From: Candidatus Pacebacteria bacterium CG_4_9_14_0_2_um_filter_40_15
GTDB taxonomy: Bacteria; Patescibacteriota; Microgenomatia; UBA1400; PJMF01
Direction of reading: 5' to 3'
Assembly (NCBI GenBank): GCA_002788675.1
Contig: PFRS01000005.1
Location: forward strand, 131,731 to 195,730
Length of the DNA: 64,000 nucleotides
In this document: piece by piece, positions 1 through 64,000 of the stretch
How positions within the stretch are numbered: the stretch's first letter is position 1
Layout: every line of letters begins with the position of its first letter
Made by a program: the position numbers and the translations under genes
The notes under the pieces: generated by a model
What the model saw: the letters and a program-made list of their open reading frames with translations, nothing else
Told to the model about the DNA's origin: nothing
Database searches by the model: none

Positions 1-15
1 TTTAGCAATTCAATT

Positions 16-1488
16 TTGTCCTCATCAGAACTTGGCGATTTATATCACTTCCCATTTACCAAAACTACTAAAACAGAGGATATGCAAAAACAGTTTAGTA
101 AGGAATTACCTGCACCACTGTCACTCAAAAAAGGGAACAAACTTGATGTAGTTTTTGCTCAAAATACCTATGCTAACTCCAAGACTTTGATTGGTTTATC
201 TGAAGATGAGCGCAGAAGACATATGTATATCTTGGGAGCAACTGGAACAGGAAAATCAACAATGCTTTTGAGCATGATTAGCTCAGATATTCAAAATGGC
301 AAAGGACTAGCGGTGGTCGATCCTCATGGAGATTTGATTGAGCAAATTCTTCATGTAATCCCAAAAGGTCGAATACAAGATGTGGTCTACTTTAACCCTG
401 ATGATATTGAATACCCAATGGGAATTAACCTGCTCGAACTCTCTGAGGGTTTACGTGAAGAGGATACTACCAGAGAAAAAGAATATATTGCTGAAAGCAT
501 TATTTCCTTATTCCACAAGATTTATACTGAAAAATATTCTGGGCCAAGAATGGAGTATATTCTCAGAAACACCATTCACACTGCTTTTACTGTTCCAGGC
601 GCAACGCTGTTTACGGTGTACAAGCTTCTGATTAACACCGAGTTTAGAAAATCGGTAGTTAAAAACCTGACTGATGAAAACTTAAAAGACTTTTGGAAGT
701 TTGAGTTTGCAAAGGCTGGTGATTATCAAAAAGTGAAAATGATATCGCCAATTACAAACAAGATTGGCCGTTTCTTATTTTCTCCTACTGCAAAACGAAT
801 CCTAGAGCAAGAAAAATCAACGATTAACTTTGAGCAGATTATGAATGAGGGCAAGATCTTGCTTTGTAATTTATCCAAGGGAAAACTTGGTGAAGATAAC
901 TCCAAAGTATTTGGGGTAGTTGTTATGGCTAAACTGCAATTAGCTTCTTTAAGACGTGCTCGAATGGCCGAAAAAGATAGAAAAGATTTTTATATGTATG
1001 TAGATGAATTCCAGAACTTTGCTACTCCTGCCTTTGCACAGATATTGTCTGAGGCTAGAAAGTACAGATTGGGAGCAATTCTAGCTCATCAGACAACTTC
1101 GCAGTTAGAAGATAAATCACTGGTTAATGTAACTTTGGCTAATACAGGCACAGTTATTTGTTTTAGAACAGCTAACCCAGAAGATGAATCTGCCATACTG
1201 CCTCAGTTTAGACCATATGTGGAGCAGGGGGATATTGCTGGGTTGCCGTCATACAGATTCTTTATGAGATTGGGTGCTCTCAATCCCGAAGAGCCTTTTT
1301 CTGGAATTACTATGCCTGTTGAGATAGGAGAGAATAAAAAAATGGTGTCTGCTGTGGTTGAGAGTTCTAGATCCAGGTATGCGATGAAATATGCACCTCC
1401 AAAAAGACTGGAGAGTTATCAATATCAACCAAAAGTTAAGAAGGTAATAAAACCAAAGCAAAGCGTAGGATATTCAGCTTTACCATAA
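16..1488 (+). CDS. Type IV coupling protein-like ATPase (VirD4/TraG/TcpA-like), N-terminus probably outside the window
   Basis: Walker A 'GATGTGKST' and Walker B-like 'YMYVDEFQNF'. The reading frame is open to position 1 and the ORF track starts at a TTG, so it is likely 5'-truncated by the window edge. Lies next to relaxase-like and ArdC-like genes. Confidence 0.5.
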   Translation: MSSSELGDLYHFPFTKTTKTEDMQKQFSKELPAPLSLKKGNKLDVVFAQNTYANSKTLIGLSEDERRRHMYILGATGTGKSTMLLSMISSDIQNGKGLAVVDPHGDLIEQILHVIPKGRIQDVVYFNPDDIEYPMGINLLELSEGLREEDTTREKEYIAESIISLFHKIYTEKYSGPRMEYILRNTIHTAFTVPGATLFTVYKLLINTEFRKSVVKNLTDENLKDFWKFEFAKAGDYQKVKMISPITNKIGRFLFSPTAKRILEQEKSTINFEQIMNEGKILLCNLSKGKLGEDNSKVFGVVVMAKLQLASLRRARMAEKDRKDFYMYVDEFQNFATPAFAQILSEARKYRLGAILAHQTTSQLEDKSLVNVTLANTGTVICFRTANPEDESAILPQFRPYVEQGDIAGLPSYRFFMRLGALNPEEPFSGITMPVEIGENKKMVSAVVESSRSRYAMKYAPPKRLESYQYQPKVKKVIKPKQSVGYSALP

Positions 1489-1500
1489 ACTAAATGGCTA

Positions 1501-2019
1501 CTATTCTAATCTCTGAATTTTTATACTTCCATTGCTTTCAGACTTCCAAGTAATCCATATCTCATAGAAATATTTTTCAAAAAAACCATCTGCTCGAAAA
1601 GAAATGTATTCTTCAACATAATTTTTTACCACATGATCTTGCAGTAATGGACTTTGAAGATTGCATAAAAGCAATATTTTTCCAGAAGAGCCACCATACT
1701 TTCCTTGATTAAGTTTTGATAACTTTATTCTAATAGAATTCTGCAAATTCTCTAATGTACAAAGTTTGATATTTGCTTTACTGCTAACTATTTTATTTTG
1801 GGCATCTGACCACAATTTTTCAGCTTGGCATGAATTGTCATAAACACCTAATAATTCGATTGACAAGTTGTTGCTACAAATACAATCAGGTTCCAATGTA
1901 TTGGCATTTCCGGGTCTAATTAATTGATAGTTACAACTATGTTGGAAATTATATTTAGATAGAAATTCTTGACATACTGCTAGTTCATGTTGTTGCTTGA
2001 GATTTGAAACATTATTCAT
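1501..2019 (-). CDS. hypothetical Cys-rich protein
   Basis: 172-aa ORF with no recognisable motif; divergent from the replication-relaxation gene. Confidence 0.35.
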   Translation of the reverse strand: MNNVSNLKQQHELAVCQEFLSKYNFQHSCNYQLIRPGNANTLEPDCICSNNLSIELLGVYDNSCQAEKLWSDAQNKIVSSKANIKLCTLENLQNSIRIKLSKLNQGKYGGSSGKILLLCNLQSPLLQDHVVKNYVEEYISFRADGFFEKYFYEIWITWKSESNGSIKIQRLE

Positions 2020-2090
2020 TTCTATTCGTCTTTCATTGTTTACAACTGAATTATACCTCTAAATTTATCCATAATTTTGGTTTAAAAACT

Positions 2091-2108
2091 GTCCTAGCCC
2101 GCTAGGAC
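2091..2108. promoter_or_regulatory. 7-8 bp perfect inverted repeat gtcctagc-cc-gctaggac flanked by A/T runs, in the divergent intergenic region upstream of the replication-relaxation gene. Candidate operator, oriT or bidirectional terminator.
   Basis: Read directly: 'aaactgtcctagcccgctaggacaaaaaa'. Confidence 0.3.
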
Positions 2109-2235
2109 AAAAAATCAACACTTCACCAGATACAGATACAAATATTCTTTACCTCTATACCCTTATATAATAAGGGGAGGGAATGATACAATACACTTAC
2201 ACAAAAAAAATAACCTGCCCATAGACTAAACAACT

Positions 2236-3006
2236 ATGGATACCATAACAAATAAACAACTAGAAATTCTCAATCTAATATATCGCTTCCGTTTCCTAAA
2301 TAGAACTCACTTGCAAACTCTCCTCAATCATAAAGACACCAACCGAATTAATATCTGGCTTAAAGACCTTGCTAATAAAAACATCCTTGGTAGAATCTAC
2401 TCAACTAAGTTAAAAGAAAATACTAAACCAGCAATATATCATCTAGCTACTAAGTCTAGAAAAATACTTCTAAACCAAGAAGACATAAACGAAAAAATTC
2501 TCAAACGAGCCTACCGAGACAAAAACGCCTCACAAAAACTTATAGACCACTGCCTTTTTACTACCCACTTTTATCTATTACTTAAAGAACAATCACAAGT
2601 AAACAACCAAGAACTTCATTTTTATACTAAAACTGATCTAGTCGATCACACATATCTACCCTACCATCGCCCAGATGCATACATCGCTCTTGAAGATAAG
2701 GAGAATTACATCAAGCGCTACTTTCTAGAAATCATTGATGAGGGTACACCCCGGTTTATGCTTAGAAAAAAAATCTCACAATATGTTGATTACTTTGATG
2801 AAAACATTTGGAAAAATAGAACCTTACATAACAACCCATCACTATTATTCATCTGCCCCAATCAATATATTAAAGATTTCCTCAACAAACATATTGCACA
2901 AGTATTGGAGGAGGAAACTTCAGACTTACAATTTTTCTTAAGTCTGAAGTCGGACATTCAAGCAGAGGGCATTACGCCCTCTACTTGGCAACTGGTTGCA
3001 GAATAG
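2236..3006 (+). CDS. Replication-relaxation family protein (plasmid/ICE relaxase-like)
   Basis: N-terminus 'TNKQLEILNLIYRFRFLNRTHLQTLL' matches the characteristic start of replication-relaxation (PF13814-like) proteins. Confidence 0.5.
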   Translation: MDTITNKQLEILNLIYRFRFLNRTHLQTLLNHKDTNRINIWLKDLANKNILGRIYSTKLKENTKPAIYHLATKSRKILLNQEDINEKILKRAYRDKNASQKLIDHCLFTTHFYLLLKEQSQVNNQELHFYTKTDLVDHTYLPYHRPDAYIALEDKENYIKRYFLEIIDEGTPRFMLRKKISQYVDYFDENIWKNRTLHNNPSLLFICPNQYIKDFLNKHIAQVLEEETSDLQFFLSLKSDIQAEGITPSTWQLVAE

Positions 3007-3163
3007 AACTATTTTTCTTGCTCCGATAACACCTCATAACCTTTTTGCATCATTCTATTTACTAACACACTCACAATCCCTTGCATATCACTTCTGGTGT
3101 AGTCATCTTGACTATCAATTAGTTCTAAAATTTCACTCTCAAATTCGTTTGTAATCCTTGGAT

Positions 3164-3946
3164 CTAGCATGTTAATTCCTCCTCTAGTAATACTTTTAGT
3201 ACTTTTTCTACCGTTCCTATTGCCTTAGTAACGGCAAGCAAGGGATCTTCTGCATATTGGCTGATATAGTTCCAAGCGTTACCGGTTGTATCTGCAAAGC
3301 CGTATAAATCCATAAGTACCACACTAGTAAACTCTGCTATCGTTTCTTGACCTGCATGCTGTCCACCCTTGAGTTCTCCATCGATTCGCGCATGGATAGC
3401 GTGTGCTAATTCATGAAAAAATATTCTCTCATCATGCGTGCCTAATCTGATTTTACTGCCATCAGCCAAACAGTCCCCCAGCTTATTATCTGCAACCGGT
3501 GCATATTCAACCGCTACTCCTAACTTTTGGGCTATTTCGTACAGTGGTGGGTACTTTATTGGATCATAGACAGTAAGACCGCTCTGACCCTCTGTACTTG
3601 AAGCTGCAAATACTGGAACAGTAGAAAAACCGATACAAGTATATTTTTCTTCTAGTTCTTCGCTATCTTGTTTTCGCATTCTCACCATCACGGGACGCAA
3701 GATATATACTGCTTTTTCGCCTTTCTTGACCATTCTACCTGCCTGTTCCCATTGTCTGTATCCTCTGCAATCTAGTTCACCAGATTGAGCGTAAGCAAGT
3801 ACTTTGTTTGAAAGACTCCACCTCATTGCTGGTGCAGTATCATCCAAGTGAATCCGTGCCACATTTGTAATTGGTGACAAGTCACCAGTTTTGAACTGCT
3901 GCAATACTTTTTTCATACTTTCTTCTGCTCTATGAGAAAACTTCAC
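3164..3946 (-). CDS. ArdC-like antirestriction protein (N-terminal ssDNA-binding DUF1738-like domain + zincin HEXXH metalloprotease domain)
   Basis: 'GYRQWEQAGRMVKKGEKAVYI' resembles the ArdC N-domain. 'FFHELAHAIHA' supplies the HEXXH zinc motif. Typical cargo of conjugative elements. The gene looks GC-richer than its flanks (visual impression only). Confidence 0.45.
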   Translation of the reverse strand: MKFSHRAEESMKKVLQQFKTGDLSPITNVARIHLDDTAPAMRWSLSNKVLAYAQSGELDCRGYRQWEQAGRMVKKGEKAVYILRPVMVRMRKQDSEELEEKYTCIGFSTVPVFAASSTEGQSGLTVYDPIKYPPLYEIAQKLGVAVEYAPVADNKLGDCLADGSKIRLGTHDERIFFHELAHAIHARIDGELKGGQHAGQETIAEFTSVVLMDLYGFADTTGNAWNYISQYAEDPLLAVTKAIGTVEKVLKVLLEEELTC

Positions 3947-4040
3947 TTTTCCTTTCCCCTGACTTCCCTTAATTTATAATTTTTTTGTATGGAAGTAGGT
4001 GTGCCTACTTCCATTACTAGGAACAAAAAAAGCGGGGTGA

Positions 4041-4106
4041 GTTTGTCAAGGGTTGCGAGTATGCGAGCAATTTACGAAGCCCTTGTCAAACGAGGGGCAA
4101 GGCCCC
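4041..4106. terminator. Two hairpins downstream of the minus-strand ABC operon: gtttgtcaaggg...cccttgtcaaac, then ggggc-aag-gcccc
   Basis: Inverted repeats read directly. Positioned 3' of the FtsX permease gene, which ends at 4232 on the minus strand. Confidence 0.3.
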
Positions 4107-4231
4107 TTAAATCAAGTGTTGGAAAAATAATAACGCTGGAAGTTTAGGCAAAGTGTACAAATAAGAAGATAATAAACTTCGAATTACTCTGAGAAACTCT
4201 CAAAGTAATTAAGTATTAAAAAAAATAGAAC

Positions 4232-6253
4232 CTACTCATACCGCAGTGCATTAAGGGCAGAAATTTTAGTGGCACGCTTGGCAGGATAAATGCCAGTAAG
4301 TATTCCAACCAATAATGAAAGAATAATAATTACCACAGTAAAAGAAGCTGGTATGTAAGAAATATCAACATATCCAACACCTTGAAAAACGGCAAATAGA
4401 GATAAGACCAGCCCAGCTAACTTACCAGCTAAAAACCCGGTTATAATACCTAGTAATCCACCCAAGATACCCATAATCATTGACTCTGTTAAGAATAATT
4501 CCTGGACTTCTGAAGATCTCATACCCATAGCTTTCATCAAACCAACTTCACGCGTTCTTTCTAATAAAGAAACTGTGAGAGTATTAAACATACCAAGTGC
4601 GGCTACTCCCAGGGCAATCATCCCCAGTACTGCCAAAATTACTCTAGTGGTTGAAAATAATGAATTAATTTGTTCCACTGTATCTGCTACAGATCTTGTA
4701 ACATAGCCCATTGCCTCGATTTGATGGCGAGTAGCTGACAAATCATCTTTATCCTTAACCACAACTTTTACCTGAGAATAATTTGTTATTCCAAGCGTGC
4801 GCAAATCCATAAATGGAACATAGAAGATAGGTGTTTTTTCCTCTGGTGTTACTCCTACAATTGTATATTCGGCAGGTGAAGATTCAATTTTTTCTGAAGA
4901 ATCTGAAAGTAACTCGCCAACAACTACAAATGAAGCGGTAAATTTCTTGCCAACTGCTTCATTTTCAGTAATTCCTAGTACCTGCAACATCGCTCTGTTT
5001 ACTACTGCTTCACGCTTAGCAGATCTTGCTAATTTAACTGTTTTGGTTTTTTCTGTTGTAACTTCTCCAGATTCCGAGGCAATCTCAACCCACTCCAATG
5101 AAGTTCCATTTGAGTCAGTTGTACCTGATATTTCTGTTGTGTCTCCCAAAACTGTACTAGAATTAATAGCTCCGTCCTCTGCAATAGTCATGCCAATTTC
5201 TGCAATGTAGCCTTCTAGCGAAAGTTGTTGTCCATCTTCACCACGCATTACCATATGAGTACCATCTTCACAGTCACCCTGCGATTCCGGGTCACATGAC
5301 TCTAGTTTCCACAATAATACAGAAGTTTTTACCCATTTTCCTAAAATAACATCATCTTTGGTTTTTCCAGAAGTACCTGCATCTGTATCACTTACATACT
5401 TCTCACCCCAAACTTCAGATCCAGAAATAGAATCAGCAACCTTCTTGGTATATCCTAAAATTTCTGAATCAGTTGTTGCATCTGCACGAACTTTAAGCCA
5501 AGTTCCTGAATCAATGGCAAAGGTAACATCTCTAATTTCTTCACCCCTTACATCAAAAATATTGTCTGCTTTCTCACCCATAATTTCAGTCACAATACTG
5601 CCAGCATCAGTGACTATTTCATTACTATCAAAAATCTTTCCTGTAGATGGTTGAATTGCAGACTGACGCAAATAATCAGAGGTAACTCCATAAACCGCCA
5701 TATCAGAAACAGAACTTTGATAGTTAACTCTACCTACCACTGCTATTAATGGTAAAGACATCTCAATTGCACTAATTTCTGAAAAATCATTCAAGGTTTT
5801 ATCTGTAATCTTGGCTTTACCTCCAGCTTGTGAAGAAACATCAGTTTGACGCATTTCTTCAAGTCTCGCCACACGGGTAACTACCAATTCTTGTAATCCA
5901 TATCCAATGGAAACCAAGAAGACAATTGAACCAATTCCAATCATCATGCCACCAATGGTAACAGTGGTTCTAGTGCTTTTTGATTGCATATTACGTATGG
6001 CAAGCTCGATTAAGTTAATTCTGGAGATTGTTTTATTGCGTTTATAGTCAAAAACCTTCACCGCTTTAGAATACACTTTGTGTAAAGGTGTGCTTAATTT
6101 TGGAGATATAAAACGAGAAATAATTGGCAATCTCAATATCCATGAAATAACTCTCGCAACTAAATAGAGCAAGAGTAGAAGAATAAATGTGGTTGTTTGG
6201 AACAAAGCTCCAGGAAAATTGCTGAATAGATTTTGTTTTAATATTCTAAACAT
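4232..6253 (-). CDS. ABC transporter permease, FtsX/MacB family, with a very large extracytoplasmic domain
   Basis: C-terminal FtsX signature 'LLERTREVGLMKAMGMRSSEVQELFLTESMIMGILGG' and N-terminal 'INLIELAIRNMQSKSTRTTVTIGGMMIGIGS'. The likely start is the ATG at 6253-6251, which overlaps the ATPase stop in an ATGTTTAG junction; the ORF track extends to 6304. Confidence 0.7.
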   Translation of the reverse strand: MFRILKQNLFSNFPGALFQTTTFILLLLLYLVARVISWILRLPIISRFISPKLSTPLHKVYSKAVKVFDYKRNKTISRINLIELAIRNMQSKSTRTTVTIGGMMIGIGSIVFLVSIGYGLQELVVTRVARLEEMRQTDVSSQAGGKAKITDKTLNDFSEISAIEMSLPLIAVVGRVNYQSSVSDMAVYGVTSDYLRQSAIQPSTGKIFDSNEIVTDAGSIVTEIMGEKADNIFDVRGEEIRDVTFAIDSGTWLKVRADATTDSEILGYTKKVADSISGSEVWGEKYVSDTDAGTSGKTKDDVILGKWVKTSVLLWKLESCDPESQGDCEDGTHMVMRGEDGQQLSLEGYIAEIGMTIAEDGAINSSTVLGDTTEISGTTDSNGTSLEWVEIASESGEVTTEKTKTVKLARSAKREAVVNRAMLQVLGITENEAVGKKFTASFVVVGELLSDSSEKIESSPAEYTIVGVTPEEKTPIFYVPFMDLRTLGITNYSQVKVVVKDKDDLSATRHQIEAMGYVTRSVADTVEQINSLFSTTRVILAVLGMIALGVAALGMFNTLTVSLLERTREVGLMKAMGMRSSEVQELFLTESMIMGILGGLLGIITGFLAGKLAGLVLSLFAVFQGVGYVDISYIPASFTVVIIILSLLVGILTGIYPAKRATKISALNALRYE

Positions 6254-7034
6254 GTTGTGTATTCCCAGATTTATCTTCAGATGTTTTAAGATCACCATTA
6301 CCACGTTTGCTTTTTAACTCAGTAAGTAAGGCTTGTTTATCTGATTCATCATATTCACCCACAACTTCACCATTAAACATCTTAATAGCTGTCTTAGCGT
6401 ATTTAATGTACTCAAGATCGTGGGTAACCATGACTATAGTTTTAGCGGTTTTTTTGTTTAGTGAGGATAAAAGTTGCATGAGTTCTTGACCAGATTCATA
6501 ATCAAGATTTCCAGTTGGCTCGTCGGCAATAATTACTTCTGGGTTTGAAACCAGTGCTCTGGCTAGTGAAACTCTTTGTTGTTGTCCACTAGAAAGTTCT
6601 GTAGGAATATAGTTAGACCATTCACTCATTTCTACCATATCCACAACTTCACGAGCTTTTTTAAGTGATTCAAGCTTACTAGCACCCAAAAGCAATAAAG
6701 GGAAAGCAACATTTTCAACAACAGTTAATGATTTAATCCAGTTTGGTTGCTGATACACCATACCAATGTGTTCTTTTCTAAAATCAGATCTATCATCTTC
6801 ATTATTTGAAGTATATAAATTTTTACCAGAAAAAAGAACGCTACCTTTATTTGGTGCCTCAAGGCCTAAAATCGTATGAAGTAGCGTTGATTTACCACAT
6901 CCAGATGGGCCAAAGATAACTAAAAAATCGCCACTGTTAATTTCTAGATTGATATCTTTTAAAACAGGCACATTTGCGCTAGCCACTACAAATGATTTAA
7001 AAAGATTTTGAACTTTAAATAATGCCTGATTCAT
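6246..7034 (-). CDS. ABC transporter ATP-binding protein (MacB/LolD-like)
   Basis: Walker A 'GPSGCGKSTLL', ABC signature 'LSGGQQQRVSLARAL', Walker B 'IIADEPTGNLD'. Confidence 0.8.
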   Translation of the reverse strand: MNQALFKVQNLFKSFVVASANVPVLKDINLEINSGDFLVIFGPSGCGKSTLLHTILGLEAPNKGSVLFSGKNLYTSNNEDDRSDFRKEHIGMVYQQPNWIKSLTVVENVAFPLLLLGASKLESLKKAREVVDMVEMSEWSNYIPTELSSGQQQRVSLARALVSNPEVIIADEPTGNLDYESGQELMQLLSSLNKKTAKTIVMVTHDLEYIKYAKTAIKMFNGEVVGEYDESDKQALLTELKSKRGNGDLKTSEDKSGNTQHV

Positions 7035-7035
7035 C

Positions 7036-10000
7036 TTAGTTTTTTCCTAGTCTACTAAGGAAGCCAAAGGCTTCTTGTAAGTTGCTAATTACTAGGTTAA
7101 GGGCGTTTTCGGTGGTTTTTGGTGTAATGGTTACGGTGTCTATGGATTTAGCAATGTTCCCCGCGGTATCTTTAGACAACGCTCTTAAGTGATAGACCTT
7201 GCTTGGAGTAAGTCCTGAAATAATTACTAAATGATTGTAGGTAAGATTACTGTCTTCTTGAGTTTTTTGAGCATAAGTAACCCCCGTACCTTCACCAAAC
7301 TCGACTTGAGATGTTGCTGGTTCATCGGTGTTCCAAGAAACGATTAATTGAGCAGTGGATTCCTGTGCGGTACTCGCAGTTTGGGGAATAACTGAACCCT
7401 CCACAAAGAGTTTGCTAATTTGAGCAGGTCTGGTGTCGGTAGCAGTTGTAAGTCTTTGAGAGTCAGAAACTGCTTGGTTGCCAATTTTATCTCTGCCTTT
7501 GACCACCAAATTGTAGTTAGTTTGCGGAGCCAATCCTCGAATTATCATTTGATGCTCTCCTGAAATGAGATCAATATTAACCTCATCTTTAACTGCAGAC
7601 GGGTTGTTTTCTGGATAATAAGAAATAATAGAAGAAACTGCTGTGTTGGTGTTCCAAGTTATGAGCAGAGTTGATTGGGCAGTGTTAGACACTTGTTGGA
7701 TACGAACACCACTGATTTTAGGACGTGGTAGAGTTTCAAAATCTAGTACAGTTCCTTCATACTCTTCATCTTCACTATCAAAAGTATTTATTTTGTAGTA
7801 ATATTTCGTCCCATCTGCCAGACCTGTAAGCTCGGCAGTATAGGTAGTTTCGCTTGTTGAGGTAGACATCTCTTTAACTCCACCAAAATCAGAACTAGTT
7901 CCATAATAAACCTTAACTTTAGAGGCATCTTTGGAAGTAAACTCTATAATAGCGGTATCCAAACCTATATTTTTTGCGACAACATCTTTAACTGTTGGAG
8001 CAGGAGAGGTAGTAAACTCGTTTTCTTCACTGCTTCCAGTATTACCATCTTCATCTGTCCATTTGGCTTTGTAGTAATATTTTGTTCCTGGTTTCAGGCC
8101 AGTAAGATCAATTGAATGATTAGTGACTTGGTCGGAGTTACTTGGTTCAACATCATTGTACTTACCCCTACTAGTACCAAACTGAATTTTACTATCAGAA
8201 GTTCTAGAAGTTGACCAGCTTATTGTAGCTTTTTTGGTAGTAATATCACTTACCTCAGGCTCTGATTCTAAGCTTGGAGCAGATGTCCACTTGCCTGTTG
8301 GGGTAATAGTAACTGCATTTGTGCCACTGCTAGTGGCATTAGCGCCGTCTTTGGTATAAATCTTGTAATAATATTGTGCAGATGATGGAGTGGTATCTAC
8401 GTATGATATGCCACTAGTAGTTCCTACCTGCGAAAAAGTAGTGCCATCACTAGAGCGGTGTACTAAATAGGTTAGGTTTCCTGCTCCCTGATAGCTTGGG
8501 GCTGTCCAAGTAAGAGTTACATTCCACTGTTCTTGAGATTTAATAGAAGAGTCGGACGAAACTAGATTAGCAACATTATCTGGATCAGTAGAGTTAAGAG
8601 TAAACGTGCCGGTTATATAGTTAGATGGTGAATAATTAGGAGTACTCGCATCATCAATGGCCACTACATAAACTGTGTTAGTGCCTTTGTTTACATTTGG
8701 CAAAGCCCCAGCTGAAACTGTTGTACTGGTACCGTTATCAATATAGGTAGTGCTGTTACCTTGCAGAGTCGATAGGGTTGATGGTGGAGAAGTATTGACC
8801 ATGTAGTAATAATGTGTCACGGCTTGACCAGCACTTGGTGTTGCTTCTGGCCACGAGAGTGCAAAGCTGTTGGAGGTAGATGTTGATGGGGTGACTGTTA
8901 CATTCTCAAGCTCATCAAAAGCAGGAGCAGCCCCTCCATAAGACAAGTTACAGGTTCTATAAGTAGAAGCCGATGAAATATTACCAGAAGCATCAACTGA
9001 TCTGAAGTAGACAATATTATTTCCAGAAATAATTGAAGAACCATCTTGTTCCTGTGTGAGTGTCCGTGAGGTTTCACTAGTTGGCAGATAGTTATTTACA
9101 CCCAAGACCGATTCTGTGGTAGTTCCAAGCCAAGTTCCTGCAGTAGAGTTAATCTGATACTGCCAACCCAAAACGCCAGAATTATCATCTACTGTAGCGG
9201 CACTTCCAGATGTTGGCCAAGAAAAATTCATATCTGCCACATTAGAAAATGATCCAGAAGCACAAGAAATATATGATGTATTGGTTGGTGTAATGTTATC
9301 GAATCTAAATTGGAACTGCTCACTGGCACCTCCAAAAACTTGGCCTGCATTATCTATGGCTTTAATGTTTAAATAATAGGGATCACTAGAAGTAGTCAAC
9401 CATGGACTACCCTTGTAACTTGAGGTAGCAAAATCAATACTGGTGCTAGAGACTATAAACTGACAAGTAGTACCAGCGGTAGATAACGGGCTAGTTCCCA
9501 ACAATCCCTTACTTGTGGCAGGATTACCTGCACTATCAGTTCCTAAATACAAACAGTATCCTTTCAAACCACTCCCCCCAGCGGTATCAGCGCCAGCAGT
9601 CCAGGAAAAGTATGGTGACTCGTTCTTTGTCCAATCATTGGAGGACATACTTGTGCCGCCATTCGATCTAGTCATGGCAAGTGCTGAGGCGTTGGTATCT
9701 GGGGCAGTTGTATCGGTGGTTAAACCAATCGAGACATGAGGTAAATATGGCACATCAGCCCCACCTGAGGTGAATATTGCTTTGACAGAAATTTTGGTAG
9801 AAGTGATTGATAAAGCTTGCATTGCAGTTTGCGTTAACTGAGCAGGAGTATTCACATGGGTAGTAGTATTGCTAGCTGTTTGCCAATTTGCGCCGTCATA
9901 GTACTTCCAACTACCACCACTTTCACAAGTAGAACCATCATCGGTACAAAGTTGGTAGGAGATACTACTATTCGTGCCAGTTGTAGCATCCTGAGTACAA

Positions 10001-11613
10001 GTAGAACCAGAAAGAGTGCCTTCACAAAATGTATCCCAGCTGGCTACTAAAGCGTTAGAATAGGCAGTTGTTGTGTAAACACTATATTCACCTTGTTTGA
10101 TTAAGGAAAAGTCATCTAAAACAACAGTTTTGCCAGATTTAACACTCACACCATATTCGCGTGACTCATTAGCACCCACAACTGATCCAGACAATTTCCA
10201 CCAACCACTGCCCATATCGGTATAGGTAGTGCTCACAGTTGAGCCATTGTAGTAAAGTTCTGCAATGAGAGCATTAACAGTACCACCTTCACTACCACTG
10301 GTGTTATCGTACACAAAAACAGATAAATCATAGGTAGATGTATCACCTACATTGATAGATTGATACACCTTACCATCGGTGACAGAACCAATAGAAACGG
10401 CGTTTCCGCCGGCCGCTGAGCGTCCGGCATTAGAGGAGAAAGATTGCGAGATTGCTACAGGATCACTGGCGCAACGAAACCCGAGATTGCCGCCCTGACT
10501 TCCTGACGTATTGTACAAAAAGAGAGCGAAAGCCCCAGCATACGTCCCATTAACCCAATTACCGCCGCGGAGGAACGCGTTGTTCAACGCACCACCATAT
10601 ACTTGACCCATTCCATAGGTAGACAAATAACTGGCATTTGAAGGACCGTACAAATCACGTGCCCCACTAGCCAAATTAGCACTATTCCATTCAACCCAAC
10701 CGGCAGTAGTGTTAATAGCAGTTGATTGAATATCGCTATTCCAGTCCCAAACGTTACCAGACATATCCCAAATTTCACTACCATTGCTCAGGGTGTACTT
10801 AGCTTTGGTGTCACGTCCCGTGCCATATTCCGGGTCTGTGCCGTTGTAGCCAACGCTATCCAGCGTACCAACATTCCCCCTAAACATCCCACCCCCTGCA
10901 GCTACTGTTGAACCAACTGTGGCATTTGCCCAGTTGGCAGTTTGGCTTTCGGCATTTCTTGTAATCGTCATCCACTCTGCGTTGCTAATTAAATGGGTGC
11001 CATTAGGACACGAGGCAATAGCTTGAGTTTGGGTAATGTGGACAATTGGAGCACCATTGGCAGTAGAAACTACTTTCTCTTTATCAAAGCCTACAATATC
11101 TCGGTAATCCAAGCCTAAGCCAGAATCAGCTACGGCACTACAGGCTGCGGCAGTATCTCCGTCTCCATCTGTGGTACAGTCATATTTGGCTTCGTACTGC
11201 ATGGCTAAAAAATTATCTGTTGAAAAAGTAGCATTGCCAGGAATTTCCACCCAGCCGGTATCTGGCATTGCCAGAGTATTCCACGAAGTAACATCTGAAG
11301 CAAAACTGGGATTAGCAAATTCATTTGCTCCTACAGCTCCACCAGTTGGTTGAGCTCCACTGTTGTCTATAGTTGTTAAGCTGGCGGTGTAATCGCCAGC
11401 AGTAGAGGCATCTAGTGTCCAAACTTTGGCTGAGTCGTTAAGTGCAAATATTTGAGGTAGTTTTCCAGAGAGTGCGCCATACATACCTATAGCGAGTCCT
11501 GAGGCCATAAAAAAAATAGCTACCAAATTAAACTCGATTCTATTAAACTGAAACCGAGGTTCTAAAAGGTACTTGCTAATTTTTTTTATTATATTCACTA
11601 ACCTTACTTTCAT
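7036..11613 (-). CDS. Giant membrane-anchored surface protein and DGR target: N-terminal TM, FGE-sulfatase/C-type-lectin-fold domain ('WDMSGNVWDWNSD', 'NLGFRCAS') carrying the variable repeat, then ~1100 aa of Fn3/Ig-like repeats
   Basis: Hydrophobic segment at residues ~28-48. FGE/SUMF1-type motifs around residues 270-385. Recurring Fn3-like 'GTKYYYK' and 'YYYKI' motifs in the C-terminal half. The VR at 10462-10579 falls in this gene. Confidence 0.7.
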   Translation of the reverse strand: MKVRLVNIIKKISKYLLEPRFQFNRIEFNLVAIFFMASGLAIGMYGALSGKLPQIFALNDSAKVWTLDASTAGDYTASLTTIDNSGAQPTGGAVGANEFANPSFASDVTSWNTLAMPDTGWVEIPGNATFSTDNFLAMQYEAKYDCTTDGDGDTAAACSAVADSGLGLDYRDIVGFDKEKVVSTANGAPIVHITQTQAIASCPNGTHLISNAEWMTITRNAESQTANWANATVGSTVAAGGGMFRGNVGTLDSVGYNGTDPEYGTGRDTKAKYTLSNGSEIWDMSGNVWDWNSDIQSTAINTTAGWVEWNSANLASGARDLYGPSNASYLSTYGMGQVYGGALNNAFLRGGNWVNGTYAGAFALFLYNTSGSQGGNLGFRCASDPVAISQSFSSNAGRSAAGGNAVSIGSVTDGKVYQSINVGDTSTYDLSVFVYDNTSGSEGGTVNALIAELYYNGSTVSTTYTDMGSGWWKLSGSVVGANESREYGVSVKSGKTVVLDDFSLIKQGEYSVYTTTAYSNALVASWDTFCEGTLSGSTCTQDATTGTNSSISYQLCTDDGSTCESGGSWKYYDGANWQTASNTTTHVNTPAQLTQTAMQALSITSTKISVKAIFTSGGADVPYLPHVSIGLTTDTTAPDTNASALAMTRSNGGTSMSSNDWTKNESPYFSWTAGADTAGGSGLKGYCLYLGTDSAGNPATSKGLLGTSPLSTAGTTCQFIVSSTSIDFATSSYKGSPWLTTSSDPYYLNIKAIDNAGQVFGGASEQFQFRFDNITPTNTSYISCASGSFSNVADMNFSWPTSGSAATVDDNSGVLGWQYQINSTAGTWLGTTTESVLGVNNYLPTSETSRTLTQEQDGSSIISGNNIVYFRSVDASGNISSASTYRTCNLSYGGAAPAFDELENVTVTPSTSTSNSFALSWPEATPSAGQAVTHYYYMVNTSPPSTLSTLQGNSTTYIDNGTSTTVSAGALPNVNKGTNTVYVVAIDDASTPNYSPSNYITGTFTLNSTDPDNVANLVSSDSSIKSQEQWNVTLTWTAPSYQGAGNLTYLVHRSSDGTTFSQVGTTSGISYVDTTPSSAQYYYKIYTKDGANATSSGTNAVTITPTGKWTSAPSLESEPEVSDITTKKATISWSTSRTSDSKIQFGTSRGKYNDVEPSNSDQVTNHSIDLTGLKPGTKYYYKAKWTDEDGNTGSSEENEFTTSPAPTVKDVVAKNIGLDTAIIEFTSKDASKVKVYYGTSSDFGGVKEMSTSTSETTYTAELTGLADGTKYYYKINTFDSEDEEYEGTVLDFETLPRPKISGVRIQQVSNTAQSTLLITWNTNTAVSSIISYYPENNPSAVKDEVNIDLISGEHQMIIRGLAPQTNYNLVVKGRDKIGNQAVSDSQRLTTATDTRPAQISKLFVEGSVIPQTASTAQESTAQLIVSWNTDEPATSQVEFGEGTGVTYAQKTQEDSNLTYNHLVIISGLTPSKVYHLRALSKDTAGNIAKSIDTVTITPKTTENALNLVISNLQEAFGFLSRLGKN
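10398..10411 (-). promoter_or_regulatory. GC hairpin cggcg-tttc-cgccg (GAAA tetraloop on the coding strand) about 50 nt 3' of the VR; possible DGR homing hairpin/cruciform
   Basis: Read directly. DGR VRs are typically followed by a GC-rich stem with a 4-nt loop. Confidence 0.25.
10462..10579 (-). repeat. DGR variable repeat (VR), 118 bp, inside the target gene
   Basis: Aligns base-for-base with 15455-15572. Of 17 mismatches, 16 fall where the TR has A on the coding (minus) strand. The 21-nt 3' end 'gggtttcgttgcgccagtgat' is identical in both copies (IMH-like). Confidence 0.8.
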
Positions 11614-11776
11614 ACACGCACAAAAAGGCGCTTAACAAAAACGTTCCTTACTTAATAATACACATATTTTGAGCAAATGTTAATGCTAATTACAAGATGC
11701 AAGAAAGAGCTAGCTGAGTGCGATAAACAGAACTCATATAAAGAGAAGCATAAAGAATTATTTTCTGGCTATTGGA

Positions 11777-11809
11777 CAAAAAAATAGGAGAAGTAGATAA
11801 GTTTTCTCC
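11777..11809 (-). terminator. Rho-independent terminator after abiEii (minus-strand hairpin ggagaa...ttctcc followed by a T-run)
   Basis: Plus strand reads 'acaaaaaaataggagaagtagataagttttctcc'. On the minus strand this is a hairpin followed by 'tattttttt'. Confidence 0.45.
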
Positions 11810-11840
11810 TAGAACTATAAAGAGTTATGTTACGACAAAA

Positions 11841-12623
11841 TCATGAACTTTTTCTATCAATTGAACTCAATAACTTTTCAAGGTAGGTTTTTACATACTC
11901 AAATAGGCTTCCAAGTTTCTCGCGCTCACCTATTGGTACAAAGGGTCTCAAGTCTTTGATAAACTCATCCTTAGAAAAATCTTTCAACCTAGATATTAAT
12001 CTATCCACTTTAAAAACTTCATCATAATATTTCAACTTATTTTGAATCAAATCCAAATCAAATTTTGCACCAAGCTCTAGTAAGATCCAAAGATCATATA
12101 TATCTCGATGCTTTTCTCTCCTGAGTATTGCTCTGATTTTTTCTGCCAATATTTCGTTCTTACTCAAAGAGTTAACAAAACTCTGCACAATAACAGGGTA
12201 TTCTGATTCAATAATGCTTTTTGTAGGCTCTAAAACATTCTCCCTCATTGAAAAATCTAATTTTACGAAAACCGGATTTTTCAAAGATTGAACATTTGCT
12301 GTTAAAAGATATGTTTTTCCAGTTATGGTTTTTCTTTCCTTAAAGGTAAATGGATATTGATTTTCAATTTTACTGAAAAACTTATTGATTAGTTTTATAA
12401 ATACACCTTCATCAACTTGAACAGTAAAATCTAAATCCTCTGAAAATCTTTGTCCACCATAAAGTAAACGAATAGCAGTACCTCCCTTGAAGTAAATATC
12501 TCTTGAGAAACCTTCTTCATATAATTCTTTCAGAAATGTGATCTGAACAAATTCACGAGCCACAATTGATTCATTAATTTTATACTTTTTGGATAACTGA
12601 TTTAGCTGTGTTTGATTTATCAT
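11841..12623 (-). CDS. abiEii: AbiEii/AbiGii-family nucleotidyltransferase toxin (type IV TA)
   Basis: 'YFKGGTAIRLLYGGQRFSEDLDF' is the hallmark KGGTA nucleotidyltransferase motif of AbiEii/DUF1814. Confidence 0.6.
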   Translation of the reverse strand: MINQTQLNQLSKKYKINESIVAREFVQITFLKELYEEGFSRDIYFKGGTAIRLLYGGQRFSEDLDFTVQVDEGVFIKLINKFFSKIENQYPFTFKERKTITGKTYLLTANVQSLKNPVFVKLDFSMRENVLEPTKSIIESEYPVIVQSFVNSLSKNEILAEKIRAILRREKHRDIYDLWILLELGAKFDLDLIQNKLKYYDEVFKVDRLISRLKDFSKDEFIKDLRPFVPIGEREKLGSLFEYVKTYLEKLLSSIDRKSS

Positions 12624-12660
12624 TTTAGACCCTTAATTTTGGAGTGATAACGACATAAAT

Positions 12661-13308
12661 TTAGCTGGTATAAAAAGTGCAAGGCCATAAATATTTATCC
12701 GCTAATTCCTGAATACTTTTTGACAATTTATCTGGTAGTAGTTTAAAATATTCTTGGAATTTTGCCTTATCAATCGCAGAATAATCCATTTCATCTAAGT
12801 ATTGCTTCGTCTTTAAACCTTTGGCAATCATATACAGCTGATCTAACAAAGCTTTTTCTGGTAGAGCTATTAATGCATCTTCTTCTTTAATATAACCAGT
12901 AAATAAACTCGTACTTATTTGAGAATAGGTATACATTTTTTCTAAAACTTCTTTTTTTTGGGTAGATTTTGTTGTCACTGAGGTGATCTCTACGGGAAAT
13001 TGACTTAAAATTCCATAGTAATTAAGAGCTGTCTCAAATGAGATATATGAAGGCGAATATAAAAATTGAGCAATTTCAAAATCTGAAACTTCTGCATTTC
13101 CCAACAAATATTTGCCTTTTTCAAGAGAAATCAGTATTTTTTCATCAAGAAATCTTTTAATAAGATCCTCAAGTGTTCTTTTCGAGTCAATTTCAAGTAA
13201 GTTTTGAAGATCTTTGGTTAAAAAGGCTTTTTTACCCGAATCATTGATTGCATTTAAATATTTATACGTTGACATATACCACGGATTATACGTGGTTAAG
13301 CATATCAT
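12661..13308 (-). CDS. abiEi: AbiEi-family antitoxin/transcriptional regulator
   Basis: 'YISFETALNYYGILSQFP' matches the conserved AbiEi C-domain motif (Y-x-S-x-E-x-AL-x-x-xG). Lies directly upstream of abiEii. Confidence 0.5.
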   Translation of the reverse strand: MICLTTYNPWYMSTYKYLNAINDSGKKAFLTKDLQNLLEIDSKRTLEDLIKRFLDEKILISLEKGKYLLGNAEVSDFEIAQFLYSPSYISFETALNYYGILSQFPVEITSVTTKSTQKKEVLEKMYTYSQISTSLFTGYIKEEDALIALPEKALLDQLYMIAKGLKTKQYLDEMDYSAIDKAKFQEYFKLLPDKLSKSIQELADKYLWPCTFYTS

Positions 13309-14089
13309 GTCAAGGGTGAATCTTTTCTCAATTAAGATAACACAAAATGCCTAAACACTATTTATTTTCCGTAAGTAAATAATAGAGTAAGTAGGCATTG
13401 GCATGTTGCAAATGACCTTTAATTGATACTTTTGATTGTGTTAGCTCAAACTCGCTCAATTTCCCTTGTAAAAATTTCTTTTGTTTTTTCCTATACTTGC
13501 GTTGCATGTGCCTCAAAGTATCACCTCTCACCAAAACGTGATCATAAAAAATTCTATACCCCACAAACGGCACTCCATCAGTGACATTTTTAATTGTGTT
13601 TTTTTTGGGATGCAAACTCAAGCCCAACTTTCTATTTAAAAATTTCTCAATATCTTTATTTAACTGCTTCAGCTTCTTTTTATCTGGATGAATAATCAAA
13701 AAATCATCCATGTATCGAGCATACCAACGCTGTTTGAGGGTATGTTTTACGTATTGGTCAAGCTCATTTAGATAGATATTGGCAAAAAGTTGACTGGTTA
13801 GGTTTCCTATTGGTAAGCCTTTTCTTTCCCACTCCAATATAGGTGCATTTTCCTGATGGTTATTTTGATCACTGTTATTGAATTCAAAAAGTGAAAGTTG
13901 TTCGGGAATAGTTTTTTTAAAACTATTTTGGTGGATATGACTTGAAATATTCACCATATCTGCTTTTACTGAGTGAGTAACCACAATTCTTCTAAGAAGC
14001 TCGTTGGTTCTTGGGCAAGTTATTGATTTTTGCAGGATTTCTAGCAAAGTATCCCAGTGAATGTTTTGAAAATACTTATGAATATCACA

Positions 14090-14837
14090 GGGTCTTGTGA
14101 CGTTTAGCATACGTTAGTGTGTTAATATGGTTGTAAGATCAATGAAAAATAGATATTGCAATCGATCACGACTTAGTGAGCACAAATTTAGACAACTTTT
14201 ACAATGTTTTTGTGACGATTTTGACACAGTTTTAACAGCAAAAAGTGTTGGAATTTCTCGTGAGCATGTAACCAAATATTTTGGTGCAATTCGTTTTAGA
14301 ATTGTCGAATTAAGTCAGTTAGAGGGTAAATTTTCAGGAGAAGTTGAGGTAGATGAAAGTTACTTTGGAGCAAAAAGAATTCGAGGTAAACGAGGACGTG
14401 GTGCCAGAGGAAAAATACCCGTTGTTGGGGTATTAAAAAGAGGTGGAAAGGTTTACACAAAGGTAGTAAAAAACTGTTCGAGAGAACAAATACTGCCAAT
14501 TTTGAAAGGTAAAATACTTGAGGAATCAACCGTGTTTACAGATGGTTGGAAAAGCTATCATGGATTGATTTATCAAGGATTTCAGCACTATAGAATCTAT
14601 CATTCAAAGAATGAATTTGCTCGAGGAAAAAACCACATTAATGGTATTGAAAGTTTTTGGAGTTTTTGCAAAAGACGTATGGCAAAACAAAATGGTGTGA
14701 GAAAAGATAAATTTCTGCTACACTTAAAGGAATCTGAGTTTAGATGGAATCATAGAAATGAAATGTATAAAGTACTTTTGGACGACTTAAAATTTAACCC
14801 ATTGACGCTCTAAACGTCACAAGACCCTATCACATTG
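14090..14837 (+). mobile_element. IS1595-family insertion sequence (~748 bp) with 18-bp terminal inverted repeats GGGTCTTGTGACGTTTAG and flanking 7-bp direct repeat TATCACA (14083-14089 and 14838-14844)
   Basis: TIRs and TSD read directly at both junctions. The transposase ORF lies inside. Confidence 0.7.
14127..14813 (+). CDS. IS1595-family (ISXO2-like) DDE transposase
   Basis: 'EVDESYFGAKRIRGKRGRGARGKIPVVGVLKRGGKVYTKVV' is the characteristic IS1595 transposase core (EVDE-Y-GG-K ... G-K). Confidence 0.7.
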   Translation: MVVRSMKNRYCNRSRLSEHKFRQLLQCFCDDFDTVLTAKSVGISREHVTKYFGAIRFRIVELSQLEGKFSGEVEVDESYFGAKRIRGKRGRGARGKIPVVGVLKRGGKVYTKVVKNCSREQILPILKGKILEESTVFTDGWKSYHGLIYQGFQHYRIYHSKNEFARGKNHINGIESFWSFCKRRMAKQNGVRKDKFLLHLKESEFRWNHRNEMYKVLLDDLKFNPLTL

Positions 14838-15245
14838 CAACACATAGAGTTCTCTTTCTTTTCCATATATACATCTAGCAGCCATGAGAAATTTTTTGAT
14901 TCTGCTTGCTCCAAAGTGTGTTCCCTTATATTTGCGACAAGCATACGAATCAAAAATAAACTTTTTTTCAAATATTGGCTCAATTTGTGCCACAAGGGAG
15001 TGCTGAATTATCCTATCTTTAAATGCAGGCGCAGAAATTCTCCTTGTTTTGGGCTCAAAAATTGTAAAATTGGTGTAGGGCTGAGGATAATATTCACCAG
15101 ATAAAAGAAGCTGTCTTAACTTTAATATATTGCTCTCAATAAAGTATTCATACTCCGCAACACTAATTCTGTCTCTTTTGCCTTTTCTTGCTTTGTAAAA
15201 TGATTTGAGTAACATCTCAAAACTAGAAATTTTATCAAACATCAT

Positions 15246-15454
15246 CTTACATAGTATCCTTATAAGCCCACTTTCCTCATAACTAAAAACATATGTTGCT
15301 AGCTATGAGGATACAGGCTTTTTGTTTTCCCTCAAGAAATTTATATGCTTGAAAGAAAGAGAAAATCTTGTGATCATAATGATCCAGGACATATATCCTT
15401 AAACATATGCCACTCATCTGGCGAAGCCAAATCTTACATGGACTTAATATTAGT
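15246..15454 (-). other. DGR spacer region between TR and RT, containing an imperfect hairpin (cctcata...tatgagg)
   Basis: Its position corresponds to the structured TR-RT spacer of known DGR RNAs. Confidence 0.3.
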
Positions 15455-15572
15455 ATCACTGGCGCAACGAAACCCGATATTGTTGTTCTGATTTCCTGTT
15501 GTATTGTTCAAATTGAGAGCGAAAGGTCCAGCATTCGTTCCATTATTCCAATTACCGCCGCGGAGGAACGCG
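15455..15572 (-). repeat. DGR template repeat (TR), 118 bp
   Basis: Non-coding copy of the VR. In the VR frame it reads AFLRGGNWNNGTNAGPFALNLNNTTGNQNNNIGFRCASD, with AAY (Asn) codons exactly at the positions that differ in the VR. Confidence 0.8.
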
Positions 15573-15605
15573 CACTGCGTTTGTATGATTTTCCCTTTAT
15601 AGTAA

Positions 15606-15947
15606 CTATACCACTTTCATCCAAGCTCGTAGCATTCGAGCAATCTCATTCATTTTTTCTGCACCAAATGCATATTGTTTGATACTTTTAAATTTAAGAT
15701 CTTTAGTCAGTCGTAATAATATTCGCAAAGTATCTAGGTCATTAGAAATTAATTGTTGTAATTTTTGTCTTTCTAACCCTTTTAGACTATTGGCCTTTGA
15801 AACTGTTATAACTAAAGCAATTACCCTTTCTTCAATTGCTTTGCCTAAAACCATTCTATGACTTTTAGGGATACGGTTTACTAAAGGATAAAACCAAAGT
15901 GCTTGGTCATACGTTTTTTGGAAAATAAGTAATTTTTCACACATCAT
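15606..15947 (-). CDS. avd: Avd-like accessory variability determinant (four-helix-bundle family)
   Basis: 113 aa. 'IFQKTYDQALWFYPLVNRIPKSHRMVLGKAIEERV' fits the Avd / 23S-IVS four-helix-bundle family. Sits immediately 5' of the TR on the same strand. Confidence 0.55.
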   Translation of the reverse strand: MMCEKLLIFQKTYDQALWFYPLVNRIPKSHRMVLGKAIEERVIALVITVSKANSLKGLERQKLQQLISNDLDTLRILLRLTKDLKFKSIKQYAFGAEKMNEIARMLRAWMKVV

Positions 15948-16078
15948 AAATCTGTTTGTATCACCACTTTATAACTCTGGGGAAATACCTTCATGTTTAT
16001 TATTACGTAGTTATTATCTTGAAACAAGAAGAGTTGTATTCTTTTTTTGAAAATAATTCATATGACAAGTAATATCCA

Positions 16079-16106
16079 TTGACTTCTCGAGAACTGTTGA
16101 TATAAT
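16079..16106 (+). promoter_or_regulatory. Near-consensus sigma70-type promoter (TTGACT, 16-bp spacer, TATAAT) upstream of the T4SS-like operon
   Basis: Read directly: 'ttgacttctcgagaactgttgatataat'. Confidence 0.4.
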
Positions 16107-16219
16107 TTGATACAATTTAAATCAAAAGTAAATTGTTATAACAAGAGCTGCCCAACTAGTGAGGTGGCTTTTTTTGTAACACCTGCCCTGGATACTTTTT
16201 TAACGAAAGGGTCGTTGTT

Positions 16220-16552
16220 ATGAGAAAACTCGTATTTCTTCAAAGTATATTTCTTACCTCTTTAGTTGTTGCAACTCCAGCATTTGCACAAACTGCCGAA
16301 GTTGGACAAATTCAATCATTCATCCAAAGTGTGATTCAAGTTATGGTCACGCTCTCTGGCTTTATTGCAGCAGGTTTCATAGTCTGGGGTGGCGTTGGCT
16401 ACATTACTAGTTCAGGAAACCCTGAATCACTCGAAAAGTCTAAAAAAACAATTTTATACTCAGCCATTGGCCTCACCCTTGTGCTTGGAGCATTCGTTCT
16501 TTCCAATATGGTTAGCCAATTAGCATCCACTGCTTTTGGTGCAGGAATGTAA
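16220..16552 (+). CDS. VirB2/TrbC-like pilin-type small membrane protein (signal peptide + two hydrophobic helices)
   Basis: Signal peptide 'ATPAFAQT', then two hydrophobic stretches. First gene of the T4SS-like operon. Confidence 0.4.
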   Translation: MRKLVFLQSIFLTSLVVATPAFAQTAEVGQIQSFIQSVIQVMVTLSGFIAAGFIVWGGVGYITSSGNPESLEKSKKTILYSAIGLTLVLGAFVLSNMVSQLASTAFGAGM

Positions 16553-16567
16553 GCGAAGGGATATGTA

Positions 16568-17869
16568 TTGATGCGAAAGGTACTCACCACCATTGGAATT
16601 ATTGCCACCTCATTCTTGTTTTTTAGTACTCCTGTTTTTGCACAAACTACCAATCCTGACATCCTCGAATACACCAACAACACTTTACAAATCATCACTC
16701 TTATTTCAACCGCAGCCGCGGTGTTTTTTTTGGTCAAAGCAGGGTATCTCTATATTACTTCATCAGGGAAACCTGAAGCTCTAGAATCTGCAAAGAACAC
16801 CATTAGAAACGCCATAATCGGCTTAACCTTGGTGTTGGCAGCAAATATAGTGACATCTGTCTTTCAGCACGCATTAAACTCTCAGACGACATCAGGAACT
16901 GGCACACCTATTGACGTTGTCAGTATTGAAACTGCTGAACCTTCTGAAGGCTTAACTCAGGTGCTTATTGATGCCATTGGTAGTTTTATTCAAAACATCG
17001 TGGAAAGCTCAACTGAGCCAATTGTGAATGGGGTGTTGGGCTACCTCACCACTACACCTACACTTTTGGATAATGAAGTAGTACGTAACTTCTGGTTTGT
17101 CACTGTTGGAATTGTTGACGCCTTGTTTGTCTTAGTGGTAGCTCTCATGGGACTGCAAGTTATGAGTGCTAGTACTTTTGGATTTGAAGAAGTTGAGATT
17201 AAACAGTTGTTGCCAAGGTTAGGACTGAGTTTTTTAGCTGCAAATATTTCACTCTTTTTGGCCGATTATGCCATTATCACTTGCAACGCCTTGGTTGAGG
17301 CTATACTAGACTCCACTGGAGGACTAAATCACGCTTGGATTCAAGCAGCATTTAATCCGACTGCAGTAATTTCTGGAACCACGCCACTCATCATTTTGAT
17401 TTTCATGGTTATGTTCTTGGTTGTCTCAATCGTGCTGTTACTCATGTATATCAGTCGCTTAATTATTATTTCCCTGGGGGCAGTTCTTTCGCCATTTATC
17501 TTCTTACTCTCAGCACTCCCAAAGTTTTCAGACCTCGCCTCAATTGCAATCAAGACATATCTTGTCAGCGTGTTTATCGTGTTTGTGCATGTGGTGATAA
17601 TTCAACTCGCTAGTTCGTTTTTGACCCTGCCTGAGCACAGTGAAAACTCACTTATTTCTATTGCCGTTGGCATTGGACTGTTTATCACCCTCCTCAAAAC
17701 TCCAAATCTGATGATGCAAATGGTCATGTACACCGCTAACTCTGGATCATTGAAAAAATTAGGAAACCAAATTATAAATGTGATGACAACAGATAACGCT
17801 TCAGTTGCAAGCAGAGCTCAGGCTCAAGACTCTGCATCCAAACTATCAAGAAAGGCAATAAAACTATGA
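16568..17869 (+). CDS. VirB6/TrbL-like polytopic membrane protein whose N-terminal ~100 aa is a paralog of the preceding pilin-like protein
   Basis: N-terminus 'STPVFAQTT...GYLYITSSGKPEALESAKNTIRNAIIGLTLVLAANIV' parallels the upstream ORF 'ATPAFAQTA...GYITSSGNPESLEKSKKTILYSAIGLTLVLGAFVL'. At least six further TM segments follow. Confidence 0.45.
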   Translation: MMRKVLTTIGIIATSFLFFSTPVFAQTTNPDILEYTNNTLQIITLISTAAAVFFLVKAGYLYITSSGKPEALESAKNTIRNAIIGLTLVLAANIVTSVFQHALNSQTTSGTGTPIDVVSIETAEPSEGLTQVLIDAIGSFIQNIVESSTEPIVNGVLGYLTTTPTLLDNEVVRNFWFVTVGIVDALFVLVVALMGLQVMSASTFGFEEVEIKQLLPRLGLSFLAANISLFLADYAIITCNALVEAILDSTGGLNHAWIQAAFNPTAVISGTTPLIILIFMVMFLVVSIVLLLMYISRLIIISLGAVLSPFIFLLSALPKFSDLASIAIKTYLVSVFIVFVHVVIIQLASSFLTLPEHSENSLISIAVGIGLFITLLKTPNLMMQMVMYTANSGSLKKLGNQIINVMTTDNASVASRAQAQDSASKLSRKAIKL

Positions 17870-18372
17870 GAAGCCGAGTCATACCCGCTCAAATAACCAC
17901 TGTAGAAGACAAAATTGCAGGTGATTTTAGTCTGACGCAAATTATGTTGTTACTGTTACCAGTCTTAATTGCTTCGTTTATTTACGCAATCCTTCCACCA
18001 AGCATGAGCTTTGTACTCTACAAACTAATCTTGGCGAGCATTTTTGCCATTGCAAGCATCACTCTGGCAATTAGAGTTAAGGGCAGAATTATTGCAAGTT
18101 GGCTTGTGGTCTTGATCCGATACAACATTAGGCCAAAATACTATGTATTCAACAAAAACTCTGCTACAAATCGAGAAATTATTCAACCTGAGGTTGAGAT
18201 TATCACTGTTGAAGAAAAAGAAACTAAAAGCGCTGATCTAAAAAGTATTCAGAACCTTGATATCAAAGATATTCTCAAACTTCGACACATTCTTGATACA
18301 ACAGATTTCAATCTAACCTACCGCTCCGGCAAGAAAGGAGGACTCAATGTGGCCTTTGAAAAAGTCTCTTAG
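17866..18372 (+). CDS. Small two-TM membrane protein (VirB3-like position)
   Basis: Hydrophobic N-terminal half; located between the VirB6-like and VirB4-like genes. Confidence 0.3.
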   Translation: MRSRVIPAQITTVEDKIAGDFSLTQIMLLLLPVLIASFIYAILPPSMSFVLYKLILASIFAIASITLAIRVKGRIIASWLVVLIRYNIRPKYYVFNKNSATNREIIQPEVEIITVEEKETKSADLKSIQNLDIKDILKLRHILDTTDFNLTYRSGKKGGLNVAFEKVS

Positions 18373-18967
18373 TAAAGCAAGTTCTCGCAATCAAATAGCT
18401 ATAAAAGAAGTGCGTGATGGCATTTTGGTTCTGCCAAATAATGAGCATCGTCTGGTAATCGAAACTTCTTCTGTGAACTTTGAACTTAAAAGTGAAGCTG
18501 AGCAGGACATACTCATAGATAGCTTTCAAACTTTTTTAAACTCACTCCCTTCTCAATTACAAATCCTCATTCGCATTCGAGAAGTAGACATTGATCTATA
18601 CGTGGATTCTATTGAGTTGCTAAAACAAAGTGAAGATGAAAAGAAGTACCTGGAACAAATTGATGATTACACACAATTTATCCGTCAACTCGTATCTGGT
18701 AACAAAATTCTTTCTCGCAAGTTTTACATTGTCTTACCTTACAAACCAGATTCCAAGAGCGATGTATTTGAATTAGCTCAAGCACAGTTAACCCTCACTC
18801 AAGATATGGTAATTAAATCTTTAGAAAAACTAGGTATGAAAGCTAGAAAACTAGATAGCCTGGAAGTCCTGCATCTTTTTTACAGCTTCTACAACAAAAA
18901 TCAACTCAAAACTCAAGAATTAACCAGTACTACTATGAAAGCAATATTGCAGCACAACTATGTTTAA
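18347..18967 (+). CDS. Hypothetical protein; possibly the detached N-terminal domain of VirB4
   Basis: 206 aa. Ends in an ATGTTTAA overlap with the VirB4 ATPase ORF; 206+604 aa approximates a full-length VirB4. Confidence 0.3.
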   Translation: MWPLKKSLSKASSRNQIAIKEVRDGILVLPNNEHRLVIETSSVNFELKSEAEQDILIDSFQTFLNSLPSQLQILIRIREVDIDLYVDSIELLKQSEDEKKYLEQIDDYTQFIRQLVSGNKILSRKFYIVLPYKPDSKSDVFELAQAQLTLTQDMVIKSLEKLGMKARKLDSLEVLHLFYSFYNKNQLKTQELTSTTMKAILQHNYV

Positions 18968-20774
18968 TACCGTTCAAACTCATTACCATAACTTACAAAA
19001 ATGGAAACGAAAAAAAGTCCGCAAGTTTCAAGCAACCCAAGAAAAGAAACGCCGTGAGCGACTCTCACTGCAGTTTAGTTTTGGTGAGCAAGATCAAGTT
19101 GATTTGATTTCCTATTCAGGACTCATGGAAGAATCAACCTACCTACAGATTGGTGATACGTATGTGAGAACTTTGTTTATTTCTGGTTACCCATATGTTG
19201 CCAATGTTGGATGGCTGAATATGCTGATTAACTTTAACCAAGATCTGGACATTTCATACCACATTGAGCAAGTTGATCCACTCATGGCCTTACCTAAATT
19301 AAATCGAAAAATTACTGAGCTTGAGTCAACTAAACGTAGTATGCTCAAGGCCGGAAAAGTAATTGGCTCTGAAATTACCGATCCACTTGAATCTGCTATG
19401 GAGCTCAAAGATAAAATTCAGCGAGGACAAGAGAAACTTTTTCAGATATCAATTTACATGACTCTGAGTGCAAGTAGTCTGGAGGAGCTAAACAAATCTA
19501 CACAAGTGCTAGAGACCATCATGTCCTCCAGGCTGTTTTACATTAAAAACGCCACTTTCCAGCAACTAGAGGACTTACAATCAACCCTTCCTAGAGGTGA
19601 AAACCAACTTGCACAAAAAAGAAATTTAGATAGTTCAAGTGCTGCACTTACTTTTCCGTTTGTGTCGTCTGAACTAGTGCAGGAATCTGGTATTTTATAT
19701 GGCATTAATAAATCAAATAACTCACTAGTCATTGTTGATCGGTTTTCACTTAATAACGCCAACTCAATTATTTTTGCTCAGTCTGGAAGTGGAAAAAGCT
19801 ACACAGCAAAGGTTGAGATCTTGCGCCAACTAATGCAACAAACAAAAGTGATTGTGATTGACCCTGAGCGCGAATATAAGCAACTGGCCAAATCTATTGG
19901 AGGTACATATATCCGACTTTCAGCAACTTCTAAAGAGAAAATCAACCCTTTTGATTTTTCTCTTAAATCTGTGACTGGTGAAAATGGACTAGCAGAACAT
20001 ATCCAAGACCTAACTGAAATTATTTCATTGATGGCAGGTTCTTTGAGTGACGAGGAACGAGCGGTGGTAGACAAGGCATTGATCGAAACCTACAAATCCT
20101 TTGGGATTAGTATGCGTAAGCGCAACTACGAGGTTGATCAAAAATTTCCTTTACTCAAGGACTTCTACGTAGTACTCAAAAAAATGAAGCAAAAAGAGTT
20201 GTGCCACAGGCTAGATAAGTTTGTGTCTGGATCACTCTCAAGCGTATTTGATTCGCAAACTAATGTTGATCTTTCCAATCGACTAGTGGTATTTGACATC
20301 AAAGATCTAGATGAATCTCTCAGGCAAATTATGATCTTAACCACTGCCAACTTTGTGCACTCTCAGGTAAAAAGTGATCCGCAAAAACGCATCTTGGTTA
20401 TTGATGAAGCGTGGTTGCTACTGCAACACGAAGAAAGTGCGCGGTTTTTGGCAGGTCTAGTACGGCGTGCCCGCAAGCATTACTTGGGTGTCACCTTAAT
20501 TTCTCAGCAAGCTAATGACTTTTTGAATCAAGAGTACGGCAGAGCCATTGCCTCACAGTCGTCACTACGAATCCTGATGAAACAAGATACTACATCTATT
20601 AAAAAAGTGGTGCAAGAATTTAACTTAAGTGAGTACGAACAACAGTTTTTACTAACCTGCGACCGAGGTGAAGCCTTGATCATTGCCGATCAAAACCATG
20701 TTGCGGTCAAAATTGTTGCCTCTGAAAAAGAACATCCAATGCTAACCACTGATCCGAAAGATTTATATCTATAG
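18960..20774 (+). CDS. virB4: VirB4/TrbE/CagE-family T4SS ATPase
   Basis: Walker A 'AQSGSGKSYTAK' and Walker B 'LVIDEAWLLL' (DEAW is typical of VirB4). Confidence 0.7.
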   Translation: MFNTVQTHYHNLQKWKRKKVRKFQATQEKKRRERLSLQFSFGEQDQVDLISYSGLMEESTYLQIGDTYVRTLFISGYPYVANVGWLNMLINFNQDLDISYHIEQVDPLMALPKLNRKITELESTKRSMLKAGKVIGSEITDPLESAMELKDKIQRGQEKLFQISIYMTLSASSLEELNKSTQVLETIMSSRLFYIKNATFQQLEDLQSTLPRGENQLAQKRNLDSSSAALTFPFVSSELVQESGILYGINKSNNSLVIVDRFSLNNANSIIFAQSGSGKSYTAKVEILRQLMQQTKVIVIDPEREYKQLAKSIGGTYIRLSATSKEKINPFDFSLKSVTGENGLAEHIQDLTEIISLMAGSLSDEERAVVDKALIETYKSFGISMRKRNYEVDQKFPLLKDFYVVLKKMKQKELCHRLDKFVSGSLSSVFDSQTNVDLSNRLVVFDIKDLDESLRQIMILTTANFVHSQVKSDPQKRILVIDEAWLLLQHEESARFLAGLVRRARKHYLGVTLISQQANDFLNQEYGRAIASQSSLRILMKQDTTSIKKVVQEFNLSEYEQQFLLTCDRGEALIIADQNHVAVKIVASEKEHPMLTTDPKDLYL

Positions 20775-21392
20775 ATGCATGCCATACTTACCACCCATAC
20801 CATCTGGTCATTTAGAAGAGAACTGCAGTTAGTAGCTTTTTCATTTCTGGTTTTGTTGTCTCTGCCAGTGATTGCAGTCATCATCCTGATGCACACCGGC
20901 ATCAATATTGTTTCTGATGCGTTGATTGAAGTGGTAGCAGAAACTCAAACCATTCTTATAAAAAATCCGGCTGATGGGTCTGTTGTAAAAGAAGTTTCTA
21001 AAAAAGTAGCTTGGCCTGTACAAGGAGTTACTACACTCGAGTTTGCGGGCTCAAGCAAATACCAGAAATTCCACGCAGGAATTGATATTGCAAATCCCCA
21101 TGGAAAAGTTGGTGACAAAATTTCACCATTTATGGATGGTACGGTAACCTATGCTGGTGAAATATTCTGGGGGTATGGCAAGCATGTAATTATTGATCAT
21201 GGTGACAATATTAGTTCTGTGTATGCACATCTCAATCGGATTAGTGTTTATGAAGGTCAGGAAGTGAAGGTGGCTGATACAATTGGGGAAATGGGTAGCA
21301 CTGGCTGGTCTACAGGGCCACATTTACATTTTGAGATTAGGGTGTATGGGGTGCCGGTGAATCCTAAAACAATTTTACAGAACACAAACTAA
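20775..21392 (+). CDS. M23-family peptidoglycan endopeptidase (T4SS-associated cell-wall hydrolase)
   Basis: 'HAGIDIANPHG', 'GKHVIIDHGDNISSVYAHL', 'GSTGWSTGPHLHFEI' are LytM/M23 motifs. Confidence 0.75.
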   Translation: MHAILTTHTIWSFRRELQLVAFSFLVLLSLPVIAVIILMHTGINIVSDALIEVVAETQTILIKNPADGSVVKEVSKKVAWPVQGVTTLEFAGSSKYQKFHAGIDIANPHGKVGDKISPFMDGTVTYAGEIFWGYGKHVIIDHGDNISSVYAHLNRISVYEGQEVKVADTIGEMGSTGWSTGPHLHFEIRVYGVPVNPKTILQNTN

Positions 21393-21415
21393 CCATATAT
21401 TGATATAATTTTAGT

Positions 21416-23350
21416 ATGATTATTCCAGACAATGAAACCGCTGTTGACCTTCTAAATAACCAACCAATAGCTAATAACATCGTTGATTTACTTAAAGACC
21501 ACATGGGTGAGCCAATCACAATTGGCGTTCATGGTGACTGGGGTGCTGGCAAATCAAGTGTTTTGGAAATGATTGAAGCATCTTTTATAAATAACAAAGA
21601 TGGTATTTTATGCCTAAGGTTTGATGGATGGAGGTTTCAAGGTTTCGAAGATGCAAAGATTGCCTTAATTGAAGGGATCGTAACTGGCTTACTGAATGAG
21701 CGCTCGTTATCAGCCAAATCAGTCGAAAAAATAAAAAACCTCTTAAAAAGAGTTGACTGGCTCAAATTAGCGAAACATGGCGGTGGTTTGGCAGTAACTG
21801 CTTTTACTGGTTTACCAAATCCTGATCATATACGGCTAGCCGTTACTGCATTAAAAACATTAGTAAATGACCCAGGTGCAGCTGTAGACAAAGAAAAAAT
21901 AACTGCTGCATTAGAAAGTGCAGATGGAATACTAAGGCCTGCCGAGGAAGTAAAAAGAATACCAGAAGAGATACAAGCGTTCAGAAAAGAGTTTGATGAT
22001 CTACTTGAAGAATCAGGCATTAACCAATTAGTTGTATTGATTGACGATTTAGACAGGTGCCTACCAAAAACTGTGATTGAAACCCTTGAGGCTATACGTC
22101 TTTTTGTATTCACGAGCAGAACAGCTTTTATTGTTGCTGCAGATGAAGGTATGATTGAATACTCAGTCCGAGAACACTTTCCTGATTTGCCAGAGTCTAC
22201 AAATTCGAGAGATTATGCACGTAATTATTTAGAAAAATTAGTTCAAGTTCCTTTCAGGTTACCTAGTCTCGGAGAACTTGAAACAAAAGTGTATGTAAGT
22301 CTCCTTCTAATTGGCTCTGAGTTAGGCGAAGACGATAGTGACTTTTTGAAGTTGGCTGCAGCAGCAAAAGAAGTAATGCGCAAACCTTGGGAAGAATCAT
22401 CGCTGGAAATTAAAACAATAAATGAAACTCTTGGAGAAAAAGCAAAGCAAGTCACTGACATAATTCTTATAAGTGAACAAATTGGACACTCTCTTGCAGG
22501 AGGAACGAATGGTAATCCGAGGCAGATTAAGCGATTCCTAAATACATTACTCTTACGCAAAGAAGCAGCAGAAGCACGTGGGTTTGGCGATGAAATTGCA
22601 TTGCCGATCCTTGCAAAATTGATGCTGGCAGAACGTTTTATCCCGGGACTTTTTGACCGCATCGCACAAACAGCCGCTATTGACCCGACAGGAGTTTGCC
22701 CTGAAATTGCATCTTTGGAAACCTCTATCAAGAATGATTCTGAAAGTGAACAAGAAACATCAACACCTCAGGTAAAAACGTCAACTGAAGATGAAAAAAG
22801 CACACCCGAATGGCTAGATAATCCTGAAATACTTGCCTGGGCAAGAATAGAACCACCTCTAGCAAAGGTAGATTTGAGACCCTATCTTTTCATAGCCAAA
22901 GAAAGAAAAGACTACTTTGCAGGGGCTGCTATATCGCCCAAACTTTCACTCCTTGCTGAAAAACTGATGGGCGGCGAACTTGGAGTTCAAGGACAATCTT
23001 CTCAAGTTTCTTCACTTGCTCCAGAAGAACAAGTAACCCTGTTTGATTTAATTAGAGGAAGAACCATGAGGTCGGGAAACTTCGCTAAAAAACCAGATGG
23101 TATTGAAGGACTTAAATTACTCTCAAAAAATAACACTGCATTAGAAACAAAACTTGTGGATTTTTTAGATACTCTTCCCACCTCAACGCTTGGTCCGTGG
23201 TGTATTGGTGGATGGGATACCACAATTAAAGAAACAGGTAATAAAGCAAGATTAGCAACTCTTGTTCAGGGGTGGGCTGAGGTTAATGATAACAGGGTAC
23301 TCAGTAGTGTGGCAAAACAAGCCGTGAATCTGCCTAAGAAGGGAAAATGA
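21416..23350 (+). CDS. qatA: KAP-family P-loop NTPase (QatA-like)
   Basis: 'GVHGDWGAGKSSVLEMIE' is the KAP NTPase Walker A signature; 644 aa. Confidence 0.6.
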   Translation: MIIPDNETAVDLLNNQPIANNIVDLLKDHMGEPITIGVHGDWGAGKSSVLEMIEASFINNKDGILCLRFDGWRFQGFEDAKIALIEGIVTGLLNERSLSAKSVEKIKNLLKRVDWLKLAKHGGGLAVTAFTGLPNPDHIRLAVTALKTLVNDPGAAVDKEKITAALESADGILRPAEEVKRIPEEIQAFRKEFDDLLEESGINQLVVLIDDLDRCLPKTVIETLEAIRLFVFTSRTAFIVAADEGMIEYSVREHFPDLPESTNSRDYARNYLEKLVQVPFRLPSLGELETKVYVSLLLIGSELGEDDSDFLKLAAAAKEVMRKPWEESSLEIKTINETLGEKAKQVTDIILISEQIGHSLAGGTNGNPRQIKRFLNTLLLRKEAAEARGFGDEIALPILAKLMLAERFIPGLFDRIAQTAAIDPTGVCPEIASLETSIKNDSESEQETSTPQVKTSTEDEKSTPEWLDNPEILAWARIEPPLAKVDLRPYLFIAKERKDYFAGAAISPKLSLLAEKLMGGELGVQGQSSQVSSLAPEEQVTLFDLIRGRTMRSGNFAKKPDGIEGLKLLSKNNTALETKLVDFLDTLPTSTLGPWCIGGWDTTIKETGNKARLATLVQGWAEVNDNRVLSSVAKQAVNLPKKGK

Positions 23351-23351
23351 T

Positions 23352-24221
23352 ATGGGCACATCAAATCCAAATGGAGGATCTAGTGGAAGTAACCCACTTA
23401 TTCCAAGTTGGTTAGTTGATCCTGCAGGAACTAGCACTGAAAACTCAGACACTGCTGAAACTGTAGATAATCCCAATGAAGACTCACAGACTGGCAGCGA
23501 GGAACAAAGCATACCTACTGTTGTGGTAGACCATCAAAGGTATTCTCCTGCAAGAAGCAACTTCACAAGATTTACTAAATCCGGTGGCCGCGACACTAAT
23601 AGCTTGAGGCGGGCTGTGTCTAGTTACGTCCGAAGAAGCTCGGGTGGTGCGAAAAATGCTACCACAAAGATGGGATCTTCGAGAAAGACCGCGTCAAAAT
23701 TGCTGGGTTTCTTACAAGAAGCATCTAATAATGGAATTGAATCTGCTCTTAAATCACTGAACTTAGAAAGCTTATCAGGAAACTCTATGAACGAGTTGTT
23801 CATTGAGTTAACTGACTTTCTTTGCTCTGAGGCTGGCACGGTGGATGCTGGCATTGCTAGAGATGCTTTTATTAAAACTATCGCTGATGTAAATGAAGAG
23901 CAGGTAATAGATGACGGTACTTTGAGTTATGAGCAGGTGCAGACAATTTTTGAACTCTATATTACTCACACGATTGAAGATATGATACTAAATGAAATTG
24001 GAACCAATATAATTTTCCAAACACAGACTTTGGATGATGCTGACCTTGTTCAGGCTCAACTTCACGACTTTATTAGAAATGGCGTCAGTGATGCCCTATC
24101 AAACTCAGGTAACAAAATTAATCAACTTAACCAAAACGAAATTGGAAGTTTTGTTGACAACATTTACGAAAGCACTTTTAATTTACTGTCCGCTCTCTAC
24201 GAGGAAGGTGGTGTTGGATGA
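23352..24221 (+). CDS. qatB: Hypothetical protein in the QatB position
   Basis: 289 aa with no recognisable motif. Start/stop coupled to both neighbours. Confidence 0.35.
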   Translation: MGTSNPNGGSSGSNPLIPSWLVDPAGTSTENSDTAETVDNPNEDSQTGSEEQSIPTVVVDHQRYSPARSNFTRFTKSGGRDTNSLRRAVSSYVRRSSGGAKNATTKMGSSRKTASKLLGFLQEASNNGIESALKSLNLESLSGNSMNELFIELTDFLCSEAGTVDAGIARDAFIKTIADVNEEQVIDDGTLSYEQVQTIFELYITHTIEDMILNEIGTNIIFQTQTLDDADLVQAQLHDFIRNGVSDALSNSGNKINQLNQNEIGSFVDNIYESTFNLLSALYEEGGVG

Positions 24222-25582
24222 TGAATCATGTTATCTATGGTTACTTTGGTTCTGAGGACAAGCCAACTTTAAATCCTGGTGATGGAGTAAAGGTAACACT
24301 ACTAAATCTACTAGGTAGTGATGGATATCTTGGTCATGGTATTGGCAACGTAGTTGATGATCTTGCAAAGCTTGGTGTATTCCCAAGTCAAATCGGAATC
24401 GAATTACTCGTTTTAGCAGCGCATGTACAAGCGGCAGACACAAGGATTTCAAGATCTACAGGGTCTGAGGACTCATGGACTAGAAAAATCAGCGTAGTTG
24501 TTCCAGTTACAAGTGATGTGAATAGATGGGAACGTGTATCAACTATTTTGACTAGAGCCTTAGATTTTTTAACAGGTGATCTGTGGGACATACGATTTAG
24601 AGCAAGTAGTTATAACGAAGCGCTGGTTAAAGAACAAGCTCCTTTGGAAACACAAACCTTCGACTCAATTAGTTTGTTTTCAGGAGGGTTGGACAGTCTA
24701 ATTGGTGCCATAGACTTACTTGAACAAAAAGAAAATACACTTTTTGTAAGCCATGCTAGTGATGGAGCAACAAGCGCAGCGCAATATGAGTTGTTTGATG
24801 GCTTAAAAGAGCAATATGAAAACCTAAATATCGAACGTATAAGACTATGGATGAGTTTCCCGAAAAATTTGGTGGAAGACTCCCAACCAGAGATGACAAT
24901 GAGGAGCAGGTCTTTTCTATTCTTTGCATTGGGTGTGGCTGCAGGCACTGGTTTAGAGCATAAGTTCAAGCTATTTGTGCCAGAAAATGGACTCATTGCG
25001 CTAAATGTTCCTTTAGATCCTTTACGTATGGGATCTCACAGCACCCATACAACGCATCCTTTTTACATGGCAAGATGGAATGAACTTTTGGTCGAATTAG
25101 GGATCGATGGAGAGTTAACTAACCCCTATTGGGATAAGACGAAAGGTGAAATGGTTGGAGCATGCGCCAACAAGCAGTTACTTTCTGACTTAATATCTAC
25201 ATCACTTTCATGCTCGTCACCTTCAAAAGGACGTTGGTCGGGAAAATCAAGTGAACACTGTGGTTATTGTGTGCCCTGTATTATCCGACGAGCCGCTATA
25301 AAAGCCAGCTCACTTAACGATAACACTCCTTACTCTCTCGACAATTTGCAAGGACAGTCACTAAACACTCTGGTTGCAGAAGGCAAACAGATCAGGTCAT
25401 TTCAATTTGCTCTTAGTCGTTTACAAGCAAAACCTGAATTAGCAAAATATCTCATTTACAATGCTGGACCATTGCTCGATCTTTCAAGTACTACAAAATA
25501 TGGTCTTTCTGATGTTTACACAAGAGGACTTTTGGAGGTTTCGAAACTTTTAGAAGGTGTTGAAACCAAACCAATTGAATAA
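24218..25582 (+). CDS. qatC: QueC-like PP-loop ATPase with an N-terminal extension (QatC-like)
   Basis: PP-loop 'LFSGGLDSLIGA' and C-terminal zinc motif 'CGYCVPCIIRRAA', as in QueC. About 140 extra N-terminal residues. Confidence 0.6.
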   Translation: MMNHVIYGYFGSEDKPTLNPGDGVKVTLLNLLGSDGYLGHGIGNVVDDLAKLGVFPSQIGIELLVLAAHVQAADTRISRSTGSEDSWTRKISVVVPVTSDVNRWERVSTILTRALDFLTGDLWDIRFRASSYNEALVKEQAPLETQTFDSISLFSGGLDSLIGAIDLLEQKENTLFVSHASDGATSAAQYELFDGLKEQYENLNIERIRLWMSFPKNLVEDSQPEMTMRSRSFLFFALGVAAGTGLEHKFKLFVPENGLIALNVPLDPLRMGSHSTHTTHPFYMARWNELLVELGIDGELTNPYWDKTKGEMVGACANKQLLSDLISTSLSCSSPSKGRWSGKSSEHCGYCVPCIIRRAAIKASSLNDNTPYSLDNLQGQSLNTLVAEGKQIRSFQFALSRLQAKPELAKYLIYNAGPLLDLSSTTKYGLSDVYTRGLLEVSKLLEGVETKPIE

Positions 25583-25588
25583 ATTAAT

Positions 25589-26320
25589 ATGCAACTCGTT
25601 GATTTTCATTGCCACCTTGATCTGTATCCAGACTTTACTGAAGTAATAAAGAATTACGAACAAAAAAGGATCTATACACTCGCAGTTACTACCACTCCTA
25701 GAGCATGGCTCAAGAATAATGAGCTTACAAAATATTCAAAATATATTCAGGTTGCACTTGGTTATCATCCACAATTAGTAGATGAATCGTGGCGGAAAGA
25801 ACTGGAAATCTGGATAAAACACCTTCCTGAAACAAAATTTGTTGGTGAAGTAGGCATTGATGGCAGCACTAAATTTAAGAATACATTGGTGTTTCAAAAA
25901 CAGGTTTTTAAAGAAATTCTCATACATTGTGCTAATGCAGAAAATAAAATTCTATCTGTTCATAGTTTGAACAGCTCGAGAACTGTTCTAGACTTGATTG
26001 AGGAATACTTGCCTCAGAGTAAAGGTCGTGTAGTTTTACACTGGTTCACGGGAACTATTCCAGAGGCAAAAAAAGCTTTAAAACTTGGTTGCTACTTTTC
26101 TATCAACCCTCGAATGCTAAATACAAAAAAAGGGCAAGAGCTTCTGAAAACATTACCAATTGATAAGTTATTAACAGAAACAGACGGACCCTTTGTCAAG
26201 ATCAATATCTCCGATACAATTCGTGGACTAGCAATAGCAAAACATAATACGGTTGATTTTATCAGTAAGCAGATTTCAAATAATTTTCACACTTTAATAA
26301 ATACACAACTACTAGAGTAA
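25589..26320 (+). CDS. qatD: TatD-family metal-dependent nuclease (QatD-like)
   Basis: 'VDFHCHLDLY', 'GEVGIDGS' and 'TETDGPF' are TatD motifs. Confidence 0.6.
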   Translation: MQLVDFHCHLDLYPDFTEVIKNYEQKRIYTLAVTTTPRAWLKNNELTKYSKYIQVALGYHPQLVDESWRKELEIWIKHLPETKFVGEVGIDGSTKFKNTLVFQKQVFKEILIHCANAENKILSVHSLNSSRTVLDLIEEYLPQSKGRVVLHWFTGTIPEAKKALKLGCYFSINPRMLNTKKGQELLKTLPIDKLLTETDGPFVKINISDTIRGLAIAKHNTVDFISKQISNNFHTLINTQLLE

Positions 26321-26347
26321 TCAAAAAAATACTTCTATAATACACAT

Positions 26348-26554
26348 ATGGGATCACAACAAAAATTTGGCCAAAACCTAAGACTAGCTCGAAAAAAAGC
26401 TGATCTTACTCAACAACAAGTTGCAGAAAAAGCCAAACTACACACCAACTACTACGCACGTATTGAAAGAGGGGAAGAAAATCCCTCCTATGAAGTGCTA
26501 GAAAAAATTGTCAAAGCCTTGAAGATAAAGTCCTCAGAGGTATTTCCGTTTTAA
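26348..26554 (+). CDS. XRE-family helix-turn-helix transcriptional regulator
   Basis: 'LRLARKKADLTQQQVAEKAKLHTNYYARIERGEENPSYEVLEKIVKAL' is a Cro/C1-type HTH. Confidence 0.6.
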   Translation: MGSQQKFGQNLRLARKKADLTQQQVAEKAKLHTNYYARIERGEENPSYEVLEKIVKALKIKSSEVFPF

Positions 26555-26790
26555 TCGTTTCTCGTTACTTCACCTTCATCAGAAACTACTACTTTGCCTG
26601 ATTCTAAGTCCTCCCCGACACGGTCAACCAAAGCACCTGCCATAGTTTGCAAGCCCTCAATTGCCTTAATTGCATTTTCTCGAGTTGCGCTCTTGGGATT
26701 TTTTTCCTCAAGCATTACGAGCATTTCTTGAATTTCTTCTTCAGTTGGTTTTCTTATCATATTTTTCCTTAATAGTTGCAAGTGTAACAC
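26551..26790 (-). CDS. Hypothetical small acidic protein
   Basis: 79-aa ORF, 4 bp downstream of the PLD nuclease gene on the same strand. Confidence 0.3.
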   Translation of the reverse strand: MLHLQLLRKNMIRKPTEEEIQEMLVMLEEKNPKSATRENAIKAIEGLQTMAGALVDRVGEDLESGKVVVSDEGEVTRND

Positions 26791-26794
26791 GAAA

Positions 26795-27235
26795 CTAGAT
26801 AAATCGCCCTAGTTTTAAGAAATGAAACATCTTTTGTGCATGTCCATCGCCCACAGTCCTTCTCATCAACTCTCGACTATTGGCTTGAGATAGTATGTTC
26901 AGACTGCCTTCCCACAAGATATCCCTATCAATAATCGCTAACTTCCTGTGATGATTGTTACTAGTCACCAGAACCTGGACACCAACTCTCTCAAAATACT
27001 CAATCACTTCCTCTGCCTGCAACTGCATTGCTGGCATATGCTTGTTGGGATCTCTTGTAATAACATAAACTTTTACACCATCAGCTATTAGCTTTTCAAA
27101 AACAGGGCACAGTGTAAGTGTTCTGTCATTCGTAATAAATGGACTTTCAATCACGACTTCACGCTTTGCGTGAAGTAAATCCTGCCCAAATTTCTTGTAA
27201 AAAGTAGTTTCATCAAATAATGAGGTACTAAACAT
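26795..27235 (-). CDS. Single-HKD phospholipase-D-family nuclease (Nuc-like)
   Basis: 'NHHRKLAIIDRD' gives the HxK(x)4D motif; 146 aa, the size of Nuc-type endonucleases. Confidence 0.55.
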   Translation of the reverse strand: MFSTSLFDETTFYKKFGQDLLHAKREVVIESPFITNDRTLTLCPVFEKLIADGVKVYVITRDPNKHMPAMQLQAEEVIEYFERVGVQVLVTSNNHHRKLAIIDRDILWEGSLNILSQANSRELMRRTVGDGHAQKMFHFLKLGRFI

Positions 27236-27258
27236 CTTTCGTCTCCTTTTCTATATTA

Positions 27259-27329
27259 TCACAATATATAAGACGTAGTTCCTCGAGTTCAGCTAAAAAT
27301 GGTTCAAACTGTTGAGCCTTAGGGTCACA
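27259..27329 (+). repeat. 71-bp intergenic direct repeat, copy 1 (TCACAATATATAAGACGTAGTTCCTCGAGTTCAGCTAAAAATGGTTCAAACTGTTGAGCCTTAGGGTCACA)
   Basis: Near-identical copies at 28601-28671 and 29866-29936; degenerate copy at 30584-30623. Confidence 0.85.
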
Positions 27330-27335
27330 ACGCAG

Positions 27336-27365
27336 AAAAAGATCCATTCATGGATCTTTTTTTGT
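27336..27365 (+). terminator. Rho-independent terminator-like hairpin (agatccat-tc-atggatct + T7) immediately after repeat copy 1
   Basis: Perfect 8-bp stem followed by 'ttttttt'. Confidence 0.5.
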
Positions 27366-27550
27366 GTTTTGATTCTACAGAGGATGGCGATCCGCCGAAT
27401 GAAATGAGGCTGGGTTCGCGCACATCAAGTGAGCGAAGCGAACATGAGAAGTACTCTTGGGGTGATTCCGCGTGGGGTCACATTATGTAATTTTGACACC
27501 ATAAATATTCAAGTCAAAAATCTATATACTTTTTTGCTACAATATCTTAT

Positions 27551-28495
27551 ATGCACGAAATTCAGGTTGATTGTCCCACTCCCCATGACATCCTTAACAC
27601 AAAAGAGGCACGTGATCAGCTCGTCTCTCAACTGAAAGCAACCTTAACACTTGTTGACTATGGTGATGGCCAAACATTTTATAAATCAAAAGATCAAAAT
27701 GTGTCTCAGATAGTCATTGATAGTGTCTTTACTGAAGAAGAACGTCAAAAAAAAATTGCCGAGGCAAGTAATGACATTAAAGGAAGACCGGTTAGATATT
27801 ATAGAGAAATTTCTATAAATCACTTATTAAACATTATTAACAATGCCGAAGAATCTCCCAACGATTATCATAAGGGCGTTCCAAATCCAAGCGAAAACCA
27901 GTTGCGTGCGTTATGTAGTTTCTTACTCTCGATTCGAGATAAAAAAATGAATATAGATAAGCCTATAGCAAATATACTCACATTAGCATTTCCAAATGCT
28001 AACCAGAGTGAAATTATGAATCTGCTTAAGACTGATGACTTCGATTGGAAAAGTGCACTCTCATTCATTCAAAAAAATCTTTCTGAGAAAGAATTGAAAC
28101 TTCTACATTCGGTTGCTTTTTCTGGAAGAGAACATATTCTTCCCTTTTCCCCATTTTTTTCTATATGTCCTGGAGGACCTAGATTTTATCCACCAACACA
28201 TTCTCAAGTAATAATTGAAATGGTTATACCAGATTCTGAAGTATCTATTAACGAAAGTAATAAAACACTTGCTGAAAGAGAAGCATTAGTTACAAAAGTA
28301 AAAAGATCATACATATCTAAAATTATTTTTAGTGAAAAAGCCTTCATTGAACAGATAATTTTAAACCCCACAACTCCTATTGGAGAGTTTGTTACAAAAA
28401 AAGCTGATGAAGGTGTTGATATAAGTAGAGCTCATTCAATGTGGTTTAGAGAAGTGCCGATTGGGGAAACAATTCCCGCTTCATTAAGTCAGTAG
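27551..28495 (+). CDS. Hypothetical protein (cassette gene)
   Basis: 314-aa ORF flanked by repeat copies 1 and 2; no recognisable motif. Confidence 0.35.
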   Translation: MHEIQVDCPTPHDILNTKEARDQLVSQLKATLTLVDYGDGQTFYKSKDQNVSQIVIDSVFTEEERQKKIAEASNDIKGRPVRYYREISINHLLNIINNAEESPNDYHKGVPNPSENQLRALCSFLLSIRDKKMNIDKPIANILTLAFPNANQSEIMNLLKTDDFDWKSALSFIQKNLSEKELKLLHSVAFSGREHILPFSPFFSICPGGPRFYPPTHSQVIIEMVIPDSEVSINESNKTLAEREALVTKVKRSYISKIIFSEKAFIEQIILNPTTPIGEFVTKKADEGVDISRAHSMWFREVPIGETIPASLSQ

Positions 28496-28600
28496 TACAT
28501 ACCCCAGACTTTTCTTTATCTACCAATATTCCTCAGTTCAGTAGCCCTATATCTTGAAACAAAGAAATACTAAACATTATCCATCTCCATTTCTATCTTA

Positions 28601-28671
28601 TCTAAATATATAAGACGTAGTTCCTCAAGTTGAGCTAAAAATGGTTCAAACTGTTGAGCCTTGGGGTCACA
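28601..28671 (+). repeat. 71-bp intergenic direct repeat, copy 2
   Basis: About 90% identical to copy 1. Confidence 0.85.
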
Positions 28672-28731
28672 GCGATTTTTCCTCGAGAGTTTTTATACCC
28701 TAAGTGCAACATTGAACCTTCTTTCTTTTTT

Positions 28732-28761
28732 GGCGCGATTAGTGGCGCGATTTTGGCGCGA
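28732..28761 (+). promoter_or_regulatory. Three tandem GGCGCGA(T/C)T repeats immediately upstream of the fic start; candidate operator
   Basis: 'tggcgcgattagtggcgcgattttggcgcgactc' followed by 'tataat' at 28770-28775 and the ATG at 28782. Confidence 0.3.
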
Positions 28762-28781
28762 CTCTGTGCTATAATAAAAAC

Positions 28782-29840
28782 ATGTTTAAACCAAACTTTA
28801 CAATCACGCCAGAAATCAATAACAAAATTGCCGAAATCGAAAAACTGAAATCACTTTTCGATCAAGCAAATATTCTTCCTGAGTTAGCTATAGAATTACG
28901 ATTTCGAGCAACTGTTGAATCTGTTCATAGTTCCACATCTATTGAGGGAAACCCACTAAATGAGCAAGAAGTTCAGAATGTACTAGAAGGAAATACTGTT
29001 TCTGCACCTGAGTATGCAATACAAGAAGTCCTTAACTACAAAAATGCAATGAACTGGCTCAATCAAGGGAAAATCTCAACAGAAGGATTGAGTGAAAAGG
29101 ACATCCAAAAGCTTCATAGCTTAGTAATGGAAAAACTATTGCAACCAGAAAAGGTTGGTTCATTCCGCCCTGGAGATATATATGTTGTTGATCAAATTAA
29201 AAATAAAGAAATAATTCAGTATCAGGGTCCTAATGCAAAAGAGTTAAAACAACTAGTAGCTTCTTTTTTAAAATGGATTAGCATCCAAAAAAGTGAATCA
29301 AAACTTCATCCGGTACTACTTGCGGGTTTAATCCACTACATTTTTGTTTCAATTCATCCATTCTCTGACGGAAACGGAAGAACTACTAGACTTCTCACCT
29401 ATCAATATCTCAAATCTGTTAATTACGACTTCAATGATTCTCTATCACTAGACAGTTACTATCTACAAAATCGAGAAAGATACTATGAAGCACTCAGCAG
29501 AGGTAGAACCTTTGATGATCGCATGTTCTCTGACATCACACCCTTTTTAGAATTTTTTGTAGATGGCTTTTTGAACTCAGTAAAAAGTCTCACAAAATAT
29601 GTACAAATTGGAAAAGTATTAGATAGTTCAAAAAAACCGGTAAGACTTAATCAGGAGGAGCTAGCAATACTAGACTATGTCTATCAGTTTAAGTCTATTT
29701 CACTTGAAGATGCAGTAATTGCGACAGGAGCAACCAGGAGAACCGTTCAAAGAAGACTAAGCAATTTAGTTGACAAAATGATTCTTGAAGTCAAAGGTAA
29801 AGGGCCTGCTACAGAGTATCACCTAGCATCAAGAAAATAG
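28782..29840 (+). CDS. Fic/Doc-family protein (AMPylation/adenylyltransferase fold)
   Basis: Canonical Fic motif 'HPFSDGNGRTTR'. Confidence 0.75.
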   Translation: MFKPNFTITPEINNKIAEIEKLKSLFDQANILPELAIELRFRATVESVHSSTSIEGNPLNEQEVQNVLEGNTVSAPEYAIQEVLNYKNAMNWLNQGKISTEGLSEKDIQKLHSLVMEKLLQPEKVGSFRPGDIYVVDQIKNKEIIQYQGPNAKELKQLVASFLKWISIQKSESKLHPVLLAGLIHYIFVSIHPFSDGNGRTTRLLTYQYLKSVNYDFNDSLSLDSYYLQNRERYYEALSRGRTFDDRMFSDITPFLEFFVDGFLNSVKSLTKYVQIGKVLDSSKKPVRLNQEELAILDYVYQFKSISLEDAVIATGATRRTVQRRLSNLVDKMILEVKGKGPATEYHLASRK

Positions 29841-29865
29841 GTTTTAACTAATTTCTCATTGGTCG

Positions 29866-29936
29866 TCACAATATATAAGACGTAGTTCCTCGAGTTCAGC
29901 TAAAAATGGTTCAAACTGTTGAGCCTTAGGGTCACA
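29866..29936 (+). repeat. 71-bp intergenic direct repeat, copy 3
   Basis: Identical to copy 1 except at its ends. Confidence 0.85.
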
Positions 29937-29946
29937 TTCAATACAA

Positions 29947-30396
29947 TTAAGTTAATTTGTCCAATTCATTTGCTAACCTCATTTTCAACTTCTCAAGTCT
30001 TTCTTTTGTAGGTCGAGCAGTTTCAGCTGCCAAAACTTCTTTACCCAAAGTCCATATCGGCATTTTGGGATCAGGATCTGTTCCATATCTAGGAATTAGA
30101 TGCCAATGCACGTGATTGTCTGTATTTCCTAGTAATTCATAGTTAAGCTTGATTGGCTTAAATGCCTTGCACACTGCTTCAGCAACTACCGCCATTTCAT
30201 GAAGAAATACATCTCTAGTTTGAGTATCTAAATCATGAAGCTCTTTAATATGTAGCTTTCCCAAAAAAATCGTATACCCTTCAAATAATTGGAAATCACA
30301 TAATACAACGTAACCCGTTTCCAATTCCTTAACAAAATATGGATTCTCGTTATTTTTAATGTCAGAAATTCTTTGACAAATAAAACAATGATTCAT
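29947..30396 (-). CDS. HIT-family (histidine triad) nucleotide hydrolase/transferase
   Basis: 'NHVHWHLIPRY' is the histidine-triad motif. Confidence 0.7.
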   Translation of the reverse strand: MNHCFICQRISDIKNNENPYFVKELETGYVVLCDFQLFEGYTIFLGKLHIKELHDLDTQTRDVFLHEMAVVAEAVCKAFKPIKLNYELLGNTDNHVHWHLIPRYGTDPDPKMPIWTLGKEVLAAETARPTKERLEKLKMRLANELDKLT

Positions 30397-30583
30397 AGGT
30401 ATTTTCCTCTCTATTTTTTACTATTTCTTGATTTCGAATAATTGGAAAGAAGTAAATGCTCCTCCTGTTTTTTTGACCAAAAGTTACTCATAAACATCTT
30501 CCTCCATTTCTAGCATACTAACAGTACCATTAAAATAGATAAAGCCAAGCTCTTTTAGGCGAGCATACGTCTTGAGGATACTT

Positions 30584-30623
30584 GCAAAAAATAGTTCCAA
30601 CTGAGGATTTGTGGGCTCACAAC
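30584..30623 (+). repeat. Degenerate partial copy of the 71-bp repeat (gcaaaaaatagttccaactgaggatttgtgggctcacaac)
   Basis: Aligns with 'gctaaaaatggttcaaactgttgagccttagggtcacaac' with ~10 mismatches. Confidence 0.5.
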
Positions 30624-30701
30624 AAAAGAGAACCCCGAACCACATTCAATTAAAATGGTATACTGCTTTGTATACAGATGTGCTATTCCATTTAAAAAGG
30701 A

Positions 30702-31877
30702 TTGCTACATCTAGAAAGCATTACTTTGTTGAGACAAGAAATTGGTGCAAGCCGAGAAGAAAGAATTGCTCAAGTTGAGAAATGCCCTCGTCTTTTTCTT
30801 CACAGGAGAGCTAAAAGCACCTGGAACTCACTCCATTTGATGATGGACACTGAAACTGGCTTTCCAATTGACCGATGGACTACAGATCGCAGTGAGATTT
30901 CTTATCAAACTAAACCTACAAATATTGGTTTGGGTCTCCTGTCCTATTTAGCAGCGGAAGAACTCCAATGTATCGTCCCAGAAGAAGCTAATCATGGTAT
31001 TCAAAAAATACTGGATAGCTTACTAAAAATACAAAAAAACCCATACTTCTTTGACTGGTACGATAGTCGCACAGGTCAACCATTAGAATTTTGGCCAGAA
31101 AGTAATCAGAAACTTACTCCTTTTGTTTCTACAGTTGATAATGCTTGGCTTATACTTGCACTGCTACTGATCCGTCAGTGTAAACCACAGTTTAGACAAA
31201 TAGATGAACTACTCCAGCCACTAGACATGGATACTTTTTTTGATGAAGAACACAATGAATTTGTGGGTGGATTTGCAGGAGAAGAACCTACTTCATGGCG
31301 ATATTCAAACCTTTTTCTCTCAGAATCTAGAATTGCACATCATGTCAAAGCAGTCATGAATAAAGATAGAGATTTACCAGCAAATAGGATGACCAAGAAT
31401 ACTGGAAATTGGCCTGAAAGTTCATTTGGTGGTTCCATGTTTGAACTGCTCATGCCACAACTCTTTATTGATGAACCTTATCTTCAAGATGCTGTTATAA
31501 AACATATTCAGCAACAAATAGAGTACGGAAAAACACATGCTGAGACGTTCTGGGGATTATCTGTTTGTGAAACACCTGATGGGTATACAGAACTGGGAGT
31601 TGGAGGTCATTATCAACAATTTCCTATTATAACTCCACACGCAATTTTTTTAACTCTACAGGCTTCTCCCGAAGAAGCACTCCAGCTACTTCGCCTGTTG
31701 GAAGCAACATTCCCAGTGTACTCGACTGACATGGGGTATCAAGATAGTGTTGACGTTCAATCAAGCAAGGTTGCCAAATCACAACTTTTTCTTGATAATG
31801 CCATGATTCTACTAGCAATTACAAATAATTTGTCTAAAGGATTTTTCCAACAGCGATTCAATGAAATGTATACCTGA
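30702..31877 (+). CDS. Hypothetical protein (W-rich, possibly alpha/alpha-barrel hydrolase-like)
   Basis: 391-aa ORF; no firm motif. Confidence 0.35.
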   Translation: MLHLESITLLRQEIGASREERIAQVEKCPRLFLHRRAKSTWNSLHLMMDTETGFPIDRWTTDRSEISYQTKPTNIGLGLLSYLAAEELQCIVPEEANHGIQKILDSLLKIQKNPYFFDWYDSRTGQPLEFWPESNQKLTPFVSTVDNAWLILALLLIRQCKPQFRQIDELLQPLDMDTFFDEEHNEFVGGFAGEEPTSWRYSNLFLSESRIAHHVKAVMNKDRDLPANRMTKNTGNWPESSFGGSMFELLMPQLFIDEPYLQDAVIKHIQQQIEYGKTHAETFWGLSVCETPDGYTELGVGGHYQQFPIITPHAIFLTLQASPEEALQLLRLLEATFPVYSTDMGYQDSVDVQSSKVAKSQLFLDNAMILLAITNNLSKGFFQQRFNEMYT

Positions 31878-32117
31878 TGTTTGGAAAAATTCTAATGGTT
31901 TGACGACAGAATCTAGACCATTTCATGTATCTTAAAAAATCCAGTGTTTATGACAGGTTTTTTCTTAAGAGTATTTTTTCTGTGAATGAATTAAAGCTGC
32001 ATATAAATGAAGACTGACCTTCAATTAAATCTCAGATACTAAGATCACTCTCTGAAGTAAATGCTTGAGTGACTCCCAGTAGTATCGAATTCATATTTTA
32101 TTGGTTTCTCCGTTTAT

Positions 32118-32330
32118 ACTTCAGAAGAGCCAATTTTTTCCACTGATTCCCCCACCTTTTTTGTGCCAATGGTATCGATTTCTACCCCATCAGCATCAGC
32201 AGAAATGAGGCCAGTAATTATACTATGCTGCTTCAGCACATCGTACTTATTTAAAAAACGTATTGCTGGTGGATTCTGTTCATATCCAGCTACCTCAATT
32301 ATAAGTGTGGCAAAAATTGATGTATTAAAT
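32118..32330 (-). pseudogene. Start-less ~70-codon open frame on the minus strand; possible 3' gene remnant
   Basis: Reverse-complement translation '...FNTSIFATLIIEVAGYEQNPPAIRFLNKYDVLKQHSIITGLISADADGVEIDTIGTKKVGESVEKIGSSEV*' has no internal stop but no ATG/GTG/TTG start. Confidence 0.2.
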
Positions 32331-32457
32331 TAGTAAGTAATAAGTCTTCCTCTAAAAAATAAGTATCAACTGCAAGAAATGAGATTGACAGATGCATATT
32401 TGATACATATAATGTGCAGCCAATTGTTCTTTCTGCCAGCACTATAAAAAGATACCT

Positions 32458-34146
32458 ATGAGATTTGAACAAAAATCTAGAGTAGCTCAACAAACAGAAG
32501 AAGTACGCACACTTTGCGAACATATTGACATTCCCCACGACTCAATCATTCTTGTTAGTGGCGAACTACCTGGAACAGGTTCAACCTCCGTCACACAACT
32601 GCTTTCTGAAGTATTAGAAACTGCTAGATATACCACAGCTGCGTATTCAATTGGAAACATAATTCGAGAACTTGTGGTAAGTAAGGGCTTCTCAGCTAGC
32701 GAAGAAGGCATGATGCAAGCCAAAGCAGCAGGAGTCATACCAGACGATCCAGAACAGTTTGATCAAAGAGTATATGAAGAAGCATTACTACAAAACGGAG
32801 TCGTGATCATTGAAGGAAAAGCTGCTACTCATACTGGCTATCATATACTTCAAAGAATAACTGACAGACCAATCTATTTAGTTGATCTACGGCTAGATCC
32901 AGTAACTTCAGCCATTAGAGTGTTAAGACGAGAGGGATATGACCTTGAGCATATTTTTCGATCACCCGAACTACTGCCACAATACAGGAATATGATACTC
33001 GATAGAACAAACCTCATTAAGGATAAACTTCAAAACAGCTATGGAGAGGAAAAATACTATCCAAATAAGGCTAAAAAGCGACTTCAAATTAACACTGCGC
33101 ATATGCAACCATTAGAAGTTGTTTCAGATCTCCTCAGTTCGGCTGCACTAACAGATACTTTTTCTTCCTGGGAAGAAGAAAGTCTTATACAGGCAGTCGA
33201 TAACTTATACTCCATCTACCTGAGCTTAACAAATACCGGTGCAGTGCATCAGCTCGACGAAGAGCACTTTCTATATAATGTAGCTAGAGTCAAATATGCT
33301 ATACAACAAGCAAAAATAAACACCAATAAAGAAGCACTCGATAAGGTTAGGGAACGACTCTCTCAAGATTTGATTTCACTTGTATATGCACTCTTAATGA
33401 AAATACTTCCCAGATATTTCTATGAAATTGGGACTGAAAAAAACATTGTGGTTGATACTGTTTCACAAAAATGGACTCCAGAGTTTTATAAAGTCATTAA
33501 TGGATGGGACAGTATAGTCTCACACCTAAAAGACACAACTGTTCTTGACCCTTTTGCAGGTAGCGGAACATACCTCAACTTACTAACTGCAAAGGGTGTG
33601 GTTAGTCATGCCTATATGTCAGATCTATCGTATCCTGGTGGCAAGGCACTGAACGGATACGATGTTACCTATGCACCAGAAATTAATATGATTGTTTTTC
33701 AATCAATTTTTGATGAACTTCCCTCATGGTACTATCCTAAAATAGATGAATCATTCAGTGGATTTATTACTGCCGATGCTCTTCACCTACCCTTTAGCGA
33801 TAATGCAGTAGACTGGATAACAGGAGATCCACCGTATGGGAAAAACCTTCAGGATGGATCTATAGGACTACTCAAAACAATGTTACCAGAACTTTTTAGA
33901 GTTTCTAGAATGGGTCTATTACTCATGGTGCCCATAGACTGGGTGGATGATTTACTCAAATTAGAGGAATACAAAACCACTCAACTCACAACCGATTTAT
34001 CTTCTGGGTTTTCTCACTTTAAAATTTGCTTAGTAAAAATGGAACAGAATGTCGAACAAAATAGTGAATCCCCCATTGTAAGCGAAAGCCCCGTCGATGC
34101 ATTCATTCTCTCGGCCACTGCCCAAACCATAGCGTTAGAAGTATAA
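32458..34146 (+). CDS. Fusion protein: N-terminal P-loop-like (nucleotide-kinase-like) domain + C-terminal amino-methyltransferase with DPPY motif
   Basis: SAM motif I 'LDPFAGSGTYL' precedes motif IV 'GDPPYG' (gamma-type order, N6-A/N4-C DNA or N2-G RNA MTase families). N-terminal 'SGELPGTGSTS' is a degenerate P-loop. No partner endonuclease is evident. Confidence 0.45.
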   Translation: MRFEQKSRVAQQTEEVRTLCEHIDIPHDSIILVSGELPGTGSTSVTQLLSEVLETARYTTAAYSIGNIIRELVVSKGFSASEEGMMQAKAAGVIPDDPEQFDQRVYEEALLQNGVVIIEGKAATHTGYHILQRITDRPIYLVDLRLDPVTSAIRVLRREGYDLEHIFRSPELLPQYRNMILDRTNLIKDKLQNSYGEEKYYPNKAKKRLQINTAHMQPLEVVSDLLSSAALTDTFSSWEEESLIQAVDNLYSIYLSLTNTGAVHQLDEEHFLYNVARVKYAIQQAKINTNKEALDKVRERLSQDLISLVYALLMKILPRYFYEIGTEKNIVVDTVSQKWTPEFYKVINGWDSIVSHLKDTTVLDPFAGSGTYLNLLTAKGVVSHAYMSDLSYPGGKALNGYDVTYAPEINMIVFQSIFDELPSWYYPKIDESFSGFITADALHLPFSDNAVDWITGDPPYGKNLQDGSIGLLKTMLPELFRVSRMGLLLMVPIDWVDDLLKLEEYKTTQLTTDLSSGFSHFKICLVKMEQNVEQNSESPIVSESPVDAFILSATAQTIALEV

Positions 34147-34315
34147 AAGCAGAAACTTCTCTATTTTGTTGATTACTTTGCATCGAATCATAGACATACT
34201 ATAAGATCACTTGTTAGTAGATAACCGAGACTAATAGATACTCTCTTTTGAAAAAAATACAATACAGATCAAACTTTTTTCCAACTTTACAAGCACTGTA
34301 ACTACCAACTTTTAT

Positions 34316-35038
34316 TTACTTTCCACGTTCCAATTGAGGAATAGTTCCTGAAAGGTTCATTTTCCCACCGATTAAATCCATGTGTTGAATATCTAAACTG
34401 GAAACCTGTTGCATTCTTCTTGAAACAGCATCTTCAACTGCTGAAACAACCCTACCAGTAATATCAGCAGGAACGGCAACAGTACCAATCCTTAAGTTAG
34501 AAACACCAGCAGATACTTGATTGCTAGAAACACTAGCAGTACCCATCATATACACAGGTAAATCGCCATTTATGAAGGTTGCATATTTTGCTGCTGATTC
34601 AATTTGCTGGTCGCTGTATCCCAACTCTTTTGCCAAACTTATAGCTGTTTCAACTTTGAGCATTCCTGAAGCCTCTGCCGTGCCATCTGCATGAATTTTT
34701 ACTTGGACATTGTAAAAGGGTGTTAGAGCCCAATTTTTTGACCAACTATCCAGAACAGACGTCACTTCTTGGTCGGAATATGAACCAGATACATCAACTG
34801 ATCCCTCGTATTCAGGCATTCCACTATATGGTTTGTCATCTTCTGAAAGCTCTACATCGTGACCAAGATCATCATTTATTTTTGCAACTTGGACTGGATC
34901 AGGCCGAATACCCAAATCGACTTGTTTCACAAAGAGCGCTGAGAGCCCCGGCACTACTCCAATATATGCAAGAGCCAAAACTCCGGCTGCAAAGATCACA
35001 ATGAGTAAAATAAAAAAAGAAATGAATAATTTTTTCAT
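34316..35038 (-). CDS. N-terminally anchored secreted/periplasmic protein, hypothetical
   Basis: 'MKKLFISFFILLIVIFAAGVLALAYIG' is a signal/anchor sequence. Confidence 0.35.
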   Translation of the reverse strand: MKKLFISFFILLIVIFAAGVLALAYIGVVPGLSALFVKQVDLGIRPDPVQVAKINDDLGHDVELSEDDKPYSGMPEYEGSVDVSGSYSDQEVTSVLDSWSKNWALTPFYNVQVKIHADGTAEASGMLKVETAISLAKELGYSDQQIESAAKYATFINGDLPVYMMGTASVSSNQVSAGVSNLRIGTVAVPADITGRVVSAVEDAVSRRMQQVSSLDIQHMDLIGGKMNLSGTIPQLERGK

Positions 35039-35089
35039 AATACAAAGCAGTATATCACTCAGCTGCTTAGTCTAGTAGATTGTACTCTT

Positions 35090-36154
35090 TTAGTACGCAG
35101 ACGTAATAATAGCTGTCATTAAAGTAGCAGGCTCAATCGTACTTAGTGCTGTTGGCAATGCAGTAATCCGTGCTGAAATGTTCAAAATATTTGCTAGTGC
35201 ATTTATAACTCTAATGGAATTGAGTGTATTTCTTAATGAAGCATCTTCAGCCAAACTCAGTGTAACCTGCTCCTGTTCAGCAATTCTAGTAATGCTGTTT
35301 GAAACTGCAGATATTGGTTGATCATACAGAGCGTCAATAAGTTTGTAATCCCATGCATTACTTTCATCTCGAAAGAATACAACATTATCTTGACCAATAA
35401 TATCTACTATTGTTCCGGTCTCGTTTGTATACTTAATTGCTCGCGTTACAAACTCAGCCACAACAGTTCGTAACTCTTCATCATTTTTAATGCTTTCCAA
35501 CAACTTACTTAAAAAAGGATGAATCTTTTCTAAGTCTGCAACTTGAACGGTGCCTTGTTCATTTAGATTATATAGCGAAGCTCGGGTGACTCGATCATAT
35601 GCAGACTGATACATTGGAGTAACAACTGGTCGTAGCTCTGCAAGACCTGCCGTGAGTGTGATCTTACTCGGATTGTGTACAACGTCTGCTTTTTCTTGAA
35701 ATGAAATACTTGACCACACATACTCGCCTTCAAAACTTTGTAACTGTGAAACTCGCTCACTCCCATCACCAATAATTTTTTGTACGCTTGCTAGTATGTC
35801 GGCATTGACAGGTATTTTTATTACACTAAATGTTTGCTTTAATACATGCTCTGAACCAAAATAGTTCTGTAATACTGCTAATTGTTGTTCCCTATCTCTT
35901 TTGTCCGACTCAAATTGTGCACGTAACTCAGCTTCATCTCCACCAGTAACAGCTACTTCTACTGCCTGTAATAGTGGCTTCATTTCAACTTTCCCAACAA
36001 TGTTCGGATGATCTGGAAAACTAAAGACTACTTGTCTGCCACCATACCCTTCAAGTTTGGGTTGATATTTTTGAATTCTTTTATTTTCTACTTGAGACAA
36101 GTTAGAAAGCACATTTGGATTTGTTTTTTCGTTACTCATATCTGATTTGATCAT
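35090..36154 (-). CDS. Hypothetical protein
   Basis: 354-aa ORF with no recognisable motif. Confidence 0.35.
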   Translation of the reverse strand: MIKSDMSNEKTNPNVLSNLSQVENKRIQKYQPKLEGYGGRQVVFSFPDHPNIVGKVEMKPLLQAVEVAVTGGDEAELRAQFESDKRDREQQLAVLQNYFGSEHVLKQTFSVIKIPVNADILASVQKIIGDGSERVSQLQSFEGEYVWSSISFQEKADVVHNPSKITLTAGLAELRPVVTPMYQSAYDRVTRASLYNLNEQGTVQVADLEKIHPFLSKLLESIKNDEELRTVVAEFVTRAIKYTNETGTIVDIIGQDNVVFFRDESNAWDYKLIDALYDQPISAVSNSITRIAEQEQVTLSLAEDASLRNTLNSIRVINALANILNISARITALPTALSTIEPATLMTAIITSAY

Positions 36155-36425
36155 AGTTTGGCTGGTTCTCCATCATGGCCATCAATGACTTTTCAAATTC
36201 ACTTTTAGCAAGTGTATTTCTAGTATCTTTATACTTTTGAAATGATTGATCAGCTACAATATCGTTGACACTCTCTGAAGCTGTAGCAAATTCAAATGAA
36301 ATTTGTAATCTGAAGCCATTAATTTTATCACTTAACTCTCGAGAAGAAGATGAAACAAGGTTATACCCATACAACAGGGTACATAAGAGTAGAAGAATAT
36401 AATAATACGTGAGTATTTTTTTCAT
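36132..36425 (-). CDS. Small secreted hypothetical protein
   Basis: Signal-peptide-like N-terminus 'ILLLLCTLLYGYNL'. Confidence 0.3.
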   Translation of the reverse strand: MKKILTYYYILLLLCTLLYGYNLVSSSSRELSDKINGFRLQISFEFATASESVNDIVADQSFQKYKDTRNTLAKSEFEKSLMAMMENQPNYDQIRYE

Positions 36426-36528
36426 GTACCTGTCATCTTAGCTTAATTAGAAATCAAAGTACAACAAAAATAGCATCATTCACAAGAAGAGCATTTGTAC
36501 TTTTAATTAGCTATTAGCACTACAAATA

Positions 36529-37026
36529 TTATAAATATCTTGCATCATATGCCCAATGAAGCAATGCTTGTCGCTGACGAGGTCGACAACTGCTGTCTCC
36601 CTTGGTGCAATTTTTTTGTACTTGAGCCACATGCCGACTCATCGCCTTCCACCGCTTAATCTGTCGATCATCATCTGTTGATCTTCTACCCATGTAGTAC
36701 CGACAGTACCATTGAAACCAGCCTCTTGGATCATTAGGATGAATCCAGCCTTTTTCCTGCCAAACTAAAAGACTTTGGCTAGCATCAACTTTGAAGTAAT
36801 TTAACTTGGGATCTTTCTTAGATGAAAGCTTTGCATGAGTAAACCAATCGCTGGGAAATTCAGCTCGGCTGTCGTTCATGTATTTGCCACCAAAAATGCC
36901 CAGTACAAGCATTTGCTGAGGTGTTAATTCTGGTAAGAAGTCAGGCTCAAAGTTCGCTCCTTTATCCTCAGTTAAATAGTACACATAGTTACTTTGGAAC
37001 CTGTCATGTACCGTTATTTTTTTCAT
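36529..37026 (-). CDS. Hypothetical conserved protein (W/R-rich 'GWFQWYCRYYMGRR' motif)
   Basis: 165-aa ORF; motif not assignable to a family from memory. Confidence 0.35.
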   Translation of the reverse strand: MKKITVHDRFQSNYVYYLTEDKGANFEPDFLPELTPQQMLVLGIFGGKYMNDSRAEFPSDWFTHAKLSSKKDPKLNYFKVDASQSLLVWQEKGWIHPNDPRGWFQWYCRYYMGRRSTDDDRQIKRWKAMSRHVAQVQKNCTKGDSSCRPRQRQALLHWAYDARYL

Positions 37027-37064
37027 TTTATGTGTAATTTTATCTTAATCGCGTAAGCAACAAT

Positions 37065-39458
37065 CTACACCACAGGCTGCAAATGATGGTACGGTAACTT
37101 GTCTTTATATCGTTTAATTGCTAAAAGCAAGATTTGTTCAATAAAATCCTCATAACTCATACCTGTTAGTTTCGCAACGGAAGGCACACAATCTGGAATA
37201 TTGATTGAAGGATTTGGATTTAGCTCTAACACGTGAGGATTTCCATTCCTATCCAACTTTATTTCAACTCTCCCATAATCGTGACATCCTAAAATATTGT
37301 AGGTATCCAAGGCAATTTCAGAAATTAATGAAAGTAATTTTTTGCTCACATTCTTTGGTGGACGCTGCACTTCAACATTTCCATGGTCAGATGCACTCCA
37401 TTTTGAGTCGAAAGAATAGATATTCCATTTTTTGGGATCATCATGCTTGAAAATACTGCGAGAAAGTGGAAGTACTCTCACATCATCTAATTCAGAGCCG
37501 AAAATGGACACATCGTACTCGTCCCCGTCGAGATATTCTTCTATTAAAGCTGGTCTCTGCAATTCCTCAGTCACATATTTAATTTGTGCTTTTAATTCTT
37601 CAGCGTTTTTGACTACAGATTGCTGAGTGATTCCAATTGAGTTGTCTGTGTTTGCTGGTTTCACGATGAGTGGGTACTCGAGCTCTTCATCAACGGCTTC
37701 ATCAACCGAATAGACATAGTCCCATTTTGCAGTTGGAATTTCATGATAAGTGAGCATCTTTTTAACTCTGATCTTATCCAAACATAATCCTAATGTGAAT
37801 GGACTTGATCCGGTATATGGAATTTGAAATATATCAAGTAAACTTGCAACGTGAGGTTCAAGTAAACTTGAATTGTTTAATCTCTCTGCCACATTAAAAA
37901 CAAAATCAATTTTACCTTGTTGCAGAATTGAAATACTTTTACCAATATCATTAAAATCTATAAAAATAGTTTTATAGCCTTTTGATTCAAGCGCCTTTTG
38001 AATATTTTTACCAACATTTGTTAGCTCAGCTTCCACACTTCCATCTTCACCAGTGTATTGATTACAGGCAATTCCAATCACTAATTTGTTATAACTACTG
38101 GCAGGCATACTATGTACTCGATCAATTTTTTTCTTGTCAAAACCTTCTGAAGATTGCAGCCAAGCAGGCGATATTGGTGACTTTCTGATTGTTTTTCCAA
38201 TTTTTGAAAGTCCCGAGAATGGCACTATTTCAAAGCTAACTTGAGCCTTTGCTTTTTGTAAATTCTCTTGAGCATCATGCGGATTATCCCCATAGGCACA
38301 AATCCATCCGAGATAATCAAAACTCAGTGGTGGTGTTAAAACTGTGTCACCCACCTCTTTAAAGAATACAAAGTCGTGTACCTTATCTTGCGCTGCAAAT
38401 GATTTTGGAAACTCCAAACTCGAAATAATGCCCGATTCTTTTTGAATAAAACAATCCGCCGCAAAGTATTTTTTAGGGTTTTCTGGCTTTGTCATTTTTG
38501 GAATATATTCACCCAAAGCGATTTTAACTGATGACTCTATCAAATCAACATTCCAAGCTTTTTTAATAAATGAGTAGTAGTATCCACCACCTAAGCGCAA
38601 ATTTATCTCGATAGGCATAGGACCATTTGAAGAGTACTTTGCTTCAAAATGAATACACCCATCTTGAATGCCAATTTTTTCTAACATTACCTCAGCCATA
38701 GACACAAGTTCTTCCTGTGCATCATCGGAAAGTAACGAAGGAAAAGTGTCTCCAGTTTCAATAAAGAATGGTTCACTTGAAGCATGGTTGTCAGTGATGG
38801 ACCAAAACTTTAGCTTACCATTTTGCAGTAGCATATCGATGTCGACTTCATCACCATCAATGTATTCTTCGACCATTATTGTTAGACCTTCATGCAAGGC
38901 AGATTCCATGGCAACTGAAACTGACGACTGAATATATGCGATAGTTTTATCTAATTGCTCAGGCTCCTCAACTTTGGTCACAAATGCACTACTGGTTCCA
39001 TAGGTTGGTTTTACTACAACTGGAAACTGAAGCTCTGATTTAGCTTTTTGTAATTCTTCAATAGTTGTAAACTTGAAAAACTTCGGTACTTGTAGACCTT
39101 CGCTTTCACAAAATTTTCTAAAAAATAACTTATTACGAGCAATTTTTGCGATTTCAAGCGGTATTCCTACAAGACCTTGTGCCGTAGCAATTTTTGAAGT
39201 CAGGAGAACATCGTCTTCCCAGAAAGTAATAACGCCGTCAATTGTATTTTTTGCGGCGTATGCTTTTACTGCAGCAAGTGACGCTGCATGATCAGTAGTA
39301 TCCGCCAAAATCCAATCGTCGACGTATGAGTCGGCCCAGTTCTTCTCACAATTAAGCACAACAATAGAAACGTCAAGCTCTTTGAGTCTCTTGAAAATGA
39401 ATTTTTTTAAAAGATTTCCCGTGTTAACTACTAAAAGTCGTTTTTGGGTATGATTCAT
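37065..39458 (-). CDS. Two-module ATP-grasp ligase: N-terminal L-amino-acid-ligase-like ATP-grasp + C-terminal D-Ala-D-Ala-ligase-like ATP-grasp
   Basis: 'VVVKPTYGTSSAFVTKV' and 'MVEEYIDGDEVDID' in the first module. 'LIVKPANTDNSIGITQ', 'LIEEYLDGDEYDVSIFG' and 'HVLELNPNPS' in the second. Confidence 0.55.
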   Translation of the reverse strand: MNHTQKRLLVVNTGNLLKKFIFKRLKELDVSIVVLNCEKNWADSYVDDWILADTTDHAASLAAVKAYAAKNTIDGVITFWEDDVLLTSKIATAQGLVGIPLEIAKIARNKLFFRKFCESEGLQVPKFFKFTTIEELQKAKSELQFPVVVKPTYGTSSAFVTKVEEPEQLDKTIAYIQSSVSVAMESALHEGLTIMVEEYIDGDEVDIDMLLQNGKLKFWSITDNHASSEPFFIETGDTFPSLLSDDAQEELVSMAEVMLEKIGIQDGCIHFEAKYSSNGPMPIEINLRLGGGYYYSFIKKAWNVDLIESSVKIALGEYIPKMTKPENPKKYFAADCFIQKESGIISSLEFPKSFAAQDKVHDFVFFKEVGDTVLTPPLSFDYLGWICAYGDNPHDAQENLQKAKAQVSFEIVPFSGLSKIGKTIRKSPISPAWLQSSEGFDKKKIDRVHSMPASSYNKLVIGIACNQYTGEDGSVEAELTNVGKNIQKALESKGYKTIFIDFNDIGKSISILQQGKIDFVFNVAERLNNSSLLEPHVASLLDIFQIPYTGSSPFTLGLCLDKIRVKKMLTYHEIPTAKWDYVYSVDEAVDEELEYPLIVKPANTDNSIGITQQSVVKNAEELKAQIKYVTEELQRPALIEEYLDGDEYDVSIFGSELDDVRVLPLSRSIFKHDDPKKWNIYSFDSKWSASDHGNVEVQRPPKNVSKKLLSLISEIALDTYNILGCHDYGRVEIKLDRNGNPHVLELNPNPSINIPDCVPSVAKLTGMSYEDFIEQILLLAIKRYKDKLPYHHLQPVV

Positions 39459-39540
39459 AGTGTAGTGTATATTTTAGGCTATACAAATCAATTTACAAGT
39501 AAGCAAATTAAGAAATGAAAATTTTTTAAAATCCTTTAGA

Positions 39541-40299
39541 TCAAACCTTTTGAGCGACTATTGCCATGAACAGTGGAAACTCTCTACGAGATCTATTTTC
39601 CATTTTTGAAGCCTTACCAACACTAGCCTTGTCTGATGCCCATTCTTCTAAATCAGTCACAACAAATCCAGCATTTTTGAGCATCTTAAAATAGTCTTGT
39701 AGTGACCGATGGAATGACCATGTTACCGCTGAACTATCTTTACCTGGCAACATATGTATAGGTATCTTAAGAGGAGACGCATATCTATTTTCCCACCTAA
39801 ACTGCTGCTTTGTTTTCTTATCTATATCCCATCCAGACTGGCGTGGAATTCTAAAAGCTGGATGATTAAGAACAATTACTAACTTTCCGCCTGTTTTAAG
39901 ATAGGCTGCAGCATTCCCCAATGCTCCCTCAGCATATTCCATATTTTGGAGCGCTAATACAATTGCTGCATGGCTAAAAATGGGCTCAGCAGCTTGAAGT
40001 TCTCTAGTAACGTCAAATACTTGAAAAGAATAATTCTTGGGACTTGGAATTGCTTTTGCTGCTTCAATTAATGATTTTGATCTATCAATACCTAAGTATG
40101 CAGAAACTGGGGCTATGACCCGGCTTAAAATCCCTTGACCACACCCAAGATCTAACAGACTGTTTTCAGGTTGTAAATCAAGTAAACGTAACAAACCAGG
40201 CAGTACCACATGCTGGTGATAGTAATGACCTTCAGAACCAACAAGTTTGTCATACCAAGCTGCAACATTTTGCCATGAGGTAGATTGTGTATCTTTCAT
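39541..40299 (-). CDS. Class I SAM-dependent methyltransferase
   Basis: Motif I 'LLDLGCGQGILS'. Confidence 0.6.
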   Translation of the reverse strand: MKDTQSTSWQNVAAWYDKLVGSEGHYYHQHVVLPGLLRLLDLQPENSLLDLGCGQGILSRVIAPVSAYLGIDRSKSLIEAAKAIPSPKNYSFQVFDVTRELQAAEPIFSHAAIVLALQNMEYAEGALGNAAAYLKTGGKLVIVLNHPAFRIPRQSGWDIDKKTKQQFRWENRYASPLKIPIHMLPGKDSSAVTWSFHRSLQDYFKMLKNAGFVVTDLEEWASDKASVGKASKMENRSRREFPLFMAIVAQKV

Positions 40300-40328
40300 A
40301 TCCCATATTATACAACATACCCAGACAT

Positions 40329-40967
40329 TTATCTTGAGGTATCAATAATTTCAAGGGAGTCCCCTTCAACCTTAACATACTGTTGATCTGTTAGAACCAC
40401 TAAGGGGAATTGGTCAGGAGTGTAGATGAGTTTAAGTCGACTCTCCAAGTATTTTTGTTTGAATCCTTCTGATCCCCAGTGAGGAAGGAGAATAAAATTT
40501 ACAAACCCATAAGCCGTGGCATCTAATAGATTATCCGCAATATGTTCCTCACCAAGCTCCAAGAGATATTTGGGCAACTGAGGACCAGCTATGATTGAAC
40601 CAGCACTAGTGCCTATATAGATTTTTCCTTGGTTTTCAACCATGTCTTGCACAACCGGAATAAACCCAGACTTTTGAGACTGCTGAAGTAAATAAAAAGT
40701 GTTCCCACCTGAAAAATACAGTATATCTGCTGAAGCTAGCTCTTGTTCAATTTCTGATTTTGTTTTACCTGTAATTGTGTAGTCAAAAACATCAAAACCA
40801 GCATCAACCAATGACTGACGATCATCTTTTAGCCACTGTTTATCGCCATGTTCTACTTCTGCAGCCGTAAGAATAAAAGCCAAACGGTTACCTTTGCTCA
40901 GATCAATATTCTTAACCAAATGATGCGAAACAAAGTTTGTACTTGAAGTTAAAAAAAGTCGTTTCAT
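40329..40967 (-). CDS. Peptidase S51 family (dipeptidase E / cyanophycinase-like)
   Basis: 'YFSGGNTFYLL' and catalytic 'IGTSAGSIIAG' motifs. Confidence 0.55.
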   Translation of the reverse strand: MKRLFLTSSTNFVSHHLVKNIDLSKGNRLAFILTAAEVEHGDKQWLKDDRQSLVDAGFDVFDYTITGKTKSEIEQELASADILYFSGGNTFYLLQQSQKSGFIPVVQDMVENQGKIYIGTSAGSIIAGPQLPKYLLELGEEHIADNLLDATAYGFVNFILLPHWGSEGFKQKYLESRLKLIYTPDQFPLVVLTDQQYVKVEGDSLEIIDTSR

Positions 40968-41776
40968 TTGTTTTTACTTTTTGTGTTAACTTGTTTTTTA
41001 GTTTTATTTTTACTAATGAAGTACAATATATATTGTCTAGCCAAAAATACAATAATTCCAGTTGCAAAAATGACATTTACCAAACTAAACTGCCCTTGAC
41101 TCATCTCAAGAAGGACATCAATTACAACCATAAGCGTTCCATAACCAATCCCTACCAAAATAAAGATCGGTGAAGAATATGACCATGAATGTAACACTTC
41201 TACAGCAATGAATTCAAAAAGTATGCCAATAAAAAATGAGACTAAAAATAACTGTGGTGAAATAAACAATGCCAAGACAGCAAATACAAGCCAGGTGCTT
41301 TTTGAATACCTAGAGAAATTGAGTTCAGATTTATTTCGGGAAAGTATCACTCCTAAAGTGATTAAGGCAAGAACTACTAATAATGGCAATGAGATTTTTG
41401 TTGAAAGTTGCTTAACTATCAACGTAACAAATCCCCAGCCAAGTCCTGCCCAATACACGTAGCCACTCTCCGTATTATATTGCCATTTTTTTCGATAGAC
41501 TTCAGCAGTGTCAAAGAGTACATTAAGAATGCTCGCAATAATAAACAAGGCCCATTCTTCTGGTTTCGTAATAAGGATCGCAGCCCCGACTACACAAGCT
41601 ACATTAATAAGTATTGAACTAAAAAGGTACTTTTTAAATCTGTTATGAAACAGGAGCAATCCAAATGCAAAGAAAAATGAGAATATAAGCAGCTGTAGTG
41701 CTGAAAGTTCTAACATACAGTAAGTATACCAACTTTTAGACACATCAAAATATCTAAAACAGAACCCAGTACACAT
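40964..41776 (-). CDS. Polytopic membrane protein, hypothetical
   Basis: Multiple hydrophobic helices across 270 aa. Confidence 0.35.
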   Translation of the reverse strand: MCTGFCFRYFDVSKSWYTYCMLELSALQLLIFSFFFAFGLLLFHNRFKKYLFSSILINVACVVGAAILITKPEEWALFIIASILNVLFDTAEVYRKKWQYNTESGYVYWAGLGWGFVTLIVKQLSTKISLPLLVVLALITLGVILSRNKSELNFSRYSKSTWLVFAVLALFISPQLFLVSFFIGILFEFIAVEVLHSWSYSSPIFILVGIGYGTLMVVIDVLLEMSQGQFSLVNVIFATGIIVFLARQYILYFISKNKTKKQVNTKSKNK

Positions 41777-41796
41777 ATGATATTAATAGCAACCAA

Positions 41797-42762
41797 ATGA
41801 AAAAAGAAATTGACTACAACACTATCATTTCAAAAAGAAGCAGTGAAAAATCTGCTCAAATTATTGGCGCTCCAGATATCTTAATAATCCCTGACTCTCT
41901 CATTACCATTCAAAATAGCTGGGGATCTCTTTTCTTGGCTCAGAATTACACAAAAATTGATACATTTGTTATCTTTGTACATGGAGGAATACGAGTACCA
42001 ACTGGATTCGAACAGTTAATCACTCTTGATACCTTGGAAGACATTGAAAGAGTAGCAGAAACCATTCATCTCAATGCTGATCTAGGCAGTGCAACTATGG
42101 CCTCAAACTTTCTAATGCAGCTCAATGATAACCCCCAGATAGCTGTTATCTGGTATGACTTCACTCGCATTGTAGGTGATGCCAACCGCTCAGAACTTGC
42201 CGCTCAAGTTCCAGATCTCCCCTATAAAGGTGACTCTCCATGGACTAATGATGCTGCAACTTTATCTAGTAGAAAACCAATTTTACAAGCTGCACTCTAT
42301 CCATTCTTTGAAGACCTTACACTCCTTCTATCAAAGTTCCAGCCTACACTCATAACATATCCACATACCTATGACCAAACTTCTGGAGGTACTACTACTG
42401 AAGGTGCAACTGACGTACTACCTTCTGGAAAGATGCGACCAGCCGGTATGATTTTTCACAAAAACCATAGCATACAATCAAGTGAAGATTCACTTTTTTT
42501 TCCGAAAGAAGTACTCCCTATTATTCAGGAATTCTATTATAAAACATTGGCAAGCCTTTCAACTCTGAACGAAATAATTGAGATTGGTATTGATTACCCT
42601 TATCTTGCTGCGACAGGATTACCAGTTTGGATAGACACTTTTTATCAAGCTCATCATGTAATGTTTGAAGTACGCAAAGATATTTTTGCTCATATTTCTG
42701 AAAAAGACCTAGACAATCTAACTCAATTTATCTTGAAAACTCGGAACATTTTATTAAAGTGA
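41797..42762 (+). CDS. Hypothetical protein
   Basis: 321-aa ORF. Confidence 0.35.
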   Translation: MKKEIDYNTIISKRSSEKSAQIIGAPDILIIPDSLITIQNSWGSLFLAQNYTKIDTFVIFVHGGIRVPTGFEQLITLDTLEDIERVAETIHLNADLGSATMASNFLMQLNDNPQIAVIWYDFTRIVGDANRSELAAQVPDLPYKGDSPWTNDAATLSSRKPILQAALYPFFEDLTLLLSKFQPTLITYPHTYDQTSGGTTTEGATDVLPSGKMRPAGMIFHKNHSIQSSEDSLFFPKEVLPIIQEFYYKTLASLSTLNEIIEIGIDYPYLAATGLPVWIDTFYQAHHVMFEVRKDIFAHISEKDLDNLTQFILKTRNILLK

Positions 42763-42769
42763 TAATACG

Positions 42770-43618
42770 CTATTCAAATTGTATTACAAACGCAAGGTGA
42801 TCAGAAACATCATCACTTGCAACTTTTTTTTCTAAAACAACTATATCTGAGCTAGCAAAAACCATATCAACAACTGCTGTGGCGTACCCAGGATATTTTT
42901 CTAAATTCTTGTGAGCAAGATTAAAACTTGTTGTTAATTCACCACCATACACATTTATAAGGTGGTTATCAATATTTCTAATAGTTTGAGTATCTGGTTT
43001 TAAATTAAAATCTCCTGACAAGATTAGTTTCTTTTTCCCTTTAACAAGATCTACAATTCGCCTACTCATTTCTAGTCGTTCAGGACTATCTCCTCCATCC
43101 AAGCCCCAAATACCATGTAGATTACAAATAGTGTATGTAGTACCTTCAATTGCTATCTCACAGCACTGGATGTTTTTAGGATGAGTTCCGAAATCACCAG
43201 TTGGTGGATGTGCAGAAAACTCACCATAGGAAATACCAAAATCATTACTTACCGTTGATGTAATTGGATACCGTGAAAAGATTGCATTCCCTATCTCCAT
43301 TTTTCCTTGTTCACCAACAAGCATAAACTCTGGAGCAAAGTAGTACTCCCAACCCATAAAGTAATTTTTAAGAATTTCAAGTGATCTATAATTTTCAGCA
43401 AGCCCAGAATCTTTTCCATCAAATACTTCCTGCAACGAGACAACATCCGGTTGTTCACGATCAAAGAATGCAAAAATATTTTTGAAAAATAAACCTCCTT
43501 CATACAAATTTAAATTAATATGTTTAAATGACATACAAGAATTATACCAGCTCATCAGCAACGTGTATTGGTATACAATACAAATAATTATGACAAAAAT
43601 TCTACTCCTTAACGACAT
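42770..43618 (-). CDS. Endonuclease/exonuclease/phosphatase (EEP) family protein
   Basis: 'PDVVSLQEV', 'LSGDFNLKPD', 'SDHLAFVIQFE'. Confidence 0.6.
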   Translation of the reverse strand: MSLRSRIFVIIICIVYQYTLLMSWYNSCMSFKHINLNLYEGGLFFKNIFAFFDREQPDVVSLQEVFDGKDSGLAENYRSLEILKNYFMGWEYYFAPEFMLVGEQGKMEIGNAIFSRYPITSTVSNDFGISYGEFSAHPPTGDFGTHPKNIQCCEIAIEGTTYTICNLHGIWGLDGGDSPERLEMSRRIVDLVKGKKKLILSGDFNLKPDTQTIRNIDNHLINVYGGELTTSFNLAHKNLEKYPGYATAVVDMVFASSDIVVLEKKVASDDVSDHLAFVIQFE

Positions 43619-44399
43619 ACATTTAGGTATTTCTAGAAATTCAACAACTCACGGACATCTTATACGGCAAGCAAATACCCAGGCTCAAAGTACACTCGAA
43701 GCGCTGATCCCTCACTTTAATTCGCTGAATTTTGATTTAGTCGTACACCTTGGCGATGCTCTGCGAGATACCTATGATTTTGAAACCGATGCAAAAAACA
43801 TGATTTCCGCCCTCAATTTAATCAATCAGATTACTGCTCCAGCAATTCACTTACTTGGTAATCATGAACTCAACGCATTCACCAAAGAGCAAATTACCAC
43901 TCTATATAGTAGTCAAGAAATTTCGCCAGAATTTTTAGGATCAAAAAAAATAAATGATATCGATATTTCGTGGCTAGATCTGAATATTGATCAAAAAAAA
44001 ATTACGGTGCCACAAAAAACACTGTCATTTCTTAAAAATGAATCTCCCACCATTCTTTTTAGTCACTTTTCACTTATTCCCATTGATCCAAAAGGCTCCT
44101 TCTATTTTGAAAATGAGCCTGAAGGAATGTACTATGCTAATGGGCAGGACATACTAGATCAGCTTTCTGAAAAAACCACAGTGTGCATTAATGCACACGT
44201 ACATTTGTTAACACATACAGTTATCAATAACCGCCACTTTATTTCATGTCCAGCATTTTCTGAAAATATTGCAGCACAAGAATATCCACAAAATAATCCA
44301 GGTGTCTACTCAATTCTTGAAGTAACCCAAACAAACTTTTGTCTAACTTCTTACAGTGGTGACTTTTGCTTTGCAAAGCTAGAAGGTACACTCAGATAA
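43590..44399 (+). CDS. Calcineurin-like metallophosphoesterase
   Basis: 'ILLLNDIHLG', 'VVHLGDAL', 'LLGNHE'. Start taken at the ATG at 43590 rather than ORF-track 43482, which would overlap the convergent EEP gene. Confidence 0.55.
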   Translation: MTKILLLNDIHLGISRNSTTHGHLIRQANTQAQSTLEALIPHFNSLNFDLVVHLGDALRDTYDFETDAKNMISALNLINQITAPAIHLLGNHELNAFTKEQITTLYSSQEISPEFLGSKKINDIDISWLDLNIDQKKITVPQKTLSFLKNESPTILFSHFSLIPIDPKGSFYFENEPEGMYYANGQDILDQLSEKTTVCINAHVHLLTHTVINNRHFISCPAFSENIAAQEYPQNNPGVYSILEVTQTNFCLTSYSGDFCFAKLEGTLR

Positions 44400-44598
44400 T
44401 ACGACTTGAGGAATCACTTAAACTAACGTTTTAAAACCAGGAAAACAGTATAAGTATAATAGTGTATACTTATTTCCACTATTTAAACTAATTAAACTAA
44501 CTGATGCAAGTCAAATTGTTGGAGAAGTGCTTAATGAATATCCTTCTTACTTACAAAAGGCAGCAAAAAAATAATATTCTAAAAAAATAGGTCTTCTA

Positions 44599-45408
44599 TT
44601 GTCACGTTTTGAAATTCAATCACCATCAGAACCTAGTCGATTAGCAATAGAAACGCGTTGGTTACTCGCTCAGATGGCATGGTTCCTGGCTGAGAACCTA
44701 CTAAGAATAGAACCTCTCTCTGCCGAATCAATTGAGAATTTAAAAAAGGCAGATGAATTACTAACAACGCATTCAGCAGTGTTTTATATGAATCATGTGC
44801 GCAAAGCTGACATTTCAGCTGTAGCCATGGTGTTAAAATATTTGAGAAGAACAAAAAACGGAATTATCCCAGCTGGCCTCACACACTTTGATGTTGAACG
44901 AGATAAAGTTAGTGGATATTTTTACCGAGCGGTCAGACCGCTCCATGTTTCATTCTTACCTGTGCTACAAGACAGTGATACTCAAAAAAACATATATACC
45001 CCAGATGAAATAGCAATGATAAGTAATCAACTTCGAGTACTTTCACAGGAAGCAATTACTAGTCCTGGCAATATTATCGCATACACTCCTGAAGGCACCA
45101 GACACTCAGATAATATCCTTCGGCAAGCAAAAACAGGAATTGGTCGTAATGAACAGTACCATGGTCCTTTCGATACTTTTTATCTACCTGTGACTCAACT
45201 CTATCCACCATATAGTAAACGAATACGTACAACAGTTGGTGCCCCATTTTTCTTACCTGACATTCTTGATCTCGATGCTTTACCTGTGGGAGTTACTCTA
45301 GAAAAAGCAAAAAAACGTGCTCGTATCATCACAGATGCACTCATGTATGCGTTAGCGGAACAACTGCCAGAGGAAAACAGGGGCTACTACCACACAACTA
45401 CTGAATAA
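44599..45408 (+). CDS. Lysophospholipid acyltransferase (PlsC-like) family protein
   Basis: 'NHVRKAD' (HxxxxD) and 'TPEGTR' motifs. Confidence 0.5.
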   Translation: MSRFEIQSPSEPSRLAIETRWLLAQMAWFLAENLLRIEPLSAESIENLKKADELLTTHSAVFYMNHVRKADISAVAMVLKYLRRTKNGIIPAGLTHFDVERDKVSGYFYRAVRPLHVSFLPVLQDSDTQKNIYTPDEIAMISNQLRVLSQEAITSPGNIIAYTPEGTRHSDNILRQAKTGIGRNEQYHGPFDTFYLPVTQLYPPYSKRIRTTVGAPFFLPDILDLDALPVGVTLEKAKKRARIITDALMYALAEQLPEENRGYYHTTTE

Positions 45409-46078
45409 TTTTTTTAACTTGATCAAGAATAGTGTTTCTATTAACCACTGTTATACCAAATGATGTACATTGGGCTATAATTGCTGGTTCAAAAGGTTCA
45501 AATAAGAAGCCATGATCAACTTTTTTGAGCATATCAAGATCGCCTGAACTATCTCCAAAGCCTAGGGATACTTCTGTATCCTTGCTACTTTTTCGTTCCA
45601 CTGCCAGAGCCTTCTCATGTTCATTCATAAGAGCTTCAATAGTGCCTGTATACACCCCATTTTTAATTTCAACAGTAGATGCCAAACACTCCACGTCTAA
45701 GACATCTGCGCATGCTTTTACAATGGGCTGTATTGATGCTGACACAATATATATAGTAAATCCCTTGCTTTTTAAGAATTGAAATAATTCAGGAATGTGG
45801 GGATAAAACTCATCCACTGAGAAAAAATCTTTTTGCCATTTTTCAACTTCTGTAATCGACTTTCCGTTTAATACTCTTGCTGAAATTTCAATAGTTTTTT
45901 TTGAAGCATCGTTATGTGAAATTAAACGTGTTCCATATCTAAAAACAAGCAGTAGGGCTTCCAGTAAATTAAAGAAACCAATCTTTCTTTTTGGGATTAG
46001 ATATCCAAACAAAAACCGTTGCATCGATGCCCCGTTATAGACTGTTTTATCTAAATCAAAAAATGCAATTTTTTTCAT
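45398..46078 (-). CDS. HAD-superfamily hydrolase (HAD-IB / phosphoserine-phosphatase-like)
   Basis: N-terminal 'IAFFDLDKTV' DxD motif. Confidence 0.55.
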   Translation of the reverse strand: MKKIAFFDLDKTVYNGASMQRFLFGYLIPKRKIGFFNLLEALLLVFRYGTRLISHNDASKKTIEISARVLNGKSITEVEKWQKDFFSVDEFYPHIPELFQFLKSKGFTIYIVSASIQPIVKACADVLDVECLASTVEIKNGVYTGTIEALMNEHEKALAVERKSSKDTEVSLGFGDSSGDLDMLKKVDHGFLFEPFEPAIIAQCTSFGITVVNRNTILDQVKKIIQ

Positions 46079-46082
46079 GGTA

Positions 46083-47801
46083 TTATTCTACTTGAAGATC
46101 CCAAAGTTTTTTGTATTTCCCTTTGCTATCTAGCAAGGTTTTGTGTGAACCTGACTCAATAATTCTACCGTCATCAATAACAATTATTTTGTCAGCTTTT
46201 TTAACAGTTGATAATCTATGTGCAATTATTAGAGTGGTAATATCCTTTGATACTTTCCAGAATGCAGATTGAATTAACTTTTCTGACTGTGAATCTAATT
46301 GACTGGTGGCTTCATCAAAAATGATAATGCGCGGATTTGAAAGAAGCATGCGTGCAATTGCCAATCTCTGTTTTTGTCCGCCTGATAACTTCACGCCTCG
46401 CTCACCTACTTGCGTGTCATATCCTTTTGGCAGCGTACAAATAAAATCATGCAACTGTGCCATTGCTGCAGCTTCTTCGACTTTTTGCTGAGAGAACTCA
46501 TCCAAACCATACCCAATATTAAATCCAATTGATGCATTAAAGAGTATTGGTTCCTGAGGCACAACTCCAATGTGGGATCTTAAATGAGACTTGGTCATGT
46601 CACGTAAATCAACCCCATCAATAGAAATAGTTCCATTGTCAGGATCATAGAGTCGTAGAAGTAACTTTGTAATCGTGGTTTTTCCTGCGCCAGAGGGCCC
46701 TACCAATGCCACTGATTCTCCTGGAGCAATACGAATTGTGACATCATGAATAGCATTTTCTTTCCCGTCAGGGTATGAAAAATGAACCTTATCAAAACTA
46801 ATTTCACCTGTAACATTCTGAAGCTTCACTGGTGAATCTGGATCTAAGACTGTTTCCTTTTCATCCAATACAGAAAAAAACTTTTCTAAATCTGTACTTA
46901 ACTTAAAAACATCTCTGAGTTGATAGAGCATTCTAAATAATTTGTCATAAAATGAAGTAACAAATCCAAAAATCATAATGAGTTCTGCAGCTGAAATGTG
47001 CTGGCTCACATAGAGTTGAATTGAATATAGAAGTACCGAAATTAAGCCTATTGTTCCAACTAATCCTGTGAAAAAATTGATATAATAAAATGAGTAGGCA
47101 TATCCCCAGATAGTTTTTACCCAAGGAACATGTTCTGTCTCCAACCTTTTGTATTCCCGGTCTTCCTTAGCAAAATACTTAACTGTTTCATAATTGAGCA
47201 AATTATCTACAACTGTGCTTGAGACAGTATCGTCAGCAGCATTAAACACTCTACGAGCTTCAATATTATTCCGTATTAGAATTGCTCCAACAATAATTTC
47301 AATGACCACTGTGATTGCTAAAATGGCTACCAACGTAGTATCAATAAATGAAAAAGAAATAAGCAGAACTACGAAACTTATTAAAGTAGTTGGTACTTCA
47401 TAATTTAAAGATGAATGAGTTCCAAAAAATGCTGAATCACCACGCTTAATTGCACTTATCAATGATCCAGTGCTTCGATTAATTTGAAAAGAAAAATCGA
47501 GTGTTTGTATTTTTTTAAACACTTCTAAATATGCTGCTCTATTTGCTTTGACCAAAATGACATCACTAAAATAGTGCCGCACCATCCCACCCAATAATAT
47601 AAAAAACCTTAGGACAATGTACCAACTCAGAACTACAAAAACTGCTGAATCCACACCTAAAGAGATTGATTCAATAAATACTTTATAAAAAATTGGCAGA
47701 ATGCCTTCAGCAATTCCAACAATAATCACTGTCGCCCACATCGCACTGTAATAATAGGGATACTTTAGACAAAATCTATAGAAAGCAATGAATGGTTTCA
47801 T
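46083..47801 (-). CDS. ABC exporter, fused permease-ATPase (MsbA-like)
   Basis: Six N-terminal TM helices, then 'GPSGAGKTT', 'LSGGQKQRLAIARMLL', 'IIFDEATSQLD'. Confidence 0.8.
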   Translation of the reverse strand: MKPFIAFYRFCLKYPYYYSAMWATVIIVGIAEGILPIFYKVFIESISLGVDSAVFVVLSWYIVLRFFILLGGMVRHYFSDVILVKANRAAYLEVFKKIQTLDFSFQINRSTGSLISAIKRGDSAFFGTHSSLNYEVPTTLISFVVLLISFSFIDTTLVAILAITVVIEIIVGAILIRNNIEARRVFNAADDTVSSTVVDNLLNYETVKYFAKEDREYKRLETEHVPWVKTIWGYAYSFYYINFFTGLVGTIGLISVLLYSIQLYVSQHISAAELIMIFGFVTSFYDKLFRMLYQLRDVFKLSTDLEKFFSVLDEKETVLDPDSPVKLQNVTGEISFDKVHFSYPDGKENAIHDVTIRIAPGESVALVGPSGAGKTTITKLLLRLYDPDNGTISIDGVDLRDMTKSHLRSHIGVVPQEPILFNASIGFNIGYGLDEFSQQKVEEAAAMAQLHDFICTLPKGYDTQVGERGVKLSGGQKQRLAIARMLLSNPRIIIFDEATSQLDSQSEKLIQSAFWKVSKDITTLIIAHRLSTVKKADKIIVIDDGRIIESGSHKTLLDSKGKYKKLWDLQVE

Positions 47802-48316
47802 CGGGAGACCTCTAGCGTTGAAGTCTCAGCTCCACATGATCGAACAGTTACAACACCATCCTCTGAAACGCGTATACTATACCCATAAAACTGTAAATCC
47901 TGATCTGATTGCAAAAGAGGATCTCTGGGAACTGAACCAATGTAGGGAACTACACTACTCGATATATCTATACAAAAATCTTGTGCGCCTGCACAAAATG
48001 AAGCTCCTCCTGAAGTACAGCTACCTAACTGTGTTTCGCTCATTCCAACAGTCACCCCATCAGGATAGGTCCCATTAGTATCAACAATATATTGATGAAT
48101 AGCTGTAATTAGCGAATGCATATCAACAATTCTCTTGGCATCACGAGCATCAGCTCGTCGATCATTCGGATTCACTGCTGTGACAACAACTCCAGCAACA
48201 ACAGTAAAAATAAAAATAATGCACAAAATCTCAAAAAGTGATAAGTTTTTTTTCTGTCCATTTAGGAAACGAGACATGCGATATTTTCTCTCTTTTGTAT
48301 AGGTATAGTTAAACAT
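47798..48316 (-). CDS. Prepilin-type N-terminal domain protein (type IV pilin / pseudopilin-like)
   Basis: 'KNLSLFEILCIIFIFTVVAGVV' resembles a class III signal peptide + hydrophobic helix. Confidence 0.4.
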   Translation of the reverse strand: MFNYTYTKERKYRMSRFLNGQKKNLSLFEILCIIFIFTVVAGVVVTAVNPNDRRADARDAKRIVDMHSLITAIHQYIVDTNGTYPDGVTVGMSETQLGSCTSGGASFCAGAQDFCIDISSSVVPYIGSVPRDPLLQSDQDLQFYGYSIRVSEDGVVTVRSCGAETSTLEVSR

Positions 48317-48400
48317 ATTTAGAGTGACAGGTAAAGCAGTAGAGTGCTGATTTTCTTGAGGAAAATTAAATATTCAAATGTGATAAAATAGAACTTCACA

Positions 48401-48913
48401 ATGACATATTCCAACTATCATCCTGTTGTACAAAAAATTCATTCACTCCTACTGTCTAACCAGTTGTGGCATGAAGTGTTTGAGCATGAACCGGTCAGAA
48501 CAAGTGAAGAAGCCGCTGCAATCCGGACCGGCTATTCACTTGAACAAGGAGCAAAAGCACTTATCTTACAAGCAAAGCGTAGTGCATCAGATAAGTTTTT
48601 TTGTATGCTGGTTATTCCGGGTAATCACACATTCAACTCAAAAAAAGTAACAAAAATGTTAAACGTCAAATCAATTCGGTTTGCCACCACTGATGAAGTG
48701 TCTAAACTAACGGGAGGTGTGTTAATTGGAGGGGTGCCACCTTGGGGTAGTCTTTTTAAGCTACCCACTTATGTTGACTCATCTCTCACTCAACTTGAAA
48801 AAATTATCTTTAATGCAGGCGATCGTTCTGTCTCAATTGCAATGAACACAAAAGAATATTTAAAATATCAGCCAACTACACTAGTTGACGTTATTGCCGA
48901 TACGAAGCAATAA
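48401..48913 (+). CDS. YbaK/ProX-family aminoacyl-tRNA deacylase
   Basis: 'LTGGVLIGGVPPWG' and overall YbaK-like layout. Confidence 0.55.
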   Translation: MTYSNYHPVVQKIHSLLLSNQLWHEVFEHEPVRTSEEAAAIRTGYSLEQGAKALILQAKRSASDKFFCMLVIPGNHTFNSKKVTKMLNVKSIRFATTDEVSKLTGGVLIGGVPPWGSLFKLPTYVDSSLTQLEKIIFNAGDRSVSIAMNTKEYLKYQPTTLVDVIADTKQ

Positions 48914-49394
48914 GAACTAGTTCTGTTGTGTCCCAAGGATATCGATGCAGTGCAATAATGAGTTCGTCTTTAGTATCTGTCATTAGGGATTTTGCTTGGC
49001 CTCTCTCTCTACTCAAGACTTGCGTGACTGAATAGCTATATATTCCATTGTTTGATCCGAGTACTGTAACACTTGTCCCTAGAGTAGCTTCACTACCTGC
49101 TTCATACAGCGACGATCCAGCCCCTGAGAGTACTATGCTTGATCTCGAACCGAGTCCACTTGAGCTGAGCTGTTGTAGGCCACGTGACACAGAAGGCTGA
49201 ACTGTCACTGAGAACTCATCAGAACTTCCAATTTGGATGCTTTCAATTGATACTCCATAAGAAGGTGTACTTTGTTGTGGTACAGCCTGTACATTTGATC
49301 TAGGTGATATAACAGAGATAGTCACTCCTAATCCAAGACCAATACCCATTGCTGATACTACTACTAACCTTTTTATTCTGATAGACATACTCAT
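48891..49394 (-). CDS. Secreted Ser-rich hypothetical protein
   Basis: Signal-like N-terminus 'LVVVSAMGIGLGLGVT'. Confidence 0.3.
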   Translation of the reverse strand: MSMSIRIKRLVVVSAMGIGLGLGVTISVISPRSNVQAVPQQSTPSYGVSIESIQIGSSDEFSVTVQPSVSRGLQQLSSSGLGSRSSIVLSGAGSSLYEAGSEATLGTSVTVLGSNNGIYSYSVTQVLSRERGQAKSLMTDTKDELIIALHRYPWDTTELVLIASYRQ

Positions 49395-49470
49395 AGTATA
49401 TCAAAATAGGCTTATATTTTCCAGATGGCCTGGTTTTTATTCTATGGAGTGTAGGTTATACTAGCCATAT

Positions 49471-50547
49471 ATGTTAAAAAAAATGCTGCTTATGCTTCTT
49501 TTTGTCTCAGCAGGTTTTGCACTAGGGCTTCTCACACCATTTATTCAAAATTCATTAGTGGGTGAAGATGGTGAACTGCTGGTACCTACAATAATCACAC
49601 CAACACTTCCAAAGAAAGAATTACCCTTACAAAAATATTCACTTACCAAGCTAGCCGACCTACCTCGATCTACAGCTCCGATACAAATTGTAAAAGAACT
49701 CGAAGCTACCAGTAGCTACACCTCATATCTTTTTACCTGGACTACTCAAGGAAAAATAATGACGGGACAAGTCAATTTGCCAAGACCATTTGATCCTGAA
49801 AATGCCACAACAATTGTACTGCTTAGAGGCTATGTTCCTGAGGATAGCTATGAGACCGGGGTCGGAACTAAAAATGCAGCAGCAATTTTTGCCCAGCAGG
49901 GATACATGACAGTTGCACCTGATTTTTTTGGATACGGCGGAAGCGATCCAGAACCAACAGATACCTGGCAAGCACGTTTTGAAAAGCCACTCTTAGTCAT
50001 GGAATTACTTGATTCACTCAAAATTGCAGGCATTCAAGGTGATGGAACGCCACCGATCCTCTCAAAAAACATTGGCATATGGGCACATAGCAATGGCGGA
50101 CAAATCGCACTTTCAACTCTTGAAGCATTTCAATTAACTATTCCGACAACACTATGGGCACCAGTTTCTGCCCCATTCCCCTATTCCATTCAATTTTTTT
50201 CTGATGAAATTGAGGATGAAGGCAAGTCTCAACGTAAATGGATATCTCTCTTTGAAGATGACTACGATGTCTTTGATTACTCTGTAACTCAACATTTAGA
50301 TATGCTTAAGGCACCGCTACAGCTCCATCATGGTGAGACTGACGACGCAGCACCCATTGCATGGAGTGATGAATTTGTAGAAAAATTAGAAGCGGCACAA
50401 GTTGCCACAGCAGCAGCAACTCAAACTCCCTATCCCATTACCTACTACAGGTATAAAGGAACTGACCACAACATGCAACCAAAGACTTCTTGGAATACTG
50501 CAATACAAAGAGATCTAACTTTTTTTGCCAAGACACTGGCTGAATAA
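49471..50547 (+). CDS. Secreted alpha/beta-hydrolase (S9/dienelactone-hydrolase-like)
   Basis: Signal peptide, then nucleophile elbow 'WAHSNGG'. Confidence 0.5.
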   Translation: MLKKMLLMLLFVSAGFALGLLTPFIQNSLVGEDGELLVPTIITPTLPKKELPLQKYSLTKLADLPRSTAPIQIVKELEATSSYTSYLFTWTTQGKIMTGQVNLPRPFDPENATTIVLLRGYVPEDSYETGVGTKNAAAIFAQQGYMTVAPDFFGYGGSDPEPTDTWQARFEKPLLVMELLDSLKIAGIQGDGTPPILSKNIGIWAHSNGGQIALSTLEAFQLTIPTTLWAPVSAPFPYSIQFFSDEIEDEGKSQRKWISLFEDDYDVFDYSVTQHLDMLKAPLQLHHGETDDAAPIAWSDEFVEKLEAAQVATAAATQTPYPITYYRYKGTDHNMQPKTSWNTAIQRDLTFFAKTLAE

Positions 50548-50621
50548 TCAGCTAACTCTGATTCATTTCCAAACAAAAAGCCACGAAAAAGGCGCACATA
50601 TGTGCGCCAGTTTTTTGTACC

Positions 50622-50813
50622 TTAGTGCGTTGTCTCATCTCGGAATACGAGATATTCCAGAATAACACCGGCAATGGCGCCAATAACAGCGCCTATGCCT
50701 AACATAACACCAATATTTACCCACTCAAAAAGTGGAAGTTCTGCTAGAGCAAGTCCAAGACCTGCCCCAATTAAAGCAAAAAAAATGATAGCTACACACT
50801 GTGTGAAGGACAT
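50622..50813 (-). CDS. Small two-helix membrane protein
   Basis: 63 aa, Gly/Ala-rich hydrophobic. Confidence 0.3.
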   Translation of the reverse strand: MSFTQCVAIIFFALIGAGLGLALAELPLFEWVNIGVMLGIGAVIGAIAGVILEYLVFRDETTH

Positions 50814-50941
50814 TTCTCTTCTGCTACCTTTTCACATAAAAAACTAAGAAAGCTTTTATATGAATTATTGATGCTGCTTATTAAAGAAAGATACAGAATA
50901 TATTATACATCCTATATTAAATATTATCAAGTATTTCTTTA

Positions 50942-52102
50942 TTATTTCAACGTCTCTGCTTCAGTCAGACTTCCCGAGGAAAAAGTACGAACAGTATCGA
51001 TACGCTTCTGCATTTGGCGCACGCGCGTGCCACTAAGCTCATCGTAACTGGTCTGTAATGTTTTTATAGCACGTCCATATTTGTCAAGAGATCCAACAAA
51101 CTTATCCCATTCTAGGCTAAACTGATCAACATGTTGAATAACTTCTTTAAGCCGATCACCTATCATAAAGTTTCGATAACTCTCCATGACCGTACGCGCA
51201 ACAATTAAAAAGGTAAATGGTGAAACTATAAGTACTCTCTTTTGCAGTGAGTAATCAACCAATGGAGAAAGTTTTTGGTTAATAAATGAAAATATCATCT
51301 CATTTGGCACAAACATAATTGCGTAGTCAAGGGTGTTAAACTCTGGATGAATATACTCAGCAACTTTATCTATTTTTTTCTTAAGATCTTGTTCAAATTG
51401 TTTTAAATGTACGTCTCTAAGCGATTTTGTGTCAGCATCAGACATCTTTTGCATTTCGGAGTATGGAAATTTTACATCAACGGCAACTACCCGCTTATTT
51501 GGCAAAAGTAATGTAATATCTGGTCTTAAACCTGAATCACCAAGTTTTAATTGCTTCTCGTAATGCAGCCCTTCTTGTAGACCATGGGAAGTAAGCAAAT
51601 CTTCAATAATTCTCTCACCCCAAGCACCTCTAGATTGATTATTTGAAAGCACTTTTGACAGCTGTTCCGTTGATATTTTAAGGTCATTGGTAACTTCACG
51701 TTGATAATCGAGCGCTTTAGCAATTTGAGTAAACTTTTCGACTCGATCAGTTTCAATTTTTCTAATTTCATCTTGCCGAGTCATAATGTCTTTTTGAAGA
51801 TCCTTGACTAATTTTTCAATCATTTGATGCTTATTTGCTAAATCACTTTTAATTGATTCTTTTTCACTTTGCAAAATATCCCGACTCTGCTGTGCTACTT
51901 TTTGAGCTGACATACCAAAAACACGGTTAACCACCGATTCAATGTCAGATTGTTTTCTCGCCTCATACAATTTTTTTTGCATTACAATAAGGATAATAAA
52001 ACCTGCAATAATCAGTACAGCTAGGAATACAATTTCAAGTGTCATAACTGATACAGTATACTGAGAAGGTGTAGATAAGAAAAGATACGCGATGGATACC
52101 AC
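50942..52102 (-). CDS. rmuC: DNA recombination protein RmuC
   Basis: N-terminal TM, coiled-coil, 'RVVAVDVKFP' and 'AIMFVPNEMIF' (RmuC signature). Confidence 0.7.
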   Translation of the reverse strand: MVSIAYLFLSTPSQYTVSVMTLEIVFLAVLIIAGFIILIVMQKKLYEARKQSDIESVVNRVFGMSAQKVAQQSRDILQSEKESIKSDLANKHQMIEKLVKDLQKDIMTRQDEIRKIETDRVEKFTQIAKALDYQREVTNDLKISTEQLSKVLSNNQSRGAWGERIIEDLLTSHGLQEGLHYEKQLKLGDSGLRPDITLLLPNKRVVAVDVKFPYSEMQKMSDADTKSLRDVHLKQFEQDLKKKIDKVAEYIHPEFNTLDYAIMFVPNEMIFSFINQKLSPLVDYSLQKRVLIVSPFTFLIVARTVMESYRNFMIGDRLKEVIQHVDQFSLEWDKFVGSLDKYGRAIKTLQTSYDELSGTRVRQMQKRIDTVRTFSSGSLTEAETLK

Positions 52103-52601
52103 TACTACTACAGAACCAAAAATTCAGAAGGCTCGATCACGCTTACAACGAAGCCAAGCAGTTACACAGCAGCCAAACACCGTTTCAAAACCACGACACG
52201 CTGCCCATCGAGTATCCACCTCTCAAAAAACACAACTCAGTACTTACAAATATTTTCGATACTCCCCTCTGCTACTTATCTCACTCATACACATATTTGT
52301 TCTGTATCGAGTACTTACCACTATTGACCCAGCTAGCTGGAAAAATGTAGTGATTCCTAGTACCTACTTACCCATGTTGCTGCTTATTGTGAGTACTACT
52401 TTTTTTACAACCAGTTATATCTTTTTAAACACTTCAAGAGGTATTCGCTTTTCACTTTTTGTAGGAACTCTTTTTTTCTTAAAGTTTCAACACGTTGTAC
52501 TCTCAATTCCTGTGCTCACGGCGTTGATAAGCGTGTATAGCGTTGTTGAGCTCATAAGTGTTCTGCTCTCTCGAAAAGGGGACTCGAAAAATAAGGCATA
52601 A
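52092..52601 (+). CDS. Membrane protein, hypothetical
   Basis: 169 aa with several hydrophobic helices. Confidence 0.3.
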   Translation: MDTTTTTEPKIQKARSRLQRSQAVTQQPNTVSKPRHAAHRVSTSQKTQLSTYKYFRYSPLLLISLIHIFVLYRVLTTIDPASWKNVVIPSTYLPMLLLIVSTTFFTTSYIFLNTSRGIRFSLFVGTLFFLKFQHVVLSIPVLTALISVYSVVELISVLLSRKGDSKNKA

Positions 52602-52624
52602 TAGATTACAATACCAGATGTACT

Positions 52625-54103
52625 ATGAAACAAAAATTCTATATCACCACAACATTACCCTATGTAAACGCAGAACCACACATCGGCTTTGCACTCGAGA
52701 TTATTGCGGCAGATGTGATTGCTCGTTTTCATAGTGAAGTGTTAGGTGAAGAAGTTGTCTTTAATACAGGTACTGATGAACATGGTCAGAAAATTCATCA
52801 GAAAGCCCAAGAATCCGGTAAAGATACGCAATCATACGTCGACGAATATGCAGCAAAGTTTTCAGAACTGAGAGAATTACTTTCAATTAACTACACACAC
52901 TTTATTAGAACCACAAACCCAAATCATAAAGCAGCTGCACAAGAGTTCTGGACCCGTTGCAAAAATAATGGTGATATCTACAAGAAAATGTATAAGTTGT
53001 CTTATTGTGTTGGCTGTGAACTTGAGAAGCTAAGTTCTGAGCTGGTTGACGGAAGATGTCCACTGCATCCAAATAAAGATATTGAAATTAGAGAAGAGGA
53101 AAATTATTTCTTTGCATTTTCCAACTACCAAAAAGCGCTTCTGGATCACTATGAACAGAATCCTAGTTTCGTAGAACCTGAGAGCAAGATGAAAGAGATA
53201 GTCGCATTTGTTTCAGGTGGCTTGCAAGACTTTAGTATTTCTCGCTTAAAGGAAAAAATGCCTTGGGGTGTTGAAGTTCCTGGTGATCCAGACCATGTTA
53301 TGTATGTATGGTTTGATGCTCTGGTAAACTATGTTTCTACACTTGGCTGGCCTGACAATACAGAAAATTTTAATGCTTACTGGCCAGGGGTTCAACTTGC
53401 AGGAAAAGATAATCTCCGCCAGCAGTCTGCAATGTGGCAAGCCATGCTTGCCTCAGCAGGACTCCCATTTAGTAAAAAAATATTAATTAATGGTTTTATT
53501 AGTATTGATGGACAAAAAATGAGCAAATCTCTTGGTAATGTGATCTCTCCTAAAGAAATGGTTGAGAGGTACGGGACTGATGCTACCAGATTTTTGTTGA
53601 TGAGACTTGGCCCATTTGGAAGTGATATGGATGTTAATTGGCACAAACTTGACATCACGTATCAATCTTTACTGGCTAATAATATTGGAAACACTGCATC
53701 TAGAATTGCAAAATTATGTGAGAACAATGAAGTTGGATACAATGAAAAGGTTGAATTTTGGGACATAAAAGTTTCTGAAAAAGAAAATGAAGTAAAAATT
53801 TCCGCATTAGAAAATGCAGAAAAAAACCTTTCAATTTATGAAATAAGAGGTGCGCTAACAGATATACATATATATTCAGATACTATTGAAAGGCAACTCA
53901 GTATTAAAGAACCATGGAAACTTAAAGATGAGAATCAAAAAGCTGAAAAGAAAAAAATACTTCAAGAAGCTATCATGAGTATCATCAAACTTGCAGAGTC
54001 ACTAAAGCCTTTCATGCCTAAAACATCAAATACTTTAATCAGCCACTTCTCACAAGAAAAGATTTCAGCCCTCGAGCCTTTGTTCCCTCGTCTACCCATA
54101 TAG
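52625..54103 (+). CDS. metG: Methionine--tRNA ligase (minimal form)
   Basis: 'TTTLPYVNAEPHIGFA' (HIGH-region variant), zinc knuckle 'CVGCE...CPLH', 'KMSKSLGN'. Confidence 0.75.
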   Translation: MKQKFYITTTLPYVNAEPHIGFALEIIAADVIARFHSEVLGEEVVFNTGTDEHGQKIHQKAQESGKDTQSYVDEYAAKFSELRELLSINYTHFIRTTNPNHKAAAQEFWTRCKNNGDIYKKMYKLSYCVGCELEKLSSELVDGRCPLHPNKDIEIREEENYFFAFSNYQKALLDHYEQNPSFVEPESKMKEIVAFVSGGLQDFSISRLKEKMPWGVEVPGDPDHVMYVWFDALVNYVSTLGWPDNTENFNAYWPGVQLAGKDNLRQQSAMWQAMLASAGLPFSKKILINGFISIDGQKMSKSLGNVISPKEMVERYGTDATRFLLMRLGPFGSDMDVNWHKLDITYQSLLANNIGNTASRIAKLCENNEVGYNEKVEFWDIKVSEKENEVKISALENAEKNLSIYEIRGALTDIHIYSDTIERQLSIKEPWKLKDENQKAEKKKILQEAIMSIIKLAESLKPFMPKTSNTLISHFSQEKISALEPLFPRLPI

Positions 54104-54109
54104 CTCACT

Positions 54110-54973
54110 ATGCCACTTTTTGATACTCACTGCCACTATAACCTCAATCCTCTAGACACAGACTGGCAAGAACACTGGCATTTAGCTCAAAAAAACAATA
54201 TCACTCACTCCATTGTGGTTGGAACCGATCATGAGACAAGTGCTCGAGCTCTAGAGATTGCTAGCCATGATGCAAATCTCTCTGCAAGTGTTGGCTATCA
54301 CCCTGGTTACTTCCAAGAACACAGTGATCAATTCATTTCTGATCAAACAATACTGACAACAAACTGCGAACAGCACTTACAAACTATTACTACATCTCTT
54401 GAGAATTTAATTACAAGAAATCCCATTGCTATTGGAGAAATAGGTCTGGATTTCTATCGTTTGCGATCGAAAGGATTAAAACGTGGTGTTCTTATCAACT
54501 TACAAGAAGAGGCTTTAAAAAAGCAACTAAAAATTGCACACAAGCATCAACTCCCAGTAATTTTACATGTGCGAGATCAAGAAGATAGAACACACGACAC
54601 TGCATATAGCAGTGTACTAAAAATTCTTGAGAAGCAAACTCCAGCAAAATTTGTGCTTCACTGTGCATCAGGCCCCATCGATTACATACAAAAAGCTCTT
54701 GAAATGGGTGCCTACATTGGTTTCGATGGCAACCTCACCTATGAATCAGCTGATCACCTCAGAAAAATATTTGAAATTACTCCAAAAGAAAGAGTATTAC
54801 TCGAGACTGATGCCCCCTATCTGGCTCCAGGGTTACACCGTGGCAACGTCTGTGAACCGTGGATGATAACTGAAACAGCTCACTACATGCGAGAAGAACT
54901 GGGTGCAGATCTAGAACAAATATATCAAAATAGCTTTTTGTTTTTCGATATCACTAAAAATCATATACAATAA
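54110..54973 (+). CDS. tatD: TatD-family deoxyribonuclease (housekeeping, metG-linked)
   Basis: 'FDTHCHYNL', 'GEIGLDFYR', 'LETDAPYL'. Conserved metG-tatD synteny. Confidence 0.75.
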   Translation: MPLFDTHCHYNLNPLDTDWQEHWHLAQKNNITHSIVVGTDHETSARALEIASHDANLSASVGYHPGYFQEHSDQFISDQTILTTNCEQHLQTITTSLENLITRNPIAIGEIGLDFYRLRSKGLKRGVLINLQEEALKKQLKIAHKHQLPVILHVRDQEDRTHDTAYSSVLKILEKQTPAKFVLHCASGPIDYIQKALEMGAYIGFDGNLTYESADHLRKIFEITPKERVLLETDAPYLAPGLHRGNVCEPWMITETAHYMREELGADLEQIYQNSFLFFDITKNHIQ

Positions 54974-54981
54974 GACACTGT

Positions 54982-56487
54982 ATGGGCAACATTTTACGAA
55001 CATATCTAAAGCGACATCCTGTTAGGTCACAACGATTTCTTGAAATCTTGCCAGGGTTTGTTTCTTGGTCGCTTATTCTCTTTCCTTTCTGGGGATCGCT
55101 CATTGTGCCAGAGTTTGTTGCCTACTTTGTGATAGCTTTTGCTGTGTATTGGCTCTATCGTTCCCTCAGTATGTCAGTCTTGGCTGTTATGGGACATTTT
55201 AGAATTAAAGCTGCTTCATCTTTTAACTGGATTGCTGACCTAAAAAAGAATTTTCCAAAAAAATGGAACTCCATTCAACACATAATTATTATTCCAACCT
55301 ATAAAGAACCTTTGGAAACTCTCGAAAGGACTTTAGATGGATTGTCTAAGCAATCATATCCTCAAAAAAACTTACACATCATGCTTTCATTTGAAGAACG
55401 TGAAGGCAAAGATGCTGACGAAAAAGCAAAAATTCTTATAAAAAAATATGGTGAGGTTTTTGGTAACTTATGGACGACTAAGCACCCAGATATTGAAGGT
55501 GAAGTAAAAGGAAAGTCATCCAATACCTCCTGGGGAGCTCGAATAGCGAAAAAGCACCTTATTGATGACCAAAAGTTTGACTTAGATTTCGTGACGATCA
55601 GTAGTGAAGATGCAGATGCTCTGTTTCATAAAGATTACTTTGCAAATGTGTCCTTCGAGTTTTTATCTGAGAAAAATCCTTACAATAAAATTTGGCAGGG
55701 AGCCGTTGTCTTTTATAACAACATTTGGAAAGTCCCGCCACCTATTCGGGTGCTCGCCTCGATGTTTTCTGTGATTCAGATTCATATTCTTATGCGCAGC
55801 GATCGTTTAATTAATTTTTCAACCTACACTACTTCACTTAAACACGTAGTTGAAATTGATTTTTGGGACACCAATGTTATTCCAGAAGACTATCGATTAT
55901 TCTTCAAATCTTATTTTGCAAAAAAGGGCGACTTCGAAGTTAAACCAATTTTCTTACCAATATATTCTGACGCTGCTGAATCTGGTACTTGGTGGGAAAC
56001 ATTTGTAAATCAGTATGAACAGCTTAAACGTTGGGCTTGGGGAGTCAGTGATGACGCCTATATTATCAAGCAATATATTAACGCCACAGAAATACCCTTT
56101 TGGGAAAAAACCATTCGTGTTTCTAAAACAGTAGAAGATCACTTTCTCTGGCCAGTAAATTGGTTTATTGTGACCATAGCAGCATTCTTACCTCCATTGC
56201 TTAACCCTGCCTTCAATAGGACCACTATTGGTAAAACGCTCCCTCAGGTTACTTCAACATTGTTAACACTGTCACTTGTCTCAATGGTAATTATCTTCAT
56301 CATTGATGCAGTCAACCGACCACCTAGACCAAACAAAGGCAATCCGTTTTCATACATCATGCAACCACTTGAATTCTTCTTACTTCCCATTATTGGCTTT
56401 TTCTTCTCAGCATTACCTGGTATTGATGCACACACACGATTAATGCTTGGTAAATATATTGAGTACAGAGTCACCGAAAAAGTGTAA
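54982..56487 (+). CDS. Membrane-bound family-2 glycosyltransferase, processive type
   Basis: 'IIPTYKEP' (GT2 start), 'SEDAD', 'QLKRWAWG' (QxxRW). Confidence 0.5.
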   Translation: MGNILRTYLKRHPVRSQRFLEILPGFVSWSLILFPFWGSLIVPEFVAYFVIAFAVYWLYRSLSMSVLAVMGHFRIKAASSFNWIADLKKNFPKKWNSIQHIIIIPTYKEPLETLERTLDGLSKQSYPQKNLHIMLSFEEREGKDADEKAKILIKKYGEVFGNLWTTKHPDIEGEVKGKSSNTSWGARIAKKHLIDDQKFDLDFVTISSEDADALFHKDYFANVSFEFLSEKNPYNKIWQGAVVFYNNIWKVPPPIRVLASMFSVIQIHILMRSDRLINFSTYTTSLKHVVEIDFWDTNVIPEDYRLFFKSYFAKKGDFEVKPIFLPIYSDAAESGTWWETFVNQYEQLKRWAWGVSDDAYIIKQYINATEIPFWEKTIRVSKTVEDHFLWPVNWFIVTIAAFLPPLLNPAFNRTTIGKTLPQVTSTLLTLSLVSMVIIFIIDAVNRPPRPNKGNPFSYIMQPLEFFLLPIIGFFFSALPGIDAHTRLMLGKYIEYRVTEKV

Positions 56488-56571
56488 AACCTGTAAGTGC
56501 AGTATATTTGACTAGAACTTTGTCATAGATCTGCTGTATAGTAACTATTAGTACAATTATAGCTACACATA

Positions 56572-58212
56572 TTGCTTCAAGCCGTGAAAAAAAAATTCTT
56601 CTCCAATATTATCAAAATTGACAAAATTTTAGACAGACAATGGCCACTTTTTGTTGCCTTAGTCCTTATGGTAGTGCTACGTATCCCAAATCTTACCGAA
56701 CCATATTGGTATGGTGATGAAGGTATCTATCTCACTCTTGGTCAGTCAATGAATAAAGGTCTCACACTCTACAAAGATATCATTGATCACAAAACACCAA
56801 TCATTTATTTCTTGGCAGAAACACATACACAACTTAACTTTCGACTGCTCCTTATTGGCTGGATGTTAGCTACAACTACTGCATTTTATTACGTTGCCAG
56901 AACTCTCTTTAAAAACCGCGCGATACCTACTTTTTTTGCTACCATTCTTTTTGTCATAGCAACCACACTTCCTTCTTTTGAAGGTAATATCCCAAATGGT
57001 GAACTTTTTGTGATGGGGTTTATCTTGGTTGGTATGTTATTGCTGATGCAAACCAACTATGTGCAACAACTTCTCTATCCAAAAAAAGCAACAAAAAAAG
57101 AAAATTGGCTGCTCTATTTGCTCTCTGGTTCATTTTTATCTCTTGGAGTGTTAACAAAAGTGCCTGCTATTTTTGACGTTGCTGCTGTTTTTGGATTTGG
57201 CTACTTCGCAACAACAAATGCTTTTTTTACTCAGAAAATGAGATCTTTTCAAGAAGCATTTCATATTTTTAAAAGAAATGTTCCAGTGTGGATTTTGTTG
57301 GTAGTTGGATTAATCATTCCCGTACTTATTTCAATCTTCTACTTTGTGTCAAAAGGTGCTGGCCAAGAGTACTTAGATTTCGGTCTGCTCTATAACTTTA
57401 GGTACGCTGGAAGTTGGCAGCTGCCATTTACGAATCGACTGTTACTCTTCTTCTTTACCCTACCTGGAAAAGTAGTAGTCATGGCGGCTCTGACACTGAT
57501 CCTGACCCTAGGTAAAAAATATATTTCACCTACATACCAATTTATTTTATTCTGGTTTGGTCTATCGCTCTTTGCTAGTTTGCTATCAAATCGACCCTAC
57601 CCTCATTACTACCTTCAAATTGCTCCAGCACTTGCACTACTGCTCTCTGGAACTGTATATGAGGCTTTTCTTGCAGTATTTTCAAAAGCAGCTAGAACCT
57701 CAAAAAATATTCTCGGACCACTTATTGGACTTGTCTCAATAACAATGTTTATAGCAATACTGTTACTTATCGATGTACACCCATATCCAACGGTAAAGTA
57801 CTACACAACATTTATTCAACTCGCACAAGGCAAAATAAGCGCTGCAGAATATAATCAACGATTTGATGTACACATGAAAGACAATTATGCAGCAGTTGAA
57901 GTAATGCAGCAGTGTCCTGATGATCATCTCTTTATTTGGGGAACAAATCCTATGCTCTATGCATTAGCCGACAGAATTCCAACAGGACGATTTACTGTTT
58001 CATTCCATATTAAAGATTTTGACGCGTATGATGAAACATTTGCAGATCTGGTAGAAGACCATCCAAGCTTTATAGTTGTTATGAATGATGAGAACTCTGA
58101 GTTTCCACAGTTCTACGAGTATCTTGAAAAGGAATATACACAAACGCCAGTGAAGTTTGACAATTTCCAGCTCTGGAATAAAATAAACTGCACTGTAGGA
58201 GACTCTCAGTAG
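56572..58212 (+). CDS. GT-C-fold membrane glycosyltransferase (ArnT/PMT-like)
   Basis: About 12 TM helices; first-loop 'YWYGDEGIY'. Confidence 0.45.
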   Translation: MLQAVKKKFFSNIIKIDKILDRQWPLFVALVLMVVLRIPNLTEPYWYGDEGIYLTLGQSMNKGLTLYKDIIDHKTPIIYFLAETHTQLNFRLLLIGWMLATTTAFYYVARTLFKNRAIPTFFATILFVIATTLPSFEGNIPNGELFVMGFILVGMLLLMQTNYVQQLLYPKKATKKENWLLYLLSGSFLSLGVLTKVPAIFDVAAVFGFGYFATTNAFFTQKMRSFQEAFHIFKRNVPVWILLVVGLIIPVLISIFYFVSKGAGQEYLDFGLLYNFRYAGSWQLPFTNRLLLFFFTLPGKVVVMAALTLILTLGKKYISPTYQFILFWFGLSLFASLLSNRPYPHYYLQIAPALALLLSGTVYEAFLAVFSKAARTSKNILGPLIGLVSITMFIAILLLIDVHPYPTVKYYTTFIQLAQGKISAAEYNQRFDVHMKDNYAAVEVMQQCPDDHLFIWGTNPMLYALADRIPTGRFTVSFHIKDFDAYDETFADLVEDHPSFIVVMNDENSEFPQFYEYLEKEYTQTPVKFDNFQLWNKINCTVGDSQ

Positions 58213-58213
58213 T

Positions 58214-58582
58214 ATGTCTGAACAAAAGCCGAAAATGTCACGTCTCAAAAAAAACTTGCCAGACGGGGTATCAACACCATTTATCTTGATTCAGGTTCTT
58301 GCTCTAGTGACGTGCGGTTTTGCTCTAGCTGGTTACTTTTTCTTACCACCACAAATCCCTCTTTTTTATTCTTTAGCACTTTCTAGCCAGCAACTTACAA
58401 CCAAAGAGTTTATTTTTGTTTTGCCAGGATTGTCAGTACTCTTTGGCATACTCAATAGCGTGTTGATCTTACGCTTACAAAAATATGATGTTCTCCTGAT
58501 TCGCCTATTTAGCTGGATAACTGTAGTGTGTATAGCACTGCTCTTATTTTCTCTTATTAGAATACTGTACATTGTGATCTAA
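58214..58582 (+). CDS. Small membrane protein
   Basis: 122 aa, 3-4 hydrophobic helices. Confidence 0.3.
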   Translation: MSEQKPKMSRLKKNLPDGVSTPFILIQVLALVTCGFALAGYFFLPPQIPLFYSLALSSQQLTTKEFIFVLPGLSVLFGILNSVLILRLQKYDVLLIRLFSWITVVCIALLLFSLIRILYIVI

Positions 58583-58584
58583 CT

Positions 58585-59643
58585 ATGTGGGCTCTACTAA
58601 CATCATTCATCACAGCACTGCTTATCGCACCGCTTACAATAGCTGTGTATACAAAGCAAGGTTGGGTAGATAACCCAAAAGTAGATTCGCACATTAAGAA
58701 AACTCACACCATGCCAGTGCCTAGAGGCGGTGGAATAGTAATCTTTGGTGCCTTTCTGATTAGTACGCTGCTCTTCCTCCAATTTGATAAACACCTCATT
58801 GCTATTCTCCTAGCTGCATTACTCTTAACTATAGTTGGCACACTTGATGATATTTTTGACATTAGCCCAAAGATTCGATTAGTTACTGGGCTCATTGCTG
58901 CAGCAGTTGTTGTCGCTTCTGGTATAGGTATTGCCTACGTTACTAATCCATTTGCTCAGGGAGTCATTCATCTTAACCAGCCACAGATTGCACTCTTTGT
59001 CTTTGGAAAAATGAGAACTGTTTGGATTCTTGCAGATATCTTTGCGCTCTTCTTTATTCTCTGGAACATGAATATCGTGAATTGGTCAAAAGGCGTTGAC
59101 GGACAATTACCCAGTTTTGTTTCTGTTGCGATGCTCGTTATTGCGCTCCTATCAAGTCGATTTGTTGATGATCCAACACTCTTTGACACAGCCACTTTTT
59201 CTATGATTATTGCAGGAGCCTATCTGGGTTTATTGGTCTGGAACTGGTATCCTCAAAAAATGATGCCAGGATATGGAGCAGGCTCTCTGGCTGGTTTCTT
59301 TTTAGGAGTCGCTGCAATTATTAGTGGTGCTAAAATTGCTACAGTATTGATTGTTTTGGGTTTACCTACGGCAGATGCGGTCTTCACCATTTTAAGAAGA
59401 CTTTTTAGAAAGAAATCCCCTCTGCTTGGAGATCGAGGTCATTTCCATCATGTACTATTGGATTACTATGGCTACTCAAGAAAACAAATCTCACTTCTAT
59501 ACGTTGCTAGTAGCTTACTACTTGGAGGTGCAGCTCTCTATTTGAATACTGCAGGAAAAATGATTACAATGCTACTAATCTTTACAATTGTTTTCGGCGT
59601 TCACATATACGCTCGAAAAACAAAGAAAGCCAGACGCAGATAA
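58585..59643 (+). CDS. Polyprenyl-phosphate N-acetylhexosamine-1-phosphate transferase family (MraY/WecA/TagO-like)
   Basis: 'VDNPKVDSHIKKTHTMPVPRGGG' (D-P-x-RK-H-x-P-PxxGG), 'LDDIFDI', 'NWSKGVDGQ'. Confidence 0.65.
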   Translation: MWALLTSFITALLIAPLTIAVYTKQGWVDNPKVDSHIKKTHTMPVPRGGGIVIFGAFLISTLLFLQFDKHLIAILLAALLLTIVGTLDDIFDISPKIRLVTGLIAAAVVVASGIGIAYVTNPFAQGVIHLNQPQIALFVFGKMRTVWILADIFALFFILWNMNIVNWSKGVDGQLPSFVSVAMLVIALLSSRFVDDPTLFDTATFSMIIAGAYLGLLVWNWYPQKMMPGYGAGSLAGFFLGVAAIISGAKIATVLIVLGLPTADAVFTILRRLFRKKSPLLGDRGHFHHVLLDYYGYSRKQISLLYVASSLLLGGAALYLNTAGKMITMLLIFTIVFGVHIYARKTKKARRR

Positions 59644-59644
59644 C

Positions 59645-60601
59645 ATGTCAATAGCATTACTCATCGGCATTATTAAAACAGCTAGACCTCAACAATGGTT
59701 AAAAAACATTGCTGTATATGCTGCATTGGTCTTTTCTGGCTTTTTCTTTTATGATCCAGTTGATGCTCCATCCTATTTCATGACTGTCAGTTATGCTTTC
59801 TTTATTTTTTGTATACTTACTTCAAGTATCTACTACATAAATGACATTGTTGATGTCGAAGCTGACAAAAAACACCCTTTCAAGAAAAAAAGACCAATCG
59901 CATCTGGTATTCTTTCAAAAAAATTAGCCATGGTCATAGCTATACTTGGTTTAGCAACAGCATTTATACTCTCACTACAACTTTCATTTTTCTTTCAGTT
60001 ACTTGTTGTTGGCTATGCTGTTTTGCAATTTTGGTACTCAACTAAGCTTAAGCACATTCCCATTCTGGATATCAGCACTATCGCTACAGGATTTTTAATC
60101 AGAATTTATGCAGGTTCAGTCGTTGTTAATCTACACATGAGTGTGTGGTTTCTACTTACCGTTATCTCGGCATCACTCTTTCTAGCAGTTGGTAAACGTC
60201 AAAGTGAAAGAACACTGCTTCAGGGAAATTCTGGATCAGTAGGTGAAACAAGAAAAATATTAACACGTTACTCTCAGAGACTTTTGGACCAATATACTGG
60301 AATGTTTGCTATGGCAACATGGCTCACCTATGCCCTCTTTGCCTTTCAAAATGAAATTAGTCCACCTGATTCATTTTATGCAGACGTGTATGGCTCACTT
60401 CCAAAAGCACTTCATAGCCAAAAACTACTTATGCTTTCCGTGCCTTTGGTAATCTTTGGTGTAATGCGTTACTTACAACTCATTTATGAGAGCAATCAAG
60501 GAGAATCGCCTGAAAAAGTACTCATGCAAGATAGACCATTAAAAATTACTGTCGGCATTTTTGGTGCATTAGTAATGGTGATTATATATATACTCACATA
60601 G
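59645..60601 (+). CDS. UbiA-family prenyltransferase, decaprenyl-phosphate phosphoribosyltransferase-like
   Basis: 'YINDIVDVEADKKHPFKKKRPIASG' (NDxxDxxxD + KxRP). Start taken at the ATG at 59645, just after the upstream stop. Confidence 0.55.
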   Translation: MSIALLIGIIKTARPQQWLKNIAVYAALVFSGFFFYDPVDAPSYFMTVSYAFFIFCILTSSIYYINDIVDVEADKKHPFKKKRPIASGILSKKLAMVIAILGLATAFILSLQLSFFFQLLVVGYAVLQFWYSTKLKHIPILDISTIATGFLIRIYAGSVVVNLHMSVWFLLTVISASLFLAVGKRQSERTLLQGNSGSVGETRKILTRYSQRLLDQYTGMFAMATWLTYALFAFQNEISPPDSFYADVYGSLPKALHSQKLLMLSVPLVIFGVMRYLQLIYESNQGESPEKVLMQDRPLKITVGIFGALVMVIIYILT

Positions 60602-60610
60602 AAGTAACCT

Positions 60611-62002
60611 ATGCACCGTGAATTTTTTACCAAAAATTATGTTACCTTACTCATTGCAATTTTATTTTTTGCTTTTTTTTCTCGTATCTATCAGCTACAT
60701 ATCCCAGAGAGATATATATTTGATGAGGTCTACCACGCAGTCACTGCTAAATTAATTGCTCAAAATGACCCAAGAGCATTCGAGTGGTGGAATCCACCTC
60801 CAGAAACAGATACTGCTATTGATTGGCTTCACCCTCCACTTGCTAAATATACTCAGGCACTGTCTATGAACATATTTGGTGAAAATGCATTTGCATGGAG
60901 ACTAAGTTCTGCTCTCTTTGGAGTAGCAGTAATTTTTCTTGTCGCAGTACTTAGTTTAAGACTTACCAAAGATCATAGTCTTTCACTACTTGCTGCACTA
61001 GTGGCGTCACTTGATGGGCTGTTACTAGTCATGTCTCGAATTGCTATGAATGATATTCATGTCACCTTTGCTGTCTTACTCACCTTAGTTTTTTACTTAA
61101 GGACAAAACCATTTGAAACAAAAACAATAACTGGCGTTTCTTACCCGAGCTATCTTCTTACCGGCATCATGGCTGGAGTTGCTATTGGTACAAAATGGTC
61201 AGGCATATTTGTGCTTGGTATTATTTATTTTTATGAAGCTTTACAACTTGTTGATTTACTCGCAACATCATTTCAAAAGAAATCACTAAAAAAAGAATTT
61301 TCTAAGTATGCTACCCAAATAGCATTACTCGTTCTCTTCTTCTGTATTGTTCCAATTATAGTGTACATATTCAGTTACTCGCAGATGTTCTTACAAGGCA
61401 AAGACTTTAATCACTTTATCGAGTTACATAAACAAATATGGGCGTATCAAAGCAGCTTGGTTGCTACTCATGATTATCAGTCAACTCCAATTGACTGGTT
61501 ACTCAATAGAAGACCGGTCTGGTTCCACGTTGTATATGAGCCAGGAAAACGGGGAGATATCTATGCACACGGGAATTCAATACTGCTATGGAGCGGCCTA
61601 GCAGCTATCATTGCACTTTCGCTGCGTACACTCAAAAAAATTCTTAACATAACTGAATCCAAGATACCAATCAAAACCTTACTCAAGATACTAAGAGCTC
61701 CTATGGTATTTACCTTAGTAAGCTACTTCTCAATGTGGATTGTGTGGACCAACTCTCCTAGAATCATGTTCTTCTACCACTATACGCCTGCAATTCCGTT
61801 CTTAAGTATCATCCTTGCTTACTTCCTTGTGCGCCTCTATCGCTTAGGGGAAATACATCAACCAGCCAGCAAGGCTATCAGCATTACCATAGTTGGACTA
61901 GCCATACTCTACTTTCTTATTTTCATCCCCCATTGGCTTGGTATTCCTGTTAGAGCTGCCTTTGTTGAAGGTGTGTATTTTATGTTTGATAGTTGGAAAT
62001 AA
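60611..62002 (+). CDS. GT-C-fold glycosyltransferase (PMT_2 / GT39-like)
   Basis: 'YIFDEVYHAVTA' (DE motif of the PMT family); polytopic. Confidence 0.5.
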   Translation: MHREFFTKNYVTLLIAILFFAFFSRIYQLHIPERYIFDEVYHAVTAKLIAQNDPRAFEWWNPPPETDTAIDWLHPPLAKYTQALSMNIFGENAFAWRLSSALFGVAVIFLVAVLSLRLTKDHSLSLLAALVASLDGLLLVMSRIAMNDIHVTFAVLLTLVFYLRTKPFETKTITGVSYPSYLLTGIMAGVAIGTKWSGIFVLGIIYFYEALQLVDLLATSFQKKSLKKEFSKYATQIALLVLFFCIVPIIVYIFSYSQMFLQGKDFNHFIELHKQIWAYQSSLVATHDYQSTPIDWLLNRRPVWFHVVYEPGKRGDIYAHGNSILLWSGLAAIIALSLRTLKKILNITESKIPIKTLLKILRAPMVFTLVSYFSMWIVWTNSPRIMFFYHYTPAIPFLSIILAYFLVRLYRLGEIHQPASKAISITIVGLAILYFLIFIPHWLGIPVRAAFVEGVYFMFDSWK

Positions 62003-62063
62003 TTGCTTTATTGCTATTTTTACATATTTTGATATACTCAGAAAAAATACCTGAAAGGTCAAG

Positions 62064-62519
62064 ATGGCTTATTGGATGGAAGGGTTCAAAGATCCCGCAA
62101 TTGCTGAAGAAGCACATAAAATTGGTGAAGATGCTGCTGTATATTTTTTTATTTCAGCACTTATTTATGATTTGAAGAAGTTGCCGGAAGATAGGGAACT
62201 ATCTCCAAATCGACCCATTGATTTGTATAACGCAACCGGTGTACTCGGAGAAATTCCAATTGAGGCAACAGAACACCTAGATGCTGTTGTTGAACAACTC
62301 GTTCCTGCGCTTGAAAAGTGTATTGCCGATGGCACCATTTCTGCCAGAATTTCAATTGATGTTTTACTTGCTACTCTTCTTAATGGACTAAACCACGGAT
62401 TTATAAGAGAACATGCCGGATCAGCAGAATACCCTTGGTTTGAAGGCCAACGAAAAATTGCAGCAACACTTGCAGCGGGTATTTCTGCGAATGAAAACTC
62501 AGCTACGATAAATCAGTAA
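62064..62519 (+). CDS. Hypothetical protein
   Basis: 151-aa ORF. Confidence 0.3.
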   Translation: MAYWMEGFKDPAIAEEAHKIGEDAAVYFFISALIYDLKKLPEDRELSPNRPIDLYNATGVLGEIPIEATEHLDAVVEQLVPALEKCIADGTISARISIDVLLATLLNGLNHGFIREHAGSAEYPWFEGQRKIAATLAAGISANENSATINQ

Positions 62520-64000
62520 GAAACGCAAGTTCCCTGATCTCACGCATGACGGTAATTATAAGTGATTTGAGCTCTTCAACTTCAGATTGAGAAATCACAA
62601 AGTGACGCTCAACTATTTTTCCTGATTCTGTAGGCTCTACAAACTCAAAGACTGTATCTTGAACCGTGTATGGAAAACTTGTATCTAATTGCGCCAACAG
62701 CACATAAAAAACCAGTTGCCTTTTATATGCACCTCTAATTGACTCAGGTAATGTTTGTTCACGCTCAGATAAATTCTTAAGTGCAACCTGAGTTGCTGCC
62801 TCAATCTCGTTTTCACTTTTACTTTTACCTGTTTTGTAGTCAACAAGCCGAACTGTCTTGCGTACTGAATCAAGGATGTCTATTCTATCTAGGCGACCAC
62901 TCAAAAAAATTTGACTTGATCCATCCATCAGAACAGCCTTACCAAATGTACCTCCAAAGAAACGTTCGGTAAAAAGAGGCTTTGCCAAGTTCGAGCTATG
63001 TTGGCTATGATAGGCATCGAGTGCCTCCAGACCTCGTCCTTTCCAAACATCAAAATCTACATCAGGTAGTGATTCTTTTTTCAAATGCTCTGTAAAAATC
63101 TGCTGTAAATCAAGCACTGTTATTTTTGAAACACCCTTTGTTGCATCTACGTCTTTGTAGTATTTTTCTAGAGCTGCATGCATTGCGGTACCATAGCTCA
63201 TATGAGGTGCTTTTGCCCGTGGGACGCGCAATAATGAATTAAAGACAAACTCTTTCGGATCCTTTAGATAGGTATTGAGTGCCGTAACAGAGAGTACAAA
63301 ATCTGCAACAAGAGAAGCATAAAAATCTTTTTCTGAATCACCAATTGGTCTAGCTGAACTCACCATCGGAGTATTAATTTTCTGTTCAACAACTGTACTT
63401 AACTTTTCAGTAAAGGTCTCTGGAAATGATGTTAGCTGATCAGAGACTTCAGAAACAAACATACTCTTAATAAACGTTCTCACCGCTTTCCCATCAATTT
63501 CAGATGCAGCATATGATAGAAAGGTTTTAAGTTTGGCACGGGTAAGGGCTACATAAAAAAGTCTTCTATCCTCTTCATCATCTTGCTGTTTTGTAGAATC
63601 AACATGCTTAAGAATACCTTGAGGCAGAGGAAGTAGATTTCTCTTCCGGGTATTTCCCCACTTTTTATCCCGAAGAGCAAGAACAAAGACATAGTCCCAT
63701 TCTTGGCCTTTTGCTTTATGCACACTACAAAGTGTAACTCTATCAGTCGTAGTTTTCAGTGCTTGAGTCTTTATAATTATGCCATGTTCAATCATGGTGA
63801 TCACAGCAAAGAGAAAATCCTGAATGTTGAAATCTCTTGATTTGGCAATCCATTTTTTAACTTCTGTAAAAAGTGAATTAAGAGTAAGTAACTGTTCTTT
63901 TTTATCGGCATGCTTAACTAGCCATGAATAAAAACCCAATCCTTCATCAGAAATAAGCAGCTCAAACCAGGCGTGAAACTGCATGTTTGCTGCACGGGCT
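62503..64000 (-). CDS. UvrD/PcrA-like helicase C-terminal region fused to a RecB-family PD-(D/E)xK nuclease domain; N-terminus outside the window
   Basis: 'CSVHKAKGQEWDYVFV' (helicase motif VI), 'FYVALTRAK', nuclease 'VDYKTGKS'. Frame is open to the window end. Confidence 0.55.
   Translation of the reverse strand, partial: ARAANMQFHAWFELLISDEGLGFYSWLVKHADKKEQLLTLNSLFTEVKKWIAKSRDFNIQDFLFAVITMIEHGIIIKTQALKTTTDRVTLCSVHKAKGQEWDYVFVLALRDKKWGNTRKRNLLPLPQGILKHVDSTKQQDDEEDRRLFYVALTRAKLKTFLSYAASEIDGKAVRTFIKSMFVSEVSDQLTSFPETFTEKLSTVVEQKINTPMVSSARPIGDSEKDFYASLVADFVLSVTALNTYLKDPKEFVFNSLLRVPRAKAPHMSYGTAMHAALEKYYKDVDATKGVSKITVLDLQQIFTEHLKKESLPDVDFDVWKGRGLEALDAYHSQHSSNLAKPLFTERFFGGTFGKAVLMDGSSQIFLSGRLDRIDILDSVRKTVRLVDYKTGKSKSENEIEAATQVALKNLSEREQTLPESIRGAYKRQLVFYVLLAQLDTSFPYTVQDTVFEFVEPTESGKIVERHFVISQSEVEELKSLIITVMREIRELAFLTDLS

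What the first reader, a model, noticed from the sequence alone, without database searches (positions are those of the whole stretch)
13358..15245. The DGR reverse transcriptase is split by a miniature IS1595-family element inserted in RT motif 2
Terminal inverted repeats GGGTCTTGTGACGTTTAG (14090-14107 and, reverse-complemented, 14820-14837) bracket an ISXO2-like transposase ORF. A 7-bp direct repeat TATCACA flanks the element on both sides. Removing the element and one TSD copy rejoins '...LYVLQCD' with 'IHKYFQNIHWDTLL...' in frame. This reconstitutes RT motif 2.

The DGR is therefore probably inactivated and the VR 'frozen', unless the IS excises or the RT is complemented in trans. It is a natural snapshot of IS-mediated silencing of a hypermutation system.
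Basis: seen in the sequence. Interest (0 to 1): 0.7.

Follow-up and report, generated by a model that had tools for sequence, protein, structure and literature searches.

The report
Insertion sequence splits a DGR reverse transcriptase
A 738-bp jumping gene has landed in the active-site codon region of the reverse transcriptase that drives a targeted hypermutation system in an uncultured Pacebacteria (CPR) bacterium; intact copies of the same gene survive in sister strains, so this is a real but not unprecedented natural knock-out.

Summary
A 738-bp IS1595-family element lies at 14090-14827. It has perfect 18-bp terminal inverted repeats and a 7-bp target duplication, TATCACA. It splits a diversity-generating retroelement (DGR) reverse transcriptase (RT) on the minus strand.

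In-silico excision gives one 380-aa RT ORF. Five public contigs carry the uninterrupted allele with a single TGTGATA at the empty site. One of them is 99.9% identical to the window over 21 kb, and its RT protein is 100% identical.

The insertion is at the catalytic Asp of motif A (Bordetella bRT D138), not "motif 2". The element is a complete autonomous IS of IS1016-group type. It is high-copy in a related genome assembly and always makes 7-bp duplications.

Avd, the template repeat (TR), the variable repeat (VR) and the 1525-aa target gene are all intact.

The "frozen VR" idea is only partly supported. All IS-bearing contigs share one VR, and one near-identical intact-RT contig has a different VR. 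But two intact-RT contigs carry the same VR as the window, so that VR allele predates the insertion.

A transposon-interrupted DGR RT coexisting with intact alleles is already published for Thiohalocapsa. This is a new member of a known kind, of modest interest.

The parts
14090..14827 (+). Complete 738-bp IS1595-family (IS1016-group-like) insertion sequence
   Evidence: Bounded by perfect 18-bp repeats and a 7-bp duplication. Absent from five contigs with an exact empty site. Relatives at 75-89% nt identity have the same architecture.
14090..14107 (+). Left terminal inverted repeat GGGTCTTGTGACGTTTAG
   Evidence: In the relatives L002-L006 both arms read GGGTCTTGTAACCTTTAG, so the two arms changed in concert.
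14810..14827 (+). Right terminal inverted repeat CTAAACGTCACAAGACCC, which contains the transposase stop codon TAA at 14811-14813
14083..14089 (.). Target-site duplication, left copy TATCACA
   Evidence: On the RT strand it reads TGTGATA: the Cys and Asp codons plus the first base of the Ile codon.
14828..14834 (.). Target-site duplication, right copy TATCACA
   Evidence: A single copy is present in the empty sites of L001, L010, L043, L044 and L045.
14127..14813 (+). Transposase gene (228 aa), on the strand opposite to the RT
   Evidence: Pfam DDE_Tnp_IS1595 4.4e-30. NCBIfam NF033547 163 bits against a cutoff of 75. D76, D139 and K182 are invariant and E175 nearly invariant among 10 homologues. 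The exact protein is annotated 'IS1595 family transposase' in Pacebacteria MAGs.
14828..15245 (-). RT N-terminal fragment (aa 1-139). The ORF as it stands runs on to 14817 and ends ...QCD-RVL-stop inside the right repeat.
   Evidence: In NCBI the 142-aa fragment is annotated 'reverse transcriptase' (P0242).
13358..14089 (-). RT C-terminal fragment, carrying motif B IGNLTSQ, the YMDD motif and the thumb. An ATG at 14110 inside the IS gives a 250-aa ORF starting MLNVTRP-CD-IHKYF...
   Evidence: In NCBI it is annotated 'hypothetical protein' (P0241). No Shine-Dalgarno-like sequence lies before that ATG. No promoter-like site reads out of the IS on the RT (-) strand towards this fragment.
15452..15572 (-). 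DGR template repeat (TR), between avd and the RT
15606..15947 (-). Avd accessory protein gene (113 aa)
   Evidence: Pfam bAvd 1.7e-17, 64 bits against a cutoff of 40. NCBIfam DivGenRetAVD 73.1 bits, just under its cutoff of 80.
10459..10579 (-). Variable repeat (VR) inside the target gene, encoding ...RGGNWVNGTYAGAFALFLYNTSGSQGGNLGFRCASD...
   Evidence: 85% identical to the TR. Of 18 mismatches, 17 are at TR adenines and one is a C-to-G change.
7036..11613 (-). DGR target gene (1525 aa): an FGE-sulfatase / C-type-lectin-like domain carrying the VR, followed by FN3 repeats. The ORF is intact.
   Evidence: Pfam FGE-sulfatase aa 184-382, 26.6 bits against a cutoff of 23.3, plus fn3 and Pur_ac_phosph_N. 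The protein is identical to that of L001.
11841..13308 (-). AbiEi-like and AbiEii toxin-antitoxin pair lying between the RT and the target. It is a strain-variable cassette, not part of the core DGR.
   Evidence: AbiEii 1.3e-31. AbiEi 5e-13, below its cutoff. The cassette is absent in L043 and replaced by a DUF3800 gene in L010.
10408..10428 (-). G+C-rich hairpin about 30 nt downstream of the VR, possibly a homing-enhancing stem-loop
   Evidence: The fold z-score for the whole 111-nt stretch is -2.1. This is suggestive only.

Best explanation
A single transposition event placed an autonomous 738-bp IS1595-family insertion sequence into the RT gene of a chromosomal DGR in a Candidatus Pacebacteria (CPR) population. 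The IS is of IS1016-group type: it has no zinc finger, 18-bp repeats and a 7-bp duplication.

The staggered cut fell on TGTGATA, the Cys-Asp-Ile codons. This separates the fingers and the first catalytic Asp from motif B, the YMDD motif and the thumb. The N-terminal ORF stops three codons into the IS. The C-terminal part has no evident promoter or ribosome-binding site. The cis-encoded RT is therefore almost certainly non-functional, and cDNA synthesis from the still-intact TR should stop (inferred, not shown).

Avd, TR, VR and the target gene are undamaged. The repeats and duplication are perfect, and the RT halves are 100% identical in protein to the intact allele. The event is therefore recent.

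The IS-bearing haplotype is the one most often assembled. It coexists in the same sample series with an uninterrupted sister haplotype. The VR it carries was already present before the insertion.
For: **Anatomy of the element**
- Repeats, duplication and in-frame rejoin.
- Transposase family.
- Mobility and a consistent 7-bp duplication at four other insertion sites (one directly flanking a 75%-identical copy, three paired across contig ends of a related genome assembly).

**The host gene is a DGR RT**
- DGR identity.
- The best solved-structure match is Bordetella bRT at 2.5e-49, and the insertion-site Asp aligns with catalytic D138.

**Empty sites**
- L001 is 99.84-99.93% identical to the window over 21 kb and has a single TGTGATA.
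- L010, L043, L044 and L045 also have exact empty sites.

**The insertion is real, not an assembly artefact**
- The IS-bearing allele appears in independent assemblies: L011-L013 are 100% identical to the window and L046 is 99.76% identical (its 7 differences lie outside the IS and the RT).
- The C-terminal fragment is listed in 84 blocks of the collection.
- The exact fragment was read on 23 contigs.
-.

**One insertion lineage**
- A linked synonymous SNP at 14063 is C in 5 of 5 IS-bearing contigs and T in the 4 close IS-free contigs.

**The DGR was recently active in this species**
- The L008/L048 VR differs from the TR at 23 positions, all TR adenines.
- L045's VR differs from the window's at three adenine sites.
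Against: - Loss of RT activity is inferred from the position of the break and has not been measured.
- A second RT elsewhere in the roughly 1.2-Mb genome could complement in trans. Only this 64-kb window was searched, and it holds no other RT.
- The IS-bearing contigs are clonal (100% identical), so their shared VR is not independent evidence of freezing.
- Two intact-RT contigs, L001 and L043, carry the very same VR.
- Assemblies are consensus sequences and hide within-sample VR diversity.
Confidence: 0.85

Rival explanations
1. VR stasis has nothing to do with the IS. The DGR was already quiescent, or this VR variant is held by selection, and the IS landed in a gene that was no longer in use.
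For: - The same VR occurs with an intact RT in L001.
- It also occurs in L043, which is about 1% diverged, lacks the AbiE cassette and has a different TR with T at positions 45 and 73.
- The window's VR has T at position 73, matching that other TR, and a non-adenine C-to-G change at position 46.
- All 10 SNPs between L001 and the window in the target gene are synonymous.
Against: - L045 has an intact RT, is 99.9% identical to the window, and has a VR that differs at adenine sites. Its contig ends within the VR, as expected for a heterogeneous locus.
- L008 and L048 show purely adenine-directed rewriting at about 1% divergence.
- The intact RT allele has no amino-acid change, so there is no sign of decay before the insertion.
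Confidence: 0.3
2. The insertion is a reversible switch. Precise excision of the IS regenerates the RT, and the IS-free contigs are revertants.
For: - Both alleles coexist in the same sample series: Ga0210011 and Ga0210036 are IS-free, Ga0210019 and Ga0210041 are IS-bearing.
- Removing the IS and one duplication copy restores the gene perfectly.
Against: - The four close IS-free contigs carry T at 14063, 26 bp from the site, whereas all five IS-bearing contigs carry C.
- L001 also differs from the window by 23 other SNPs over 21 kb.
- From general knowledge, precise excision of DDE-type IS elements is rare.
Confidence: 0.04
3. The split RT still works, either as two polypeptides that reassemble or through complementation by another RT in the genome.
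For: - Both fragments are intact ORFs.
- Because of the duplication, each fragment keeps the Cys-Asp.
- An ATG in the IS opens the C-terminal ORF.
Against: - There is no Shine-Dalgarno-like sequence before that ATG and no promoter-like site on the RT (-) strand inside the IS.
- The break lies inside the palm active site.
- The window holds no second RT.
- The intactness of the fragments is explained by the recency of the insertion.
Confidence: 0.03
4. The junctions are an assembly artefact caused by a multi-copy repeat.
For: The IS family is high-copy, and many contigs end in it.
Against: - A perfect 7-bp duplication flanks the element and the two sides rejoin exactly in frame.
- The same structure appears in independent JGI, ENA and NCBI assemblies that span the whole IS, for example L011 on a 212-kb contig and L046.
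Confidence: 0.01

Closest known systems
Thiohalocapsa PB-PSB1 DGR 3: strains with an intact RT coexisting with variants interrupted by a transposon (Doré et al. 2024, PMC10907252)
   Same: In both, a DGR RT gene is interrupted by a transposable element, and intact and interrupted alleles coexist in a natural population.
   Different: - The host is different: a CPR Pacebacteria bacterium rather than a purple sulfur bacterium.
- The IS family is different.
- Here the insertion is mapped to the base, at the catalytic Asp codon.
- The interrupted allele is the commonly assembled one.
- Here only this one DGR locus was examined (no second RT, TR or VR in the 64-kb window), and nothing points to the set of duplicated, degenerate loci seen in Thiohalocapsa.
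Trichodesmium erythraeum IMS101 DGR: RT pseudogenised by a stop codon, with an intact allele in wild metagenomes (PMC4143802)
   Same: In both, a natural loss-of-function RT allele sits beside an intact TR and VRs, and the intact allele was recovered from environmental data.
   Different: The inactivation there is a point mutation in a culture. Here it is an IS insertion in an environmental population.
IS1016 group of the IS1595 family (Siguier et al. 2009; Feschotte 2004; summarised in PMC8101967)
   Same: - A single DDE_Tnp_IS1595 transposase with no N-terminal zinc finger.
- Short repeats that begin with GGG.
- About 0.74 kb long, with a 7-bp duplication.
   Different: - No direct sequence comparison with IS1016 itself was possible.
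- The group's size range (700-745 bp) and duplication range (7-9 bp) are recalled from ISfinder tables, not verified here.
- The host range here is CPR bacteria.
Bordetella phage BPP-1 DGR (bRT / Avd / TR / mtd)
   Same: - RT homology at 2.5e-49 to PDB 8ub7.
- The catalytic Asp, the IGxxxSQ motif and the YMDD motif.
- Avd, adenine-specific TR-VR differences, and a C-type-lectin-type variable domain.
   Different: - This DGR is chromosomal and lies beside a T4SS-like cluster.
- The target is downstream of the RT, with an optional toxin-antitoxin cassette between them.
- The VR is in the N-terminal third of a 1525-aa protein.
- The RT has an extra segment of about 50 aa between motifs A and B.

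Membership tests
IS1595 family (insertion sequences) | Transposase with the DDE_Tnp_IS1595 catalytic domain | tested here: met
   Pfam PF12762: 105 bits against a cutoff of 27, covering the full profile. NCBIfam NF033547: 163 bits against a cutoff of 75. D76, D139, E175 and K182 are conserved.
IS1595 family (insertion sequences) | Terminal inverted repeats bounding a single-ORF element, flanked by a target-site duplication | tested here: met
   The repeats are 18/18 perfect and the duplication is 7 bp. The same ends appear in relatives, with concerted changes in both arms. Exact empty sites exist.
IS1595 family (insertion sequences) | Evidence of mobility: multiple copies at different sites | tested here: met
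   A scan of species-representative genomes for the 18-mer repeat found 29 loci, 23 of them in the MAG AM_0466; all but two of that MAG's hits lie within about 100 bases of a contig end. The exceptions are a full 738-bp copy. Three 7-bp duplication pairs were reconstructed across contig ends. L007 has the duplication TTACAAA.
IS1016 group within IS1595 | No N-terminal Zn_Tnp_IS1595 zinc finger (PMC8101967) | tested here: met
   Only PF12762 was hit at E <= 0.01. The N-terminal 68 aa contain no paired CxxC motifs (sequence).
IS1016 group within IS1595 | Length about 700-745 bp and a duplication of 7-9 bp (recalled from ISfinder, not verified here) | tested here: met
   The copies are 738 bp, or 734 bp in L007. 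The duplication is 7 bp in 5 of 5 scorable insertions. The reference ranges rest on memory.
IS1016 group within IS1595 | Transposase clusters phylogenetically with IS1016-group transposases | not tested
   No ISfinder reference sequences were available in the tools.
Diversity-generating retroelement | RT of the DGR clade, with the [I/L/V]GxxxSQ motif B and YxDD | tested here: met
   The best solved-structure hit is bRT (8ub7) at 2.5e-49. IGNLTSQ and YMDD are present in the C-terminal fragment. The gene is interrupted in this window.
Diversity-generating retroelement | A TR/VR pair whose differences fall at TR adenines | tested here: met
   17 of 18 mismatches are at adenines. The L008/L048 VR shows 23 of 23 at adenines.
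Diversity-generating retroelement | Accessory protein Avd next to the TR and RT | tested here: met
   Pfam bAvd: 64.3 bits against a cutoff of 40. NCBIfam DivGenRetAVD: 73.1 bits, slightly under its cutoff of 80.
Diversity-generating retroelement | VR lies in a C-type-lectin / FGE-sulfatase-fold ligand-binding domain of the target | tested here: met
   FGE-sulfatase spans aa 184-382 at 26.6 bits against a cutoff of 23.3. The VR encodes the C-terminal end of that domain and ends in GFRCASD.
Diversity-generating retroelement | IMH (the homing-initiation sequence at the VR 3' end) with a downstream hairpin at the VR 3' end | tested here: inconclusive
   The 3' ends of TR and VR are identical and G+C-rich (GGGTTTCGTTGCGCCAGTGAT). 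A G+C-rich hairpin lies about 30 nt downstream, in a 111-nt stretch with fold z-score -2.1. Neither is a functional test.
Diversity-generating retroelement | Current mutagenic homing activity | not testable with these tools
   This needs reads, long reads or an experiment. Contig-level comparison is mixed.

The most novel reading that the evidence does not exclude
The IS knock-out of the RT may have been selected for rather than being neutral damage. By switching off hypermutation it would lock in a favourable variant of the 1525-aa surface protein. That would explain why the IS-bearing haplotype is the one assembled in most samples, while the intact haplotype, which still varies at the VR, persists at low frequency. 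Under this reading, IS insertion acts as an evolutionary off-switch for a DGR at the population level.
Probability: 0.12. Interest if true: 0.55.

Novelty: new member of a known kind. Interest (0 to 1): 0.3.

Why it matters
DGR surveys detect elements through an intact RT, so IS-split RTs are missed or mis-annotated. In the public MAGs that carry this locus, one fragment is labelled "reverse transcriptase", the other "hypothetical protein", and the IS "IS1595 family transposase".

This locus offers a matched natural pair. The RT-intact and RT-disrupted haplotypes are at least 99.8% identical over 21 kb, and their RT and target proteins are identical. Both come from one series of related metagenome samples. 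The MAG names suggest a groundwater site (Crystal Geyser), which is my inference.

Read-level analysis of those samples could measure how fast a VR diversifies with and without its RT in an uncultivable CPR bacterium. It would also show whether DGR loss is tolerated or favoured.

The phenomenon itself, a mobile element inactivating a DGR RT, is already documented. The value is as a clean test case rather than a new principle.

Tried and rejected
- **Rfam and tRNA scans.** The Rfam gathering scan and the tRNA scan of the whole window found nothing. There is no ribozyme or intron-like RNA that would make the interruption a splicing element.
- **Literature on the IS1016 group.** I looked for a table of size and duplication ranges. 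The FEMS review (PMC7190074) is not held, and the searches returned only indirect descriptions. Those ranges therefore rest on memory.
- **Metagenome scan for VR variants.** I scanned with the TR pattern, masking its adenines and the few non-adenine positions seen to vary, to collect all VR variants. It returned only 3 loci, too few for a population test. Two were TRs and one repeated the L008-type VR.
- **RT state of the alternative-VR strain.** Both contigs, L008 and L048, end just downstream of or at the RT 3' end.
- **Duplications in L002 and L003.** The two flanks of these IS copies do not match. The contigs are probably chimeric across a repeat, so I did not use them.
- **Expression signals for the C-terminal fragment.** I found no promoter-like site on the RT (-) strand inside the IS and no ribosome-binding site. 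The scan covers sigma-70-type consensus only.
- **The C-to-G mismatch as proof of long stasis.** I rejected this reading because another strain's VR also has two non-adenine differences from its own TR.
Full report
**1. The observation**

The sequence shows GGGTCTTGTGACGTTTAG at 14090-14107. Its exact reverse complement is at 14810-14827, and each 18-mer occurs once in the window.

TATCACA abuts both ends, at 14083-14089 and 14828-14834. The pair is the longest inverted repeat in the surrounding 10 kb. A specific 18-mer would meet its reverse complement in 64 kb by chance with a probability of about 1e-6 (my estimate).

Between the arms lies one ORF, 14127-14813 on the + strand, 228 aa. Its stop codon is inside the right repeat.

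**2. The element**

The ORF matches Pfam DDE_Tnp_IS1595 ("ISXO2-like") at 4.4e-30 over the full profile. It matches NCBIfam transpos_IS1595 at 163 bits against a cutoff of 75. No zinc-finger domain is found. According to PMC8101967, that distinguishes the IS1016 group from the rest of the IS1595 family. In an alignment with nine homologues of 61-93% identity, D76, D139 and K182 are invariant and E175 nearly so, and the window's protein has all four.

Relatives fetched from public contigs have the same build.
- Five copies at 88.8-88.9% nt identity are also 738 bp. Both of their arms read GGGTCTTGTAACCTTTAG, so the two ends changed together.
- A 75%-identical copy of 734 bp is flanked by a 7-bp duplication, TTACAAA.

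A scan of species-representative genomes for the 18-mer found 29 loci.
- 23 of the 29 loci are in one genome assembly (MAG), "bacterium AM_0466". All but two of that MAG's hits lie within about 100 bases of a contig end; the two exceptions bound a full 738-bp copy (L041).
- Five more loci are in a MAG labelled Pseudomonadales, and one is in a Methylovirgula MAG.
- Pairing the flanks across contig ends reconstructs three more insertion sites, each with a 7-bp duplication: AAAAACA, TAGTGAA and AAATCTA.

The element is therefore a complete, autonomous, mobile IS, not a transposase-less miniature element. Its size is what I recall ISfinder giving for the IS1016 group (700-745 bp, duplication 7-9 bp). 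I could not retrieve that table.

**3. The interrupted gene**

On the minus strand the order is:
- Avd (15947-15606; bAvd 1.7e-17)
- a 121-nt TR (15572-15452)
- the split RT (15245-13358)
- an AbiEi-like/AbiEii pair (13308-11841)
- a 1525-aa protein (11613-7036) with an FGE-sulfatase/C-type-lectin-like domain followed by FN3 repeats

The VR (10579-10459) is 85% identical to the TR. Of 18 differences, 17 are at TR adenines. The window holds no second RT, TR, VR or IS copy.

Deleting 14090-14834 gives one 380-aa ORF. That ORF matches RVT_1 at 9e-23. Its best match among solved structures is the Bordetella phage DGR RT, bRT (8ub7), at 2.5e-49. It carries the IGNLTSQ and YMDD motifs.

In that alignment the Asp of "LQCD|IHKYF" pairs with bRT residue 138. 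The bRT structure paper names D138, D215 and D216 as the catalytic aspartates. The insertion is therefore in motif A (RT domain 3), not motif 2.

Because the duplication is TGT-GAT-A, both fragments keep Cys-Asp. The N-terminal ORF ends ...QCD-RVL-stop in the right repeat. An ATG in the left end opens MLNVTRP-CD-IHKYF.... No Shine-Dalgarno-like sequence precedes that ATG. The consensus scan finds no promoter-like site on the RT (-) strand inside the IS that could read out into the fragment.

**4. Uninterrupted alleles exist**

A search with the rejoined RT found P0001 at 100% identity and coverage. Its contig, ENA ERZ27293371 k141_807966 (41.5 kb, locus L001), is colinear with the window. L001 positions 1-10415 match window 25242-14828 at 99.93%. 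Positions 10409-21140 match window 14089-3358 at 99.84%. The 7-bp overlap is the single TGTGATA.

Four more contigs have the same exact empty site:
- L044, 99.5-99.9% identical
- L045, 99.9% identical
- L043, about 99% identical
- L010, 91-98% identical

**5. The IS-bearing allele and its host**

An exact-sequence look-up shows the two RT fragments and the transposase annotated in several "Candidatus Pacebacteria bacterium CG_..." MAGs. They appear there as "reverse transcriptase", "hypothetical protein" and "IS1595 family transposase". The C-terminal fragment is listed in 84 blocks of the collection, on contigs of up to 1.19 Mb.

Three such loci (L011-L013) are 100% identical to the window. 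A fourth (L046) is 99.76% identical and spans the whole IS. Independent assemblies from JGI, ENA and NCBI rule out a chimeric join.

A synonymous SNP 26 bp from the insertion (window 14063) is C in all five IS-bearing sequences. It is T in the four close IS-free contigs and C in the distant L010. This fits one insertion in one lineage. It argues against the IS-free contigs being excision revertants.

**6. Is the VR "frozen"?**

Every IS-bearing sequence has the same VR, but these sequences are clonal, so that says little.

Two observations count against a simple causal link.
- The intact-RT contig L001 has the identical VR.
- So does L043, which is about 1% diverged, lacks the AbiE pair and has a TR with T instead of A at positions 45 and 73.

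That VR allele is therefore older than the IS insertion and has persisted next to an intact RT.

Three observations favour the idea.
- L045 has an intact RT and is 99.9% identical to the window. Its VR begins GGTAGTTGGAATA where the window has GGTAATTGGGTTA. The three differences are all at TR adenines, and the contig ends right there, as expected where a population is heterogeneous.
- L008 and L048 are 98.9% identical to the window and of unknown RT state. Their VR differs from the TR at 23 positions, all adenines. The DGR has therefore been active in the recent history of the species.
- L010, with an intact RT, has yet another VR.

Without reads the question stays open. Inactivation of the cis RT is a strong inference from where the break lies. 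The resulting freeze is plausible but not demonstrated.

**7. Comparison with what is known**

Natural loss of DGR RT function is documented in two systems.
- The RT of Trichodesmium IMS101 carries a premature stop, while wild metagenomes hold the intact allele (PMC4143802).

The present case is therefore a new example of a known phenomenon, in a CPR host and with an IS1016-type element. It stands out for the base-level precision, the hit on the catalytic Asp codon, and the availability of both alleles at 99.9% identity.

**8. Verdict**

It is wrong on the motif number, loose on "miniature", and over-confident on the freeze.
- Novelty: a new member of a known kind.
- Interest: modest, mainly as a ready-made natural experiment.

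Noticed in passing
window 11841-13308 (-); L043 2064-2306; L010 2297-2968: The space between the RT and the DGR target is a strain-variable slot. It holds an AbiEi-like/AbiEii toxin-antitoxin pair here and in L001, L044 and L045. It holds nothing in L043 and a DUF3800 gene in L010.
   Followed up: partly
window 15452-15572 (TR) against L043 and L010 TRs; VR 10459-10579: The TR itself is polymorphic. TR positions 45 and 73 are A in the window, L001, L044 and L045, but T in L043, L010 and L047. The window's VR has T at position 73, matching the other TR type. At position 46 it has a non-adenine C-to-G change (Pro to Ala), whereas two other VR variants keep Pro. This suggests the VR was last written from an older TR version, or that the TR mutated afterwards.
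   Followed up: partly
window 16220-24221 (+): Directly upstream of avd, on the other strand, lies a T4SS-like cluster: a TrbC/pilin-like gene, a T4SS_pilin gene, a PrgI-like gene, a TraC-like gene, a VirB4-type ATPase (DUF87/AAA_10) and an M23 peptidase. It is followed by a KAP-family NTPase and a QatB-like gene, which suggests a defence system (Pfam labels). The DGR may sit in a mobile or defence island.
   Followed up: no
window 7036-11613 (-) against L001: All 10 SNPs between the window and L001 in the 4.6-kb target gene are synonymous. The 24 SNPs over 21 kb are clustered (16182-16297, 10243-10330, 7327-7375, 5003-5018), which looks like short recombination tracts or strain mixing in the assemblies.
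   Followed up: partly
window 10459-10579 within ORF 7036-11613 (-): The VR encodes aa 345-385 of a 1525-aa protein, in the N-terminal third. More than 1100 aa of FN3-type repeats lie downstream. From general knowledge, DGR targets usually carry the VR at the C-terminus. Here the VR sits at the end of an internal C-type-lectin-like domain.
   Followed up: no
L008 (start) and L048 (start); window about 13025-13429: Both contigs that carry the strongly different VR variant break at nearly the same place, at the RT 3' end or within the AbiEi-like gene. The RT state of that strain is therefore unknown. The shared break suggests a structural difference there.
   Followed up: no
L018, L021, L029, L032, L033 (CAZSJW01, 'uncultured Pseudomonadales bacterium SRP286056_co2_78'): A MAG labelled Pseudomonadales has several contig ends with the identical 18-bp repeat. 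An RT homologue at 60% identity (P0005) is also labelled Pseudomonadales. This probably reflects a taxonomic mislabel or contaminated bin rather than real cross-phylum spread.
   Followed up: no
RT aa 173-221 (window about 13840-13990, -): Compared with Bordetella bRT, this RT has an extra segment of about 50 aa between motif A and motif B (VVTHSVKADMVNISS...ENAPILEWERK). Close homologues have it too, but with variable sequence.
   Followed up: no

What the first reader, a model, noticed from the sequence alone, without database searches (positions are those of the whole stretch)
21416..26320. Four-gene KAP NTPase / unknown / QueC-like / TatD locus: Qat-type antiphage system in an atypical host
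The genes are tightly coupled, with stops and starts overlapping or within 6 bp. They encode a KAP P-loop NTPase ('GVHGDWGAGKSS'), a 289-aa unknown, a QueC-like PP-loop enzyme ('SGGLDS', 'CGYCVPC') with a ~140-aa N-terminal extension, and a TatD nuclease ('DFHCHLD').

This matches, as far as I recall, the QatABCD defence system (QueC-like Associated with ATPase and TatD). Its mechanism is still unknown. The locus lies directly after the T4SS module, i.e. in a defence/mobile island. A second, housekeeping TatD at 54110-54973 (metG-linked) provides an internal contrast.
Basis: partly seen in the sequence, partly recalled or inferred. Interest (0 to 1): 0.7.

Follow-up and report, generated by a model that had tools for sequence, protein, structure and literature searches.

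The report
Qat antiphage operon in CPR bacterium
This is a complete and apparently working copy of the known four-gene QatABCD anti-phage system, found in an unusual host (an uncultured, tiny-genome Patescibacteria/CPR bacterium), where it fills a swap-in slot for defence genes at the end of the cell's type IV secretion gene cluster.

Summary
Four tightly coupled + strand genes at 21416-26320 encode QatA, QatB, QatC and QatD. All four exceed NCBI's curated equivalog cut-offs and match PADLOC models end to end. Every published catalytic or signature residue that I could align is present, apart from one conservative Asp-to-Glu change in QatC. dN/dS is 0.09-0.17, so the operon is under purifying selection. 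It is not a queuosine operon: the canonical QueC motifs are absent and no QueD/QueE/FolE was found among the window ORFs scanned.

The "atypical host" claim holds. The linked methionyl-tRNA synthetase groups with Patescibacteria (67% identity or less), a phylum absent from a published survey of 631 QatD sequences.

Two points go beyond the finding. The mechanism is no longer unknown: 2026 papers show a QatB-QatC complex, modification of the QatB N-terminal glycine, and NTP-inhibited QatD nuclease activity. Also, the operon exactly fills a 4,956-bp slot between the T4SS M23 peptidase gene and an HTH/PLD-nuclease pair. In related T4SS loci that slot is empty (28-29 bp) or holds Avs4, CBASS, R-M, PDC-S53 or a second, divergent Qat.

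Verdict: a new member of a known kind, in a notable host and context.

The parts
21416..23350 (+). qatA: KAP-family P-loop NTPase (644 aa). Walker A GDWGAGKS at residue 40, Walker B LIDDLDR at 208, plus a C-terminal domain with no known homologue.
   Evidence: NF041923 QatA 848.8 bits (cut-off 600), PADLOC QatA 900 bits over residues 1-643, Pfam KAP_NTPase 1.1e-49. No solved-structure relative.
23352..24221 (+). qatB: all-helical protein (289 aa) with a polar, probably disordered N-terminal tail that starts MGTS. Gly2 is the presumed modification site. The conserved P18 and W20 are present (LIPSW).
   Evidence: NF041924 195.9 bits (cut-off 100), PADLOC QatB 335 bits. PDB 9zee_A and 9vll_A at E about 3e-36. 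MGTS and P..W are conserved in all six lineages compared.
24218..25582 (+). qatC: QueC-family PP-loop ATP pyrophosphatase (454 aa) with N- and C-terminal extensions. Features present: SGGLDS 155-160, T276/T278, zinc cysteines C332/C348/C351/C354, R229/R231/F235, HP 280-281 and P(x)4TK.
   Evidence: NF041925 519.4 bits (cut-off 280), PADLOC QatC 613 bits. PDB QatC 9zee_B and 9vlk_A at E about 4e-107. Motif table.
25589..26320 (+). qatD: type II (HxH) TatD-family nuclease (243 aa). Residues H7, H9, H60, E87, D91, H125, H151, E197 and D199.
   Evidence: NF041926 295.3 bits (cut-off 230), PADLOC QatD 319 bits, Pfam TatD_DNase 6.4e-43. PDB 9xsn_A 'Hydrolase TatD' 4.3e-52 and 3gg7_A 9.4e-54. Residues.
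21401..21409 (+). Extended -10-like element TGATATAAT, ending 6 nt before the qatA ATG, with no Shine-Dalgarno sequence between. Possibly qatA's own promoter giving a leaderless or short-leader mRNA (inference).
   Evidence: Sequence. A TATAAT 5-8 nt upstream of the qatA ATG is also present in L084, L085 and L089. The promoter scan as a whole was not above chance.
16568..21392 (+). Upstream anchor: Patescibacteria-type T4SS genes. Pilin/TrbL-like 16568-17869, PrgI-like 17866-18372, TraC-like 18347-18967, VirB4 18960-20774, M23 peptidase 20775-21392.
   Evidence: Pfam hits. The same order is seen in L081-L086 and L089. M23 follows VirB4 in 73 of the 80 related loci.
26348..27347 (.). Downstream anchor of the slot: HTH_XRE gene 26348-26554 (+), with a TATAAT at 26336-26341 that is 6 nt before its ATG; small ORF 26551-26790 (-; called as 69 aa in public annotation); PLD-family nuclease 26795-27235 (-); 39-aa ORF 27228-27347 (-).
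   Evidence: Precomputed Pfam families. Conserved downstream of T4SS clusters with or without Qat.

Best explanation
The locus is a genuine, complete and probably functional QatABCD anti-phage system in an uncultured Patescibacteria (CPR) bacterium. It is carried as exchangeable cargo in a defence-gene slot at the 3' end of the host's T4SS gene cluster.

The likely mechanism is inferred by homology to the E. coli, P. aeruginosa and A. baumannii systems:
1. QatB loses Met1.
2. QatB forms a 1:1 complex with QatC, and the free amine of its Gly2 sits in the QatC PP-loop active site.
3. QatC uses ATP to adenylate a carboxylate first substrate. This may be 7-carboxy-7-deazaguanine, but its identity is still disputed.
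4. Gly2 attacks the adenylate, which leaves QatB N-terminally modified.
5. The same QatB tail tethers QatD, a metal-dependent 3'-5' ssDNA exonuclease and AP endonuclease. QatD is held in check by cellular NTPs and degrades phage replication intermediates once infection changes that balance.
6. QatA, a DNA-binding KAP NTPase oligomer, widens the range of phages covered.

Shown here: gene content, order and coupling; conservation of the residues needed for steps 1-5; purifying selection; host phylum; and the hotspot context. Inferred: every biochemical step in this particular host.
For: Family membership: all four proteins exceed the curated NCBIfam equivalog cut-offs and align end to end with PADLOC Qat models. 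QatB and QatC match the solved QatBC structures.

Residues:
- QatB starts MGTS and has P18/W20. G2 and the P16/W18 segment are essential in P. aeruginosa (PMC13279940).
- QatC has S155/D159/S160, T276/T278, four zinc cysteines, R229/R231/F235, HP and P(x)4TK. Each is invariant in 120/120 homologues or nearly so.
- QatD has HxH, H60, E87, H125, H151, E197 and D199 (roles from PMC13434339).
- QatA has intact Walker A and B motifs.

Selection: dN/dS is 0.09-0.17 for all four genes against relatives with dS of 0.18-0.97. For qatD that rests on L093 (0.148); the L091 qatD comparison has dS 1.85, which is saturated.

Not an assembly artefact: the identical protein and neighbourhood appear in independent JGI, ENA and Logan assemblies, including contigs of 212 kb and more than 1 Mb.

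Host: MetRS best matches are Patescibacteria MAGs.

Hotspot: the M23-to-HTH gap is 28-29 bp in L095, L096, L107 and L108, and up to 8.4 kb elsewhere. It is 4,956 bp in the window, which is exactly qatABCD. Other cargos are Avs4 (1918 bits), PDC-S53 (1341), type III CBASS (cyclase 416, TRIP13 402, NucC 271), type I R-M, type II R-M, an OLD/AriA-like ATPase, a reverse transcriptase, a PDC-M68B/LmuB-like gene, a Ppl-like gene, PDC-S39 and a second Qat only 22-37% identical.

Literature: QatBC complex, essential QatC catalysis, ATP binding, and an NDG-modified GTSKAY peptide from QatB. In groundwater MAGs, Qat is 23-fold over-represented on ICEs/IMEs (PMC12259885 source data).
Against: There is no experimental evidence for this operon or this host.

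The first substrate of QatC is unresolved. Two groups saw no CDG-dependent activity in vitro, and the T-x-T pair replaces the CDG-binding Y-x-D.

The Asp equivalent to E. coli QatC D63 was called catalytic by Libby et al. and is Asp in 112/112 other homologues. It is Glu here (E62) and Glu or Gln in 7 of the 8 clade members.

Part of the basic patch shown to be important in P. aeruginosa QatC (R410, R414) is Ala and Leu here. Those positions are also variable in most homologues.

Host assignment rests on one marker gene plus the T4SS type. Several of the matching MAG records carry discordant titles such as 'uncultured Pseudomonadales'.

Confidence: 0.88

Rival explanations
1. The operon is a real Qat system, but in this context it mainly serves the T4SS-bearing element. 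It might compete with plasmids or other mobile elements, attack incoming or outgoing ssDNA, or stabilise the element, rather than defend against phage.
For: Four diverged lineages keep Qat immediately after the T4SS genes on the same strand with 23-54 bp gaps. QatD is an ssDNA 3'-5' exonuclease and QatA binds ssDNA and dsDNA, and ssDNA is the conjugative transfer intermediate. Qat is enriched on ICEs/IMEs.
Against: The same slot holds classical anti-phage systems (Avs4, CBASS, R-M) in related loci, and the closest T4SS relatives lack Qat entirely. Qat is therefore interchangeable cargo, not part of the T4SS machinery. A clade member (L087) sits beside R-M genes with no T4SS. qatA has its own -10-like element. 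Anti-phage activity has been shown for homologues.
Confidence: 0.08
2. The operon is a recently acquired, decaying or non-functional copy in a host that cannot supply its substrate.
For: The host phylum is atypical. CPR bacteria are generally thought to lack de novo purine and pterin pathways (general knowledge, not tested here). The otherwise invariant D63-equivalent is changed to Glu.
Against: All ORFs are intact and dN/dS is 0.09-0.17 for all four genes. All other catalytic residues are conserved across lineages only 60-66% identical. The clade is monophyletic (200/200 bootstrap) and deep, which implies long residence. GC content (39.5%) is close to the window's (37.6%).
Confidence: 0.03
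3. It is a metabolic or nucleic-acid-modification operon (queuosine/preQ0 synthesis, or Dpd-like 7-deazaguanine DNA modification) rather than Qat.
For: QatC retains the QueC PP-loop and zinc site. There is a weak Pfam QueC hit of 20.3 bits.
Against: That hit is below Pfam's cut-off. YxQxHxxE, VPxRN and YPDC are absent. Y/D is replaced by T/T. No QueD, QueE, FolE, Tgt or DpdA was found among the window ORFs scanned. E. coli QatC cannot complement a queC deletion (PMC13329287).
Confidence: 0.01
4. It is an assembly or binning chimera that joins a proteobacterial Qat fragment to CPR DNA.
For: Published surveys find Qat mostly in Pseudomonadota.
Against: The same junctions occur in independent assemblies from three sources and in diverged lineages. 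The nearest named homologues are only 55-58% identical. There is no GC discontinuity.
Confidence: 0.01

Closest known systems
QatABCD (Gao et al. 2020 'Qat'; E. coli NCTC9009, P. aeruginosa and A. baumannii systems; PDB 9ZEE/9ZEF, 9VLK/9VLL, 9XSN)
   Same: Same four genes, order and tight coupling. All four proteins are above the equivalog cut-offs. Conserved features: MGTS N-terminus of QatB; SGGxDS, T-x-T, 4-Cys zinc site and both extensions of QatC; HxH type II TatD site of QatD; Walker motifs of QatA.
   Different: The host is Patescibacteria rather than Pseudomonadota or Bacillota. It belongs to a distinct, well-supported QatC clade (200/200) that is 55-58% or less identical to the nearest named homologues. 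The D63-equivalent is Glu. The operon is anchored in a T4SS-linked slot. Within the clade, qatAB, qatC and qatD have been shuffled by recombination at gene boundaries.
Type IV CBASS Cap9-CdnD deazaguanylation (Wassarman et al., bioRxiv 10.1101/2025.04.06.647259)
   Same: A QueC-family enzyme takes the N-terminal Gly2 of a partner protein into its active site for an ATP-dependent N-terminal conjugation. QatB has an MGTS start where the CD-NTase has MGGS.
   Different: There is no CD-NTase, Cap10/TGT-like gene or cyclic-nucleotide effector here. QatC has remodelled the substrate pocket (T-x-T rather than Y-x-D) and added N- and C-terminal domains. The partner is QatB, which has no structural homologue.
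Canonical QueC (7-cyano-7-deazaguanine synthase, PF06508 cluster 1)
   Same: Rossmann-like PP-loop core, SGGxDS motif and a Cys4 zinc site.
   Different: The YxQxHxxE, VPxRN and YPDC motifs are absent. The protein is about 230 aa longer. It has no QueD/QueE neighbours and scores below the Pfam cut-off.
Defence hotspots in mobile or conserved loci, such as SXT ICE hotspot 5, P2/P4 prophage hotspots and core-gene-flanked hotspots in Pseudomonas and E. coli (cited from my own knowledge of the field)
   Same: Conserved flanking genes (M23 peptidase on one side, HTH/PLD on the other) enclose a variable cargo of unrelated defence systems, and empty sites also exist.
   Different: The anchors are the 3' end of the Patescibacteria-type T4SS cluster. 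The T4SS survey of this phylum (PMC12102498) does not mention defence genes. The aquifer defensome paper notes T4SS genes in defence islands only in general terms.

Membership tests
QatABCD defence system | Four genes in the order qatA-qatB-qatC-qatD, co-oriented and tightly coupled | tested here: met
   Gaps of 1 nt, -4 nt (overlap) and 6 nt, all on the + strand. The canonical ABCD form accounts for 98.1% of 631 surveyed loci.
QatABCD defence system | QatA: KAP P-loop NTPase above the curated equivalog cut-off, with Walker A and B motifs | tested here: met
   NF041923 848.8 bits against a cut-off of 600. GDWGAGKS at residue 40 and LIDDLDR at 208.
QatABCD defence system | QatB: family match, a long polar N-terminal tail, the MGTS start (exposed Gly2) and a conserved Pro/Trp segment | tested here: met
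   NF041924 195.9 bits against 100. Sequence MGTSNPNGGSSGSNPLIPSW with P18 and W20. Residues 1-65 are 75% G/S/T/N/P/D/E/Q. Essentiality comes from PMC13279940 and PMC13639016.
QatABCD defence system | QatC: PP-loop SGGxDS, T-x-T in place of the Y-x-D of QueC/Cap9, a Cys4 zinc site, and N- and C-terminal extensions | tested here: met
   NF041925 519.4 bits against 280. S155-S160, T276/T278 and C332/348/351/354 are present. The alignment to PDB QatC covers residues 1-453.
QatABCD defence system | QatC cluster-2 signature motifs (Libby et al.): D63; D(x)4R(x)7WxR; DxW/YxxxF; RxRxxxF/Y; ExG; HP; P(x)4TK; Y376; CGxCxxC..RR | tested here: inconclusive
   All are present except D63, which is E62 here. 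That position is E or Q in 7 of the 8 clade members and D in 112/112 others. The Cys spacing is C(x)15, as in 108 of those 112 close homologues, rather than the C(x)19 of the E. coli protein.
QatABCD defence system | QatD: type II TatD with an HxH motif and the binuclear-site residues | tested here: met
   NF041926 295.3 bits against 230. H7, H9, H60, E87, H125, H151, E197 and D199 are present.
QatABCD defence system | Stable 1:1 QatB-QatC complex, with QatB tail binding to QatD | not testable with these tools
   Interface residues are only partly conserved: R401 is kept, while the R410 and R414 equivalents are Ala and Leu. These positions vary family-wide. No complex prediction tool was available.
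QatABCD defence system | Confers phage resistance; QatB Gly2 is modified | not testable with these tools
   This needs experiments. Purifying selection (dN/dS 0.09-0.17) is only indirect support.
Canonical QueC / queuosine biosynthesis | PF06508 above threshold; YxQxHxxE, VPxRN and YPDC motifs; QueD/QueE neighbours | tested here: not met
   PF06508 scores 20.3 bits, below the 22-bit cut-off. All three motifs are absent. No Que genes were found among the window ORFs scanned.
Type IV CBASS (Cap9/Cap10) | A CD-NTase with an MGGS N-terminus, a Cap10 TGT-like protein, and a short (about 185 aa) Cap9 | tested here: not met
   No cyclase or TGT-like gene lies in or near the locus. QatC is 454 aa.
Defence hotspot (conserved flanks, variable cargo) | Homologous flanking genes, empty sites, and unrelated defence systems in the same interval | tested here: met
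   The M23-to-HTH gap ranges from 28 bp to 8.4 kb across the 32 related loci where both anchors were found. Twelve of the 13 occupied slots of at least 2 kb hit PADLOC defence models, including L109, which was only scanned against Pfam (AAA_15/SMC_N ATPase hit, so it is not counted as a PADLOC hit). L094 hit nothing in PADLOC or Pfam. The six shortest cargos (0.9-1.9 kb) were scanned only against Pfam and showed no defence families.

The most novel reading that the evidence does not exclude
CPR bacteria are generally thought unable to make purine- or pterin-derived precursors. A Qat operon kept under purifying selection in several CPR lineages would then imply one of two things. Either the still-unidentified first substrate of QatC is not a host-made queuosine intermediate (CDG), or it is scavenged from the bacterial host or supplied by the infecting phage, in which case substrate supply could itself be the infection signal. 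Alongside this, the M23|HTH-PLD junction of the Patescibacteria T4SS cluster would be a previously undescribed, phylum-wide defence hotspot, within which the Qat modules (qatAB, qatC, qatD) are recombined independently.
Probability: 0.3. Interest if true: 0.65.

Novelty: new member of a known kind. Interest (0 to 1): 0.4.

Why it matters
Qat is a characterised defence family, so the locus itself is not new biology. Three things still give it value.

1. It extends Qat to Patescibacteria. This phylum has tiny genomes and was missing from a published QatD survey, although groundwater surveys report unusually dense defence content in CPR.

2. It gives a natural test of an open biochemical question: what QatC adenylates. 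Two labs could not get CDG to react, and one lab detected a trace of NDG-modified QatB. If the Qat-bearing CPR genomes lack FolE, QueD and QueE, then CDG made by the cell cannot be the substrate.

3. The operon marks a well-defined, easily searchable slot between the T4SS M23 peptidase gene and an HTH/PLD pair. This slot collects diverse defence systems. It could be mined for new systems in a phylum where most genes are unannotated, and several cargo genes in it match no known family.

Tried and rejected
- Queuosine operon: rejected on motifs, Pfam score and neighbourhood.
- tRNA integration site: no tRNA genes anywhere in the window.
- Composition anomaly: Qat is 39.5% GC against 37.6% for the window, so there is no clear foreign signature.
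- Promoter and terminator scan: counts were no higher than in shuffled sequence (33 promoter-like sites against 35.2 expected). I therefore use only the lineage-conserved TATAAT-N6-ATG arrangement, and only as an inference.
- QatA solved-structure relatives: none. I did not pursue a structure prediction of its C-terminal domain.
- Literature on Qat in CPR, queuosine capacity of CPR, or a T4SS-linked hotspot: nothing specific found.
- D63 role: only Libby et al. mention it. The three structural papers' main texts do not.
- First Biopython NJ bootstrap timed out. I replaced it with a numpy implementation.
- First motif script overwrote duplicate labels and was redone.
- Two family searches failed on off-by-one coordinates and were corrected.
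- Whole-genome check for FolE/QueD/QueE in this organism: not possible.

Full report
**1. The observation.** The junctions are a 1-nt gap, a 4-bp ATGA overlap and a 6-nt gap. The quoted motifs are present. The locus follows VirB4 (18960-20774) and an M23 peptidase (20775-21392) of a T4SS module. A second TatD sits next to metG at 54110-54973. It is only 22% identical to the locus TatD and scores 61.8 bits on the QatD model, against a cut-off of 230.

**2. What it is.** All four proteins match Qat models end to end.

| Protein | PADLOC | NCBIfam equivalog score / cut-off |
|---|---|---|
| QatA | 900 bits | 848.8 / 600 |
| QatB | 335 bits | 195.9 / 100 |
| QatC | 613 bits | 519.4 / 280 |
| QatD | 319 bits | 295.3 / 230 |

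Pfam sees the KAP NTPase and TatD domains. It gives only a sub-threshold QueC hit on the zinc region of QatC (20.3 bits against a 22-bit cut-off). QatC and QatB match the recently solved QatBC structures: 9zee and 9vlk/9vll, at E about 4e-107 and 3e-36. QatD matches 9xsn_A, deposited as 'Hydrolase TatD', and 3gg7_A. QatA has no solved relative.

**3. Residue-level membership tests.** I took the defining features from four 2026 papers.
- QatB starts MGTS, has the conserved Pro/Trp segment (P18, W20), and has a tail that is 75% polar or small residues.
- QatC has SGGLDS (155-160), the T276/T278 pair that replaces the CDG-binding Tyr/Asp of QueC and Cap9, four zinc cysteines, R229/R231/F235, ExG, HP, P(x)4TK and the Tyr376 equivalent. 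Each of these is invariant, or nearly so, in 120 homologues.
- The canonical QueC motifs YxQxHxxE, VPxRN and YPDC are absent.
- QatD has H7, H9, H60, E87, H125, H151, E197 and D199. QatA has intact Walker A and B motifs.

There are two deviations. The position equivalent to E. coli D63, which Libby et al. call catalytic, is Glu here, whereas it is Asp in 112/112 homologues outside this clade. Two of the three basic-patch arginines mutated in the P. aeruginosa protein are Ala and Leu here, but those positions vary in most homologues.

No QueD, QueE, FolE or Tgt was found among the window ORFs of at least 120 aa that I scanned. A few ORFs were not scanned. Of the 20 proteins matched no NCBIfam family and were never scanned against Pfam, so this check is not exhaustive.

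**4. Is it functional?**
- Against relatives with unsaturated synonymous sites (dS 0.18-0.97), dN/dS is 0.09-0.17 for all four genes. For qatD this rests on L093 (dN/dS 0.148); the L091 qatD comparison has dS 1.85, which is saturated.
- The eight closest 90%-identity clusters form a clade with 200/200 NJ bootstrap support. Internal identity falls to 61%, and all catalytic residues are retained.
- The exact protein and its neighbourhood recur in independent JGI, ENA and Logan assemblies. This rules out a chimera.

**5. Host.** The linked MetRS (52625-54103) finds 80 species-representative genomes at 50-67% identity. Wherever a lineage is named, it is Patescibacteria: Paceibacterota, Moranbacteria, Collierbacteria, Uhrbacteria and others. 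Some third-party-assembled MAG records carry titles such as 'uncultured Pseudomonadales'. I regard these as unreliable labels, but I flag them. The T4SS gene set (PF18895 pilin, PrgI, TraC-like, VirB4, M23) is the type described for this phylum (PMC12102498). A survey of 631 QatD sequences found Pseudomonadota (91.7%), Bacillota (6.8%) and sporadic others, with no Patescibacteria. 'Atypical host' is therefore fair. The nearest named QatC homologues (Ferrovum, Thiomonas, Acidithiobacillus, Nitrospirae, Acidobacteriota) are only 55-58% identical, so no donor can be named.

**6. Context: a defence slot in the T4SS cluster.**

Relatives with only 61-66% QatC identity (L084, L085/L086, L089) keep the whole arrangement: pilin, PrgI, TraC-like, VirB4, M23, QatABCD, HTH, small ORF, PLD nuclease. 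One clade member (L087) has Qat next to R-M genes without a T4SS.

A metagenome scan with a VirB4 alignment returned 80 related T4SS loci, with VirB4 72-93% identical to the window's. None of these loci carries a close Qat, including the nearest ones at 89-93% VirB4 identity.

The distance from the end of the M23 gene to the HTH gene is:
- 28-29 bp in L095, L096, L107 and L108 (empty sites);
- 46-252 bp in eight others;
- up to 8.4 kb elsewhere;
- 4,956 bp in the window, which is exactly qatABCD.

| Locus | Cargo in the slot |
|---|---|
| L169 | Avs4 (1918 bits) |
| L153 | PDC-S53 (1341 bits) |
| L164 | Type III CBASS: cyclase 416, TRIP13 402, NucC 271 bits |
| L110 | Type I R-M: HsdR 567, HsdM 597, HsdS 318 bits |
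| L144 | Type II R-M: 421 and 370 bits |
| L125 | OLD/AriA-like ATPase |
| L106 | Reverse transcriptase |
| L161 | PDC-M68B/LmuB-like gene plus an REase-like gene |
| L158 | Ppl-like protein |
| L172 | PDC-S39 |
| L134 | A second QatABCD, only 22-37% identical to this one |

The shorter cargos, and L094, have no recognisable defence family.

In L129 the junction sequence just after M23 (atatattgatataatt) is identical to the window's, although the cargo differs. Source data of the aquifer defensome study independently show that Qat is 23-fold over-represented on ICEs/IMEs. That paper and the Patescibacteria T4SS paper do not describe this slot.

**7. Modular recombination inside the operon.**
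- Against L084, nucleotide identity jumps from about 61% to about 85% at the qatA start. It falls back to about 65% at the qatB/qatC junction. Protein identities are QatA 87%, QatB 83%, QatC 66% and QatD 52%.
- Against L091, QatA, B and C are 82-87% identical but QatD is only 59%.
- Against L085, the whole T4SS-Qat-HTH-PLD block is uniformly about 60% identical.

So qatAB, qatC and qatD have been exchanged at gene boundaries. This fits reports that QatBC and QatD can act as separable units.

**8. How it most likely works.** This is inferred by homology; none of it was tested here.
1. Met1 of QatB is removed.
2. Gly2 enters the QatC active site within a 1:1 complex.
3. QatC adenylates a carboxylate first substrate, and Gly2 attacks the adenylate.
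4. The QatB tail also tethers QatD.
5. QatD is a 3'-5' ssDNA exonuclease and AP endonuclease that is inhibited by physiological NTP levels.
6. QatA is a DNA-binding oligomeric NTPase that broadens the phage range.

[quoted passage not shown] One group detected an NDG-modified GTSKAY peptide. Two groups found no CDG-dependent activity and pointed to the T-x-T pocket. A TGATATAAT element 6 nt upstream of the qatA ATG, present in all four lineages, suggests that qatA has its own promoter. This is an inference only, because the general promoter scan was not above chance.

**9. Novelty and verdict.** Its statement that the mechanism is unknown is now out of date. The locus is a new member of a known family, so the classification is 'new member of a known kind'. 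Its interest lies in three things:
- the host phylum;
- the T4SS-anchored defence slot, which is a known kind of phenomenon that I could not find described for this locus;
- the chance to test the QatC substrate question by asking whether Qat-bearing CPR genomes can make CDG at all.

Interest is 0.4.

Noticed in passing
window 7036-16000 (VR 10459-10579, TR 15452-15572, RT 13358-14110, IS1595 transposase 14127-14813, bAvd about 15606-15947): A diversity-generating retroelement. A 121-nt repeat pair is 85% identical, and 17 of its 18 mismatches fall at adenines of the copy next to the bAvd gene (the template repeat). The variable copy lies in the FGE-sulfatase (C-type lectin fold) domain, residues 345-385, of a 1525-aa fn3-containing protein. 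The RT ORF is short (250 aa, with YMDD present). An IS1595-family transposase gene sits between the RT and the TR/Avd, so the element may be disrupted.
   Followed up: partly
window 21416-24221 vs L084; window 25589-26320 vs L091: Mosaic Qat operons. qatA and qatB are 87% and 83% identical to L084, while qatC and qatD are 66% and 52%, with breakpoints at the qatA start and the qatB/qatC junction. In L091, qatA, B and C are about 85% identical but qatD is 59%. Qat modules are therefore exchanged at gene boundaries.
   Followed up: yes
window 24401-24403 (QatC residue E62): The position equivalent to E. coli QatC D63 is Asp in 112/112 other close homologues. It is Glu in 6 and Gln in 1 of the 8 members of this T4SS-linked clade. 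The basal member (P0008) keeps Asp.
   Followed up: partly
L134 5389-10867: A second, very divergent QatABCD (22-37% identical to the window's; PADLOC QatA 414, QatB 137, QatC 357, QatD 244 bits), plus an extra 238-aa gene with no match. It occupies the same M23|HTH-PLD slot in a related T4SS locus.
   Followed up: partly
L094 5533-8294; L106 4014-5852; L110 12400-14906; L129 12431-13285; L102 12349-13293; L116 6386-7495: Cargo genes in the same defence slot with no PADLOC or Pfam match. The L110 and L106 genes were scanned only against PADLOC, and the L129, L102 and L116 genes only against Pfam. These are candidates for undescribed defence genes.
   Followed up: no
window 26348-27347: A conserved HTH_XRE gene, convergent with a small ORF, a 146-aa PLD-family nuclease (weak hits to MkoC, DrmC, DpdK and NucT) and a 39-aa ORF. 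This group accompanies the T4SS cluster whether or not Qat is present. It may be a T4SS-associated Nuc-like nuclease or a separate small defence or toxin module.
   Followed up: partly
window 11841-12623 and 28782-29840: Further defence-type genes in the same region: an AbiEii nucleotidyltransferase toxin (Pfam 1.3e-31) and a Fic protein that matches the PADLOC SoFic model (168 bits) but falls far below the NCBIfam SoFic cut-off.
   Followed up: no
window 16-3946: A coupling-protein-like ATPase (TrwB/TraG domains), a Replic_Relax protein and an ArdC-like protein lie upstream of the T4SS genes. This hints that the T4SS copy here belongs to a conjugative element. The published survey found most Patescibacteria T4SS clusters to lack relaxases.
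   Followed up: no
window 21401-21409 and 26336-26341; L084, L085, L089, L100, L102, L129 junctions: A TATAAT box 5-8 nt upstream of the ATG, with no Shine-Dalgarno sequence, recurs at the first cargo gene and at the HTH gene across lineages. This suggests leaderless or very short-leader transcripts in these CPR loci.
   Followed up: partly
window 37065-39458 (-): A 797-aa protein with two ATP-grasp regions. The C-terminal half is D-Ala-D-Ala-ligase-like (205 bits, below the cut-off) and the N-terminal half is carbamoyl-phosphate-synthase-like. This is an unusual fusion in the housekeeping part of the window.
   Followed up: no
L001-L080 record titles: Many third-party-assembled MAG records whose MetRS is 50-62% identical to this CPR-type MetRS are titled 'uncultured Pseudomonadales' or 'Gammaproteobacteria bacterium'. 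These are probably mislabelled organism names in the public records.
   Followed up: no

Follow-up and report, generated by a model that had tools for sequence, protein, structure and literature searches.

The 71-nt repeats of this locus are probably the product of tandem accretion driven by a serine integrase at a tRNA-Glu gene, in which an ICE-like element came to lie beside integrase-less remnants and each repeat would be a leftover element-side arm (P arm) with its crossover core. The observations behind this reading come from the window (the whole 64-kb stretch of DNA that was analysed) and from 9 related loci, designated by L numbers, and comprise the repeats and cores, the junction between tRNA-Glu and a large serine recombinase (LSR), the shared orientation of the sites, breakpoints at the cores, an 11- versus 16-nt offset of a GTTC motif, and the cargo genes.

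Repeat copies and their core

The following repeat units were delineated:

27259-27329, + strand: repeat copy 1, b-type P arm (27259-27321) and core GGGTCACA (27322-27329)
28601-28671, + strand: repeat copy 2, body 28601-28663 and core 28664-28671
29866-29936, + strand: repeat copy 3, body 29866-29928 and core 29929-29936
30484-30621: c-type repeat body (30484-30613) and core GGCTCACA (30614-30621)

The three near-identical direct repeats reported in the preliminary description are all on the + strand and 93-100% identical: copies 1 and 3 agree at 71/71 positions, and copy 2 agrees with either at 66/71 (93%). A 60-nt core pattern matches the window three times (0, 3 and 0 mismatches), against 0 expected from 100 shuffles. 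Copies 1 and 3, being completely identical, need not stem from separate integrations; a recent duplication or gene conversion may account for their identity. The likeness of copies 1 and 2 runs on to 123 nt (105/123), taking in the ribosome-binding region and first ~14 codons of a PLD gene, a 5' remnant of which is kept to the left of copy 2 (28552-28600, - strand). The degenerate fourth copy described earlier (30584-30623) is a true homologue but belongs to a second, c-type repeat (30484-30621), which is distinguished by an in-frame indel of 21 nt relative to the 71-mer and has close relatives in L001, L012 and L016 (69-95% identity). A fifth junction, absent from that description, is an 18-nt fragment at 27464-27481 corresponding to the 3' end of the locus's own tRNA-Glu(CUC).

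The three 71-nt copies and the diverged one each terminate in an 8-nt core, GG[G/C]TCACA. The window has 7 occurrences of the 8-mer GGSTCACA, where 2.3 would be expected, with five of the seven sites clustered on the + strand at 27322-30621. The claim that the repeat begins and ends with GTCACA is accurate for copy 3 and fails for the others, as the left end varies (TCACAA or TCTAAA); the conserved left block is ATATATAAGA. Conservation resides in DNA blocks (ATATATAAGA, AAATGGTTCAAACTG and the core) and not in a codon pattern, and the conserved part, at ~66 nt, exceeds what a half-site requires. All repeat junctions in the window are co-oriented, whereas the neighbouring genes run both ways; the suggestion of a shufflon finds no sign here, all sites being direct.

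A probable ICE-like element in tRNA-Glu

The region to the left of the array contains:

about -3023 to -2949, ~3 kb left of the window: tRNA-Glu(CUC)
about -3012 to -1432 (L017:13452-15032), about 1.4-3.0 kb left of the window: LSR gene, 526 aa
1-27321: body of the ICE-like element, ~30.3 kb overall with its left end beyond the window (Pfam, PADLOC and a leftward walk in L017)
21416-26320, + strand: QatABCD defence system, near the right end of the element
26348-26554, + strand: XRE-family HTH protein, "control protein"-like (Pfam HTH_3, 2e-15)
26551-26790, - strand: small conserved protein of 79 aa (called as 69 aa), downstream of PLD
26795-27235, - strand: single-HKD PLD-family nuclease (PLDc_2, 7e-12), the last gene of the element
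27329-27378, + strand: intrinsic terminator directly after the core, stem 27329-27368
27380-27452: GC-rich stretch between the terminator and the tRNA fragment (GC 55% versus 38%)

No recombinase is encoded in the window, as had been stated, and the proposed search for a tyrosine or serine enzyme uncovered an LSR beyond its left edge, beside tRNA-Glu(CUC). Position 1 of the window is position 12019 of L017 in reverse orientation, and the leftward walk in L017 encounters TspO, tRNA-Glu(CUC), the core GGGGTCACC, the LSR, and then a T4CP gene that runs into window position 1. The LSR combines Resolvase, Recombinase and Zn_ribbon domains, and its ORF crosses the core such that its last 18 codons lie inside tRNA-Glu(CUC). 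Nearly all of ~45 close homologues end in "...GDPTGNRTP...", reading over GGTGACCCC into a tRNA-Glu, with tails that diverge directly past GDP. Neither IntI nor any other tyrosine recombinase occurs nearby, and the arrays of other genomes mostly have no LSR within 10 kb.

By Pfam and PADLOC, the element codes for the T4 coupling protein, Replic_Relax, an ArdC-like protein, AbiEii/Ei, a reverse transcriptase (RT) split by IS1595, T4SS pilin/TrbL, PrgI, a VirB4-like protein, an M23 peptidase, QatABCD (PADLOC: QatA 2e-271, QatB 1e-100, QatC 8e-185, QatD 6e-96) and a terminal module of XRE, 79-aa protein and PLD. This right-end module recurs in L001 and L005, where the small protein, which has no Pfam or PADLOC match, has homologues of 74 and 65 aa, respectively; the PLD gene, directly downstream of repeat copy 1 on the - strand, is syntenic in both. 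As the tRNA-Glu(CUC) abuts an LSR whose ORF crosses the core, we read the T4SS/QatABCD/PLD region as an integrated ICE-like element, and we propose that repeat copy 1 is its attR, or right end.

The strong hairpin earlier seen after copy 1 is indeed present, with 18 pairs and a T-run. It sits right after the core at 27322 with no + strand gene upstream, and since it has nothing to terminate, it fits a displaced tRNA terminator; we propose that it is the native terminator of tRNA-Glu, pushed away by the insertion as part of the B' flank. The GC-rich stretch that follows matches no Rfam family, and its predicted fold is not exceptional on the + strand (z -1.2), reaching -2.7 on the - strand only when the terminator is included.

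A probable attachment-site signature

The core is the 3' end of tRNA-Glu. The distance between a GTTC motif and the core is 11 nt in each of the tRNA-Glu arms (6/6) and 16 nt in about 30 non-tRNA arms; among the latter are 4/5 bodies otherwise unlike the repeat (P about 1e-9) and the L020 LSR junction, which bears only a weak likeness to it. In serine integrases, the motif bound by the zinc-ribbon domain lies 5 bp nearer the centre in attB than in attP half-sites (PMC3783163). Judged on sequence, the 5-bp shift between 11 and 16 nt is this published attB/attP signature, and the evidence points to the repeats acting as the P-type attachment arms of the LSR. The right half-sites (P' and B') show neither clear dyad symmetry nor a common motif; the right flank F1 carries only a conserved CCTC[GA]AGAG box, 10-15 nt past the core.

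Cassettes and their probable exchange between genomes

To the right of the element, the array is composed of:

27464-27482, + strand: displaced tRNA-Glu 3' fragment GATTCCGCGTGGGGTCAC, 18/18 identical to the locus's own tRNA-Glu(CUC), core 27475-27482
27483-28671: cassette 1, with the 314-aa gene, the PLD 5' remnant, and repeat copy 2 with core
27551-28495, + strand: gene for a 314-aa protein, no family assigned
28672-29936: cassette 2, with F1, operator-like repeats, the Fic gene, and repeat copy 3 with core
28672-28718, + strand: flank F1 (ATTTTTCCTCGAGAG...ACATTGAACC)
28730-28762: operator-like TGGCGCGAT, three copies
28782-29840, + strand: SoFic-type Fic gene
29937-30621: cassette 3, with the HIT gene, c-type body and core, the last junction of the array
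29947-30396, - strand: HIT-family gene

The earlier gene calls (PLDc_2, SoFic-type Fic, HIT and the 314-aa ORF) were correct. The units are ~0.7-1.3 kb long and mostly single-gene, and the cargo includes SoFic, PLD, PDC and Qat defence genes. Decay is indicated by the remaining PLD 5' sequence next to copy 2, by a PLD/c-body remnant in L004, and by the 18-nt fragment of the tRNA, whose T-loop motif is degenerate.

Comparison of gene content bears out the earlier suggestion that the repeats behave as site-specific recombination junctions delimiting gene cassettes: cassettes differ between related genomes, with breakpoints at the repeat end. The 9 related loci have the same junctions in co-oriented arrays, which begin at a tRNA-Glu whenever the contig includes one (L002, L006, L014/L015 and L016), and every junction found shares the orientation of the tRNA-Glu. 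Blocks of homology end within 3 nt of the cores (27328, 29938, 30622 and 30624); that to L005 stops at 27328, and those to the c-bodies of L012 and L016 at 30624 and 30622. The Fic cassette is a discrete unit common to the window, L012 (91% identity) and L014 (69%); on both sides, its neighbours differ among the three. Flanks and bodies combine freely: F1 directly follows an intact tRNA-Glu in L002, b-bodies in the window, L004, L014 and L016, c-bodies in L001 and L012, and another body in L006, while in P0008 the flank of window copy 4 is joined to a b-body. The related MAG of L001 has the same M23, defence, XRE and PLD layout, ending in c-body, core and F1, i.e., P-core-B'.

Alternative explanations

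The array might instead be an active integron-like platform, a device at work in gene capture and not an accumulation of decayed elements: single-gene cassettes would circularise, and the LSR would insert them in trans at the tRNA-Glu core. The mostly single-gene units that all end in the same P arm and core would suit it, as would the three contexts of the Fic cassette and the LSR-less arrays placed directly at tRNA-Glu with boundaries precise at the cores. We nevertheless regard it as unlikely: the left flanks of the cassettes have no common P'-type half-site, so a cassette circle would bear an attR-like and not an attP-like site, the PLD remnants and tRNA fragment indicate the decay of larger elements, and no cassette circles were seen, nor any turnover within the population (24 contigs).

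It is improbable that homologous recombination alone made the array, with repeat, core and F1 as short anchors for RecA exchange after DNA uptake and no site-specific enzyme. Repeats 66-123 nt long and 90-100% identical could serve as substrates for recombination, the identity of copies 1 and 3 is compatible with gene conversion, and most arrays adjoin no recombinase. However, the tRNA-Glu and the repeat share only about 8-10 nt yet swap exactly there, breakpoints fall at the core instead of being spread along the repeat, otherwise dissimilar bodies retain GTTC at -16, and LSR ORFs cross the same core.

Two short ORFs overlap the repeats:

27228-27347, - strand: 39-aa ORF within repeat copy 1, in phase with the LSR ORF
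30484-30645, - strand: 53-aa ORF within the c-type body

They raise the quite improbable alternative of a duplicated expression module, a portable promoter or leader with an upstream ORF of 39-54 aa (encoding, e.g., a regulator or antitoxin) that was duplicated together with toxin-like genes, in which case the junctions would be a secondary pattern. The - strand frame is the sole open frame in 16 unique copies, the peptide is predicted by gene callers, Leu codons are swapped (CTA/TTG and CTC/TTA), and the indel between b and c types is in frame. The repeat also immediately precedes PLD, Fic-B, OmdA and HIT genes, and may be a candidate leader or promoter for the gene at its left. Against a coding role, an in-frame start codon is missing from most copies (among them copies 2 and 3 of the window), pN/pS (0.53) is not clearly below that of the other frames (0.60-0.65), the L020 frame stops after 12 codons, and the peptide N-termini, lying across the core, are unrelated for that reason; furthermore, several copies face the 3' end of a convergent gene, and the promoter scan gave nothing above background.

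The attC-like sites first proposed, i.e., an integron or CALIN-type array of folded single strands recombined by an IntI-type tyrosine enzyme, are very improbable and we reject them. The architecture is similar, with a conserved site at one cassette end, a short common core and a recombinase outside the array, but folding the repeats on both strands gave no attC-like imperfect palindrome (z = +0.8 to -1.0), R''/R' inverse cores are absent, and pairing in the single small hairpin of the repeat (7 bp) is lost without compensation as its 3' arm varies. The genes are in mixed orientation with their own promoters, and an LSR at the tRNA junction stands in place of IntI. A generic dispersed REP/MITE-like repeat or structured RNA/terminator element, short, intergenic and highly conserved as the repeat is and with a terminator after one copy, is rejected as extremely improbable, given that the 3 (+2) copies in 64 kb all fall within 3.4 kb, that copies are confined to this locus type (one locus in each of two MAGs in a species-representative genome scan; 18 protein clusters in 5.8e9), and that the repeat has no TIRs, TSDs, Rfam family or fold signal.

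Comparison with known systems

In myxophage Mx8 (intP/intX) and fusellovirus SSV1, attP lies inside the gene of a tyrosine integrase, so the crossover takes place within this ORF and integration alters its 3' end. Here, the exchange affects only the last ~18 LSR codons, and the alternative tail shows no conservation (L020). With integron arrays, the locus shares a row of mostly single-gene cassettes with one conserved site at the same end, a recombinase outside the array, and cassette content varying between strains, but it has no folded attC, tyrosine IntI or attI/Pc, and its genes are in mixed orientation.

SCC composite islands (CcrAB/CcrC; bioRxiv 10.1101/336396) likewise employ an LSR, target the 3' end of a conserved housekeeping gene, stack in tandem with short direct-repeat integration-site sequences between elements, set recombinase-less "pseudo-SCC" beside recombinase-bearing units, and carry adaptive or defence cargo. 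They differ in their target (rlmH versus tRNA-Glu here, in Patescibacteria) and in a direct repeat of ~15 nt, against a ~66-nt P arm and 8-nt core with the LSR ORF crossing the site; here, the recombinase unit is a T4SS-encoding ICE-like element and the remnants are single-gene sized. The logic of ICE/CIME accretion (ICESt1/ICESt3 type; PMC5704250) is shared in its three steps: site-specific integration, decay to a CIME that keeps its att sites without integration or transfer genes, and insertion of another element there, the resulting tandem being open to cis-mobilisation. Those systems involve tyrosine integrases and one or two large CIMEs, against a serine integrase and at most five mini-units here, where re-use of hybrid sites is less straightforward because of the attP x attB rule of serine integrases.

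The tycheposon arrays of Prochlorococcus (bioRxiv 10.1101/2020.12.28.424599) are also tRNA-anchored variable islands of streamlined genomes, with defence genes among the cargo, partial tRNAs and degenerate elements, and successive integrations that push older ones inward. Their recombinases are mostly tyrosine enzymes and their repeats are partial tRNAs (~40 nt), whereas here only about 8-18 nt are tRNA-derived and the conserved repeat is element-derived. In the A118/LI integrase sites (PMC3783163), the motif of the element-side arm likewise lies farther from the crossover than that of the host-side arm, by 5 bp (positions 16-24 versus 11-19, compared with 16 versus 11 nt to the core here), but at our locus the motif is clear in left arms only, and the T-arm of a tRNA gene serves as the host-side arm.

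A model for the array and its implications

Under serine-integrase-driven accretion, the 71-nt repeats would be element-side left arms (P-type half-sites) with the crossover core for a family of LSRs that, in one clade of Patescibacteria, insert mobile elements into tRNA-Glu genes at their very 3' end. The ~30.3-kb element would occupy tRNA-Glu(CUC), with attL (tRNA, core and LSR 3' end) ~3 kb left of the window and attR formed by copy 1 and its core, followed by the displaced tRNA terminator. The segment 27330-30621 would be an accumulation of older, integrase-less remnants at this hotspot, in keeping with the CIME/pseudo-SCC pattern, with every unit made up of flank, single cargo gene, P arm and core. 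As for the probable order of events, earlier elements would have decayed, with the PLD 5' remnant and the tRNA fragment as witnesses, before units accreted in tandem and recombination took place at the cores. All 24 contigs read from the window's population have the same arrangement, with no turnover among them, and neither an excised circle (attP) nor an empty site (attB) was found for its genome; hence, present-day mobility and activity are putative.

To our knowledge, canonical LSRs recombine only attP with attB, or attL with attR in the presence of a directionality factor, and a row of attR-like sites calls for extra, putative steps such as decay, pseudo-sites or alternative attR use. The LSR presumed to act on these sites, perhaps together with a directionality factor, could employ alternative attR-type sites, by which an element would gain or drop neighbouring cassettes; if so, the shuffled cassette combinations between genomes would be explained. 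The repeats most probably delimit single-gene cassettes, several of them of defence type, that recombine at these sites between related genomes.

Repeat copies and the genes between them

Three direct repeats of 71 nt (copies 1-3, the b-type) lie on the + strand at 27259-27329, 28601-28671 and 29866-29936, and a 60-nt core pattern allowing up to 3 mismatches recovers exactly these, with no further copy elsewhere in the 64-kb window and none in 100 shuffles. Copies 1 and 3 are identical throughout (71/71), for which conversion may be the source, and copy 2 departs from them at 5 positions. Copies 1 and 2 stay alike over 123 nt (105/123), since copy 2 is trailed on the - strand by what is left of a decayed PLD gene, namely its ribosome-binding region and ~14 initial codons. 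A fourth copy is a genuine homologue, but instead of the mere degenerate copy that it was first taken for it represents a second type (c-type, 30484-30621), with a 21-nt indel relative to the b-type 71-mer. Three DNA blocks are conserved in the repeat: ATATATAAGA, AAATGGTTCAAACTG and the terminal 8-mer GG[G/C]TCACA, here called the core. The gene calls of the preliminary description were borne out, namely PLDc_2, an unknown 314-aa ORF, Fic and HIT, in the orientations -, +, + and -.

The cargo of these arrays is largely of the defence type, comprising several SoFic proteins, PDC-S04, PDC-M48A/B, PD-Lambda-2/cII/beta, PDC-S01, Qat and an OLD/GajA-like ATPase, alongside HIT, HD, His_Phos, MFS and others. 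Immediately upstream of the -10 box (TGCTATAAT) of the Fic gene are three direct repeats TGGCGCGA(T/C)T, spaced 11-12 nt apart (28730-28775); in the related loci L014/L015 the corresponding place is just downstream of tRNA-Glu, and L014 has TGGCAC(A/G)ATTA twice there. These repeats look like an operator, perhaps for autoregulation by an HTH-like stretch in the C-terminal part of Fic (a weak HTH_Mga match, residues 292-330).

In a species-representative genome collection a 20-nt core of the repeat matches only two MAGs, at one locus in each, and a profile of its - strand reading retrieves only 18 protein clusters among 5.8 billion; the repeat core has no match in viral contigs. The window's own JGI contigs carry the pattern, yet they were not returned by the metagenome DNA scan, whose missing hits are therefore weak evidence of rarity.

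Comparison with integrons, dispersed repeats and CRISPR

The repeats had been likened to attC sites of an integron or to a shufflon. Folded as 81-nt DNA on both strands, they are no more stable than shuffled sequences (z = +0.25 to -0.77 for the b copies and -0.27 to -1.02 for copy 4). The single 7-bp stem of the repeat, GGTTCAA/TTGAGCC, was discarded as a conserved feature, its 3' arm varying without compensation among 16 unique copies. Among the ORFs scanned (most ORFs of window positions 1-39.5 kb) there is no tyrosine recombinase, and the Pfam lists precomputed for 14 loci contain none either. The array thus differs from integrons and CALINs in having no folded imperfect palindrome (R''-L''/L'-R'), no IntI with attI and Pc found beside it and genes of mixed orientation; unlike the mostly promoterless integron cassettes, the Fic gene also carries its own -10 box and operator-like repeats. 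We replace the integron or shufflon reading by one of probable serine-integrase arms at a tRNA-Glu hotspot.

A generic REP/MITE-like element would be scattered through intergenic regions, with TIRs and target-site duplications in the case of MITEs, whereas every copy here is clustered at one type of locus, and no TIRs were found at the repeats. Rfam returned nothing at gathering thresholds across the window, and its sensitive mode on 27200-27600 yielded chance matches to the terminator only. The lack of a fold, of an Rfam family and of other copies in the window, along with the few database matches, indicates that the repeat is neither an attC-like site nor a dispersed REP/MITE. CRISPR had already been dismissed, rightly, as the repeats are 1342 and 1265 nt apart with genes in the intervals, as against 25-50-nt repeats with 25-70-nt spacers.

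A serine recombinase and a probable ICE-like element at tRNA-Glu

The preliminary description had placed any recombinase in trans. None indeed occurs among the window ORFs scanned (most of the left 39.5 kb), nor within 10 kb of the other arrays, but a large serine recombinase (LSR) was found outside the left edge. The window starts inside a type IV coupling protein (T4CP) gene, and the leftward walk, begun with the first complete ORF, led along L017, the locus that extends the window, to the order TspO, tRNA-Glu(CUC) (about -3023..-2949) and a 526-aa LSR in window orientation. No tRNA or tmRNA lies inside the window, tRNA-Glu being reached only by this walk. The main features are as follows.

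L017 13452-15032, strand opposite in window orientation: LSR, 526 aa, with PF00239 Resolvase, PF07508 Recombinase and PF13408 Zn-ribbon
L017 13268-13459, about 1.25-1.45 kb left of window position 1: 63-aa ORF overlapping the LSR gene start, a candidate recombination directionality factor or regulator
11841-13308: AbiEii nucleotidyltransferase toxin (1e-31) with a probable AbiEi partner upstream, a further defence/TA module in the ICE-like element
13358-14110 (-) and 14817-15245 (-): C-terminal (RVT_1) and N-terminal parts of a reverse transcriptase, apparently split by an IS1595-family insertion (DDE_Tnp_IS1595, 14127-14813, +)
21416-26320: complete QatABCD (PADLOC E 2e-271 to 6e-96), between the M23 peptidase and the XRE/PLD module

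The LSR ORF crosses the core, its last 18 codons lying inside tRNA-Glu(CUC), and about 40 homologues show the same crossing. The LSR gene thus stands at one end of an element and adjoins its att core, as expected of an LSR attachment site. From the tRNA core to the core at 27322 the element measures ~30.3 kb and encodes T4CP, Replic_Relax, an ArdC-like protein, AbiE, T4SS pilin/TrbL, PrgI, a VirB4-like protein, M23, QatABCD and the XRE/79-aa/PLD module. Judged by this content, the segment is best described as an ICE-like element that has inserted into tRNA-Glu and whose proposed right end (attR) is repeat copy 1: LSR, T4CP and mating-pore genes lie between the cores, but no canonical relaxase was identified, and T4SS-like clusters may be chromosomal in this phylum. 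By definition, an Islander-type tRNA-targeting element begins at an intact tRNA and has, in direct orientation at its opposite end, a displaced 3' fragment or identity block (PMC4383910); the same arrangement is found here, with an intact tRNA-Glu(CUC) (L017 14969-15043) at one end and the displaced, directly oriented identity block at the other.

The strong terminator noted earlier after the core of copy 1 is present on the + strand with no gene to terminate, and is best explained as the tRNA's own, displaced by the insertion. Between it and a tRNA-Glu fragment is a 73-nt GC-rich stretch (27380-27452; 55% vs 38%) that neither matches Rfam nor folds convincingly, and the other loci contain no homologue of it.

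In L001, from a related MAG, the M23, defence gene, XRE and PLD layout recurs as in the window and ends in c-body, core and F1, the flank to the right of copy 2. An OLD/GajA/AriA-like ATPase occupies the place of Qat there, marking this position as a second variable slot inside the element. The XRE gene start at 26339-26366 (ATGGGATCACAACAAAA), directly after QatD, resembles the core and flank of copy 4 at 30606-30630 (GTGGGCTCACAACAAAA), which could be chance or could mark another old junction where the XRE/PLD module starts on the left. The XRE protein was considered as a repeat-binding factor and set aside, most arrays having no XRE gene.

Junctions in related loci

F1 (28672-28718) matches other loci, and in L002 it directly follows an intact tRNA-Glu(UUC) whose 3' end reads ...CCCCGTGGGGTCA followed by CA. 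We catalogued every GG[GC]TCAC[AC] in nine independent related loci (L001, L002, L004-L006, L012-L014 and L016). Practically all occurrences are junctions, all of them co-oriented with tRNA-Glu; their left bodies belong to a small set (tRNA-Glu, b-type, c-type and a few others) and their right flanks are variable. Arrays in L002, L006, L014/L015 and L016 are headed by tRNA-Glu (UUC or CUC). F1 itself is seen behind tRNA-Glu, b-bodies, c-bodies and one unrelated body, and in the database protein P0008 the flank of window copy 4 is joined to a b-body. Within the window the identity block shared with the tRNA (8-9 nt) recurs at 27322, 28664, 29929 and 30614; an 18-nt tRNA fragment occupies 27464-27481.

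Homology between genomes ends at the cores: at 27328 with L005, at 29938 with L014, and at 30624 and 30622 with the c-bodies of L012 and L016. The Fic unit (F1, Fic, b-body and core) is 91% identical in L012 and 69% in L014, and its left and right neighbours differ from one of the three genomes to the next, so that the cassette comparison proposed at the outset does reveal turnover between genomes. None was seen within the window's own population, as 24/24 contigs read share one arrangement.

Two further observations concern these loci. A junction beside the HIT gene of L012 (4984-5060) looks tRNA-like (TTTGGTTCAAATCCCACACTCTTTGGCTCACC) and has GTTC at 16 nt (P-type, see below); ARAGORN calls no tRNA in it, and it may illustrate the way in which P arms arise from or imitate tRNA T-arms. 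A conserved protein of 165-176 aa (…FEPDF.PELTP.QML.LG.FGGKYM…) is encoded a few kb past the last junction in both the window (36529-37026) and L006 (7295-7825); the window copy belongs to no Pfam family.

Linking the recombinase family to the sites

The LSR has >1000 homologues (E<=1e-20). Nearly all of the 45 closest end in '...GDPTGNRTP...', which is the reading across GGTGACCCC into a tRNA-Glu gene, and the tails after GDP depend on the sequence joined there. On the DNA side, GTTC occurs 11 nt from the core in 6/6 tRNA-Glu arms and exactly 16 nt from it in about 30 non-tRNA left arms, including 4/5 bodies otherwise unlike the repeat (chance about 1e-9) and the junction of L020. The attB half-sites of serine integrases carry the zinc-ribbon-domain motif 5 bp nearer the crossover than attP half-sites (Rutherford et al., PMC3783163). 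The offset of 16 versus 11 nt fits this 5-bp rule, which argues for the repeat as the P-type (element-side) arm and the tRNA T-arm as the B-type (host-side) arm. Hence, the repeats are, on the strength of these sequence comparisons, most likely serine-integrase attachment arms at a tRNA-Glu hotspot. For the imperfect dyad symmetry of both half-sites about a 2-bp crossover that would be expected of LSR sites, the right arms (the LSR 3' end; F1/F2) offer weak candidates only, namely TCGAAG at +21, CCTC[GA]AGAG at +10-15 and, farther out, ACATTGAACC; the crossover centre can be placed only roughly, within GGGTCA/CA.

In L020 (10001-11620) the LSR homologue P0031 has its 3' end joined at the core to a non-tRNA arm of the P-type, flanked on one side by T4CP and Replic_Relax and on the other by a block of unknown genes, one of which encodes a 1101-aa protein. 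L020 may represent an attP form or a rearranged element; a simple circle is made less likely by the housekeeping genes found at one end of the contig, and the attP form was not retained, since beyond the GTTC offset it bears only a weak likeness to the repeat. In more distant LSR family members (P0044, P0050-P0053, P0055, P0057-P0058 and P0061-P0063) the ending is '...GV.DG.RTRDLLLH...' rather than '...GDPTGNRTP...', and these proteins seem to run into another tRNA gene at its 3' end. The family as a whole may therefore target tRNA 3' ends and have the site within the recombinase ORF.

The open frame of the repeat

A frame on the - strand of the repeat is open in all copies, with some synonymous-looking changes. 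Most copies lack a start codon in frame (window copies 2 and 3 among them), the called ORFs have mutually unrelated N-termini (18 short proteins in the profile search), and pN/pS in this frame is hardly better than in the others (0.53 vs 0.60-0.65), all of which weighs against a conventional gene and led us to reject a small repeat ORF. At the core, the LSR frame and the open frame of the repeat are in phase, which could account for an open frame lacking a start; we do not rely on this explanation because the tail is not conserved in L020. The related idea that, in the excised form, the LSR would end in the repeat ORF as an alternative C-terminal tail fits in phase, but the database contains no long protein that ends this way, and in L020 the frame is closed. 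A half-site needs less DNA than the repeat contains, so the repeat probably also acts as a leader or promoter for the gene on its left; a promoter scan gave no signal above shuffles.

Proposed mechanism and known parallels

We propose that the LSR would integrate the element at the tRNA-Glu 3' end, and that earlier elements at the same site would have decayed to right-end remnants keeping a cargo gene, P arm and core. Such decay is witnessed by the PLD 5' remnant beside copy 2, a PLD/c-body remnant in L004 and the 18-nt tRNA fragment in the window. Units would afterwards be stacked, carried along or left behind through new integrations and through attL pairing now with one, now with another of the several attR-type sites; the canonical attP x attB rule alone does not produce rows of attR-like sites.

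Directly after the proposed attR of the ICE-like element are three units with one cargo gene each between cores (27483-28671, 28672-29936 and 29937-30621). They lack integration and transfer genes, are att-bounded and form a tandem with an element that bears a recombinase and shares their target, which is the structure of a CIME or pseudo-SCC. The presence of the Fic unit in different arrays gives only indirect support to cis-mobilisation or to excision along with the neighbouring element, and no attP/attB junction contigs, circle or empty site were recovered. The mechanism corresponds to the accretion/CIME scheme (PMC5704250), and the array resembles both SCC composite islands with pseudo-SCC units, which use serine recombinases (10.1101/336396), and tycheposon arrays at tRNAs (10.1101/2020.12.28.424599).

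A bolder reading, which we regard as rather improbable, has the tRNA-Glu-targeting serine integrase of these reduced Patescibacteria genomes running a working gene-cassette system, integron-like in function and unrelated in mechanism. Its cassettes would be single defence or toxin genes, each tagged by a ~66-nt P arm and core, that are cut out, exchanged and stacked downstream of tRNA-Glu, and the conjugative-type element would both provide the enzyme in trans and carry them from cell to cell.

Significance

The literature on mobile elements and defence-island dynamics of Patescibacteria/CPR is sparse, and nothing comparable was found in it. On the proposed mechanism, the locus extends the accretion principle of SCC and CIME to a serine integrase at a tRNA gene. 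It also offers an in-silico case of the 5-bp offset between attP and attB motifs, one that dozens of natural sites share, and a testable system that pairs a large serine-integrase family with candidate attP arms and, as its candidate natural attB, the 3' end of tRNA-Glu. The family could be a source of new site-specific integrases with short, defined sites for genome engineering. For these bacteria, the locus represents a hotspot that swaps defence genes (Qat, SoFic, PDC-type, PLD and OLD-like) as small units.
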